Positions 1 to 64,000 of a stretch of 64,000 nt of DNA are shown piece after piece. Position 1 is the first letter of the stretch. The number at the start of each line of letters is the position of its first letter. The notes below the pieces were generated by a model. It was not told the origin of the DNA. It was given only the letters and a program-made list of their open reading frames with translations, and did no database searches. Where the stretch lies: positions 1 to 64,000 of the forward strand of contig MCFE01000333.1 of assembly GCA_002104905.1 (NCBI GenBank), written 5' to 3'. The position numbers and the translations under genes were made by a program. This DNA is from Basidiobolus meristosporus CBS 931.73. Its lineage: Eukaryota; Fungi; Basidiobolomycota.

Positions 1-8
1 ACAAATAA

Positions 9-1100
9 ATGCATTGGCATAACCTGCTGGGATACGCTGCAGAGAAACGGCTTTACTATCTGATCAATCACGGAAGCTCGCCCGACGGTATCAAACACCC
101 TCCCCTCCGACCCCTCAACATCGAAAGAGACTTCTATACCATTATGAAGCAAGCCAACGAACGTATGGCCCGTCAGTGTCCACTCGATGCAAGCCGCTTG
201 GCCATGTATCAAAGTCCAGGAGACGTGTTCCAGTCAGACAAACAAACAAAATCCCACCAGTATTCAGACCAAGTTCAGAACGTGGTTTACGAGGCCCGGA
301 GAAATGCCCTCCATGCCTTGGCCGAGGGACTCCAGAATGGCACGGACCATATTGAGACCATGTTGCTTATTGACGTCTCCGGCTCGATGGGTTGGAACCC
401 TCATCAAGGCGTCACAGGCCCCGACGGCGTTGTTCGTTATCATGATCAACCTCCCAACATATGTCTTGTGGAGCACCTTGTCCACCGTGTCCTGAATCAC
501 ATGATCCCCCGCGCGCAACGAGAGCATCCTAACCAAGTCGGGATTGATACTGTCACATTCTCTAGAGCAGGCCGCTATATTGGTCAGTTATCTGCCAAGA
601 ATTTCCAACGAGATTGGAGAAATGGTATCTCCATCGGAGGTGGCACCCAAGTCATGCAAGGCTGGCAGGTAGTCAAGGAGACATACTTTCAGCATCAGAA
701 CAAGAACTATGGACACGGACGATATGATAGCGTCTATGGTTGGCAGCCTACACCCGGGATGCCGAAATTGTCCCTTCTTGTGTTTCTAGACGGTGAGGCC
801 ACAGATATGGACGAATTTGAACTGGAGCTTCTTGGCGAGACTTGGGCGTATGTCACGGTCGTGTTGGTCGGAATGGAAAACTGTCCCCACCATCATGCCC
901 ATGCTATCGAGCTGGAACGTGTGGCGAGATTCAATCCGCATATTGGCTTCTTTGATGTCCATGGGCGTGTCTGCGAGCGTATGGTTGTGGAAGAATTGTT
1001 GGCTTCAGTGTATCCCGTGGATCCACCCAAATACGATGAAATATTGAGGCCAGAGTTTGACTTACCGGCTGATGCCCCTCCAGTGTATTCAGCTTTGTAA
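9..1100 (+). CDS. von Willebrand factor type A (VWA) domain protein, 363 aa, single exon
   Basis: Uninterrupted ORF. It has a MIDAS motif LLIDVSGSM (DxSxS), then TVTFS, GGGT, LLVFLDGEATD and VTVVLVG in the order expected for a VWA Rossmann fold. CpG content is normal, unlike the rest of the window, and the ATG has an A-rich context. Confidence 0.85.
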   Translation: MHWHNLLGYAAEKRLYYLINHGSSPDGIKHPPLRPLNIERDFYTIMKQANERMARQCPLDASRLAMYQSPGDVFQSDKQTKSHQYSDQVQNVVYEARRNALHALAEGLQNGTDHIETMLLIDVSGSMGWNPHQGVTGPDGVVRYHDQPPNICLVEHLVHRVLNHMIPRAQREHPNQVGIDTVTFSRAGRYIGQLSAKNFQRDWRNGISIGGGTQVMQGWQVVKETYFQHQNKNYGHGRYDSVYGWQPTPGMPKLSLLVFLDGEATDMDEFELELLGETWAYVTVVLVGMENCPHHHAHAIELERVARFNPHIGFFDVHGRVCERMVVEELLASVYPVDPPKYDEILRPEFDLPADAPPVYSAL

Positions 1101-1310
1101 ACAATAAACCTCTCGTTGAGTATACTAGCTGGTAACAACCTGCTGGCCCTTCTTGGCGATGCTGACATGAAGATGGTCCATTTTTTGTTGGGAGGTGATG
1201 CTTGGTGTCTAATTGGAAGTGATTCGGAGGACTGGAGGATATGTGTGGCAGTCACTTTGCTCACATAAAGAGCTTGTGTCAAGGATATCTCAAAAGGTTC
1301 ACAGGAAGCT

Positions 1311-1564
1311 ATGTTCAAATTTTGTACCTAACCCTTGCTTCTTCCCTAACCCTTATCACCTGCTTTCTGTGGGCTACCGAGGCTCTACCAACATTCGATA
1401 AACAGCAGCCTTGGGGTAAACGTGTTTATTCTTGCATGGTCTTTAATACTCCTGCCGAAGGTGCTCGTTTGAAGCCTGGCCGGACTGTTACTCTTGCTCG
1501 GGAGCTGGGTGAGGATTGTGGCCTTGGTGGCGCTGCTCATGACTTTCACAAAGAATACATATGA
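1311..1564 (+). pseudogene. Probable small secreted protein gene with a 1-bp frameshift near the start, likely 3'-truncated by a TE
   Basis: Adding one T to the T4 run after ATG TTC AAA gives MFKFLYLTLASSLTLITCFLWATEA-LPTFDKQQPWGKR-VYSCMVFNTPAEGARLKPGRTVTLA. This reads as signal peptide, KR dibasic site and a P..G....G..V.L start typical of Ig-like secreted fungal domains. CpGs are retained here and disappear after about 1560. Confidence 0.45.
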
Positions 1565-3120
1565 AAACCTGAAGGAAAAGCACCAGGGGAATGCCAGCAG
1601 AATGCTATTAGAATACTCCTAGAATACTGCCAAATAGTCAGTTGAGTTCCAAGTATTAGATTTTTCATAGTGCAATGGGCTATCCCAAAATAGAGAGCTT
1701 GTGGCTGTGAGGTATTGATGCTATTGGGAGACTGTACAAAAGCCACCAAGGAGAAGCTGTACCCTGAGCTTCCAAGAGCACTTGGTCAAATTTTTCTGGA
1801 TTAACAAGCTCATTTGACTTTCCCTGTGAAAAATAGTTGCAATGATCCTGTCAAAGTGCCATCACAAAATTACAATCCCATGACTAAGAGGTATTGATCC
1901 CATCAAGACACCATGCAAAGACTGTTAAAAATTTGCACCCTAGATTTCATCCAAAACTTGGTTGAAATATTTCATCACAACAATACATAAGTGCCTTTTG
2001 ATTGGTTTTCTGCCAATTCTCTCACTTTCTGATCCTGGACACTCAATCAACTCCTGTGTCTGTGTACATGGATTGGCTATTGCTACTTTTTCACACTCTT
2101 TACTTCCTGACTCAACTGAGGCTCTTACTTTACATGCATACAAATTGGTTTCTTTGTATGGAAACTTCAGTTTTAACTCAGTTACCAATTGTACTGACCT
2201 ATAGAAGTCCCTATACCCAACACTGACATTAAGCCCAAGCTAACGCTGAGTAAGTAACTCCATTAAAATCCACCATTCAATTAGTGCCTCTGCTAAAACT
2301 CCCATTTTCCATGACTCAAGTGGGAACCCTGAAGCTTTATGCCATTGTTCATTCACAGGTTTGCATATGTCCTGGTCTTCAGCCAGCACTGCAAAGTCTA
2401 GCACCTCATCTGCCAGTCCTTGCAATATATCCTTGCAGTATTCAATTATGTTTTCTGGAGCACTGTCCTTGAAGTAGTGCTGCAGCCTTTTGCTGCACCT
2501 GTTGTTGCCCCAAAATTCCACTGTAGGTATTGTGAAAGTCTTCTAAGTTCTTGATATTGTTACTTTGTCTGTGGGATTACCACTCTGTCTTCAATGGAGG
2601 ACATGGAGGCTGTGGTAGACAACTTGCCTTTCACTGCAAACTTATCCACCTCACTGGAGAGTAGTTCAACTGGCTGCACCTCCAACTCTTGAGAAAATAG
2701 ATGTTGTCTTCTTTGTAACTTTTAATGACTATTATGAGATTCTGCCTGTTCTCAGCTGACAATGTTGATTGGTGAGAACCAAAACTTTTTTCTAATGCTT
2801 GCCTGTCCCTGCCTTTGGTAGACTTTTCCCATTCATTGCTTTTTGACTGAGTGCTTCTTGTGTGGTGGTACATTTTCTATGGGATTCAGCCTGCTCTAGG
2901 TTGACAGTGTTTTTTGCTGAGAACTATTGCACTTTCTTACACATCCCTGTCTCTGGCTTTGGTAGACTGCTTTCCCTTTACCTTTCCCTTTATCACTGCC
3001 AGGTCTTTGATTGCTACTCTGTATGAGTGCCTCCTGTATTGAACTATGTTTTATCTTTGATTGATGATGCACTGATGCAACTATATACACCTGCTTGTCT
3101 CTTACCAGCACATTTCTGAC
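1560..3120 (-). mobile_element. Degenerate CACTA-family arm: downstream segment X (~1560-2240) plus C-terminal half of accessory gene Y (2240-3120, continuing at 8163-8690)
   Basis: Homologous in reverse to 46680-47292 plus 52236-52300, and to 18100-19000. The motif QHYFKDSAPENIIEYCKDILQGLADEVLDFA matches QHFFKSSAQENAPEYYKKLLQKLADEVLDLA at 18107-18334. Confidence 0.6.
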
Positions 3121-3397
3121 TGTTGTAAAAATTTGTAATTCCACCTAAATATTCACCTAACTTAGTCACTTAGATCATTACCTTCAAATCCCAGAGAATA
3201 CTGACCAAATTTCTTGTTGGGATTTACTTAGAATATTTTCACCAAAATACCAGGTACCCAAAACATGAAAATTCTTAAAGTTGTCCAAACAGCCCCAAAC
3301 TTTGCACACATGTTCTTGGGACCTTCCTTATTCTATTCTACATGTTTGTTATGCCAAGACCATGTAAAAGTATAAATACTACTTTTACCCTCATAAA

Positions 3398-3747
3398 TGT
3401 TGTAAGAGTCTTGGAGATATTGGAAGTGATTTGGAGAACAAGTAGATTATGTGGTTTTCACTTAATGATTTATTGAATGTAAAAGTGGTATTTATACTTT
3501 TACCTGATCTTGGCATTACAAACACGTAGAATAGGTTAAGGAAGGTCCCAAGAACATGTGTGCAAAGTTTGGGGCTGTTTGGACAACTTTGAGAATTTTC
3601 ATGTTCTGGGTACCTGTTATTTTGGTGAAAATATTCTAAGTAAATCCCGACAAGGAATTTGGTCAGTATTCTCTAGGATTTAAAGGTGATGATCTAAGTG
3701 ACTAAGTTAGGTGAATATTTAGGTGGAAAATACAAATTTTTACAACA
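3398..3747 (-). repeat. 3' LTR of the copia element
   Basis: TGTTGTAAGAG...TTTTTACAACA, adjacent to the PPT (CTCCCACTCAG at 3748-3758, i.e. TGAGTGGGAG on the minus strand). Confidence 0.95.
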
Positions 3748-3758
3748 CTCCCACTCAG

Positions 3759-6700
3759 CTAAATGTTCATACTGACTAGTCCTAATTTTGACCTAAGATA
3801 TTCAAACTTGTCTCTTGCTAATGGTTTGGTAAATATGTCTGCAATCATTTCATCTGTAGGACAGTAAACTAAGCTAACTAAGTTATTCTCTATAGCTTCT
3901 TGTATGAAATGATGTCTAATATCTATGTGCTTGGTTCTAGCATGAAAAGTTGGATTTCTACCTAATTGTATACATCCTTGATTATCTTGAAATAAAGTAA
4001 TAGGCGTTTTTTGACATAGGCCTAAATCTGTAAACAGCTTTCTTAACCACATTGCTTCTTTTGTAGCTTCACAGGCTGCCATATACTCTGCCTCTGTAGT
4101 AGAAAGTGCTACAGTTGGTTGCTTTCTTGAATTCCATGAAATTGCTCCTTTACAGTAAAGAAAGGTGTATCCTGTGGTGGATCTTCTGTCTTCTAAATTT
4201 TGTCCCCAATCAGCATCAGAGTATCCCGCAAGATCCTGTTCTGAATCCTTATAAGTGTATCTTAAGCAGATATCAGCAGTTCCTTTTAGGTATCTAAAAA
4301 TCCGCTTAACTGCTGCAATATGATCAGATCCATAATTCTGATTATGTTGGCTGACAACTCCCACTGAATATGAGATATCTGGACGTGTTCCAAGCATGAT
4401 ATACATCAGACTGCCAACCATAGATTGATAAGGAAAGTCAGGGCTTTCAGATGGCACCAAGCTCTCTTGATTTGGTTGAGTTTTGACCAAGTTAAGGTTT
4501 GTCTCCATTGGGGTAGCTGCTGGTTTACAGTCCTCCATTTTGTACTTCTTTAGTATATCTTAAATATACTTGGATTGGCTTAGGGTAATAGTCTGGGTAC
4601 TTCTGTCTATGGAGAACTTAATCCCTAAGTAGTAACTGAGTTCTCCTAGATCGGACATCTTGAACTCCTTAGATAGGCTGGATTTAGTCTCTTCCAATGT
4701 TTCTAGGTTATTGGCGGCTATAATAAGATCATCCACATATAGAGCTAATAGAACTGGATTTGCTCTATCTGGCTTATAGTATATACTATAGTCAGCATTA
4801 CTCCTTTTGAAACTCAAAGATTCCAAATAAGAATCTATCTTGCAATTCCAGGCTCTTGGTGATTGTTTGAGACCATATAGTGACTTTTTAAGCTTGCAGA
4901 CCAAATGGGGGTTATCTTGGTCAACAAACCCATCAGGCTGGTCCATATACACGTCCTCATCAAGTTCTCCATTCAAAAATGCAGTTTTTACATCCATTTG
5001 ATGAATAAAAAACTTATATTTGGCTGCAATAGCCAATATTAATCTGATGGAATTAAACTTGGCTACCGGTGCAAAGGCCTCAGTATAGTCAAGTCCTTTT
5101 GTTTGAGAGTATCCTTTGGCTACAAGTCTTGCTTTGTATCTTTCAATTGTACCATCAGCCTTGTATTTTGTCTTGAAGACCCATCTGCATCCAATTGATT
5201 TTCGGTTGATTGGTAATTTGACTAAGTCCCAAGTTTGATTTTCCATCAGGGCCTGATATTCCTCAGTCATTGCAGATCTCCAAAACTTTGTCTGAGAGCT
5301 ATTTAGGGCCTCTTTTACAGTCTGGGGTTCATCAATATTTACTGAATAGGCATAGGCTAAGTTTGAACCCTCATTAATATAGTAATTTGGGCTATTTCTT
5401 GTCCGATTTGATCTCCGGGCATTTGATACTGGAATGATCACTTCTGGGATATTCCTGGGCACTGATTCTGGCTGAACCATGGTTGTAGAGTCCTCTGGAG
5501 TGAAAAAATTTTCATTGTTTTGCTCTGATTCAATCCTGACAATTGGTGGACTTGAGATCAAATTTTCGTCATCATCTGATGTCATTTTTTGTGAAAATTT
5601 TGAATTTTCATCAAACAACACATCCCTGGACTTGATAAGCTTCTTTGCTTTGGTATTGTAGAGTCTGTATGCCTTACTCTCATTGCAGTAGCCCAAAAAT
5701 ATGCATTTTACACTTTTTGGCTCAAATTTTGACTGATTTCCGGCCAGTTTTTTGGCATATGCTGTGCACCCAAATATTCTTAGATGATCTGCACTTGGTC
5801 TGTATCCATACCATGCTTCAAATGGAGTAGAATCACAAAGTATTCTGTTATAACTCCTATTTTTAAGATATACAGCAGTGGCAACTGATTCCACCCAAAA
5901 ATCATAGGATAATTTTTGATCATGGATCATAGAGCTTGCCATATCAATTATTGATCTGTTAGCTTGTTCTGCTACTCCATTTTGCTGTGGGGAGTATGGT
6001 ACAGTAGTCTCTTGCTTTATCCCATGAATTTTGCAGAAGTGGATGAAGAGTTTTGAGGTATATTCTCCACCATTGTCAGAGCGTATTTTCTTGATTTTTT
6101 CACCAGTTTCTCTCTCCACCATGGCTTTAAACTCCCTGAGCTTAGACAGAGCTTCTTCCTTTCTCTCCATGAAGTAGACCCATGTGTATCTTGTATAATC
6201 ATCAAAAAAGTGATCAAATACTTCATCCCACCTAAGGATAAATTTTGCATAGGTCCACACAGATCTGAGTGAATTAGATCTAATTTTTTCTTAGTTTTGA
6301 TTAACCCAGAGCTCTTGAACAGTTGTCTGGCTTGTTTCCCATATATGCAGGCCTCACAGTGCTCCAAATTAGCTGGGGGATCAATTTTCACTCCAGAAAT
6401 TAGCTGATCTTTGACCACTTTACGCAAATAATCAAAATTGATGTGTCCAAATCTCCTGTGCCAAAGCATTGGTGTTTCTTCATTTAAGTTACTTAAATTG
6501 GCTTCCAGATATGATGGAATATAAGTCAACTTGTATAGATTCTGATCTCTGATGCCTGAAGCAATATGGGCACCATTTTGATCAGTGATCCTGCATCCAG
6601 AATTGTCAAAACTGAAACTGAGTCCTTTTGCTTTGGCCTTGCTTACAGAGAGTAGGTTCTTGGCAATTTCTGGCACATAGAGTACTTCTTTAAAGGTCAG

Positions 6701-7702
6701 TGTATGGCTTCCTTCACTGCTTCTAAGGTTTACTTGGATAGTTCCTTCTCCCACTGCATCAAGTGTTCTATCGTCACCCATGAAAACCTTCTTAATTGGA
6801 ATTTCTTGATATTGGGTAAAAAGTTCTTTTTGGTGTGTAAAGTGTTGAGAAGCTCCAGAGTCAATATACCACGTCTGAGAATCCTTGTTTGTGGTCATAT
6901 TTAGTGCAGATGTGAATAGTCTATCTTCAGTTGTTGCAGCATTTCCATATTCAGGCTTCTTTTGCTGATTATCTTTCTTTTTGAGACACCGGTCTGATGT
7001 GTGTCCTTTCCTTTTGCAGTAGTTACAAAACAGGTTGCTGTTGTCTTTGTAGGGTCTTGGGTATCTCCTTTGTTGGCTATCATTGCTTATTAAAGCATTT
7101 TCTTCTTCCTTCTTATTAGCGCTTGATTTTCTTAATTCTTCATCCAGGAGCCTTCCCTATATGTAACTTAAGGTCATATCTTCAGTTCTGGACTCTAGGG
7201 CTGATACAAGGCCCTGAAACTCGTCTGTCAGGCTATTCAGGATGGTAACTATCACATCCTCATCAGTAGTTGGTACGCCCACAGATTCCATCTCATCTAC
7301 CAGCAGGGTAATTCTGTTAATTAGATTTTTCATTTCTTCTCCTGGCAGCATCTTTGTAGTAAAGAATTTTCGTCTCAGATACATTTTCTTGGCAGCTGAA
7401 CATGACTAGTAGGTGTCTTCCAATGCTTTCTAGGCATTCCTTGCCGTTTTTGCTCTTGAGCATTGAATTAGCAATTTGTCCTTGACATTAAGGCAAATGC
7501 AGTTAAAGGCACTTTGCTCTTTCTTCTGGTACTTTAAGGCTTCCTCTCCCACGTTTTTAGGAGGGCATTCTTCTCCCATGACAATATCCCAAAGGCCTCT
7601 TTCTTGTAGCAGCATCTTCATCTTCACCTTCCACACTTGGTAGTTAGAGCCATCCAACTTTTCAGCAGAGGGAAAAATTCCAGTAATAGCAGTAGTAGAC
7701 AT
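3759..7702 (-). pseudogene. Copia gag-pol polyprotein with a few stops and frameshifts
   Basis: Gag LDGSNYQVWKVKMKMLL, CCHC knuckle, protease WYIDSGASQH, integrase LWHRRFGH...CEAC...HSDLCGP...RSDNGGEY, RT HQMDVKTAFLNG and LYVDDL, RNase H GYSDADW...TRKHIDIR-like. Confidence 0.95.
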
Positions 7703-7718
7703 TGCAGAGTGACAGCTC

Positions 7719-7731
7719 GGGCCTCATAACC
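7719..7731 (-). promoter_or_regulatory. Primer-binding site of half-tRNA(iMet) type
   Basis: Minus strand reads GGTTATGAGGCCC directly after the 5' LTR. A GGTTATGAGCCC-like motif sits at the same position in four other copia copies. Confidence 0.7.
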
Positions 7732-8081
7732 TGTTGTAAGAGTCTTGGAGATATTGGGAGTGATTTGGAGAACAAGTAGATTATGTGGTTTTCACTTGAT
7801 GATTTATTGAATGTAAAAGTGGTATTTATACTTTTACCTGGTCTTGGCATTACAAACACGTAGAATAGGTTAAGGAAGGTCCCAAGAACATATGTGCAAA
7901 GTTTGGGGCTGTTTGGACAACTTTGAGAATTTTCATGTTCTGGGTACCTGTTATTTTGGTGAAAATATTCTAAGTAAATCCCGACAAGGAAATTGGTCAG
8001 TATTCTCTAGGATTTAAAGGTGATGATCCAAGTGACTAAGTTAGGTGAATATTTAGGTGGAAAATACAAATTTTTACAGCA
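7732..8081 (-). repeat. 5' LTR of the copia element
   Basis: 343/350 identical to 3398-3747 by manual comparison. Confidence 0.95.
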
Positions 8082-8162
8082 ATAAAATCATAAAGTGAAA
8101 CCACATAATATACTTGTCCTCTCAATCACTTCCAATATCTCCAAGACTCTTATAACACTGAC

Positions 8163-8690
8163 AACCTGGCATTTCTTTGCCACTTGTTTTGAGCTTTTGG
8201 CCTGGCTTACAATGGGCTTGTAAGGAGGCTGCTTGCTTTTAGCCATGTCACCCTTGTTCTTCTGCTTTTAGTAGTTTCTGCTATTTTTGAGATACTTTCT
8301 CAGCTTGCTAATGCTGGCCCAAAATCCATTTACTTGCTTGAATCCCACAAAATGCTCATGGAACAGATATAGTGCATTCTGCTTGACCTTGTGTTCCTAT
8401 TGGTCCCATGGTGTGCCAGCCTTATAGTGATGGCATGCTAGACCTCTTAAGGCCTCCTTAATATAAGCCCACTTTTCATCATTGAACTCAATGGCTTCAC
8501 CAATCCTCAGTGATTTGATACACTTAGGCTTTGTCATGGGGATTGCAATCTCTCCCTTATATACTGTGATAGGTTTTTCAGTAGGCTTTATCATTAGGCA
8601 CTTTTATTGTGCTTCAAAGACTTTACAGTGTTCCTCTGCTACTATATTGGGAAATGGCCCAATACTTGGATGAGATATCAAGCTGCTTAA
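8163..8690 (-). mobile_element. Accessory gene Y fragment (continuation of 2240-3120)
   Basis: IKPTEKPITVYKGE...EAIEFNDEKWAYIKEALRGLACHHYKAGTPWDQ matches the copies at 17696, 19377 and 63000. Confidence 0.65.
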
Positions 8691-8699
8691 GCTCCTTCT

Positions 8700-10860
8700 T
8701 TGCTGTAAAGATACTGTCCCTATGAAAAATAATATGGCTCTGCAGGTGAGTTAGTTCCCAATCAGTATCAGGATCCCACAATGAGTCTGTCATCATGCCA
8801 GCAGCTTCAAATTATTGACCCTCCACACCATCTATGACAGGATTGTGATGTTGTTTTGCTGATTTACTGCCAAATTAAGCAAGATGAAGTAGAAATGAAT
8901 ACAGTGGTGGCAGAGATCTACACATTTTGCTATATACAGGTAGTATAGACACTCAAATCCTGTCACAAACTCCTTGTATAAAAGCTGTAGATGCGTCAAG
9001 GTGGCATTGGTGCTCTGCTGCTGAATAAATATGCCTACAATGTCAAAATATGACACCCAATGCTTCCTATGTACTCTTAGCATATATGGCCTCAGAAGGC
9101 CACTTGAATAAATACATAAGTAGTATCCAGTTGGAAAGCATACAAGGTTCATCCAGTATTGGATACAGGTAGTTATCCAGGTGGGACAGTTACTTAGGCC
9201 CAGATACCAGTAAGATTACCATCTGATATCTGCTCTGATACTGTAAGATAGGTGGCTGATTCAGGTTGATGAGAATCAGCTGCTAGCAAGATTTACTGGC
9301 AGAGTAGCTGTAGGATAAGAATCCATCAAGTGCAAAGGCAAAGACATGATCATACATACCTTCAGAGTAGCCCTTACTTCTTTGTTGTTTGTAATGTTTC
9401 CATTGAGTCCATTTGAAATGTTTGCATTTGATTGATACTGAGTGTGGTACTTTATAGCTTCAAAATATTTGCTGGACTGCATGAGCTTCTTTAGACAGGG
9501 TATTACTAGAACATATCTGGAGTGTAAACAATGCTTTCCTCTTATGGTGGCTGATTCCTGACAAGTTGGAAACCTTTCAATAGTGGCATTTGTGATGCAA
9601 ATGCCATGCAATTATTAGTACATGTGGGTATCAGGGCAGTCCATGGGTCAAATGTTGCCAGCCACATGATGGTTGACCATTTGTACCATGTACATGGTAA
9701 GTTGCATCTGGGAATGATTTTAGCAAGAAGTAGGAGTAAATCTGCAGAGCGCCTATTACTGATATTAGTGGGAACACACCACTTCTCTAGCCACAACATT
9801 GCAACACTCACCAGTAGATGTATTTCTTGGCTCACTTGACTCCATAAAGTATCCTTGGCATTTTATTCCATTGCAGTTGTCATATTGCATATTGTGATTT
9901 TGCCAGGCTCATGCAAGGCTCTATTGTTAGGGAAGATAGGCTCACAATCCATCAGTGTGCCATCTTCTTCAGAGCTATCACTCTGAGTGCCATATTCAGA
10001 AGGCTGAGGTGAGCCTAAAGTTGTCACAAACTCACCTGACTCAGTTTGTGCAAGGTGACAAGTACAGCTAGGTGCCTTTGTAAAAGTATCAAGTAGCCAG
10101 CAAGATATTGTGGGTACAGTAGTGATTGATGAATGATCAAATATGACTTGTGTGGCAAAACTCTGGCTGTGATCATTTTAATACTTCATATGCTGTCTGC
10201 ATGCTTTATGACTGACAGGCTTGTTACATTAGCCACTTGGTCTTTTTCTCTTCTTTTACAGCATTTAATCATAGTAATCTTCTTCATGGGGCAAACAATT
10301 TGACACACAATAATGTGACACTGTTACATCACTTTTTTGTCCATACTCATGTGAGTTTAAGACTATCTTTTATTTAAGACAATGAACCTACACAAATGTC
10401 ATGTTCAATGATGACCTGCTATGGTAAGCATTATGAATACAGTTGTGGCACCACATACACACTTATATGTAATACTATTTCCCCTTTGGTTGGACTCACT
10501 TCTTGATATATGCTGCCAAAAAATAAAACAAAGCCATCTGGTCCCCAACCAAGCCCCACTACTGACAGCAGCAGCATTGGTTGGATAACAGCTTGCTTTG
10601 ACATTTGGCACAACAAGCAAAGCTACATCCAAAAAAGGCAAGATTGACAGTGTGCCCACTGAAGATAATAATGTGGACTCCTCAGGCTCTTAGTAAAGTA
10701 GAAAAATAAGAATCTCTGCAGAGCTGTAAGCTGACCCTAATACCCAGGAAGATGAGAATGCAGTAAACATAGTACCTTTGGCTGAAAACCAGTATGTGGC
10801 CTTCATGATATCACTACTACCCATATTAGCAAGTATGTTGTCAGCTCATACCATAGCATT
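8700..10860 (-). mobile_element. CACTA/EnSpm fragment: internally deleted transposase (-, ~8700-10090), spacer, and N-terminus of gene Y (+, ~10520-10860)
   Basis: Tnp2-type motifs FVTGFECLYY...VDLCHHCIH and DP.TALIP.C.N.CMAF...CPTC. 10100-10860 matches the reverse complement of 54330-55080. Confidence 0.75.
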
Positions 10861-10898
10861 AGACTTGTTCCATTGTACTGTGCCAGGGCATTTGGTGC

Positions 10899-11968
10899 TG
10901 TGGTAGTATTTAAGTCCAAGGGAGAGATACATCCAACACTTCTAAAGTGTTTTGTGTGCAGGGTATTCACTGGGTGCAATAACCTCTGGCAAAAGCTTGC
11001 TAGAAATATTTGGGTTCTGTCTCTAATCTGATGTGATGGGGAATAATGCCAAAAGCTTGCCAAGGGAAAACTGCTGAGCTACAATCCCCAACTTAGTTGG
11101 TGTCTTAACAAAAGTATGTGCTGGGTTCAGTGTCCTTTGAGATGACAATGTACTAAAGCTTCCAAAGTCAAAACAACTGTAAACTCCACCAGCAGGGACT
11201 TCATAAGAATGCAGCTGTGGTCAATAGTTACATACACAGAAAAGTATCTTTGCTTGTACAAGAATAAACTTGGGAAAGAATCAAATATAGTAAAAGATAC
11301 CTGCTCTGAGTATTCCTCACAAGTGGTGCCTCCAAGGTTAGTTGGCTGTCAGCATGGCTTCCTGGGAGTGTCCTGTGGTCTGTGGTTGGAAGTTCAGGTA
11401 GCCACAGGTAGCAGTGATCACACTAATCAGCAAGTTGGTATATTGATAAAAGGGATGATGATTTATTGTTGAGAGATAGCCTCCCTTACATACTTTTCTC
11501 ACCGGCTAAGTGATTACTAATCATGGTGTTTCAGAAGATTCTGGAGATCAATAGAAATCTTAATGACATCAGAATGAGCTAAGAGTATTCTAAGTAGGGG
11601 CCAGAAGGTGCTAGGAGGCACAGCACATCCAACCAATCAGAAATCAGTATATGAAGCCTGTGTAACATAGGGATACCATATATGGTATGAAAATGGCAGG
11701 GACGGTGATACAGGTTGGTCATGTGTCACAGGTACTGGTGCAGGTACTTTCCTAATATAGAAGCACTTACAGCTAGTAATCTTACATAAAGTGAGGGATA
11801 ACTTATACAAAAAGGTAAGCAGGTGTGATAGTCAACTGGCTTATGGGATAGTACTGACCAGGTAAGACAAATGGGATAAAACTAAAATAAGTGTAGTAGA
11901 GATATAGGGAAGTAGAAAATATGGGAATGAGCATATCTGTCAGTGGGTGTCACTGTGACCCCACTACA
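10899..11968 (+). repeat. Solo LTR, orphan family Z (1070 bp)
   Basis: Termini TGTGGTAG...CCACTACA with an exact 4-bp TSD GTGC on both sides. Colinear with 22617, 26979, 53254 and 63064. Confidence 0.85.
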
Positions 11969-13709
11969 GTGCAATCCTTAGTTGTTAAGATCAATCAGGT
12001 GCATTACTGTAGCTACCAGTAGGCAGGATTGCTCTTGGACAATTTTGCATCATGTAGAAAAATCTATCACACTATGGCACAATCTGACACTATGAGGTTG
12101 GCCTGGATGCTTGAGCTAACTTGTAGTGTTCAAGTCACATGCACAACTGGTTATTACTGTTATGGTAAATAAAATCTGGTATATGCATATGCTTCTTTAA
12201 TGCAAGTGGAAATGTGTAACACACTATAAACTACACTGATACTTACTATTTTGGTTACCATCACTTTAATTGGATGGCATGCCAGTGACTGATTGGCCTA
12301 AAAGTATGCTGAAGCTGTGAGCCCCCAATTAGCGCATTGCCTAATACACAAGCTACCTGATTTGTTATCAAATATCCCATTTTGCCCATTGGCCAAGTAA
12401 ATCCCTGATTTTTGTGATTTGACTAGGTATAGCTAGCATGCAACCAATTGTGTAGGTGCAAGACAGATCAAATAGCTGCACTGGTGTTACAGATGATAAT
12501 GAAGCTTGAATGGGAGACAACCTTCAAATTACCTATATTAAAAACATAGTGATCACTGGCATGCAATGGCTTGATTTGGATTGCAAAAAAATATGTGTTG
12601 TTGGGATCATGACAAATAATAGCAATTCAATGCCATTGCATCAGCTTCTCCTTGGTTTTTTTCTCACAGGAATTACTAATGAAGCATTTGGTAGTAGTTA
12701 TCTTTGCACAACTAAATTACCTCTATCTTGACTATCAGCGTGGCTACTTGTGTACTTGTATTCAGTATTTTGCCTCCAAGTTGATGAGTACAGTCCTGCA
12801 GCTTGGCCACACTGAATTGTTCCAGATTGTGCTACAGAGCTTGCCTGAAGTGCCACATACTCATGCATACTTTCACTTGCCAAAGGCTCCTATGGTGGAG
12901 GCACTTCCAGTGGGTCATGGTCAGTCAGTTCACCAAAAGTAACTTGCTGATGGTCAGGTGCAACAGCCTGCACAGGTGCAACTTGATGTGCTGGCATGCC
13001 CCTTGGCTGAGTTTGATGTGATGCCACTTGTTGATGCAGCTTGACCTGCTCTAATGGACTTGTGTTTAATTGAGCAGTTTGGCAAGTTCTGGTGGTTTGC
13101 TCTAAACTGCATGTGCTGATGCAATGCACATCAACTCAGTGCATGACATACTTGTACAGGGTGTTGGTGTAGACTGGGCTGACATGTGCCAGTATGCCAG
13201 TGTTGCAAGGGATGGTGAGGAATCCAATAGGGTGTGCTGGCACAATCCAGATGCATTGACCATGGTCTGTATTCTTGCTCTTCAAGCTTACTTTCTGATT
13301 CCTTGAGGTATTCATTTACCCTTTTTGTAATACTTTGGAGCTTTTGTCTTGATGTGCATATTGCTCTTGGAAGCCACTTAGCTCTTCTAATATATCATGC
13401 AGTAAAATAGTCATCTGAGGTAGAAACTACTTCAAAATTGCCTTGGTTACCAAAGCTGAGGCATGTACAGATGCCTCTAATGTGTACTGTGAAAATTGCA
13501 CACCAAATTGTTTGAGCACAGCTTTCTCATCAAATCCCTCACTCTAAGCTAGTTCTTGATTTCAATACTTGGCATATTATGTATCTTTGTACATACATCT
13601 GCTGGCCTCTTGATGTAGAACTCATGCCACAGCTTTTTACTCAAGTTCTTTCATATGTGTCAGCACTCTGAGAAATCCTGTTCTACTAGATTAGTGAGTA
13701 GTACCCAAA

Positions 13710-16700
13710 TATCTCTATGAGGGCTCAGCATAAACAGTTGGGACATGCTGGATTTGCTTATAGTATATAGTATAGTCAGCAATACTCCTTTTGAAACTCA
13801 AAGATTCCAGATAAGAATCTATCTTGCAGTTCCAGGTTTGAGGTGATTGTTTGAGATCATGTAGAGATCTTTTAAGCTTGCAGACCAAATGGGGTTTATC
13901 TTGGTCAACAAACCCATCAGGCAGGCTCATATACAGGTCCTCATCAAGTTCTCCATTCCAAAATGCAGATTTTACATCCATATGATATACAAAAAACTTA
14001 TATTTGGCTGCAATGCATATATCAATCTGATGGAATTAAACATAGCTACTAGTGAAAAGGTCTCAGTCTAGTCAAGCCCATTTACTTGAGAGTGTCCTTT
14101 GGCAACCAGTCTTGCTTTGTATCTTTCAATTGTACCATCAGCCTGGTATTTTGTCTTAAAAACCCATCAGCATTCAGTTGGTTTTTTGTTGATTGGTAAT
14201 TTGACTAAGTCCCAAGTCTGATTTTCCTTCCGGGCCTGATATTCCTCAGTCATTGCAGGTCTCCAAAACTTGGTCTGAGGGATATATATGGTCTATATTA
14301 CAGTATGGAGCTCATCAGAATGGACTGAATAGGCATAGGCTAAGTTTGAACCCTCATTGATATAGTAATTTTGGCTATTTCTTGTCTGATTGGATCTCTG
14401 GGTATTCAATATTGATATGATCACTTCTAGAATATTCCTGGGCACTGATTCAGGCTGAGCCATAGTTGTAGAGCTCTCTGGAGTGAAGAAGCTTACATTG
14501 TTTTGCTCTGATTTAATCCTGACTACTGGTGTACTTGGGATCAAATTTTGTCATCATCTAATGTCATTTTTTGTGAATATTTTGAATTTTCATAAAAAAA
14601 AACATTCTTGGACTTGCTCAGCTTCTTTACTTTGGTATTGTAGGGTCTGCATGCTTTACTCATATTGCAGTAGCCCAAAAATAGGTATTTTACACTTTTT
14701 GGCTAAATTTTGACTGATTTCCAGGCAGCTTCTTGGCATATGCTATACACCCAAATATTCCAATACATTCTGCACTTGATCAGTATCCATACCATGCATC
14801 AAATGGAGCGGAATCACAAAGTATTTTGTTATGACTCCTAATCCAAAGTTATACAGCTGTGGCAACTGATTCTGCCTAACAATCATAGGATAATTTCTGA
14901 TCATGGATCATTAATCTTGCCACATGATTTATTGATCTGTTTACATGTTCTGCTACTCCATTTTGCTGTGGGGAGTATGGTACAGTAGTCTCTTGCTTTA
15001 TCCCATCAATCTTGCAGAAGAGGATGAAGAGTTTTAAGATACATTCTCCATCATTGTCAGAGCATATTTTCTTGATTTTTCACCAGTTTCTCTCTCCACC
15101 ATAGCTTTAAGCTCCCCAAACTTAGACAGAGCTTCTCCTTTTCTCTCCATGAAGTAGACCCATGCTTATCTTGTAAAATCATCAATAATAATGACTAAAT
15201 ACCTCATCCTGCTTAAGGATAAATTTTGCATAGGTCCATTCAGATCCATGTGAGTACAACCAGTTTTTCTTAGTTTTGATTAACCCAGAGCTCTCATACA
15301 GCTGTCTGGCTTGTTTCCCACACATGCAGGCTTCACAGTGCTTCAAATTAGCTGGGGGATCAATTTTTACTCCATAATTGGCTGATCTTTGATCATTTTG
15401 TGCAAGTAATCAAAATTGATGTGTCCAAATCTCCTGTGCCAGAGCATTGGTGTTTCTTCATTTGAGTTACTTATATTGGCTTCCAGATATGATGGAATAT
15501 AAGTTAGCTTATACTGATTCTGATCTCTGATACCCAAGGCAATATGAGCCCCATTTTAATCAGTGATCCTGTAGCCAGAATTGTCAAAGCTAAAACTGAG
15601 TTCTTCTGCAGTGGCCTTGCTTACAGATAGTAGGTTCTTGGCTATTTCTGGTACATAAAGTACTCCTTTAAAGGTCAGTATATGGCTTCCTTCACTGCTT
15701 CTAAGGTTTACTTGGATGTTTCCTTTTCCCACAGCATTAAGTGTTCTATTGCCACCCATGAAACCCTCTTAATTGAATTTCTTGATATTGGGTAAAAAGT
15801 TCTTTTTGGTGTGTTAAGTGTTGAGATGCTCCAGAGTCAATATACCATACCTGAGAATCCTTGTTTGTGGTCATGCTTAGTGCCAATTTGGACAGTCTAT
15901 CTTCAGTTGTTGCTGCATTTCCATATTTAGGCTTTTCTGCTGACTGTCTCTCTTTCTGAAGCACTGGTATGACATGTGTCCTTTCCTTTGACAGTAGTTA
16001 CAAAACAGGTTGTTATTGCCTTTAAAAAGTCTTGGGTAACTTCTATGTTGGTTATCATTGATTATCAAAGCATTTTCTTCTTCCCTTGTATTGGCACTTG
16101 ATTCTCTTAATTCTTCATCCAGGAGCCTTCCTTATACATAATTTAAGGTCAGATATTCAGTTTTGGACTCTGGGGCTGATATAAGGACCTGAAACATGTC
16201 TGTCAGGTTATTCAGGATAGTAACAATTGTATCTTTATCAGTAGTTGGTATGCCCACATATTCCATCTCATCCACCAGCAGGATAACTCTGTTGAGTAGA
16301 TTTTCATTTCTTCTTCTGGCAGCATCTTTGTAGTAAAATAATCTTCTCTAAGAAAGATTTTCTTAGCATCTGAACATGACTGGTAGGTGTCTTCTAATGT
16401 CTTCCAGGTATTTTTGACTGTTTTTGCTCTTGAACATTGAATTAGCAATTTGTCTTTAACATTTAGGACAATGCAGTTAAAGGCACTTTGTTTTTTCTTC
16501 TTGGACTTTAAGGCTTCCTCTCCCACATCTTTAGGAGGGCATTCTTCTATGACAATATCCCAAAGGCCTCCTTCTTGTAGCAGTATCTTTGTATTCACCT
16601 TCCACACTTTGTAGTAAGATCCATCCAACTTTTCAGCGGAGGGAAAAATTCCAGTAATAGTGCTGGTAGACATTGCAGAGAGTGACAGCTTGGGGCTTAT

Positions 16701-17051
16701 AACCTGTTGTAAGAGTCTTGGAGATATTGGAAGTGATTGGGAGCACAAGTAAGTTATGTGGCTTTCACTTAATAATTTATTGAATGTAAAAGTAGTATTT
16801 ATACTTTTACATGGCCTTGGTGTTACATTCACATATAATAAGTTAGGGAAGGTTCCAAGAACATGTGTGCCAAGTTTGGGGCTGTCTGGACAACTTTAAA
16901 AATGTTCATGTTCTGAGCACCTGGTATTATGTGAAAATATTCAGAGTGAATTCCAACAAGGAATTTGGTCAGTATTTCTTATGATTTGAAGGTAATGATC
17001 CAAATGACTAAGTAGGTGAGTACTTAGATGGAATTACAAGCTTTTACAACA
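13710..17051 (-). mobile_element. Second copy of the copia family, 3'-truncated and degenerate
   Basis: 5' LTR 16705-17051, PBS GGTTATAAGCCCC, and gag, protease, integrase and partial RT colinear with 4780-8081. Many stops; RNase H and 3' LTR absent. Confidence 0.92.
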
Positions 17052-17149
17052 AAGTCTAATCACATCTATCCAATCATCTACCAATCCTAATATGACTTAT
17101 CCATCTGTATGGTATTTTCTGATCAATCCCATCACTACCATTAGATTTC

Positions 17150-17680
17150 ATTTTGACACATTAGAGGAGATCTATACCAAGTGCTGTGGACCATCTACCT
17201 CAATCTACTCAAGGAGATACCTTGTTAAGCTTCTATGATATTACAACAACTATTCCCCTATAAGGTCCCATCCCATCATTCATGGCAACAAAAGTTCTTG
17301 ATGCTTTCATTCCCAGCTGACAGTAATGGAAAACCACTTTGCAGAGGGTAGGAATGATTTAGAACAAGCTTGGAATACTGGGCTCAGAAGCTTCAATAGA
17401 CTTTCATATCCCAGAGTAATCAGCAATAGCTGCCATATGAGTAGTGTTTTGGATGCCTTCCCAATTAGGATCAACAGAACTTCTAGAGGGCAAAGGCGCT
17501 CTAATTATGGCAAATACAAGGCACACTGTGTGAAGTTTCAAGCACTGTCCAATATTGAGGGTAACATCATCTGGCTCAGTGGGCCACTTGCTCAAAGTTG
17601 GCATGAAAAAGCACTCTGGGTGGCGAATCACACAGAATTCAGTAGAGGGGAGAAATGTATAGCAGACTTAGCTTATATAA
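17150..17680 (+). pseudogene. PIF/Harbinger-like (DDE_Tnp_4 / IS5-like) transposase fragment
   Basis: VLDAFPIRINR...QRRSNYGKYKAHCVKFQALSNIEGNIIWLSGP...WHEK...GEKCIADLAY matches the D..PI.I.RP...YSG.KK.H..K.Q...G.I...SGP...HD...D.GY pattern of this family. Confidence 0.75.
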
Positions 17681-18160
17681 CAACAGAAACACTGTATGGT
17701 CTTTGAAGCTCAACAACAGTGCCCAAAGATAAAGCCTGCAGAAAAACCTATCATAGCATGGAAAGGAGAGACTATGATATTCATACACAAGTCTGCAAAT
17801 CAAACAACATTGAAAGTCTATGAAGCCATTGAGTGCAATGCTGAAGAGTGGGCTAATATTCAAGAGGCTGTTAGCAGTCTGGCAGAGCATCACCTTAAGG
17901 TTGGCATACCAAAGGGCCATCAGGAGCCTAAGGCCATGCAGAATGCGCTTGACCTATTCCTTCAGCATTATCCAGGACTCAAGCAAACAAACAGATTTTG
18001 GACCAGCATTAGTATGCAAACAAAGTATCTCAGGAATAGCAGAAACTGTTATTGGCAGAAGTACATGGGTGCCATGGATAAAAACATCAGCTTCCTGAAG
18101 AGCTTGTCACAAGCAGAGCTGAAAGCTCCTAACAAGCAGCAAACAAATGTCAGGTAGCCA
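17680..18160 (+). mobile_element. Accessory gene Y, central domain fragment
   Basis: ORF 17696-18157 (EAIECNAEEWANIQEAV...YPGLKQTNRFW...KYLRNSRN) is homologous to 19100-19500 (-) and 8300-8620 (-). Confidence 0.65.
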
Positions 18161-19790
18161 GAGGAGTACCAATAACCCAACAGCTTTATGCCACTGTTCA
18201 TTCACTAGTTCCCATACATCCTGGTTTTCAGTTGATAATGCAAGATCTAGCACCTCATCTGCCAGCTTTTGCAATAATTTCTTGTAATATTCAGGTGCAT
18301 TTTCTTGAGCACTGCTCTTGAAGAAGTGCTGCAACCTGTTGGCATGCCTATTAATGTTCCAAATTCCACTAAAGGCATTGCAATAATCTTTTGAGCTCTT
18401 GACATTGTAGCCTTGTCTGTCAGTGGGATCTCCACTCTGTCAACAATAGAGGATGTGGAGGCTGTGGTAGACAAATTGCCTTTCTCTGCAATCTCATATA
18501 CCTCACTGGAGTGTAACTCAACTGGCCGCACTTCCAGCTGTTATGAAAACAGCTACTTTCTTGTAAATAATTCTTCCTGGCTACAAGGAGAATTATTCAG
18601 TTCTGTGCTTATGGCATTTATTGGCAAGAGCTGCAACTTCTTTTGTACACTTCCCTGTCTCTGGCTTGGGTAGGCTTTTTTCCCTTTCCCACTTTCTTTA
18701 TGACCGCCAGGTCCTTCACTGCTACTTTGTCTGAGTGCTTCTTGTATTGAACTATGTTTTCTCTGTGATAAATGCTAATCTGATGCATCTGTTTTGGCTT
18801 GCTTGTCCCTTGCTGGCACTCTGCAGGCAACCTGATGCTTCTTTTCTGCTTGTTTCTAGCTCTCAGCCCATATTGTGACTGGCTCCTGAGGTAGCCTGTT
18901 GTTTTTGCCACTCCCAGGTCCATCACTGCTACTTTGACTGAGTGCGTCTTGAGTAGAACTACACTTTTCCTTGGTAAATATTGCACTGATGCATCTGTGT
19001 CTGCCTACGTTTCCCCAATTGGCACTCTTTCAGCTACCTGATGTCTCTTTGATACTTGCTTGAAGCTTTTGGCCCAGCTTGTAACAGGCTGTTGAGGAAA
19101 CCATTAGTTTTTAGCCATTGAACCCTTGTTCTTCTGCCTTTTATAGTTTCTGCTATTCTTGAGATACTTTCTTAGCATACAAATGCTGGCCCAAAATCTG
19201 TTTGCTTGTTTGAATCCAGGACACTGCTCATGGAGCAAGTCAGGCACATTCTGCGCAACTTTGAGTTCTTGATGGTCCCATGGTATGCTGGACTTGATAT
19301 ATTTGCATGCTACAATACTAATGGCTGCTTAAATATTAGCCCTTTCTTCAGCATTGCACTCAATGGCTTCACAGATTTATAAAGTCTTTTGATTTTTAGG
19401 CTTTGATATAAGACCTAAATTTCCTCCCTCCCATGCTGTGATAGGTTCTTCTGTGGGCTTTATTGTTTGGCACTGATGTTGTGCTTTAAAGACTGTATGA
19501 TATTTCTCTGCTGTTACATCTAGAAATTGCTCATTTCTTGGCGGTGACATTGAGCTACTCAAGTACCTTCTTTGCAGCAAAGATACTGCTTTCTTTACCT
19601 GGGATATTGACTGCCATACACTGTTGATCTGCTCATCCAGTTTTGGCACTATTTCCAGATTTCTCTGGGCCATTGCATCTATCCTATCAGCCACTGTGCC
19701 CAATTGCTTCATTAATGCTTTAGTATGAGCTGACTTTGCCATAGTTCAGTTTGTCTTTACCTTCTTATCTCCCTGCCCAAACTTCTCCTT
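18100..19790 (-). mobile_element. Most complete copy of accessory gene Y (degenerate, ~550 codons)
   Basis: Contiguous ORF pieces 19377-19742, 18618-18986, 18247-18531 and 18107-18334. Each piece recurs elsewhere in the window next to CACTA transposase fragments. Confidence 0.6.
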
Positions 19791-19844
19791 CTATATGTGA
19801 CACTATATAAAACAAGTAGTAGGGAGTAGATTTTGGCATCTCTA

Positions 19845-20285
19845 ATATTTACAAATCTAAATTGTAGTTACTGAATTAGAGAATTTATAAAATACAAATG
19901 CAATTGCACTATACAAAATCAACTGCAAGGTGCAAATTTTTATATCTTTAATATTTTACAAAGCTGGAGCATATTTACCAGATTGGGGAATTTATAAAGA
20001 TCCAAATTCACTGACACAATATATAATAAGTAACAAGAAGCAAATAATTGTATCTTTAACAATTTACAAAGTTGGGTTGCAGTTACCAGATTATTGAACT
20101 TTTAAAGATACACATTTTGTAGCACTATACAAAATAAGTAACAAGGAGCAAATAATTGTATTGGATTAGAGAATTTGTAAGATGCAAATACAGTGGCACT
20201 ATACAAATTCAACAACAGGATGCAAATTAGTGTATCTTTAACAATTCACAAAGTTGAGTTGTAGTTACCAAATTAAATAGATGAT
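19845..20285. repeat. Degenerate tandem repeat with ~108-bp period
   Basis: T(A/G)TATCTTTA at 19941, 20049 and 20231; GCACTATACAAA at 19906, 20122 and 20196. Spacings are 108, 216 and one shortened 74-bp unit. Confidence 0.75.
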
Positions 20286-20437
20286 AATATACAAATCTGC
20301 TGACCTTGTGCAAAAGTTGTTTCAAAAGTTTAAACCAAATGATTTGAGTAGGCTTAAATAATTCTGTAAAGACTTTTTTGCAAACTAAATTCGAAAACCA
20401 TGTTAAAATATTGAATATTAAAATTCAACTTTGAAAT

Positions 20438-20472
20438 TCAAATATCAAACATCAAATATCAAATATCAAAAT
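20438..20472 (+). repeat. Heptamer tandem repeat (TCAAATA)x5
   Basis: TCAAATA TCAAACA TCAAATA TCAAATA TCAAAAT. Confidence 0.8.
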
Positions 20473-20719
20473 TGTAAAAACTTTTTAAGTCACAAGAGGT
20501 TACTTAAGACTTCAAGTTTGGTTGGGAAAAAGTTTAAACCATATTAGTATCCAAGAAAAAACCTTTTAAACAAAGTTTACTCAGAGTTGAAAATAATAAA
20601 CAATCTAAAAAAGCTGTTACACAAGACATCTATATCAAAAAGTAGTTTGGAATAATTAATGTGTCGTGACAAGCATACTCATCTTGTAACTTATACAGTT
20701 TGTGTTTGTTCTAATTTTT

Positions 20720-22560
20720 TTACATATTGTTCAGCCTTTTCATTGATCTAACCATCTGTTTAATATATTTATCTTCACCCAATGTTCCCAACAAATAATC
20801 TATTTGAGACATAATTTGATGTTCCATATAATACAAAGGATTGACTTCTAATTCTTCTATTCTTGCCAATTCTTATGAATATACATCTTTTCACCTGGTT
20901 TATCACCCAAAGCTGTAAAAACATATTCTAATCTGGTGCCAGCATTTACCTTTATATTATTAGCTATTAATCATTCAGCCATGACAATTTAAGGGGGTTT
21001 GACTTTGTATTCATCTAGATTTTTAACAGATTTAGTGATGCTCAAAAGATCAATGGGAATATTTTACTCAGACAATCTGTAATATGTTTATTAACATTAG
21101 AAATAATCTGAACTTTGGGAAATTGTTAACCATATTGGTAATAGTAGTACTATAGAGATCTTTTGCAAATTGGCAATATCCTTGTTGGGCATTCATAACA
21201 CCCTTGTATTTAAGAGTGTGATTCTTGTACATAATATATCTCTTTTTAGACATAAGAATAATTATGTCATAGTATTCTTTAAAGTTAATTGCCATAGGTT
21301 GAGGAAGCATACGGGTACCATCTTTGCAAATATCATGGCACAGTTGGATATAATTGGATGCAGGGATAGGAGAAGTAGGAATAATCAGGCAGGAATCAGT
21401 GTCACCATAAATAACTCTGACTGGATAATTACAGGATATATGAGTGACAATCTGATCCAAATATTTTCTACCCATACAGGAAATAGATTCAACACGACCC
21501 AAATGGCTAAAATATTTATTCTTTTCAAAGCCCATGTTTGACACAATATTTCCCAACAAGACTCATCTGAGACAGGTTCAAGGATTTGAAAGCATCTCAT
21601 ATTTCTTCACAATGGATGTCATCTTTGTCAACACCTAAAAGTTTTTCAGAGACAAAATGTGAACTGTATTTTTTGAGTTTAAAACATTTAAGGTAAAGCA
21701 TAAGATCAACAATCAGGCACCATTCATTTCCACTTTGCAATAAGTGTTATAACCACATGCGCTACTTTCCCAATCTGCATGAACTCCATTAGTAGAGCCA
21801 TTAATAAGTCACAACATATTTTGGACAGGCTCTAAATAAAAGCTTAATTGTTCAAAGACATATTTAAAATCAAAGCCATGAGTATTTTATCCAGTAATAA
21901 TATCTGGATCTAAAGTTTGGACAAGAGAGCCTAACTTTTGAAGAAGCTCAACCTTGGTAGAGAAAAAAAGTTGGGAGATATTATCATTGGCAGGTTCATC
22001 AAAAGGTAGATTGGCAATAAAGAGGAGATTATTATCAAGTTTGCTAGACATGTAATCAGTCATAACAATACTAATCATCTCAAGCTTATTACCAGGTTTG
22101 TAAGTTTTGGGCATTCCAGAGTTAGCAGAGACCATTCATTCAATATTAAATGCCATAACTGATGGGAAAGTGGGCTTGTTACCATCAATGGGTGATATTT
22201 TTGTTGAATGACAAACATGCTAAGTTAGGAGATGGGTAATAGAGTTGCTGGGTTTGGTGTAGGCATCTTTAATCTGGACCCAACCAACAAAGGCAAGGCT
22301 GTATTTAGATGTAAAAATTGGAATACATTCAAATTTGTACATATAACATATAAATGAGGTAGCACATTGAACAAATTCTTTCATGTGCAAATAGTTTATG
22401 AAGTAATAATAATAAGAAATTTTTTATTTTTAATGGCAAGAGATGTTAGCATATAAACATCTTGGATGTTAAAATAAGCAATGTCATGATATTAGCAGAT
22501 GTCTTTAACTTCAGCAAGAGAAAGAAAAATATAACACCAAGGTTTAAGCCCATAAATAAC
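20720..22560 (-). pseudogene. polB: Family B DNA polymerase (RNA-primed type), intronless and decayed; probable large-DNA-virus origin
   Basis: Minus-strand translation across stops and frameshifts gives, in order: N-terminal YGLKPWCY, GWVQI, ExoI VMAF(N)IE, ExoII DPDIITG*NTHGFDFKY, VDL...KLKKYS..VSEKLLGVDKDD, ExoIII GKYCVK, ESISCMGRKYL, motif C VIYGDTDS, KKRY, and thumb SITKSV...YKVKPP...GTRLEYV...NPLYYMEHQI. Confidence 0.9.
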
Positions 22561-22616
22561 AAGTAGAATAGTTTAGTTGATACTTTTAGCATATCTGTTG
22601 ATACTTATGGGAGTGT

Positions 22617-23373
22617 TGTGGTGGTGTATAGGTCCAAGGGAAAGATACGTCCAACACTTCTCAAGTGTTTTGTGTGTGGGGTGTTCACTGGGTGCAATAA
22701 CCTCTGGCAAAAGCTTGCTAGGAATACCTGGGTTCTGTTTCTAATCTAATGTGAAGAGGAATAAAGCTCAAGCTTGTCAAGGGAAAACTATTGAGCTACA
22801 ATCCCCAACTTAGTTGGCGTCTTAACAAAAGTATGTGCTGGGTTCAGTGTCCTTTGAGATGACAATGTACTAAAGCTTCCAAAGTCAAAACAACTGTAAA
22901 CTCCACCAGCAGGGACTAGATAAGAATGCAGCTGTGGTCAATAGTTACAAAGACAGAAAAGTATCTTTGCCTGTGCAAGAACAAACTTGGGAAAGAATCA
23001 AATATAATAAAAGATACCTACTCTGAGTATTCCTCACAAGTAGTGCCTCCAAGGTCAGTTGGCTGTTAGTGTGGTTTCCTGGGAGTGTCCTGTGGTTGGG
23101 GTTGGAAGTTCAGGTGGCGGCAGGTAGCAGTGATCACACTAATCAACAAGTTGGTATATTGATAAAAGGGATGATGATTTATTGTAGAGGGATAGCCTCC
23201 CTTATATACTTTTCTCACTGGCTAAGTGATTACTAATCATGGTGTTCCAGAAGGTTCCGGATATCAATAGAAATATTAATGACATCAGAATGACCTAAGA
23301 ATGCTCTAAGTAGGTGCTGGAAGGTTCTAGGAGGCACAGCACATCCAACAAATCAGAAATCAGTATATGAAGC
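22617..23373 (+). repeat. Family Z LTR, 3'-truncated
   Basis: Starts TGTGGTGGTGTATAGG and is colinear with 26979-27720; breaks into CACTA sequence at about 23374. Confidence 0.85.
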
Positions 23374-24835
23374 TGTTCAAATCCCATCACAAACTCCTAA
23401 CATAACAGCTGTAGATGCGTCAAGTTGGCATTAGTGATCCACTTCTGGATAAGTATTCCTACAATATCCACATATGACTCCCAATGCTTCCAATGTACTC
23501 TTGGTAGGAATGGCTTCAGTACGCCACTTGAATAAATACATACCCAGTTCATCCAGTCTTTGCATTTGTATTGTTGCATATGTGTAAGAATATTGATTGG
23601 AGCCTATGAGAAGTACTTAGGGTAGCAGATACTCTGTAATGTCTTGCCAATTCTTTCAAATTTCTCCGGTATCTCAAAGGGCTCATTTAGCTTGAAATGC
23701 CCCATGTACAACATGTCATCAGTAAAGGGATATTGTTGAAAAGCAAATGTATTGCTCCCAGTGGAAAGCTTTCACACCAACACATACCTTCTATCTTAAG
23801 TATCTCTGGTTTCCAAGTGATTGCATATTCCAGTCAATGGCTTATAGCTTGCCAACTTTGATGCAATTGCATGCTGACTTCTGTTTGCTCTCTCTGTGGA
23901 AAGATGATGTTCTTAGTGCTGGTGTTTGGGTAATAATAATGTGCACAAGTTATGGAGTATATCCCCTGGATCCTACACATTTGACAGCAATACCATCAAT
24001 TGTGCCCAGAATAAACTGCTATCTTCCTAATGGCTGGGGTGTCTCCAATGCAGATAATAATATGCACTTTTTTATGACAACCTTTACTTTTGTCCTGCTG
24101 GAAAGCATAGAAAATTCATCCAGCAATGGATACATGTAGCTACCCAGGTTGGACAGTGATTTAGGCCCAGATACTGGTGAGACTACCATCTGATTATTGC
24201 TCTGATATTGTAAGATGACAGCAGAGTCAGATTGATGAGAATCAATGGCCAGCAGGATATGCTGGTTGAGTACTTGTTTAATGAGAATCTATCAAGTGCT
24301 AAAGCAAAGGCAGGGTCATACATACCTTCAGAGTAGCCCTTGCTTCTTAGCTTTTTGTAATATTTGACATGAAATATGTTGGATATGTCTGTGCTTGATT
24401 GATACTGGGTACAGTACTGTAGAGCTTTGCAATATTTGTTGGACTGCATCAGTTTCCTCAGACAGGCTATGACCAGAATACATCTGGAGTGTGAACAATG
24501 TTTTCCCTCAGTGGTGGTGGATTCCTGACAATTTGGACACATTGTAATGGTAGCATTTTTGGATATGAATGCCATGCAGCTGTTAACATATGCTGGAATC
24601 AGGGCAGTTTCTGGATCATATGTTGCCAGCCACATGATGATTGTCCACTAGTATCATGTACATGATAAGTTGCATCCTGGTATGATTTTGGCAGGAATTA
24701 GTAATATATCCTCAAAGCCCCCATTACTAATATTAGTGGAGATGTGCCACTTCTCTAGCCACAACATTACTTCATTCACCAGTATATGGATTACTGGGTT
24801 CACTTGGCTCCATAAAGTATCCTTGGCATTTGTGA
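23374..24835 (-). mobile_element. Degenerate CACTA transposase
   Basis: YKCKDWMNW..YSSGVLKPFLP..HWKHW, KVHIIICIGDTPAI-like, GHN...YPC..C, and DPETALIPAYVNSCMAF...CPNC. Confidence 0.85.
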
Positions 24836-25320
24836 AGGGATCAGTACCTCTTAGTCACAGGACTTTAACTTTGTGATGGCCTTTTGATGCGATTATCTCA
24901 ATAACTCCTCACAGGGATACATGGAAGTCAGTCAAGCCAAAGGGGAAATGGGGTTACATATATGTGTGCATGTGGTGTCACAACTGTATTGATAATGCTT
25001 ACTATGACAGGTGATCATTGAATCTTACATTCATGTAGGTGCAATGTCTCAAACACAAGACAGTCTTGAATTTACATGAGTATTGATAAAAAAGTGACAT
25101 AATAGCATTATGTTGTTGAGTGACCAACTATTTGCCCCATAGACAAGACTACTTTAATTCAACGCCATAAGAGAAGAGTAAAAATACCATATGGCTATTG
25201 TAGCAAGCCTCTCAGCCATAAGTTTGCATATAGCATAGGAAGTATTACTAGAATCACAGTCAGTGTTTTGCCACATAAGTCATATTTTACCATTCACCAG
25301 TTACTATTGTACCAACAATA

Positions 25321-26021
25321 GACTTGCTTTGTTGGATAGTGCAACCTTGAGCCATTGAGTGCCAAATGATGCCAAAGGGTGCCAGGAAGGCCAAGTGTAC
25401 CTATACTTGGCCACAGAGTGTGAAACATAGTTATACATTCTCATGCAGAGCAGCCCCTGTGTTTCACCCATTGTGTGGAAGAGAATTTGTTTTTTGACCT
25501 TTTTTTGCAATCATCATTGTGCAAGATGTACATAGGCACAGAAGAGCTGAGGACATACATCTGGTACTCAATACCCATGGCACTCTGAACCTAGCTCCTG
25601 TAGCTTGTTACATGCCACAAAAATGCATGGCATTGTCTTGGTCCACTAGCACTATCTGCCACTATATTTATATATCAGCCCAAAGTAAAACCTATACAAG
25701 TCACATATAGTGCCATGCATTTTTGTGAAATGTTACAAGCCACAGGAGCTAGATTCAGAGTGCCAGCAGTATTGAGTATCAGATGATTGCCTTCAGCTTG
25801 TCGGTCCTCCTGCAAATTATGCCAACATTTATTACAAGAAGAAGGGCAAAAAATGGACTTTCTCCATCACAATGGGTGAAACACATGGGCTACTTTGCAT
25901 GAAGATGAAGTTCTATATTTCACATTCCATGGTCATGTATAAGTGCACCTGGCCTACCTGGCACACTGTGGCAGCACTTGGCACTTATGGCTCATTGTGG
26001 CACTATCCATAAGAACAAGTC
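25321..26021. mobile_element. Foldback MITE with very long TIRs and TA target duplication (701 bp)
   Basis: TA|GACTTGC...ACAAGTC|TA. The left ~320 bp is the imperfect reverse complement of the right ~320 bp around a short spacer, and the flanks rejoin as CACTA sequence. Confidence 0.85.
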
Positions 26022-26978
26022 TAATATGTTGCTGGATGCCTGATATTTCTATGAAGGCACCTAGGTATACTTGTCACCTTGCACAAGCTGAGTCAGGTGA
26101 GTTTGCAACACCTTTAGGTTCACAACAGCCTTATGAATGTGACATGCAGAGTAATAGCTCTGAAGAAACAGGCTCCCTGATGGATTGTGAGCCTATCTTC
26201 TCTAGAAACAGTACCCCGCATGAGCCTGGCAAGATCCATTTATGCAATGTGACAACATCCATGGAAAAAAATGTCAAGGGTACTTTATGGAGTTGAGTGA
26301 GCCCAGTAAGCCATCTACTGGTGAATGTGATGTTGTGGCTAGAAAAGTTGCTTGTTTCCACTAATAGTAGTAATGGTGGCTTCAGGATTTACTACTACTT
26401 CTTGCCAAAATTATACCAGGATGCAACTTACCATGACACTTAATGGATTTTCATTATACAAGTACTCTACCAGCCAATCATGCTGGCCACTAATTCTCAT
26501 CAACCTGAATCTGCCATCTATCTAAAGGTTTTGGAGCAGAAATCTGATGGTAGCTTCACTGGTATCTGCACCTAAATCACTGTCCAACCTGAGTAGGTAC
26601 CTGTATCCATTGCTGGATGAATTTTGTATGCTTTCCTGCTGGATAACAGTAAATGGTTGTCATGTAAAAGCGCATATTATTATCTGCATTGGAGATACCC
26701 CAGCCATCCACAGTATAGCCTACATTTCTGGGCACAAAGAGTGGTATTGCTGTCAAATATGTGAGATCCAGGGGACTTACTCCATAACTAACACACATTA
26801 TTATAACCCAAACACCAACACTAAGGACACCATCTTACCGCAGAGAGAAGACACAGAAGTTGGCATGCAATTGCAGCAAGACTGGCAAGCTCAAAGCTAT
26901 TGGCTGGAATATGGAATTAGTTGGTGACTGGAGATACTAAGATAGAGGGAACCTGTTGGAGCAAAAGCTTTCTACTGG

Positions 26979-28008
26979 TGTGGTGGTGTATAGGTCCATG
27001 GGAGAGATATGTCCAACACTTCTGGGGTGTTCACTGGGTGCAATAACTTCTGGCAAAAGCTTGATAGGAATACTTGGGTTCTGTGTCTAATCTAATGTGA
27101 AGGGGAATAAAGCCACAAGCTTGTCAAGGGAAAACTATAGACCTACAATCCCCAACTTAGTTGGCATATTAACAAAAGTATGTGCTGGGTTCAGTGTCTG
27201 TTGAGATGACAATGTACTAAAGCTTCCAAAGTCAAAACAACTGTAAACTCCACCAGCAGGGACTTGATAAGAATGCGGCTGTGGTCAATAGTTGCAAAGA
27301 CAGAAGAGTATCCTTGCCTGTGCAAGAACAAACTTGGGAAAGAATCAAATATAATAAAAGATACCTACTCTGAGTATTCCTCACAAGTAGTGCCTCCAAG
27401 GTCAGTTGGCTGTCAGTGTGGTTTCCTGGGAGTGTCCTGTGGTTGGGGTTGGAAGTTCAGGTGGCAGCAGGTAGCAGTGATCACACTAATCAACAAGTTG
27501 GAATATTGATAAAAGGGAAGATGATTTATTGTTGAGGGATAGCCTCCCTTATATACTTTTCTCACTGGCTAAGTGATTACTAAGCATGGTGTTCCAGAAG
27601 GTTCCGGATATCAATAGAAATCTTAATGACATCAGAATGACCTAAGAATGCTCTAAGTAGGTGCCCAAAGGTTCTAAGAGGCACAGCACATCCAACCAAT
27701 CAGGAATCAGTATTCTGAAACCTGTGTAACATAGGAAATGGTAGGGATGGTGAAATGGGTTGATCATGTGTCACGGGTACTGGCGCGGGTACTTGCCTAA
27801 TATAGAAGCACTTATAGCATGTAATCTGACATAAAGTGAGGGGTAACTTATGCAATAAGGTAAGCAGGTGTGATAGTCAACCGGCTTATGGGATAGAACT
27901 GATTGGGTAAGACAAATGGGATAAAAATAAGTGTAGTAGAGGTATAGGGAAGTAGAAAATAAGGGAATGAGCACATCTGACAGTGGGTGCCACTGTCACC
28001 CCACTACA
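26979..28008 (+). repeat. Solo LTR, family Z (1030 bp)
   Basis: TGTGGTGG...CCACTACA with flanks CTGG and CTAG (4-bp TSD, one mismatch), inserted in a CACTA transposase. Confidence 0.85.
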
Positions 28009-29404
28009 CTAGGAGCAATGCATTTGCTGTGCAACAAGATCCCCTTATAGAAGACTAAGTTGTAAGTTAGTCCATTTCAAGCCAAAAGAGACCTTTGAGA
28101 TACTGGAGAAATTTCAAGAAAATGGCAAGATGTTACAGAGCATCTGCTGCACTAAATACTACTCACAAGATCCAATCAAAATTCATATGCATATGCAACA
28201 ATACCAGTGCAAGGACTTGACAAACTGGACATTTACATAATCATGCCACCTTCTGAAGCCAATTCTACAAGTAGTACATTGGAAACATGAGGGGTTATAT
28301 GTGAACATTGTAGGAATATTTCTCTAGAAGCAGTTCACCATTGCCAACTTGACACATCTACAGCTTTTGTGCAAAGCATACATGAGAGGATTTGAGCAGC
28401 TATACTACAAATATAAGGCTGGGAGTGTAGATCTCTGCCACTACTGTATCCATTAGCTACCACTTCTGGCTTGGTGTGTAGAGAATATTGAGTTGTGCTT
28501 CACCTTTTGAGAGTTACCCATGCAGCAGATGTGTGGGGATATTGGATGAGAGGTCAATTTCTACATTGTTCAACATGGAATTTACACAAACAAAAGCCAA
28601 AATGCACCTATAAGGGGGACTAGAATCCGGCAGGGAGAAGGAATAAATTGGCTCAATACCAAAAAAGCTCTTTGTGGATATTCAGGAGGTGTTGATGGCA
28701 GAAGTGGTGGCTGCTAATCATATGTTTGCAAGATGTATGTGTTACCAGCAGTATAAGGTATATGGCAGCTTTGCAAGTATTCCACTAAAAAGCCATAAAG
28801 CTGAGGTGATAGAAGTGTGTCCATTGTGGCAGGTGTGTATGTTTGCAGTGGTTAGCAAGCAGGAGGCCAAAGTATTTTTTGATCCAAGCTATTTGTGGAA
28901 TACCCAAGGTAGTAGTGAGTAAGGAAATAAAGAGGGGCAATTCTACAATGGAATATGTGAATTGCTCAAGGGAAGGTAGAAAAAGAAAATATCACTTAGT
29001 AAATTGGTACAGCAGCATTATGCAGAACCAGCTGTAGGCTACCATAGTGCGGTAACAATACCGTCACAGGCCCACAATGAGGCCATCAAAACGCCATAAA
29101 GTTAGTAGCCATTTATGGCTATTGGATGCACTGGCTGTCTAGATCCAATCAAATAGCTGTTGAGCACACTACAAATACAACATTGCCATGCCACCCTTGC
29201 CTAAACACCACACAAACACCAGTATGTTTTTTAACTTAAATTGGCTGTAAAGTTAGTCAAATGCTGCTGTAATCCCATCATATGATTGTGTAGATAGTCA
29301 TTAATTCCAAATTGCTGGTATTATAGCGGTCTCCTGATAGGATCTTGACAGCCAATCCAGATTGGATCCACCTGTGGGTCCAAATTATTTTTCATAGGGT
29401 TCAG

Positions 29405-29570
29405 TGTCAAGAAAAACACAGTTGAAGGCACTTTATTCTTTCTTCTTGCACTTTAAGGCTTCCACTCTCACGTTATTAGGTGGGCATACTTCCCCCATGA
29501 CAACAGCCCAAAGGCTTCTTTCTTGTAGCAACATCTTCAGCTTCACCTTCCACTTCATGATCAACACAAA
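29405..29570 (-). mobile_element. Copia gag N-terminal fragment
   Basis: KWKVKLKMLLQERSLWAVVMGEVCPPN matches gag at 7430-7702. Confidence 0.7.
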
Positions 29571-30568
29571 CATTAAAGTCAGATCTGTTACCATTGGGAG
29601 AGATTATAGTTCACTTATACATATAGCCACACATAATCATGGTTTTGTATTTCTCTCCTTCAAATATAATTGGGTTAGCACCTTTCCAAGCTTTTTGGAC
29701 CATGGTAGAATTGCTTTGATTAAAAAATACTATGGAATAAATTTGGGAAGATTGTTTTGGGCCTAGTTGTAGAGTACCAAACATATATCAGGAGATCTCT
29801 ATCAGAAGAAAAAGTTTTATCTAAAGTAATTTGGATGTTCCCTTCTTTGAAAGTATAAGTATATAGGTGGAATCATAAATTTGCATATCACATACCATTT
29901 CAATGCACCTATGGTATCAGTATATTAAACTGATTTCAGAAAACTGATCCCTGATTGATTGAATACATTTTGTACTCTAAAACCTTAAAGTCAGCAGGGA
30001 CTTGATATGAATACAGTTGTGGTCAGTAGTCACAAAGAAAGCAAAGTATGTTAGCCTGCCCATACATAGAAATATATCTTTGCTTGTACAAGAATAAACT
30101 TGAGATAGAATCAAATAAGATAGATGACAGCTACTCTGGGTATTCCTCAAAAACAGTACCCTTGAGGTCAGTTGGCTGTCAGCACAATTTCCAGGAAGTC
30201 TCATGTGGTCTAAGATTGGAGGTTCAGGTAGCAGCAGGTAGCAGTGATCACACTAATTAACAAGTTGATATATTGATAAATGGGATGCTGGTTTGTGGTT
30301 GAGGGATTGCCTCCCTTTTATACATTTCTCACTGGCTAAGTGATTATAATCCTGGTGTACTGGAAGGTTCTTGAGATCAATGGATATCTCAATAACTTCA
30401 AAAGGAGCTAAGAATCTTCTAAGCATATGCTAGAAGGCTCTAAGAGTTACAACATATCCAACAAATTAGGGATCAGTATTCTGAAACCTGTGTACCATAA
30501 GGTTGCTATGTATGGAGTGAAAATGTTAGGAATGGTGATACTGTTTTGTCAGGTGTCACAGGTACTGG

Positions 30569-33500
30569 TGCGGTGGTGTGAGGTACTCCTTAGAGAAGCT
30601 ATACAGCTCAAAGTGTGTGAGGAGTCTGATGGGTGCAATAGCCTCTGGGTCTATGCTACTAATGTCTTTGTTAATATGTCACTATGGTAAAAGCTCCTAC
30701 TTCTCTAGCCTCCTAGGTGCTCCAAGTGTCTCCAAAAGCCTCTGTGTGTCCTATGGACTACCTTGAAAAGCTTCTTGATGGTAAGTCTGAGGTGTACTGT
30801 AGAAGATAGGTACAGTGCTTCACTGCTAATTAATAAGGGAGAAGTGTTACTGATAGAAGGGATGATTTATTTATGAGGAATTTACTTCCCTTGATTACTT
30901 TTCCTAATTGCCAAGGGATCACCAATGACAAGGTTTTAGAAGATTCTAGGCATCAGTAGAATTCTTGATGACATCACAACTGTTAAATTTTCTGAGGAGT
31001 AGTGGAAGTGATATGGCAAACTAGAAGATTTACATGCTATTCATTTGCAGATTCATTGATCAAAGTATGGTATTTAAACTTTTGATGAAGTAGAGCAATT
31101 ATATGTGTAGAGATTGCTAAGGAAGGTTCCAAGAAAATGTGTGCAACACTTGGGTGCATTTGGACAACTTTGAGAAAGGTCATAATGTGGGTACCTGATA
31201 ATTGGGTGAAAATATTCTAAGTAAATCCCAACAGGAAACTTTGTCAGGAGAGAATCTAATCAAAGAATAAGATCTGTATGACTGTGCTAGCATGAATATT
31301 TAGGTGACAACTTAATAATTACAACACTCTCACTCACAAATATTCATTAGTAATAAATACATATTAAGATTGTTCAATTTGTAATATGAGTATAAAAACT
31401 CAAATGTGATGCAAACTGGACTAATATATTATCCAACAATGTATGCATTTGTGTTCAACTTAGTCAAACAAGTAACTTGTAACTCAATGTGCGTTTCTAT
31501 CTAATAGTATGCCTTAATATCTGAATGATCTGATCAAAATACTAATCATCATCTTTGATTAGTTGTACAGGATTAAGTAATAAGCTAAGTCTAATTGTGA
31601 GATTTTAATGATGATATTTAGCCTCAGGGATATTTAATGCTTTAAATTTGAGCAAACATGATCAACTTTTGGTACAGTTAAGGTTTTGACATTCACAGCA
31701 GATTGGGAGGCTCCTTATTTGCAGGCAATAGTCCATTTCATTTAGCCAACTTCACTGCATATCCATATTAGGCTCAGTGACAGTTGGTTCCATCAAGTAG
31801 AGTCTATATGTGGTAAAAGAGCTGACCTATATTGGATCAGGTTAAGGTTTTGTCATTAACGCCTGATCCAAATAATCCTCATTTCCTGGTGCAGAGGCAC
31901 ATACAACATGGCAAAAAAAGGTTTTGCCCAACTCTGAGCAGGGATGGCATGCTCCCACTTGAGCCACATCAGTTTAGTGATTCAAATCCACAAAAATGAT
32001 CCCTGCACTGTTTTCCTTCAGCTCCATATATAGCAGACACCATGACTGCTGCTTGAGATAATCTGCTCCAAAATATACTACAATATCTGACAGATCCTGT
32101 TGAAGAATGAAGGCACTTCTGGAGTTTTTGGCTTAGGAGCTTTGTAGAAGGGGCTCCATGAAGCTTATCTGCCTTGCCAGATAATAAAGATATAGCCTAT
32201 ATAGGTTTTGGCTCCATTTGAATAGTACCCTAATTTGCAGTAGTAGTATTTTCCCATCTTTCTTCTTTTTCTTTTTCTGCTGATGATCCAAGGAAAATTC
32301 CTTTTGTGGGATAGTTCTGGACTTCCATACAGATGGGACAATGGGTGTTTTAGCATAGAAGTCCGCATGATATCATTGCTTCAGAATATATGACTATTTC
32401 AGAGTGATATCACCAAAATTGACATCCATTTAGATCAGTCATAAAATTTAATAGAATGGTCCAAAAATGATCAAATAAGCTGCATTTGAAAGCTAGTTTC
32501 ATCAGTAATTTCATCTCAGACTTCTATGTATCAGCTTTTTTAGTTGTGGAGGTTGGCAGTGACTTGATCAATCAAAATTCTTCTGTTCTGATCTAGAGAA
32601 TCAAATATCACCAAATGCTTTCTCCCACTATGCAATGTGATATATCATGTTTAAAGTACCTTAGTATCTTCTGAATAGCATGTAATTGTATAATGGCACA
32701 CTGTTGCTTTACTGTATGCTTGGTTTGCTTCACACTTTCTGGCTAGTGGTAGAATCTTCTTGAGTTAACTTTGCTAAATTGGCATAATACTTTCCAAAAC
32801 CTTTTAGAGACTTTAGCAGAGAAATAGCACATCTAACAGCTCCATATATAGCTACTGGTACATTGGTTTCAGTATCAAAACACCTGGTACAAATATAGCC
32901 TTCTTCCATTGGATTGTGTAGCATATCTCCATACTCCAGGTGGATATATATTTATTATATATGACAAGGATCCTTACAATTCATAGTGCTTGCCTCTGAG
33001 ATCTTCTTTCATCAATAGATAGTCCAAAAAGGCAGTTAACAGCTCCAGAATTTGCATTATCAGCCATATTTTGAGCAGCAACAGATTTGATAATATCTTC
33101 TCATAGCAATTGTTCAATAATGATCTACAATCTTTTTAACAATTTAGGATACTATTCTATCTAAAAGCCAGCGTAACAGAATATTGAGGTCATATGAATA
33201 TATAGCTATATATCTCATTTTAGATCTGTGCCCTCAATTGCTGGAACTACGCAATTTTCTTCAGTATTAATAGAGTACAAACATACTATATTTCTTGACA
33301 TATTTACGTGTTGGTATGATGAACTCTCCTTTATAACTAGCCTGAGTAGCTACTGAATGGGTCATTTGAAGGCAAGGCCTTCTTCTCCACAGCAATATCC
33401 TCATAAACATATACCTTTTGGCAGAGGTAGTCATCTTTGACTTTAGCAGAGCAATAATGTAGAAAGTTTTTCTCTAAACTTGCAAAAAAAAATCCAAGGC

Positions 33501-34461
33501 ACAGTAGACACCAAGAGGACAGCAAGCTTGGGGCTCATAACCTGTTGCAATATTCTCAGGACTATGGGAAGTGATACAGAGAGCTAGAGAATTTATATGT
33601 TTTTCACCTGTGGATTTATTGTTCAAAGGTATGATGTTACTTTTGATAAGTTAGAGCAAACAAATGTGTAGAGTTTTTTAAGGGAAGTCCCCAGAGCATG
33701 TGACCAAAATTTGATGTCTTTTTGACAACTTTGAGAAAGATCACAATAGGGATACTCATGGCTCTATGTGGCGCTAACCAATAGAACAAGTCTATTGATC
33801 CAAAGTATGGTATTTATACTTTTGATAAAGTAGAGCAAACAAACATGTTGAGTATGTTAAGGAAGGTCCCAAGAATATGTGTGAAAACTTGGGGGCTTTT
33901 TGAAAACTTTGGGAAAGAATATAATATGGGTACATAATATTTTAGTGAAAATATTCTAAGTAAATCCCAAGGAGAAACTTGCTTGGGACAGAATGCTAAT
34001 CAAAGAATAAGATCTATGCAACAAAGTTAGCATAATTATTTAGGTGACAATTTAATAATTACAACTATATTAAGCTGAAAATATTCAAAGAAGGTTATGG
34101 AGGGTTCTGAAAGGCACAACACATCCAATCAATCAGGGATTGGTGGTCTGATATTTGAGTAGCAAAGTGATACCATATATGGTATTAAAATGGCAGGGAT
34201 GGTTTCAAAGACCAAGGTCATGTGCCATGGACACTGCCACAGGTACCTGCTTGATGTAATTACATTTGGTGATCACAAAGCTGTATAGCATTTGGTATAT
34301 CTAATGCTGATAACTAATCAGGGTAAACATGATGTGGGGATAATACTAATGATTGGGTCAAGAAATACTATAATAATACCAATAAGATAAAACACAAGTA
34401 TGCTCATCATTATAGCTCTATGAATAAACTTGCCTGTGGGAGGTGTGATCACCCTACCATA
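30569..34461 (+). repeat. Solo LTR of related family W (30569-30980 + ~34066-34461), itself split by a copia
   Basis: Termini TGCGGTGG...TACCATA with flanks CTGG and CTAA. Internally similar to family Z, and the same 5' end recurs at 35047. Confidence 0.6.
30981..34065 (-). mobile_element. Old, internally deleted copia element of a second LTR subfamily
   Basis: LTRs 30981-31326 and 33543-34065 (the latter rearranged, with a MITE end inside). PPT TGAGTGAGAG, PBS GGTTATGAGCCCC, and residual gag/RT/RNase H similarity. Confidence 0.7.
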
Positions 34462-34717
34462 CTAATGCAGGTACTTGCTTAATATAGAATCACTAAAATA
34501 TAGCAATATTACGTAAGTTTGGGCATAGCTTCCTGTAAGTGGCTTGGCATCTGTCTCCAGGACAACATGTGTCATGTACAGTGGGGATTTCAGCTTCCTC
34601 AGCATCTTCTGTTGTAATTATTAAGTTGGCACCTAATATTCATGCTAACATAGTTACATAGATCTTATTCTTTGATTAGCATTCTGTGGCAATGGAAAGT
34701 ATTCCATTACAACTATA

Positions 34718-35046
34718 GACTTGTTCTGTTGGATGGTGCCACATTGAGCCATGAGTACCAAATGATGCCATAGTGTGCCAGAGATGCCAAGTGCACCTAT
34801 ACTTGGTCACAGAGTGTGAAACATAGCTCTGAATCTTCATGCAAGGCAGCCCCTGTGTTTCACCTATGATGCAGGAGAAAATCCATTTTTTGATGTTTTT
34901 TTATGGATCAATGCTGTGCAGGAGGTGTAAGAGCACAAAAGGATTGATGATATGCATCTGGTACTCTATACCCATGGCACTCTGAATCTAGCACCTGTGG
35001 CTTGTAACATGTCACAAAAATGCATGGCACTATCTTGGTTGACTGG
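34718..35046. mobile_element. Left arm of the foldback MITE, cut by a family W LTR start
   Basis: TA|GACTTGTTCTGTTGG..., colinear with 25321-25650. Confidence 0.8.
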
Positions 35047-35109
35047 TGTGGTGGTGTAAAGGTACTCCTAAGAGAAGCTACACAGCTCCAGCCCTGTGAA
35101 AAAAAATTT

Positions 35110-37761
35110 GGTCTTGCGGGTGGATCCAATACAGATCATCCATCAAGATCCTGTTTAGAGACCATCATAATAACAGCAGCTTGGAATAAGTGACCCTCCT
35201 GACAATCTTATAACAAGATCATGACGGTGTTTTGCAAATTTTACAGCCAAATAAAGGAATAAAACTTGACAATTTTTGATTGGTGCTGTGACAATATTTG
35301 CATGGCACTGTTGCGGTCTTTCAGCGCTCTATTACTATTTTAAGTGGATCCACTTGGCCAGGACTTCCAATTGCCTTATATGACATGAAACTTAATGGTA
35401 TTTTAATGGCCTTGCAGCAAGACTCTGATGGCTTTTTCTTGGCAGTATGATGGCCTGCTGCTGATTCTGTATAATGCTACTGTACCAATTTACCAAGTGG
35501 TATTTCCTTTTTCCACCTCCCCTTGTGTAATTCATATATTCCACTGTAGAGTCACCTTTCTTTATTTGCTTACCCACTACTATCTTGGGTATTCCACATA
35601 TAGTTTGAATCAAAAAAAACTATGGCCTCCTGCTTACTAACCTCTACAAACATGCACACCTTCTGCAATTGACATACCTCTATCACCTCAACTTTATGGT
35701 TTTTTAGTGTGATACTTGCAAAGTTGCCATATACCTTGTACTGCTGGTAGCATATACATCTTGCAAACATATGCCTGGTTGTTGCCACTTCTGCCATGAA
35801 TACCTCCTGAATATTGGCAAAGAACTTCTTGGTATTTGGCCAATATATTCCTTCTCCCTACTGGATTCTATTCCCCCCTTATAGGTGCGCTCTGGCTTTT
35901 GTTTGTGTGAATTCCATACTGATTGGTGTAGAAGTTGGCTTGTGACCACAAGAAATCCGGCATATCTTGGTGGAGTTTTCCTGATAAAAACTAGTTGCTT
36001 GATGCACCCAACCCAACTTTGCATTACTTGAATGATTACTCACGCATTGGGGCTGCTTAGCTTCTTAATGCCATAGGCATACGTGTCCATGTGCACATTT
36101 GTCCGCAGTATTTTCCAACATTTTCTGGCTATCCTCCATGTGCCAACTCATCACATCCATGATGGACTTGAAGGTAATATTCTTGATGAGATTGGGATAT
36201 AGTAGTGCCTGCAACTTGACTTGTCTTCATATCTCCCCACACATCCGCTCCATAGGAAACTCCCAAAAGGTGAAGCAACGCCCAGTATTCATCACACACC
36301 ATGCAAGATGGAGTAGAGAATGGATACAGTAGCAGCAGAGATCTACACGTTCAGCTTTATGTTTGTAGTATAACCGCTCAAATCCTGTCACAAACTCCTC
36401 ACACAACAGCTGTAGATGTGTCATGTTGGCATTGGTGATCTGCTTCTGGATAAATATTCCTACAATGTCCACATATGACTCCCAATGCTTCCAATGTACT
36501 CTTGGTAGGAATGGCTTCAGGACACCACTTGAATAAACAAATATCCAATTCATCCAGTCTTTGCATTTGTATTGTTGTATATGCGTATGAATATTGATTG
36601 GAGCCCATGAGAAGTACTTAGGGTAGCGGATACTCTGTAATATCTTGCCAATTTTTTCAAAATTTTCCGTTATCCCACTGGAAAGCATACAAAATTCATT
36701 CAGCAATGGATACAGGTAGCTATCCAGGTTGGATGTTGATTTAGGCCCAGATATCAGTGAGACTACCATCAGATTATTCCTCTGATATTGTAAGATGACA
36801 GCAGAGTCAGATTGATGAGAATCAGTGGCCAGCAGGTTTTGCTGGTAGAGTACTAGTTTAATGAGAATCCATCAAGTGCTTAAGCAAAGGCATGGTCATA
36901 CATACCTTCAAAGTAGCCCTTGCTTCTTAGCTGTTTGTAATATTTGACATCAAATATGTTGGATATGTTTGTGCTTGATTGATACTGGGTACAGTACTGT
37001 AGAGCTTTGCAATATTTGATGGACTGCATCAGCTTCCTCAGACAGGCTATGACCAGAATACATCTGGAGTGTGAACAATGTTTTCCCTCAGTGGTGGTGG
37101 ATTCCTGACAATTTGGACACATTGCAATGGTAGTATTTTTGGATGTGAATGCCATGCAACTGTTAACACATGCTGGAATCAGGACAGTCTCTGGATCATA
37201 TGTTGCCAGCCGCATGATGGTTGTCCACTTGTACCATGTACATGGTAAGTTGCATCCTGGTATGATTTTGGCAAGAAGTAGTAGTAAATCCTCAAAGCCC
37301 CCATTACTGATATTAGTGAAAATGCACCACTTCTATAGCCACAACATTACATCATTCACCAGTAGATGGATTACTGGGCTCACTTGGCTCCAAAAAGTAT
37401 CCTTGGCATTTGTTTCAACAGGTGTTGTCTCATTGCATATAGGGATTTGACCGGGTCCATATGTGGCACTGTTGTTAGGGGAGATAGGCTCAAAATCCAT
37501 CAGTGAACCTTCTTTGTCAGGGCTATCACTCTGCATGCCATATACAGAAGGCTGAGGTGAGCCTAAAGGTTTCAAAAACTCACCTGACTCAGTTTGCGCA
37601 AGGTGACAAAGATGGCCAGGTGCCAATATAGAAGTATCAACTGCCGGCAAGATAATGTTGGTTCAGTAGTGATTAATGAATGGCCAAATATGACTTTAGT
37701 GGCAAAACACTGGCTGTGATCCTTGTAATACTTCTTATGCTGTCAGCATGATTCATGGCTG
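35110..37761 (-). mobile_element. Best-preserved CACTA/EnSpm transposase copy (internal deletion) plus 3' region
   Basis: ORF 36227-36769 contains ISGPKSTSNLDSYLYPLLNEF, HSLLHLA..V...G...FWEFPMERMCGEI (Tnp2/DUF4218-like). N-terminal CVNSCMAF...CPNC and DVKYYKQL...ALDGF are at 36880-37215. Confidence 0.9.
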
Positions 37762-40700
37762 TGTTATGATCTGCTGCTTGAATATTTAAGTTATATCAGT
37801 TTTTAGTCAAATCAATTAGTTATATGTTTAATTTATCAGTAAATCAGTATTATCTATGAAATCAGTAGCATTATTCAGCAAATGAATCAGCAGATCCTTA
37901 TCAAACAGAAATAGATATACTAAGTAGGATCTTATTGTGTGATTATGATGCCACCAAATGAGTAATCAGCCACAACCTACATTAGGAAATGCAATTAGTC
38001 GGCAATTGATCTGGCAAAATGTATATAAGGAACTACTGGAACCTCAATAAAGATCAGTTCAAGTTTTAGTGAATACAATACTAGCTAAACTCCCTATTGC
38101 TCTACAACTCTTATACCAAGACTTGTAACATTGGTAGCAGCAATAACCAGAAACCTCCCTCCTGAAGAAATAAGAAGCCTCCCTCAAGATGTTGGAAAAT
38201 CAAGAATGGAAGAATGCCATGCAGCAAATCCTGGCCCAGCAGCAACAGTTACTCCAGATCCGGAGCCAGCAGCAACAAGGAATGACTACCATGGCTCAAA
38301 GCCAGCAAAACCCTGTGAAGAGCAACTTTAGTGTGAAGGTCAACCTGTACCATGGCAGAGTCAATGAAAACCGGGGAACTTGACTCTTTCAGATTGAAGA
38401 AGCTTTCAAGGCTAAAGAAATTGCTCCAGAAAGCAAGTTACATTATGCAGCTTCTTACCTTGCAGATGCAGCTTTACAGTGGTACCATAAAAAGATCAGG
38501 TCAGCCATTATGATGGGATGCTCTACAGTCTCTACCTGGGATGAGTTTGTGCTGGAAATTCAGGAGGCCTTTGAACCTCCATACCAGCAGACACTACAAA
38601 GAAGGAAGTTAAAGACGCTCAGACAGCAAGGAATGGTTCAAGAATACATCTATGAGTATAGATGTCTACTTGCACAAATTGAAAGAATGGACCCCCTGGA
38701 TCAAGTTGAATACTTTATTGATGGGTTGAAAGAAAGAACTTGCAAGGAAGAGAATTATCAAAGACCTCAGACTATTGAAGAAGCCATCAAGATTGCCATT
38801 GACAATGACTCAGCTATGTTTGGAGTTGGGAAGCCCACAATGACTAGTCAGAGAGGCTACAATCACTATGAAAGGAGACAATCAGAAGCAGTGCCAATGG
38901 AAGTAGATGCTATGCAGAAGAATCCTACCTCAGAAGAATGTAAGAAGAAAGGACTTTGCTTCAATTGCCACCAGCAAGGATGTATTGCAAAGTACTGCCC
39001 CCAGAGAAGAAATGGACACCAGCCAACAAGAACCTTCAACCATATTGAGTCCCATGGACACAGTAATGTGGAGGATGAGCTGGAAGAAGACTGGGAGCTC
39101 ACCTTCCATTTGACAGAGGAGTACTTGTCCCAGATGACCTCAAACTCAGGGAAGTTATTGTACTTAAATGGAGTAATCAATGGAGTACCTGCCAAAATCA
39201 TGATTGACTCAGGAGTATCACATGAATACATGTCAGAACAATTTGCCTTGAAAGCTAGGATCAACTTGGAATCTACCATATCAACTTCAGTCTCCACAGC
39301 TGATGGGAACTCTCACATAATCAACTGTATTACCCAGCCGGCAAGAATGAAGATCAATGACTATGAAGAAGACCTACAGGCTTATATTTTTGGAAACTGC
39401 AAGTTTGACCATGTACTTGGAAAAACCTGGCTATTTTGTTGTAATCTATCAATCAACTGGAAAACCCATGCTATGCAGATCCAAAAGGACAACAAGACCT
39501 ATGAGCTATTACCTGCCAGACTAGATTTCAGCTTGGTCAATTCCAGTGTGTGTGAGACAAGTGAGCTTAGCAAAACACAGTTCTGTAGAGCACTAAGAAA
39601 AGGCACCCAGATGTTCCTCATGGCAGTATTACAGGAGGATTCCTTGACTCCAGTACCCCCGCAGGTCCAGACACTCTTGAAGAAATATTCAGATGTGTTT
39701 CCAGATGAACCTGTAAGCCTACCACCAGTCAGAGATGTGGATCATGCCAATGACTTAGGAGACAGCTCTCCAGTGAGCAAGACACCTTACAGAATGAGTC
39801 CATTGGAGTTGGAGGAAATGAAGAGACAAATTGATCAGCTATTGGAGCAAGGATATATCAGACCCAGCTAGTCACCTTGGGGAGCACCAGTGCTTTTTGT
39901 GAAGAAGAAGGATGGAACACTTAGGATGTGCATTGACTACAGAGCCCTCAACTCAGTTACCGTGAAGAATAAGTACCCCATACCTTGGATTGATGAGCTC
40001 TTGGACCAACTCAATGGAGCCACTATTTTCAGCAAGATTGACCTCATGTCAGGATATAACCAGATTAGGGAGAAGCCAGAAGACATCCCTAAGACAGCAT
40101 TCAGGACCAGATATGGACATTACTAGTACTTAGTCATGAGTTTTGGCCTCACCAGTGCCCCTGCAACATTCATAACCCTGATGCAGACTGTCTTCCAGGA
40201 GTACTTAGACAGGTTTGTGATAATCTACCTAGATGATATACTGATATATAGCAAGACAGAAGAGGATCACTTGGTGCACATTGAAAAGGTCTTGAAGAAG
40301 CTAAGAGAGAACAAGCTTTATGGCAAGCTACCCAAGTGTGAATTCTTCAAGGAACACATCAAATATCTGGGACACATAGTGACTAGCACAGGAGTAACCT
40401 TAGACCCTAAGAAGGTTGAAGTTATCAAGAACCTGAAGCAGACCCATAGCATAACAGAACTCAGATCATTCCTTGGAATGGTTTCCTGTTATTGGAGATT
40501 TGTCAGGTCCTTTGTAAGTATTGCAGCCCCTTTAACTGACATTCTCAAGAAAGACAATACCTACAAGTGGGACATAGCTTGTGAGACTGCCTTCCAGATG
40601 CTCAAGAATGAACTTGCTAAGCTGCCAAGCTTAAGAATACCAGACTCAGAAAAGAGTTCACTCTGTGCACAGATGCTTCAGATTATGCAATTGGTGGAGT

Positions 40701-40768
40701 GCTGAGCCAAGAACACAAGGGAAATGACTACACTGTTGCCTTTGAATCCAAGAAACTGAACTCAGGAG
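37762..40768 (+). mobile_element. Ty3/gypsy element G1, 5' half (LTR, gag, protease, RT, start of RNase H)
   Basis: 369-bp LTR 37762-38130, PBS TGGTAGCAG, CCHC-like [13 protein letters not shown], protease MIDSG, RT YLDD. Truncated at VAFESKKLNS. Confidence 0.93.
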
Positions 40769-41525
40769 TGTTACAAGTCTTTGTATAAGAGTTGTCGAGG
40801 AATAAGGAGTTTAGCTAGTATTGTATTCACTAAAACTTGAACTGATTTTTATTGAGGTTCCAGCAGCTCCTTATATACATTTTGTCAGATCAATTGCTGA
40901 CTAACTGTATTTCCTAATGTAGGTTGTGGCTGATGACTCATTTGATTGCATCATCATCACACAATAAGATCCTGCTTAATATATCTGTTTCTGTCTGATA
41001 AGGATCTGCTGATTCATTTGCTGACTAATGCTACTGATTTCATAGATGATACTGATATACTGATAACCTAAACATATACTAAATGATTTGACTAAAAACT
41101 GATCTAACTTAAACATTCAAGCGGCAGATCATAACATTCTCCCCTACTAAAGTTGAGAGGGTTCTCCTGAATCTCTTTTCTTGTGATACCAATATCTTGA
41201 TGGTTCAGTATTATCAGCAAGTCTTGCAAGCTTGAGTCTGTCCCTATGCACCAAGTCTTCCCGGATATTACCTTGTTTGTCCACCAGTTGGTAAGTTGCA
41301 AATGAACATTCTCTGATGATCTTGAATGGTCATGTCCATTGTGGCTCAAACTTCTTCCAAGTGTTGTTTCTTAGCAATACAAAGTTCCCAACTGTCAATG
41401 CTTCTGGTGCTATAGTCTTATCAAATCTCTGCTTCATTGTTTCTTCACTTTGAGATACTTTGGTCTGTGCCTTTTGACGTCTTTGTTCCAGTTGCTGGTG
41501 TCTACTTGGCTGACTAAGTTCATCT
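40769..41525 (-). mobile_element. Ty3/gypsy element G3, 3' end (3' LTR 40769-41136, PPT, integrase C-terminus), inverted relative to G1
   Basis: Reverse complement of 51480-52231, including the PPT AGTAGGGGAGAA. Confidence 0.92.
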
Positions 41526-41529
41526 TCTG

Positions 41530-41690
41530 GTACTATCTGCCATTATAAGCGCTTTGTATATATTTCACTTTAGATCTAATATTTAAATATAGTGGTAGAT
41601 AGTACCAGTGGACCAAGATAGTGCCATGCATTTTTGTGACATGATACAAACCACCAGAGCAAGACTCAGAGTCACATGGCTTGCATCAAC
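41530..41690. mobile_element. Central fragment of the foldback MITE
   Basis: GGTACTATCTGCC...GATAGTACCAGTGGACCAAGATAGTGCCATGCATTTT matches the spacer and inner arms of 42640-42800. Confidence 0.65.
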
Positions 41691-41770
41691 CATTAGTATA
41701 GTTAGGTGATAGGTATTCTGATAGTCCAGATTTCTTATGACTGGTGTTGATACTAGGGCCTTTTTTAGCA

Positions 41771-41935
41771 GTTACATTGAGTTTTCTTTTTCTTCTCACC
41801 TGAATAATAGGGCGCTCTTTCTTTGCAGTCAGTATATTGGTTGTGCAGTCTAAGTAGTTGCATTGAATTCTTTTTCTTCTCCCCTGATGAATAGGGTGCT
41901 CTTTCTTTGTAGTCAGTATATTGTTTATACAATTT
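41771..41935. repeat. Two-copy tandem duplication, ~84-86 bp unit
   Basis: GTT(A/G)CATTGA...AATAGGG(C/T)GCTCTTTCTTTG(C/T)AGTCAGTATATTG at 41771 and 41857. Confidence 0.75.
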
Positions 41936-42335
41936 CAGAAAATTGTGGTATATAGATCCTGAATAAGCCATAAGCTACCACAAAGTCATAAGCTTGGGTC
42001 TGGCTTATGGAAGTGTGCCAGTTACATATTTTTTGTGCCTTGGAGGCTACAGGTGAACAACCCATAGTGTTGCATCTTTGTCCAACAGTGGATATCTCTG
42101 ATGCTCCATCAGCAGGAACTTAACAAGAATGTGTTTGTAGTCATTAGTAGTAAATACAGAGAAGAATTTTTGTCAGTACAAGAGCAAACTTAGGAAAGAA
42201 TCAAATAGAATAAATGCTATTTGCTCTGAGTGTTCCTCATATGTAGTTTCTCTAAGGTAAGTTGATTGTCAGTGCAGTCTCCTAGGAGTGTTCTATGGTC
42301 TGGGATTGGAAGCTCAAGTGGCAGTTATTAGACTA

Positions 42336-42965
42336 GACTTGTTCTTTTGGATAGTGACACATTGAGCCATGACTGCCAAATGATGCCTCTGTGTGCCAGG
42401 GAGGCCAAGCAAACCTACAGTTGGCCCCAGAGTGTGAAACATAGCTACTCATCTTCATGCAATTCAGCCCCTGTGTTTCACCCATTGTGCTGGAGAAATT
42501 CCATTTTTTGACCTTTTTTGGATCAATGATGTGTAGGATGTGTAAGTGCACATTGACTGAAGACATACATCTGGTACTTAATATCCATGACACTCTGAAT
42601 CTAGCTCCTGTGACTTGTATCATGTCACAAAATTGTATGACACTATCTTGGCTCACTTGTACTCTCTGCTACTATATTTAAATATTAGCCCAGAAGTAAG
42701 ATCTGTATAAAGCACCTATAGTGCCAGATAGTACCAGCAGACCAAGATAGCACCATGCATTTTTGTTACATGTTACAGGTCACAGGAGCTAGATTCAGAG
42801 TGCAATGGGTATTAAGTACCAGATGCATGTCTTCAATCCATCTGTGCTCTTAAACCTCCAGCCCATCATTGATACAAAAAAACGGTAAAAAAATGGATAT
42901 TCTCCTACAAAATAGGTGAAACACAAGGGCTGCTTTTCATGAAAATGCAGAGCTATGTATAATGT
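42336..42965. mobile_element. Foldback MITE with truncated right arm, inside family Z LTR remnants (42160-42333, 42966-43170)
   Basis: TA|GACTTGTTCTTTTGG start, with the inverted arm visible from 42720 to 42960. Confidence 0.8.
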
Positions 42966-43173
42966 TCTAACTGACTATGTGATTACCAATCATTGTGTTC
43001 CAGAAGGTTCCAGAGATCAACTGAAATCTCAATGGGATCAGAAGGAATCTCAAATGCTCTATGTAATTATTGCAAGGTTCTGAAGGGCCAGTCATAACCA
43101 ACCAATTAGGGATCAGTATTCTGAAAGCAGTTTTACATAGGGATACCATATGTGCATTGAAATATATATCTAC

Positions 43174-45250
43174 TATGCAGATTTGTAATTCCATCTAAAT
43201 ATCCGCCTAATAAATCAATAAAAACACTATTACAAGTCTTAGTGAATACCAACTAAATATCTTGCTGGGACTTACTTGGAATATTCTCACCAAAATATCA
43301 GGCACCTACAACTTGAAAATAAGACAGGTTGTCTAAACCGCCCCAGACAATACACACATGTAGTTGCAACCTTCATAAGCCTGTTCTATATGCTTATTGT
43401 GCTTAAACTATGGCAATGTATAAATATTACTTTTACATTCAATGAGTAACTAAGTGAGAGCCACGTAATCTACTAGCTTTCCCAATCAGCACTTATATCT
43501 CCAAGACTCTTTCAACAGCTTATGAGCCCCACGCTGTTGCTCTCTACAATGTCTACTACCACTATAACAGGAGTTTTCCCATCTGCTAATAAGATGTATG
43601 TATCTAGCTAGCCAGTGTTGGCAGTGAAGATGTAGATGTTACTGCAAGAAAGGGGCCTTTGGGACATTATTATGGGAGTGGAAGCCTTAAGGTACCAGAC
43701 CAAAGTTCAAAATGTTGTTGACTGCATATGCCTTAATGATAAAAAAAACTGCTAGTTCAGTGCTCAAGGGCAAAAATAGCAAAGACTGCCCAACAGGCTT
43801 TAGAAGACCCGTACCTGTCATGTTTAGCTGCTAAGAAAATACATCCTAGACACAGACTCTTTGCTACTAACATGCTGTCAGGCAAAGAATTGAGATATCT
43901 AATTATCACAACTACATTGCTGGTGATTGAGATGGAACTGGTAGGCATACCAATTACTGATACAGATGTCATAGTTACCATCCCAAATAGCCTTGAAGAC
44001 AAGCCTCAGGGTCCTGTAGCAGCCCCAGAGTCTAGAACTAAAAATTTGCTGATACAAAGAAGGAAGAAAGTACTTTAATCAATGACAGTCAACAGAGGAG
44101 ATACCCAAGATCTTTCAAGGGCAATAGCAGCCTATTTTGTAAGTACCACAAAAGGAAAGGACACACATCAGACCAGTGCTCCAAAAAGAGAGACATTCAG
44201 CAGAAAAGCCTGCATATGGAAGCACTGCAACAATTGAAGATATAGTGTTCTTATCAGCATTAAATATGACAACAAACAAGAATTCTCAGTCATGATATAT
44301 TGAATTTACAGCATCTCAACACTCTACACACCAAAAAGAACTTTTAAACCAATTTCAAGAAATTTCAATTAAGTAGGTTTTCATGGGTGACAATAGAACA
44401 CTTGATACAGTGGGTGAAGGAAATATCCAAGCAAACCTTAGAAGTGGTGAAGGAAGCCATACACTGATCTTTAAAGAAGCATTCTAGGTACCAGAGATAA
44501 CCAAGAACCTACTATCTGTAATCAAAGCCACAGCAAAAGGACCCAGTTTCAGCTTTATCAATTCAGGATGTAGGATCACTAATAAAGATGGTGCTCATAT
44601 TGCTCTGGGTATCAGGGATCAGAATCTGTATAAGTTGGCTTATATTCCCTCATATCTGGAAGCCAATATAAGTAACTTAAGTGAGAAAACACCAATGTTC
44701 TGGCACAGGATATTTATACAAATCAATTTGGACTATTTGCGCAAAAAGATCAAATATTAACCAATTCTGGAGTACAAATTGCTCCCCAAGCTAACTTGGT
44801 GCACGGCAAAGCCTGCATATATGAGAAGCAAGTGTGGCAGCTGTTTAAGAGCTCTAGAATGATCAAAAGCAAGAAGAAATTAGATCTAACTCACTCAGGA
44901 CTGTGTGGACCTATTTACACTTTATCCTTTGGTAGGGTGCAGTATTTAATCACTGTTTTGGATGATTATATAAGGTGCACATGGGTCTTATATATTTGGG
45001 ATACTGAAATGAGAGTAAGAGAGACAGACCCCTGTAGGAAAGCAAAGATACTGACAAAGTTTGTGTAAGTATTCCTCAATAAAAACTCATAATATTCCCA
45101 TACAATGAGACCAGATGTTGACAATAATCAAATAAAAAGTGCTTCAATAGTTAGGACAGCATCAGAGCAAAATAAGAAAATGTTTCTCTCTTCAGAGAGC
45201 TCTAGAGCCATAAATCAAGCTAGATTGGTGTCTATGAGTGTCCCAGAAGT
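43174..45250 (+). mobile_element. Highly degenerate copia copy (5' LTR, gag, protease, partial integrase)
   Basis: LTR ends CTCTTTCAACA at 43517, followed by the PBS-like GCTTATGAGCCCC and the gag start ATGTCTACTACC. Colinear with deletions to the reverse complement of 5400-8081. Confidence 0.85.
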
Positions 45251-45689
45251 GATGATTGCAACATCACAAGTCAGATAGTCTAAAAGATGTATAACCAACA
45301 TATATTGCTTAATTCAGCAAGGTGAAAGCTTACTGACCCATCATAAGCTATGACTTTACTGGTTTTGTGCATGGTTCTGTTGCAGGGAGAGATAGGCTGA
45401 CAATTCATCAGTGAGCCTCCTCCTTCAGAGCTATTCCTGTACATGTTGCAATTTTAGAAGTGGTTTGGATATAAGGTACTATCAAGAAATAATGATAACA
45501 GTTGCACTGTGTTTGACTTCTAAAGAAGCTCAGTATTAATACCATTGTAGAATCAATACAAATGTAGCACCAAGTAAGAAGAGTTTTTCAACAGTTAGCA
45601 GCATAGTGTCACAGTCTCAGGGTTAATACATAATGTTTGGTAAATGTGCTAATTTGATCCTGACTATATGGGAATAATTGTAAGATCAT

Positions 45690-47292
45690 AGATCTAAGTT
45701 GTTCTAGGGAAAACCTGTTGCTTGTTGCACTATACCAAAACTTGCATTACCTAATTGAACACTCCCACATTGGGGCTGCTTAGCTTCTTAATGCCATAGA
45801 CATAGGTGCCTCAGTGTGCACACTGTCCTCTGTATTATCCAACTCTTCCTAGCTGTCCTCCATGTAGCAGTTTATCAGATCTATTACAGACTTGAAGGTA
45901 ATATTCTTGATGAGATTAGAATATGGTAGTACCTGCACCTTGACTTGTCTTCCTATTTCCCAGACATCCACTCCATAGGAAACTCCCAAAAAGTGGAGAC
46001 AGGCCCAATATTCTCCGCACACTTAGCAAGATAGAGTAGAGAATGACTACAGTAGTAGCAGAGATCTATGCATTCAGCCCTATACTTGTGGTATAGCCAC
46101 TGAGATTCCATCACTAACTCTGCGCACTAAAGCTGTAGATGCATCACGTTGGCATTGTTGAGCTGTTTCTGGATGAATATTCCTGCAGTGTCTACAAATG
46201 ACTCCCAATGCTTTCAATATACTCTTGATAGAAATGGCTTCAGAAGGTCACTTGAGTAGATGAATATCTAGCTCATCCAGTCCTTGGACTGATGTTGTTG
46301 CATATGTATATGAATGTTGATTGGAGCAAGTGAAAAGTATATGGGTTAACAGACACTCTGTAATTTCTTACCAACTCTCTCAAATTTCTCTTGTATCTCA
46401 AAGGGCCCATTTAGCTTGAAATGCTCCATGCACAACTTGATCATCAGCTTAGGGATATTATTAAAAAAGTAAATGTATTGGTCTAAGTGGAAACTAGACA
46501 ACAATACTGTCCATTGGGCCCAAAAGCTGGCTGTTTTACTAATGGCTGGGTATCTCCAATGTTGATAATAATATACACATGAATATGATGGCCATATATA
46601 GGTGTCCTGCCGGAAAGCATACAAGATTCATCCAGCAGTGGATAAGGTTAGCTTTCCAGGTTGTTTGGTAATCAAGGCCTTTCCTACAGTGGAATATTGG
46701 AGCTTTAATTGGCATATCAAGTGATTGCAGTTCTACTATTGCAAGGCTCAAGAAAACACACTTGAATATTGCAGGGATTTATTGCAAAGACAGGCACAGG
46801 AGGTGCTAGACCTTGCAATACCAGTGGAAGACCAGGACTATTGGGAACCAGTAAATGAACAGTGGCATGAAGCCAAAGGGGTCCTGTCAAAGTCAGGGAA
46901 AAGGGCATTACTGCCAAAATACTTACTCAACAGCGGACTTTAATGGAGTAACTTGCATAGAGTGGGGGTGGGCTAAATAATACAGTGGGGTATATGGACT
47001 TGTATACGCTAGTAAACTTGGCTATTGAGGTTTAATTGAAGTTTCAATGAAAATAAATTAATTGGTGTGCATGAAAAGTAAGAAAATTGGTTGCACCAGG
47101 AAGTAAGGAGTATGAAAAAGTGGTAGTAACTAATCTATACTCACAGATGTAGAAGATGCTCAGATGTCTGGTACCAGAAGGTGAGAAAATTGGCAGACAC
47201 CAATCAAAAGGCACATAGATATTGTTAAAATGGATAATCTTGACTATGTTTTGTGTGAAATTTGGGGTGCAATTATTTTTAAACAATCTTTG
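45690..47292 (-). mobile_element. CACTA transposase C-half (-, 45690-46680) joined to gene Y C-terminus (+) and segment X
   Basis: KLCMEHFKLNGPFEIQEKFERVG and FWEFPME motifs; ENTLEYCRDLLQRQAQEVLDLAIP at 46725-46943. X continues on the far side of gypsy G2. Confidence 0.7.
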
Positions 47293-50200
47293 TGTAATGA
47301 TCTGCCGCTTGAATGTTTAAGTGAGATCAGTTTTTAGTCAGAATCCATTAGTATATGTATAGGTTATCAGTATATCAGTATTATCTATGAAATCAGTAAC
47401 ATTAGTCAGCAAATGAATCAGCAGATCCTTATCAGACAGAAATAGATATATTAAGTAGGATCTTATTGGGTGATGATGACTCAATCAAATGAGTCAACAG
47501 CCACAACTTACATTAGGAAATACAATTAGTCAGCAATTGATCTGGCAAAATGTATATAAGGAGCTGCTGGAACCTCAATAAAAATCAGTTCAAGTTTTAG
47601 TGAATACAATACTAGCTAAACTCCCTATTCCTCTACAACTCTTATACCAAGACTTGTAAAATTGGTAGCAGCAATAACCAGAAACCTCCCTCCTGAAGAA
47701 AGAAGAAACCACCCTTGAGATGTTGGACAATCAAGAATGGAAGAATGCCATGCAGCAAATCCTGGCCCAACTGCAACAGTTACTCCAGATCCTCAGCCAA
47801 CAGCAACAAGGAATGACCACCATGGCTCAGAACCAGCAAAGCCCTGTTAAGAGCAACTTTAGTTTGAAGGTCAACCAGTACCATGGCAGAGTCAATGAAA
47901 ACATGGGAACTTGGCTCTTCCAGATTGAAGAAGCTTTTAAAGCTTAACAAATTGCTCCACAAAGCAAGTTGCATTATGCAGCTTCTTACCTGGCGGATGC
48001 AGCCTTACAGTGGTTCCACAACAAGATCAGGTCAGCCACTATGATGGGATGCTCTACAATCTCTACCTGGGATGAGTTTGTGTCAGAAATTCAGGATGCT
48101 TTTGAACCTCCACACCAGCAGACACTACTAAGAAGGAAGTTAAAGACACTCAGACAGAAAGGAACGGTTCAACAATACATCTATGAGTACAGATGTCCAC
48201 TTGGGCAAATTGAAAGAATGGACCCCCTGGATCAAGTTGAATACTTTGTTGATGGGTTGAAAGAAAGAACTTGCAAGGAAGTGAATTATTGAAGACCTCA
48301 GACAATAGAAGAAGCCATCAAGATTGCCATTGACTATGACTCAGCTATGTTTGGAGTTGGGAAGCCTACAGTGACTAATCAGAAAAGCTGCAATCATTAT
48401 GAAAGAAGACAGTCAGAAGCAGTACCAATGGAAATAGACGCTATGCAGAAGAATCCTACCTCAGAAGAATGTAAGAAGAAAGGACTTTGCTTCAATTGCC
48501 ACCAGCAGGGACATATTGCAAAGTACTGCCCTCAGAGAAGAAATGGACACCAGCCATCAAGAACCTTTAACCGTATTGAGGCCATGGAGCATAGTAACAT
48601 GAAGGATGAGCTTGAAGAAGACTCAGAACGCACCTTCCACATGACAGAAGAATACCTATCCCAGATGACCTCAAACTCAGGAAAGCTATTATGCTTGAAT
48701 GGAGTAATCAATGGAGTACCTGCCAAGATCATGATTGACTCAGGAGCATTGCATGAGTACATGTCAGAGCAATTTGCTCTGCAAGCAGGAATCAACTCAG
48801 AACCTACCAAATCAACTTCAGTCTCCACAGCTGATGGGAACTCTCACATAATCAACCGTATTACTCAGCCAGTAAGAATGAAGATCAATGACTATGAAGA
48901 AGACCTACAGGCCTATATATTTGGGAACTGCAAGTTTGACCTTGTACTTGGAAAAACCTGGCTATTTTGTTGTAGTCCATCAATCAACTGGAGAACCCAT
49001 GCTACTCAGATCCAAAAAGACAACAAGACCTATGAGCTATTACCTGCCAGGCTGGATTTCAACTTGGTCAATTCCAGTGTGTGTGAGACAAGTGAACTTA
49101 GCAAGACCCAGTTCTGTAGAGTGCTTAGAAAAGGTACTCAGATGTTCCTCATGGCAGTTTTACAGGAGGATTCCTCTCCCCCAGCACCCCATCAGGTCCA
49201 GACTCTCTTGAAGAAATATTCAGACATGCTTCCAGATGAGCTTGTAAGCCTACCACCAGTCAGAGAGGTGGATCATGCGATTGACACAGGAGATAGCCCT
49301 CCAGTGAGCAAGACACCTTACAGAATGAGTCCATTGGATTTGGAGGAAATGAAGAGACAAATTGATCAGCAATTGGAGCAAGGATACATCAGACCCAGCA
49401 AGTCACCTTGGGGAGTGCCAATGCATTTTGTAAAAAAGAAGGATGGAACACTTAGGATGTGCATTGACTACAGAGCCCTGAACTCATGTTGCCGTCAAGA
49501 CAAGTACCCCATACCTTGGATTGATGAGCTTTTGGACCAACTTAATGGAGCCACTATTTTCAGCAAGATTGACCTCATGTCAGGATAGAACAAAATTAGG
49601 GTGAAACCAGAAGATATTCCTAAGACAGCATTTAGGACCAGATATGGACATTTCAAGTACTTAGTCATGAGTTTTGGCCTCACTAATGCCCCTGCAACAT
49701 TCATGATGCTGATGCAGACTGTCTTTCAGCAGTACTTAGACAAGTTTGTAATAATCTACCTGGATGACATATTGTTATACAGCAAGACAGAAGAGGATCA
49801 CGTAGTGCACATTGAAAAGGTTTTGAAGAAATTAAGAGAGAACAAGCTATATGGCAAGTTAGCCAAGTGTGAATTCTTCAAGGAACACGTTGAATACCTG
49901 GGACACAGAGTAACTAGCACAGGAGTGACCTTAGACCCTAAGAAGGTTGCAGTTATCAAGAATTTGAAGTAGCCCCATAGCATATCAGAACTAAGATCAT
50001 TCCTTGGAATGGTTTCCTTTTATCGGATATTTGTCAAGTCTTTTGCAAGTATTGCAGCCCCTTTAACTGATATCCTCAAGAAAGACAATGCCTACAAGTG
50101 GGACATAGCTTGTGAGACTGCCTTCCAGACGCTCAAGAATGAACATGCTAAGCTGCCAAGCTTAAGAATACAAGACTTCAGAAAAGAGTTCACTCTGTGC

Positions 50201-52231
50201 ACAGATGCTTCAGATTATGCAATTGGTGGAGTGCTGAGCCAAGAACACAAGGGAAAGGACTACCCTGTTGCCTTTGAATCCAAGAAACTGAACTCAGCAG
50301 AACAAAACTATCCAGTCCATGAGAAGGAGATGCTTGCTACAATACACTGTTTGAAGACATGGAGATGCTATATTGAAGGAGTCAAATGCACTGTGAAGAC
50401 TGATCATGCCTCCTTCAAGTATATATTTACTCAGAAGGTACTCTCTAGAAGAATGACAAGATGGAGTGAATACATTCAGCAACTTGACCTGGAGATTGTC
50501 TACTGCCTTGGAAAAAACAACATGATTGTTGATGCCTTATCAAGATTAGGTCAAGTTGCACAACTCAACTTGGTGCATAAATCAGATTGGCCTAGCCTAT
50601 TACCAAAGTACTTGGAGGACCAAGCCATTCCTAATGAGGTGGATGAAGATATCAAGAAGATGATCCGTGATGAAGCCAGCAAGTTTGTAGTACAGGATGA
50701 AACACTCTACCAAATAGTTGATGGAAGCCCTATTGCCTATTGTCCTTATGTCTCTTGCCTGGATTTAATACATAAGCTACACAATGGATATGGACATCTT
50801 GGAATTGAAGGAACCTATAGTCTTGTGAAAGCCAGAGCATGGTGGCCCAGAATGAAACAAGACATTGAGAAGCTAGTAAAACATGCCCAAACTGCCAAAT
50901 CAATCAAGGCCAGCCACAAAGAATTGCCAAACTCTTCCCTTTTGAGCCTGTAAGACCATTTGAGAGATGGGGAATTGACTCTATTGGAAGACTGCCAACC
51001 ACCAGGAAATGCAACCATTGGATCCTAGTAGCAATTGATCATGCCACTAAATGGCCAGTTGCTAACGCTGTACCAATAGCCAGTGGACAAGAAGCTGCAA
51101 GTTTCATTTACCATGAGATCCTGATGAAGTTTGAATGCCCTGTGGAGATCTTATCTGATAGAGGAGCAAACTTTATGGCAAAGACATTAGAGGCTTACCT
51201 GGAAATGCAGCAGATCAGACACTTGAAAACCTTGGCATATCACCCCAGAACTAATGGAGTCACTGAGTGGTTTAATGGATTATTTGGAAAAATGCTGACC
51301 AAGTATGCAAATGGAGTTGTCAGTAGATGGGATGAGTATATAGACCAAGCACTCTTTGCATGCAGAGTCAGAGTACACAACACCACCCAGCAATCACCAT
51401 TTTACTTAGTGTATGGATGTGAACCAAGGATTCCAGGAGATCTCACACAACCAAAGCTTATAGACACCTTAGAAGATGAGCTCAGTCAGCCAAGCAGACA
51501 CCAGCAACTGGAACAAAGACATCAAGAGGTTCAGACCAAAGTATCTCAAAGTGCAGAAACAATGAAGCAGAGATTTGATAAGACTATAGCACCAGAAGCA
51601 TTGACAGTTGGGAGCTTTGTATTGCTAAGAAACAACACTTGGAAGAAGTTTGAGCCACAATGGACATGACCATTCAAGATCATCAGAGAATGTTCATTTG
51701 CAACATACCAACTGGTGGACAAACAAGGTAATACCTGGGAAGACTTAGTGCATAGGGACAGACTCAAGCTTGCCAGACTTGCTGATAATACTGAACCATC
51801 AAGATATTGGTATCACAAGAAAAGAGATTCAGGAGAACCCTCTCAACTTTAGTAGGGGAGAATGTTATGATCTGCCGCTTGAATGTCTAAGTTAGATCAG
51901 TTTTTAGACAAAATCAATTGGTATATGTTTAGGTTATCAGTATATCAATATTATCTATGAAATCAGTAGCATTAGTCAGCAAATGAATCAGCAGATCCTT
52001 ATCAGACAGAAACAGATATATTAAGCAGGATCTTATTGTGTGATGATGATGCAATCAAGTGAGTCATCAGCCACAACCTACATTAGGAAATACAATTAGT
52101 CAGCAATTGATCTGGCAAAATGTATATAAGGAGCTGCTGGAACCTCCATAAAAATCAGTTCAAGTTTTAGTGAATACAATACTAGCTAAACTCCCTATTC
52201 CTCTACAACTCTTATACCAAGACTTGTAACA
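47293..52231 (+). mobile_element. Full-length Ty3/gypsy element G2 (4939 bp), inactivated
   Basis: 369-bp LTRs 47293-47661 and 51863-52231 (20 mismatches), exact 4-bp TSD TTTG, PBS TGGTAGCAG at 47663, PPT at 51851-51862. Confidence 0.97.
47720..51852 (+). pseudogene. Gypsy gag-pol (single-frame gag-PR-RT-RH-IN) with stops and frameshifts; no chromodomain visible
   Basis: [43 protein letters not shown]...GHLG, WGID, SDRG, AYHPRTNG. Confidence 0.93.
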
Positions 52232-52235
52232 TTTG

Positions 52236-54620
52236 CATGGTATCCTGATGGGATCAGCACCTCCTAGTCAAAAAACTTCAGCTTTAGATGGCTCTTCAAC
52301 AGTTCATCACTGCTATTTTTGTAGGGCTCACCTAGCTGTACTTCCAGATTTTGCAAAAACAGTTGTTGTCTGGTTGGTAGTTCTTCTTCGCTGATATGGG
52401 ATTCAGTCTGTTCTATGTTAACAGTATTACTTAGCAAGGACTGCAACTATGTCTTACACTTCCCTGTGTCTGGTTTTGGTAGACTATATTTCTTTTACCT
52501 TTATCTTTATTGCTGCTAGATTTTTCACTGCTGTTTTGATTCAGTGGTTTGTGTATTGTTTGTACCCTCTCCTAGATAATTGCTGCAACAGTACATTTGT
52601 TTCTGCCTATATATCCCTTAGCAGCACTCTACAGCTACCTGATGCTTCTATGCCATTTGTGTCAAGTTATCAGTGATGCTACCAACAGGTTCTTGCGGAA
52701 ACTGCTTTCTTATCACTACCATACCCTTTACTTCCACTTTCACTAAGTGCCCCTATATTGAGCTAGGTTTTCTCTTGGCAAGTATTGCACTGTTGCATCA
52801 ATATCTACCTGCTTGTGCCATACAGCCACTTTTTGACTAGCTGACATATCTTTGACACTTGCTTAAAGCTTTTGGCTATGCTTATGACAGGGTCTGGAGG
52901 AAGCTGCTGGCTCTTAAGGTGTGCCAGCCCTGAGGTGATGGCCTGCTGAATGTTGACTGCATCTTGAACATTAGCCAACTTACCATCATTGAACTTGATT
53001 GCTTTGCAGATCTTTAGTGACTGTTCTTATTCAGACTTTAGGATATGTATCTCTTTGTCTGCTCCCTATGCTGTCATAGAATTTTCATTAGGCAATGTTG
53101 TTTGGCTCAAAGACTCTACAGTGTTGCTGTAGAGTTACATTGGAATATGGCTCATTCTTGATGTATAACATTAAGCTACTTCAGTTCCCTATTTGCAGCC
53201 TACATTCATGGTTCACTAACTGAGATAATAATTGCTCTATACGCAGTACCCACTGTGGTGGTGTAAGGCTAAGGGAGTGATATGTCCAGCACTTCTCAAG
53301 TATTTTGTGTATGGTGTGTCTACTAGGTGTAATAGCCCTTGGCAAAGGTTTGCTAGAAATACTGGGGCTTTGCCTCAGCTTTAAAATCAACAGAAATAAA
53401 GCCACAAACATGTCAACAAAAGACAACTGAGCTACAATCCCCAACATATTTGCATCTTAACAACAGTATGTGCTGTGTGTAGCATTCTTTGTTATGACAA
53501 TGCACCAAAGCTTTTGAAGTCAAAATAACTGTGAAATCCACCTGCATGCACTTGATAAGTATGCAGCAATGGTCAATAGTTGCAAACACAGATAAGTATC
53601 TTTGCCTAAGCAAGAACAAACTTGGCAAAGAATCATGTATCACAGAAGATACCTACTCTGAGTATTCCTAAAAGTAGTGCCTCTTAGGTCAGTTAGCTGT
53701 TAGCATGGTTTTCTGGGAGTGTTCTGTTATTAGGTATTGGAAGTTCAGGTGGCAGCAGGTGGCAGTGATCATGCTAATCAAGAAGTAGGTATATTAGTCA
53801 AAGGGATTATGATTCACTGTTGAGGGATTGCCTCCCACATATACTTTTCTCACTTTGGAATGAGCTAAGAACATTCCAAGCAGATGTGGGGAGGTTCAAA
53901 GATGCGCAACACATCCAATCAATCAACTGTGTAGCAAAGGAATACCATATATGGGATAAAATGGTATGGAAGGTGGTGCAGCTTGGTCATATGTCATTCA
54001 TACTGATGTGTGTAATTGCCATATATAGAAGCTCTTACATCTTGTAACTTACATGAGGTGAGTGAATACTGATGCAACATATAAGCAGGTGTAATAGTTG
54101 GCTAGCGTATGAGATAGTACTGATCAGATAAGACAAATGCAATAAAACTAAAACAAGAGTAGTAGTGAATATGGGAATGAGCACATATCCAGCAGGAGTC
54201 ACTACAGCACACTACACTACTCATCATATTTATGAACTATCTCCTGATTTGTCTGGGCTATTACATCTATTAAATCAGCCACTGCACCTGATGACCACAT
54301 TGATGCACCAGTATGAGCTGACAGCAAGCTGGCTAATATTGGTGGAGGTGATGTTTAGACAGTTACTTGCTGGTCTCCAACCAGATATACTGCATTTGCT
54401 ACACACTCATCTACTTAAACAAAATGGTCAGCTTGTAGCTCTGCAGTGGTACTCAACAACCTTCTTGACAAGGATCTTGAGGAGTCTGCATTAGGACTGT
54501 AAAGTGCAGGCTTTCAAAAGAGCCTTTTGTGGATTAGCCTTGCTTGTTGCACTGAATGTTGAAGTAGCCTGTTGTCCCATTATTTCTCTTCTGTTCCTTG
54601 CATGGGAATTGTTTGGGTAC
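52236..54620 (-). mobile_element. Segment X remainder plus N-terminal half of gene Y, split by a family Z solo LTR
   Basis: 52236-52260 reversed matches 1890-1915. 52440-53160 matches 18700-19500, and 54330-54620 reversed matches 10560-10860 and 62640-62800. Confidence 0.65.
53254..54216 (+). repeat. Solo LTR, family Z (older, diverged)
   Basis: TGTGGTGG...ACACTACA with flanks CCAC and CTAC (one mismatch). Confidence 0.8.
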
Positions 54621-55650
54621 CAGAAAACATTGCTTATTTTTGCAGCATATCTGTGGAGATGAATCAAACTAATGGGGATATGAAATTACATATATGTGTG
54701 TATGTGTTACCAAGGCTTTATTCATAATGCTTACTATTGTTTGTCATCATAGTGTCTTCTATTCATGTAGACATGATGTCTTCAACATAAGGCCAACTTA
54801 AACTCACAAGAACATTGACAAGAAAGCCATATAATAGCATTAAGTAGAGGAGTGCCAAGGTGTTAGATCCATGGACAAGACTGCTTTGATTCAATAACAT
54901 AGAAGAAGGGAAAAAAGACAATGTGGCTCTGATTGAAAACCGTTCAATCATGAATCACACACACAGCATAAGAAACACTACAAGGATCACAGGCAGTATC
55001 TCCTGCTCATATCATAGTTGAGCAATCATTGGTCACTACTATACTGACAATATCTAATCAGTCACTTGATATTACTTTGACAACACCTTGCTGCACTTGT
55101 GACTTTGCACAGATGGAGTTCAATACATTTATGGCACCTTTTGACTCACTTCAGCCTCTTGAATATGGCTTGCAGAGTAGTAGCTCCAAAGAGAAGGCTC
55201 AATGATACATTGTGAGCCTATTCCCCCCACTGCAATACACTGCATGAGATCAGAAAAATCCTAGTATGCAATGAAACAACACCCATGGAAAAAGCATTAG
55301 GCTTACTCTGTGTAGCTAAGTGAGCACAGCAAGCCATTTACTAGTAAAAGATGAAATGTTGTGGCTAGGAAAGTGGTATTTTTCCACAAATATCATTAAT
55401 GGGGACCTTGAGGATTTACTGCTTCTTTGTTTTAAAGTCATGGCAGGATGCAGCTTACCATGTACTTGGTACATATGAGTAACTGTCATGCAGCTGGCAA
55501 CATATGACCTAGAGATCATCTTGGTATCAACATGTGTTAACAGTTGCATGGTACTTACATTAGAGGATGCCACCATTGCACCATGTCCAACTTGTTGAAA
55601 AACCACTATTATTGGAGAAAAAGATTGTTTATATTCTGCATGTATTCCAG

Positions 55651-58600
55651 TGTTGTAAGACTCTTGAAGTTGTTGGAAGTGTTGGTGCAAACACAAATAT
55701 TATGTGGTTTTTGCTCAATGCTCCATTGGGTGTAAAGTAGTATATATACTCTTATATAGTCTTGGTGTCAAAAGCATGTTGAATATATTTGGGAATGCCT
55801 AACAAGATTATTTGTAAGGTTTAGGGCAGTTTGGAAACTCTAAGAATTCTTGTTTTCTGGGTATCTGATTTTGGTTTGATAAATTTGTCTGCAATAATTT
55901 AATCTGCAAAGCAGTAAACCAGGTTAGTTATGACACATTCTATGGCCTCATATTCAATACAATGCCTGATATTTATGTGCTTGGTTTTTGCATGAAGAGT
56001 TGGAATTCTAACCAATTGATACTTCCTTGACTATCTTGAAATAAAGTAATAAGTGCTATTTGACATAAGCTCAAGTATTTGAGAGCTCTCTTAACCACAT
56101 TTGCTACTTTTTAGCTTCACAGGCAGCTAAGCTCTCCAGTTCAGTAGCAGAAATCACAACTATTGGTTGTATTCTTGCAATGCATGAAGTGGCTGTGTTG
56201 CAGTAAAGAAAGGTGCATCTTGTTGTGGATCATCTGCCCTCCATATTGGGTCCCCAATCAGCTTCAGAGTATCCCACAAGATCCTGTTCTAAGTCTTTAG
56301 AGCTGTACCTTATGTTGATATTGGCAACTCCTAGTAAGTATCCAAAAGCCAACTTAACTGCAGCAAGTTTGATAATATCCCTAATGCTGATTGGGTTGGC
56401 TGACAGCTTCCATTGAATATGCAACTTCTGTTCATGTTCCAGTCTGTACATAAATCAGACAGCTGGCCATAGATTGGTAAGGAAACTCTGGGCTTTCAGA
56501 TGGCACCAAGCACACTTGATTTGGTTGGGTTTAACTAAGTAAAGGTTTGTCTTGATTGGCATAGCTGCAGGTTTACAGTCTTCAGTATGGCACTTCTTAG
56601 GTATATCTTGGATATACTTGGACTGACTTAGGGTGTTAGCCTGGGTGCCACTGCTAATGGAAAACTCTATAGTTAAGCAGTAACTATGCTCTGTGTAGCT
56701 CAGACATTTGAGCTCCTTAGATAAGCAGGACTTGGTCCCTTCAAATGCTTCTTAGTTATTAATGGTTATAATAACATCATCAACATATAGAGCCAATGAA
56801 GCTGGACTTGATCTCTCTGTCATAGAGTTAATATAGTTGTTAGTAGTACTTTTTGCAGACTCAATCATTTCAGTTTAGATCTTTTACTGGAATTTCAGTC
56901 TGTTGGTAATTTTTTAAGATCACATGGAGACTTTTTAGGCTTGCAGACTCATAAGGGGCTATCCTGGGCAGCAGGCCAACCAGACTGACTCATGAATGCA
57001 TCCTCAAAAAGCTCTTCATTTAAAAATGCAGATTTTACATTGATCTGATGAATCAGAAACTTATATTTGGTTACATATGCCAGTATTAGTCTGATGCAGT
57101 TAAACTTAGCAACTTGCAGAAAGGTCTCATGATAGTCTAGTCCTTTTTTGTGAGAGTATACTTTGGCTACAGTTGTTTTGTGCATCTCTCAGTTGTATCA
57201 CTAGCCTTATGTTTGTTGTTTAGATCCAACTGCATCCAATTGATTTTTGATCAATTGATATTTTGACTAAGCCCCAAGTTGGACTTTCCATCAGAGCTTG
57301 CTACTCCTCAGTCTTTGGACAGCTCAAAAGCTTTGCCTTAGGTGTTTGGGACTTACTTTACAATCTGGGGTGCATTGATATGGACAGAATAGGCATAGGC
57401 TAAGCTTGTACCATAGTTGTTATACTCATATCAGCTATTTCTAGTCTGATTGGATCTCTTCCATTGTAATACAGAAATAGTCCCTTCTGCAATATTGCTA
57501 GGCACTGATTCATGCTTGACTTTTGTTGAAAAATCTTCTGGAGCAAAAAGCTTTTATTGATATGCTTTGATTCATTTGGACCATGGGGGACTTGAGATCA
57601 GATTTCTCCTCAATATCTGAGGCAATATTTAAGAAAATTGCAAGTCTTTGTCCAATGGCACATTCCTGGCCTTGATCAACTTCACTTCTTTGGTACTGTA
57701 GAGTCTGTATACCTTACTTGCTTTGCAATTTGCCAGATTTAGCATTCCACACTTTTTGCTCCAATTTCTGGGTGGCTGCTGAGCAAAAGCTGCACAACCA
57801 AATACTTTAGGGTGCTCTCAGAGCTCTAGGACAGTTGTCTGGCTTATTTTTCAAATATACAGGCTTCATAATGCTCCAAATTCTTTGTGGGATAAGGTCC
57901 TACTATAAATATATATAAATATAATGCTAGATATTACCAGTGACCCAAGAAAATACCAAGAATATCTGTGATATGTAACAAATCTCTGGAGCTAGATTCA
58001 GTATACAGTATTTATTGAGGACCAAATGCAACCCTTCAGTCCTTCTGTGCTTCTATATATAGCAAGCAGCATAGATGTGAAAAAAAGTAAAAAATAGATT
58101 TTCTCCAGCACAGTGTGTGAGACATCAGGGCCACTTTGCATGACGGTGTAGAGCTACATTTCAAACTATGTGGCCAATATAGGTCTACTTGGCCAAGCTG
58201 GCATGCTATGGCACTATCCAACAGTCAAGTATAAGGTGTGACCTATCCTGACACTGTAGGAGCAAAATAGGTCAGTGATGCTATTAAGGAGTTGTGACTG
58301 CCTCCTTTATGGGTTGTCAATATATATTAAAGCTTTTTCTTTCTGTTTTTAAGTGCTGCATTTTCTGAATTCTTCTTCCAGGAGTCTCTACATAATAAAT
58401 AGTCAAATCTTTAGTTCTGGACCTTAGGGCTGATACATTTCCCTAAAACTTGTCTAGCAGTCTATTCATAATAGTAACTATTGCATCTTTATAAATAGTT
58501 TGTATGCTCACTGATTCTATCTTATCAACCTACATGATAAATCTGTTGATTAGATGCTTTTTTTCTTGTGCTGGTAGCATTATAGTAGTAAAAAGCTTTG

Positions 58601-59610
58601 TTCAAGATACTTTTTTGTAGTAACTGAATATGACTGATATGTGTCTTCTAATGACTTCCAGGCATTCTTTGCCATTTCTCCACTTGAGCATTAAATTAGA
58701 AATTTGTCTTTAACTATAAGGCATCTGAGGTCAGAGGTATTTTATGTTGTAAAAATATGTAATTCCACCTAAATATTCACATGATTTAGTCACTCAGATC
58801 ATCACCTTTAGCTCTTAGACAATGCTGACCAAAATCCTTGTTTGGATTTACCTACAATACTTTCACCAAACTATCAGGCACCCAGAACATAAAAATTAGA
58901 TAGGTTAACCTATTCTACATATTTGTTATGCCATTACATGTAAAGTAGAAATACTACTTTTACATTTGATAAATCACTAAGTGTACACCATGTAATCTAC
59001 TTGTTCTCCCAATCACTTTCAATCTCTTAAAGACTCTTACCACATTTTATTGTTCTTCTGGTGCTTCACAGCTTCTCTCCTAGGTTTTGGGGGAGGGCAT
59101 TCTTATACCCTATTATCATCCCAATGGCCTTCTTCATGTAACAGTATTCTCTTCTTCACCCTCCAGTTTTGGTTATTAGATCCATTCAACTTTTTTGCAG
59201 AGAAGGAGACAGTAGTAATAGCTGTAGTACACATTGCAACAAATAATAGCATGGGGCTCATAACTTGCTGTAGGATTCTTGGAGATATTCCTTCCAATTG
59301 GCAGATCAAGTAGATTATTTGGTTCATACTTGATGATTCAATAGATGTAAAAGTAACACAGTAGTTTTACATGCTCTTGGCATGAGAAGCATACATGATA
59401 TGCTTAGAAAGGTCCCAAGAGCACCTGTACAAACTTTGTGACTGTCTGGACAACTCTGAGAATTTCCATGTGCCTGGCATCTGATGTCCCTGGTGAGAAA
59501 GTTATAAGTAAATCCCAATAAGGAATATTGTTAGTTTTCTCAGAGATTTACAGGTAGTGATCTGACCAAGTTTGGTGAGCACTTCAGTGTATTTACAAAT
59601 TTTTATAACA
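55651..59610 (-). mobile_element. Old degenerate copia element with both LTRs, carrying a MITE fragment (~57890-58235) and an inverted solo LTR
   Basis: LTRs from 55651 (TGTTGTAAGA) and 59266-59610, PBS-like AGTTATGAGCCCC, flanks TCCAG and TACAG. RT remnant HQINVKSAFLN and RNase H remnant GYSEADWG. Confidence 0.8.
58745..59044 (+). repeat. Copia solo LTR inserted in inverted orientation into gag of the copia at 55651-59610
   Basis: TGTTGTAAAAA...CTCTTACCACA with an exact TSD TTTTA on both sides; the gag sequence rejoins across it. Confidence 0.85.
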
Positions 59611-60544
59611 TACAGTCCAGCATATATTGTTGGACTATAAAGTACCACATTCAGTGTCAATAAAGTGCAAACACTAACTTTATTTGGAAGTCTTTACCAA
59701 GGTATGCCAGATTTCTTATAGTCACAAGCCAACTTCTGCACTATTGAATACAAAATTCTTACAAACAAGAGCCAGAGCACACCTCTAAGGGGGACTAGAG
59801 TTCAACAGGGAGAAGGAGTATATTGGTTAAATACCAAGAAGTTCTTTATGAATTTTCAGGAGGTGTTTATGGCAGAAGTACTGGCAATCAGGCATATGTT
59901 TGCATGATGTATATGTTAGCCTAAATACAAGGTATATGGCAACTTTGCAAGTTTCACTCTAAAAGCCTTAAAGTTGGGGTTATAGAAGTGTGTCAATTAC
60001 TGTAGGTGTGCACATATGTAGTGGTCAGTTTCCAGGAGGCCATAATTTTTTTTGACTTGAGCTATATATGGAGTACCCAAGGAAGTAGTGAGTAAGCAAA
60101 TAGAGAGAGTAATTTTACAGTGGAATATAAATGGCTCAAGGGGAGGTAGAAAAAGCAAGTTCCATTTGGTACATTGGTACAGTATCTTTATACAGAACTA
60201 TATGTAGGTCACTGTTATTCCATAATGATGCCAACAGAGGTTAACAATGAGGCTGTTAAAACACCAACAAGCTTCTTGCCATATAATGCAACTCAATGTA
60301 TTTGCAAGCTAGCTCTACTCAAACAAATGACAATCAAAATGCCATAAAATTCCTGTTAAGTGACTGCTGCAACACTATCAAGTTGTCACAATGTTTGGCA
60401 GTAAAATCAGAAAAGTCAAATGCCATCCTGTGATAAGATTATACTGGGAGTCTACAATACCAAGCAACCTGCACTATCACAGAATCATTGGGATACCCTG
60501 GCAGCTGATCTGGATTGGATCCACCTGTGGGGCCATATATGCTT

Positions 60545-60830
60545 TCATAGGGGAGCTATACTCCAGTGATGTAGATGAGATTGCAGAGAAAGGCAATTTG
60601 ACAGCCACAGCCTCAATGTCCCCTATTGTAGACAGAATGGAGATCTCACTGAAAAACAAAGCAACAATGTCAAGAGCTCAGTAGACAAAATCAATGCATA
60701 AAGTGAAATTTGGAACAGTAAGAGGCACAGTAAGAGGCTGCAGCAATTCTTCAAAGGCCATGCTCAGGAAAATTCACTTGTTGCTGCAAAGAATTATTGC
60801 AAAGATTGCAGGTAAGGTGCTAGATCTCAC
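60545..60830 (+). mobile_element. Gene Y C-terminal fragment
   Basis: ELYSSDVDEIAEKGNLTATASMSPIVDRMEISLKNKATMSRAQ matches 18247-18531 (-). Confidence 0.7.
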
Positions 60831-60999
60831 TGAGCCAGCTAATATCATGAACAGATGACATCCTTGACCTTTCATGATCCACCAAAGTCAAGTTAGTTTT
60901 GTTGGTGTTTTACTGATTCTACTGCCAAATGAAGTAATAGGCTTAATAGTGTTTTAGTGGTCTTTCTGCAGGAATTGCATGGCATTTAACAGTCTTGAT

Positions 61000-63063
61000 G
61001 CACTTTCACTTATTTGAGCAGATCTATCTGGCCAATACTTCCAATTGCTTTATATGGCAAGAAACTTGATGGTCCTCTGATGGCCTCATTGCTAACCTCT
61101 GCTGGCATTATCACAGCAGTACAGTGCCCTACCAATAGCTCTGTATAATGCTGCTGTACCAGTTTACCAAATTGTATTTCCATTTCTACCTTGCCTTGCA
61201 CCATTTGTATATTTCACTGTAGAATTACCACTTCTTATTTGCTTACTCACTACTTCCTGGGGTATTTCACTTACAGTTTGAATCAAAATAAACTATCGCC
61301 TTCTGCTTACTGACCTCTACATTCATGCATGCCTGCTGAAATTGACACAATCTATAACCTCAACTTTACAACTCTTTAGTGTAATATTTACAGAGTTGCC
61401 ATATATCTTGTATTACTGCTAGCATATACATCTTGCAAACATATGCTTGGTTGCTGCCACTTTTGCCATAAATACCACCTGAATATTTGCAAAAAGCCTC
61501 ATGGTATTTAGCCAATATGTTCCTTCTCCCTGAAGAGGTCTAGTCCTCCTAATAGGTGTGTACTGGCTCATGTTTGTGTGGATGCTCTATTGAATGGCAC
61601 AGAAATTAGCTTGTGATCAGGAGAAGCCTGGCATACTTTGGTGGAGTTGTGTTGATGAAAATTAGTGTCTTGTTGCACTAAACCTAACTCTACATTACCT
61701 CACTGATTACTGATGCATTGAGTCTGCTTAGATTCATATTGGCAAGGACATAAGTGTCTTCATATGCACATCTGTCCTCAGTATTTCTCAACTCTTCCTG
61801 GCTGTCTTCCATGTCCCAATTCATTAAATCCCTGATAGACTTGAAAGTAATACTCTCAATGAGATTAGGATATGGCAGTGTCCTGCAACTTGACTTGTAC
61901 TCCTATCTCCTCACACATCTGCTCCATAGGAAGCTTCCATAAGGTGAGGCAAGGCTCAATATTCTCCACACACCAAGCAAGATGGGGTATAGAATGGAAA
62001 CAGCAGCTGCAGCAATCTGTGAACTCAGCTTTATGCTTGTTGTATGGATGCTCAAGTCCTGTTACAAAGCCCTTGCATAAAAGCTGTAGATGTGTCAAGT
62101 TACCATTAGTGATCCACTTCTGGTAAAATATTTCTACAACATCAACATATGACTCTCAATGCTTCCAGTATACTCATGGTAAATATGGCATCAGAAGGCC
62201 ACTTGAATAAACACACATCCATCTCAACCAGCCCTTGCATATGGGTGTCAATATAGATTGGAGCTTGTGACAAGTACTTTAGGTAGCAGATACTGTGTAA
62301 TATCTTGTCAATTCTTTCAGATTTCTCCAGTATCTCAATGGGCTCATACTAATTGAAGTGGCCCATGCACACCTTGGTCATTAGTATAGGGATATTGTGG
62401 AAAAGTAAATCAATTGCTCTCAGTGGAAAGCATTTGCTCTGACTTCTGAAGATTCCCTCTGCAGGAAGAAGATGCTCATAATGTTGGTATTTGGATAATC
62501 ATATTGTGTGTGAGTTATGGAGTAAATATCCTGTGTCTCACAAATTCAACCGCAATACCATCCATTGTGCCCAGAAAAGCCAGCTATCTTGCTGATGGCT
62601 GGGGTATCACCAATGCTCATAGTAACTTGTAAGTCTCTGCAGATCTGCAAGCTGACCATAATGCCCTGGCAAATGGGAATGTAGCAAATGCAGTACCCTC
62701 AGTTGTAAACCAGCAAGTGGCCATCATACCACTACCACCACCTGTATTTGCAAGTATTTGGTCCACTCATACCAAGGCATTAAGGATGCAATTAGGTTCA
62801 GTGGCTAATAAAATAGATTCAATGGACCAGAGAAATCAGGAAACAGTCCAGAAACTGGATGAGCAGATAATATGTAAAGAGCAGGTAATATCACAGGTAG
62901 AGAACTCAGTCTCCTTGCTACACAAAAAGGAACACAAGTAGCTCAATGTAACAGCCAAGAATTGATCTATTACACAATATAAGAGTACAGGAACACTGTA
63001 CAGTTTTTGAAGCACAACAACTGTGCCCAAAGATAAAGCCCACAGAAAAACCTATCAGAGCAT
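61000..63063 (-). mobile_element. CACTA transposase C-half (-, 61000-62630) joined to gene Y N-terminus (+, 62630-63063)
   Basis: LLCKGFVTGLE...HLAWCVENIEPCLTLWKLPMEQMCEEIG; STHTKALRMQLGSVANKIDSMDQRN matches 19377-19742. Confidence 0.75.
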
Positions 63064-64000
63064 TGTAGTGGGGTGACAGTGACACCCACTGACAGATGTG
63101 CTCATTCCCTTATTTTCTACTTCCCTATATCTCTACTACACTTATTTTAGTTTTATCCCATTTGTCTTACCCAATCAGTACTATCCCATAAGCCGGTTGA
63201 CTATCACACCTGCTTACCTTATTGCATAAGTTACCCCTCACATTATGTAAGATAACTAGCTATAAGTACTTCTATATTAGGCAAGTACCCGCGCCAGTAC
63301 CCGTGACACATGATCAGCCCGTGTCACCATCCCTACCATTTCCATACAATATATGGTATCTCCATGTTACACAGGTTTCAGAATACTGATTCCTGATTTG
63401 TTGGATGTGCTGTGCCTCTTAGAACCTTCCGGCACCTACTTAGAACATTCTTAGGTCATTCTGATGTCATTAAGATTTCTATTGATCTCCGGAACCTTCT
63501 GGAACACCATGATTAGTAATCACTTAGCCAGTGAAAAAAAAAGTATATAAGGGAGGCTATCCCTCAACAATAAATCATCATCCCTTTTATCAATATACCG
63601 ACTTGTTGATTACTGTGATCACTGCTACCTGCTGCTACCTGAACTTCCAACCCTAGATCACAGGACACTCCAAGGAAACCGCGCTGACAGCCAACTGACC
63701 TTGGAGGCACTACTTGTGAGGAATACTCAGAGTAGGTATCTTTTATTATATTTGATTCTTTCCCAAGTTTGTTCTTGTACAGGCAAAGATACTTTTCTGT
63801 CTTTGTAACTATTGACCAAAGCTGCATTCTTATCAAGTCCCTGCTGGTGGAGTTTACAGTTGTTTTGACTTTGGAAGCTTTAGTATATTGTCATCTCAAA
63901 GGATGCTGAACCCAGCACATGCTTTTGTTAAGTCGCCAATTAAGTTGGGGATTGTAGCTCAATAGTTTTCCCTTGACAAGCTTGTGGCTTTATTCCCCTT
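63064..64000 (-). repeat. Family Z LTR, running off the window end
   Basis: Begins TGTAGTGGGG (reverse complement of the CCCCACTACA end) and is nearly identical to 27110-28008. Confidence 0.9.

What the first reader, a model, noticed from the sequence alone, without database searches (positions are those of the whole stretch)
20720..22560. Fossil DNA polymerase B of probable giant-virus origin buried among transposons
Seen: ExoI, II and III, YGDTDS, KKRY and thumb motifs of an RNA-primed family-B polymerase occur in order on the minus strand, with no apparent introns, in AT-rich DNA. The protein ends shortly after the thumb with no Cys-rich tail. Known: cellular Pol delta and zeta carry C-terminal CysA/CysB clusters and are highly conserved across fungi. 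Polinton polymerases are protein-primed with different motifs. Compact delta-like PolB without the Cys tail is the hallmark gene of Nucleocytoviricota, and endogenized large-DNA-virus segments are reported in early-diverging fungi. Inference: this is an endogenous viral relic. Segments such as WESSACGYN and KPP(Q)IVMAE(R)L...GTRLEYV recall NCLDV polymerases more than fungal Pol delta, but the family cannot be assigned by eye.
Basis: partly seen in the sequence, partly recalled or inferred. Interest (0 to 1): 0.85.

Follow-up and report, generated by a model that had tools for sequence, protein, structure and literature searches.

The report
Dead giant-virus polymerase in Basidiobolus fungus
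This is a broken DNA polymerase gene among transposons, closest to iridovirus- and marseillevirus-type viruses, that likely entered a Basidiobolus fungus genome from such a virus; a 2020 paper very likely already lists this same copy, so the locus itself is ordinary.

Summary
Real, viral, and very likely already published. A family-B polymerase pseudogene lies at 20720-22611 (minus strand) with nine stops and five frameshifts. Its nearest named relatives are from Basidiobolus. Trees place it in a clade of compact (~800 aa) polymerases within the group holding iridoviruses and Lausannevirus, and AU tests reject Pol delta and Pol zeta ancestry. Gong, Zhang and Han 2020 named this lineage 'fundsalphavirus'. 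Their supplement lists a B. meristosporus copy whose coordinates fall in frame on this relic's exonuclease piece, on a contig of the same length. Arginine-biased decay and CpG loss fit methylation-driven erosion (inferred). No other viral gene was found in the window. The more interesting lead lies outside the window. Intact relatives are common in metagenomes and carry a full cytoplasmic replication and transcription kit, yet no capsid or VLTF3 homologue was found in 24 loci. That bears on a question left open for moss relics in 2014. This scan earlier noted an RPB5 gene it assigned to the same lineage, in another fungal assembly.

The parts
22414..22611 (-). N-terminal piece of the polymerase, two stops; the first ~14 codons are missing at the edge of a repeat
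   Evidence: 30% identity to P0005 residues 15-80, E 2e-6; profile positions 25-71, weak at E 0.003
21719..22402 (-). 3'-5' exonuclease domain, ExoI and ExoII, four stops; the ExoI catalytic Asp reads Asn
   Evidence: 38% identity to P0004 residues 30-249; profile 79-287, E 7e-49; stops listed
21537..21716 (-). ExoIII piece in another frame, one stop
   Evidence: profile 289-348, E 9e-18
21535..21538 (-). Junction of an internal deletion of about 180 codons that removed motifs A and B
   Evidence: profile 349-528 uncovered; contigs of runs X1 and X2 span the junction, while other contigs of X1, X2 and X5 match only up to 21536 or 21537 and then run on unlike the window (table 8)
21122..21535 (-). 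Palm piece with YGDTDS and KKRY; the open frame 21071-21535 is a called 155-aa protein
   Evidence: Pfam E 5e-14; 68% identity to B. ranarum P0003; 143 of 155 residues identical to B. meristosporus ORX96323.1
21054..21119 (-). Short frameshifted linker between palm and thumb
   Evidence: 59% identity to P0003 residues 205-226
20878..21063 (-). Thumb piece, two stops
   Evidence: profile 688-747, E 1e-18
20720..20872 (-). C-terminal piece and stop codon; no CysA/CysB tail
   Evidence: profile 755-793 of 794; translation
20276..20719 (.). AT-rich 3' flank, unique within the window; viral or host origin not resolved
   Evidence: unique segment 20276-22612; no hit below E 0.05 for 24 profiles of neighbour genes anywhere in the window
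22617..23366 (+). 750-bp high-copy LTR-like repeat abutting the 5' end of the relic; starts TG, no target-site duplication
   Evidence: four further copies in the window at 81-94% identity; ends compared; very high summed contig depth

Best explanation
This is a broken, non-functional DNA polymerase B gene that groups with 'fundsalphavirus' polymerases and likely entered the nuclear genome of a Basidiobolus fungus from a small iridovirus/marseillevirus-related (Pimascovirales-type) DNA virus or virus-derived element. Shown: the clade, the nine stops, five frameshifts and the deletion of motifs A and B, the absence of other recognisable viral genes in the window, and a neighbouring repeat cutting the 5' end. 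Inferred, in order: (1) the donor replicated in the cytoplasm, because intact relatives encode their own RNA polymerase, capping enzyme and D5 primase-helicase; (2) a piece of its DNA was captured in repeat-rich chromatin, with no integrase or target-site signature seen; (3) it was silenced by CpG methylation and eroded by C-to-T deamination like the transposons around it; (4) transposon insertions and deletions stripped its neighbours; (5) at least the palm-end frameshift predates a duplication, since a second B. meristosporus copy starts and ends out of frame at the same places. It does nothing today: without motifs A and B it cannot bind nucleotide or polymerise, and ExoI has lost its catalytic Asp (established B-family enzymology).
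For: Tree of 55 rows: relic with B. ranarum P0003 (99), inside a 20-row clade (99) with Bifiguratus, Linnemannia, Mortierella, Podila and Spizellomyces records, inside a 39-row group (100) with ISKNV, shrimp hemocyte iridescent virus and Lausannevirus. The FastTree of 314 rows has the same nesting. AU tests on a 25-row tree reject delta and zeta (references named). Bifiguratus P0041 lies on a 3,791-bp contig, the length given for the paper's Bifiguratus fundsalphavirus. The paper's second B. meristosporus copy is at 22315-21848 on a 92,759-bp contig; both ends are in frame with the exonuclease piece, and the called palm protein sits on a 92,759-bp contig. CpG observed/expected is 0.06 in the relic and 0.82 in the host gene at 9-1100, against 0.30-1.25 in the 19 environmental loci. 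Of 130 conserved columns 31 are changed, among them 6 of 9 Arg (Fisher p 0.006), all to CAA, TGA or TGT. Two runs of one sample hold the island with few differences and span the deletion; a run of a second organism holds relatives about 85-90% alike.
Against: No Pithovirus sequence was on hand, so the paper's sister relationship was not re-tested; deep branches joining the clade to its unnamed sisters have SH-aLRT 85-86 only. Methylation is inferred from composition; a paper search found no measurement for this fungus among 10 listed of 1,775 hits. No listed contig bridges the island into either flanking repeat (table cut, only the longest pieces shown). The best runs may be the window's own source. 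No whole genome is held, so copy number and other viral remnants were not surveyed.
Confidence: 0.93

Rival explanations
1. The donor was not a particle-forming virus but a capsid-less, plasmid-like cytoplasmic replicon derived from Pimascovirales, passed on inside fungal hyphae. This changes the nature of the donor, not the identity of the relic.
For: No major capsid protein, A32 ATPase or VLTF3 Pfam hit among 60, 29 and 16 proteins scanned from relatives' loci. These cover one whole 35,106-bp contig and positions 4,056-51,666 of a 51,666-bp contig. A five-sequence capsid profile and Lausannevirus VLTF3 find nothing below E 0.1 in 24 loci, while Pfam finds both genes in the Lausannevirus control. 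Of the best 120 relatives, 23 lie on contigs of 60-95 kb and none on a longer one (counted by eye). Moss relics of this lineage also lack capsid and packaging genes (PMC4083422, passages). Some relatives carry fungal HET domains.
Against: No contig is shown to be complete: the 35-kb contig begins and ends in a dispersed repeat, and the 127-nt terminal inverted repeat of G001 is probably an assembly artefact (k-mer length recalled). For repeated gene families only one or two members were scanned, and ORFs under 85-90 aa were left out of the Pfam scans. Lectin and lysozyme genes would suit a particle. Gong et al. report capsid and A32 hits in fungal genomes, not tied to this lineage.
Confidence: 0.35
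2. A chimeric assembly or contaminant: DNA of a co-occurring virus joined to fungal repeats.
For: The island is bounded by repeats, and no listed contig bridges either junction.
Against: Nine stops, five frameshifts and a large deletion; CpG loss equal to that of the flanking transposons; a second diverged copy with the same out-of-frame end in B. meristosporus and relatives in B. ranarum and a second sequenced organism.
Confidence: 0.03
3. A decayed processed paralogue of host Pol delta or Pol zeta.
For: Best solved-structure hits of the pieces include yeast Pol zeta, at E 1e-5 and 3e-3; no introns.
Against: Those hits are far weaker than hits to the compact clade (E 1e-63 to 1e-24). AU tests reject both placements. 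The frame ends at profile position 793 of 794 of a clade with median length 811 aa.
Confidence: 0.01
4. The 155-aa palm ORF is a domesticated fragment with a host role.
For: It is open and called as a protein in two copies.
Against: It lacks motifs A and B, ends out of frame, and carries the same Arg-to-Gln decay as the stopped pieces; the two copies differ at 12 of 155 residues.
Confidence: 0.02

Closest known systems
Fundsalphaviruses (Gong, Zhang, Han 2020, PMC7017919; main text parts 1-2 of 3 and supplement parts 1-2 of 7 read)
   Same: Same host genus, same clade anchor (Bifiguratus), stops and frameshifts, retrotransposon flanks; a listed B. meristosporus copy coincides in frame and in contig length with this locus.
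   Different: The paper's coordinates cover 468 bp of the exonuclease only; the palm, thumb, deletion and decay pattern are not described in the parts read.
NCLDV-like regions of the moss Physcomitrella patens (Maumus et al. 2014, PMC4083422; passages read)
   Same: Nested among fundsalphaviruses according to Gong et al.; silent and methylated; same core gene set as the environmental relatives; no capsid or packaging ATPase.
   Different: Clusters of up to 16 genes in a plant, against a single gene here. Moss sequences were not in my trees.
Iridoviridae and Marseilleviridae (ISKNV, shrimp hemocyte iridescent virus, Lausannevirus)
   Same: RNA-primed PolB without a Cys tail, in one group with the relic (SH-aLRT 100).
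   Different: Polymerases of 948-1129 aa and about 28-32% identity to P0004; Lausannevirus has capsid and VLTF3 beside PolB.
Mycodnaviridae (PMC13533422; passages read)
   Same: Giant viruses with relics in early-diverging fungi.
   Different: Affiliated with Algavirales and Imitervirales, defined by capsid genes; the authors call earlier fungal relics distinct and distant.
Zymocin-like cytoplasmic virus-like elements (PMC13348850; passages read)
   Same: Capsid-less cytoplasmic DNA elements with NCLDV-derived RNA polymerase, capping enzyme and helicase, present in Zoopagomycota and Mucoromycota.
   Different: They use a protein-primed polymerase; this lineage has an RNA-primed PolB with a D5 primase-helicase.

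Membership tests
Family-B DNA polymerase (RNA-primed) | ExoI-III, motif C YGDTDS, KKRY and thumb in order | tested here: met
Family-B DNA polymerase (RNA-primed) | Motifs A and B, needed for activity | tested here: not met
   deleted, profile 349-528: a pseudogene, not an enzyme
Fundsalphavirus | PolB groups with the listed fungal sequences | tested here: met
   clade support 99 with Bifiguratus P0041, whose contig length equals the listed one
Fundsalphavirus | Sister to Pithovirus sibericum | not tested
   no Pithovirus sequence was returned by any search; none of the six unnamed neighbours plus P0049 looked up was a pithovirus
Fundsalphavirus | Shared gene set D5, D6/D11 helicase, capping methyltransferase, RPB2, RPB5, split RPB1 | tested here: inconclusive
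   present beside the intact relatives but none in the window; the paper also lists solo polymerases
Nucleocytoviricota, Pimascovirales-type | PolB groups with iridoviruses and marseilleviruses, apart from other NCLDV and cellular polymerases | tested here: met
   39-row group, SH-aLRT 100
Nucleocytoviricota, Pimascovirales-type | Double jelly-roll capsid, A32 ATPase, VLTF3 | tested here: inconclusive
   not found in 24 loci of relatives, but no contig is known to be complete; the window was not searched for them directly
Eukaryotic Pol delta or Pol zeta | Placement in the delta or zeta clade; C-terminal CysA/CysB | tested here: not met
   p-AU 2e-6 and 3e-34; no Cys tail
Mirusvirus or herpesvirus PolB | Placement with Duplodnaviria polymerases | not tested
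   no named reference in the trees; herpes hits in the structure bank were weak, E 0.005
Endogenous element | Reads joining the island to host DNA on both sides | tested here: inconclusive
   contigs only; none listed bridges the junctions

The most novel reading that the evidence does not exclude
The relic is the fossil of a living, common and barely described group of compact (about 35-95 kb) Pimascovirales-derived DNA elements of fungi. They kept the whole cytoplasmic replication and transcription kit (PolB, D5, split RPB1, RPB2, RPB5, capping enzyme, TFIIS, UDG, FEN1, MutS-HNH), lost the capsid, and live as giant cytoplasmic plasmids, some carrying HET domains that could act on hyphal fusion. 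An undeleted copy may persist at low abundance in the same fungal sample.
Probability: 0.3. Interest if true: 0.75.

Novelty: already known. Interest (0 to 1): 0.22.

Why it matters
The locus adds little: the lineage and very likely this copy were published in 2020. What it adds is a full anatomy and a clear case of CpG-biased decay of viral DNA in a Basidiobolus genome. It also points to many intact relatives in metagenomes and in Mortierellaceae assemblies. Those make the 2014 question about the moss relics directly testable: was the donor a virus with a hidden or borrowed capsid, or a capsid-less replicon?

Tried and rejected
No whole genome is held, so the assembly-wide scan for capsid, A32, VLTF3 and RNA polymerase remnants could not be run. 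The exonuclease piece alone found no homologue by word search (0 of 334 candidates), and the palm piece none in viral contigs (0 of 12). The ESM Atlas gave only generic DNA_pol_B clusters. L089 and L098 matched the motif scan but fall outside the clade and were left out. The substitution count (40 of 137) included columns misaligned across the deletion and is replaced. The terminal inverted repeat of G001 and the end repeat of the 35-kb contig were rejected as proof of completeness. The capsid search by handle reached one 17-kb fragment only, 0 of 1. A profile of an unnamed 424-448 aa family found nothing in solved structures. PHROGs and NCBIfam named no structural protein convincingly. No RNA holder was listed. 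A closer second look at the junctions is lacking. 'Ariadnavirales' (listing only) was considered and dropped: by its title it loses the transcription systems that this clade keeps. 'fundsalphavirus' occurs in 1 paper of the library. Searches for a later description of the clade showed none in the listings, but most subscription journals are not held, and Fig. S6 of PMC13533422 is a picture that could not be read.

Full report
Observation. The window is CpG-depleted after its first 2 kb and 80% self-repeated, with Copia and Gypsy retrotransposon ORFs. The segment 20276-22612 is unique in the window. It holds a family-B polymerase on the minus strand: the open piece 21071-21562 hits Pfam DNA_pol_B at E 5e-14. 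Against full-length relatives the pieces are collinear from 22611 to a stop at 20720. There are seven stops in the five main pieces, two in the N-terminal piece, and five frame changes besides the deletion (frames). A profile of 100 relatives (794 positions) is covered at 551 positions. Positions 349-528, with motifs A and B, are missing. The 5' end stops a few bases short of a 750-bp high-copy repeat (22617-23366) with no target-site duplication.

Host and relatives. The called 155-aa palm protein clusters with B. meristosporus ORX96323.1 (143 of 155 identical), which starts at the same Met and ends in the same out-of-frame tail. The next relative is from B. ranarum (68%), then environmental polymerases of mostly 740-870 aa (40-59%; 27 hits among 96 candidates). 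A full-length relative finds 802 proteins at E 1e-20 or better; the best 120 include Linnemannia, Mortierella, Podila, Bifiguratus and Ramaria records. Spizellomyces, the alga Spirogloea and the amoeba Paradermamoeba also appear, so hosts may not be only fungi.

Placement. In a FastTree of 314 rows and an IQ-TREE quick tree of 55 rows chosen from them, the relic is sister to the B. ranarum protein, inside a clade of compact polymerases (99). That clade lies inside a group (100) holding ISKNV, shrimp hemocyte iridescent virus and Lausannevirus (named). Pol delta and Pol zeta references lie outside; on a 25-row tree AU tests reject holding the relic with either (p 2e-6, 3e-34). No Pithovirus, mirusvirus or herpesvirus reference was in the trees, and the branches joining the clade to its unnamed sisters are only moderately supported (85-86).

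Prior description. Gong, Zhang and Han 2020 (PMC7017919) report 'fundsalphaviruses', Pithovirus-related endogenous polymerases in 14 fungi, with moss relics nested among them. Table S1 lists three B. meristosporus copies. The second is at 22315-21848, in frame at both ends with the exonuclease piece here. It lies on a 92,759-bp contig among retrotransposon domains, the contig length recorded for this window's called protein. The locus is therefore very likely the published one. The third copy spans 2,385 bp beside MutS and helicase domains on a 33-kb contig, and may be full length.

How it decayed. CpG observed/expected is 0.06 in the relic, 0.82 in the host gene at 9-1100, and 0.30-1.25 in 19 environmental loci. 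Of 130 conserved columns 31 changed, with Arg over-represented (6 of 9, p 0.006) and every Arg change to CAA, TGA or TGT, as CpG deamination would give. Methylation itself is inferred. The moss relics are reported silent and highly methylated (PMC4083422). Contigs of runs X1 and X2 (one sample, possibly the window's source) span the deletion junction with 7 and 4 differences. Low-depth contigs of the same runs (depth 5.7 against about 100) and a contig of a second organism stop matching at 21536 or 21537 and run on in other sequence, as undeleted copies would. Contig depth is no measure of abundance, so this is a hint. No listed contig bridges the flanking junctions.

The donor. Nineteen loci found by a motif scan (17 in the clade) are gene-dense. 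They carry capping enzyme, D5, SF2 helicase, split RPB1, RPB2, RPB5, TFIIS, UDG, a FEN1-like nuclease and in places MutS-HNH, HET, lectin or lysozyme genes. This matches the gene set in Gong's Fig. S2. None of these neighbours is detectable in the window: tblastn hit only PolB, and 24 profiles gave a best E of 0.053. No capsid, A32 or VLTF3 was found by Pfam, including over a whole 35-kb contig and 47.6 of 51.7 kb of another. A home-made capsid profile found nothing below E 0.1 in 24 loci, while the Lausannevirus control was positive. Completeness is unproven and several ORFs are unnamed, so the capsid-less reading stays at about one in three. Maumus et al. already noted the same absence in moss.

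Verdict. Interest 0.22, carried mostly by the lead on the intact relatives.

Noticed in passing
window 9-1100 (+): A 363-aa open frame at 51% GC with near-normal CpG and a DxSxS motif like a von Willebrand A domain (label recalled). No Pfam or NCBIfam hit; the stop-to-stop sequence is not in the protein collection.
   Followed up: partly
window 3398-8031: Young Copia retrotransposon: terminal repeats 98% identical over 300 nt, long open pol frames. An inverted copy of part of the left repeat sits at 3139-3393.
   Followed up: no
window 19801-20275: Degenerate 108-bp tandem array just 3' of the island; viral or host origin unknown. Intact relatives also have repeat-rich spacers.
   Followed up: partly
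window 8800-9900, 23370-24900, 26000-28600, 36200-37600, 45950-46700, 61900-62600: Many decayed copies of one element that resembles an En/Spm (CACTA)-type transposase (label recalled; no Pfam hit for the pieces scanned).
   Followed up: no
P0180 / P0032: A clade polymerase of Spizellomyces sp. 'palustris' carries a RefSeq YP_ accession as well as a genome-assembly accession; from recall such a record may be filed as mitochondrial.
   Followed up: no
P0215, P0216, L083: Intact polymerases of Linnemannia and Mortierella lie on contigs of 36.7 and 34.9 kb and group with a 35.1-kb environmental contig. Seven of 120 relatives fall on contigs of 34.8-37.4 kb, a possible unit length.
   Followed up: partly
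L091:6218-7825, L096:10959-12812: HET (heterokaryon incompatibility) domains beside the polymerase in environmental relatives, also drawn for the Mortierella verticillata element.
   Followed up: no
P0042, P0244, P0249, P0262-P0264 and others: Several clade polymerases of 1,000-1,200 aa carry the extra Pfam domain PF14890 (an intein family, from recall).
   Followed up: no
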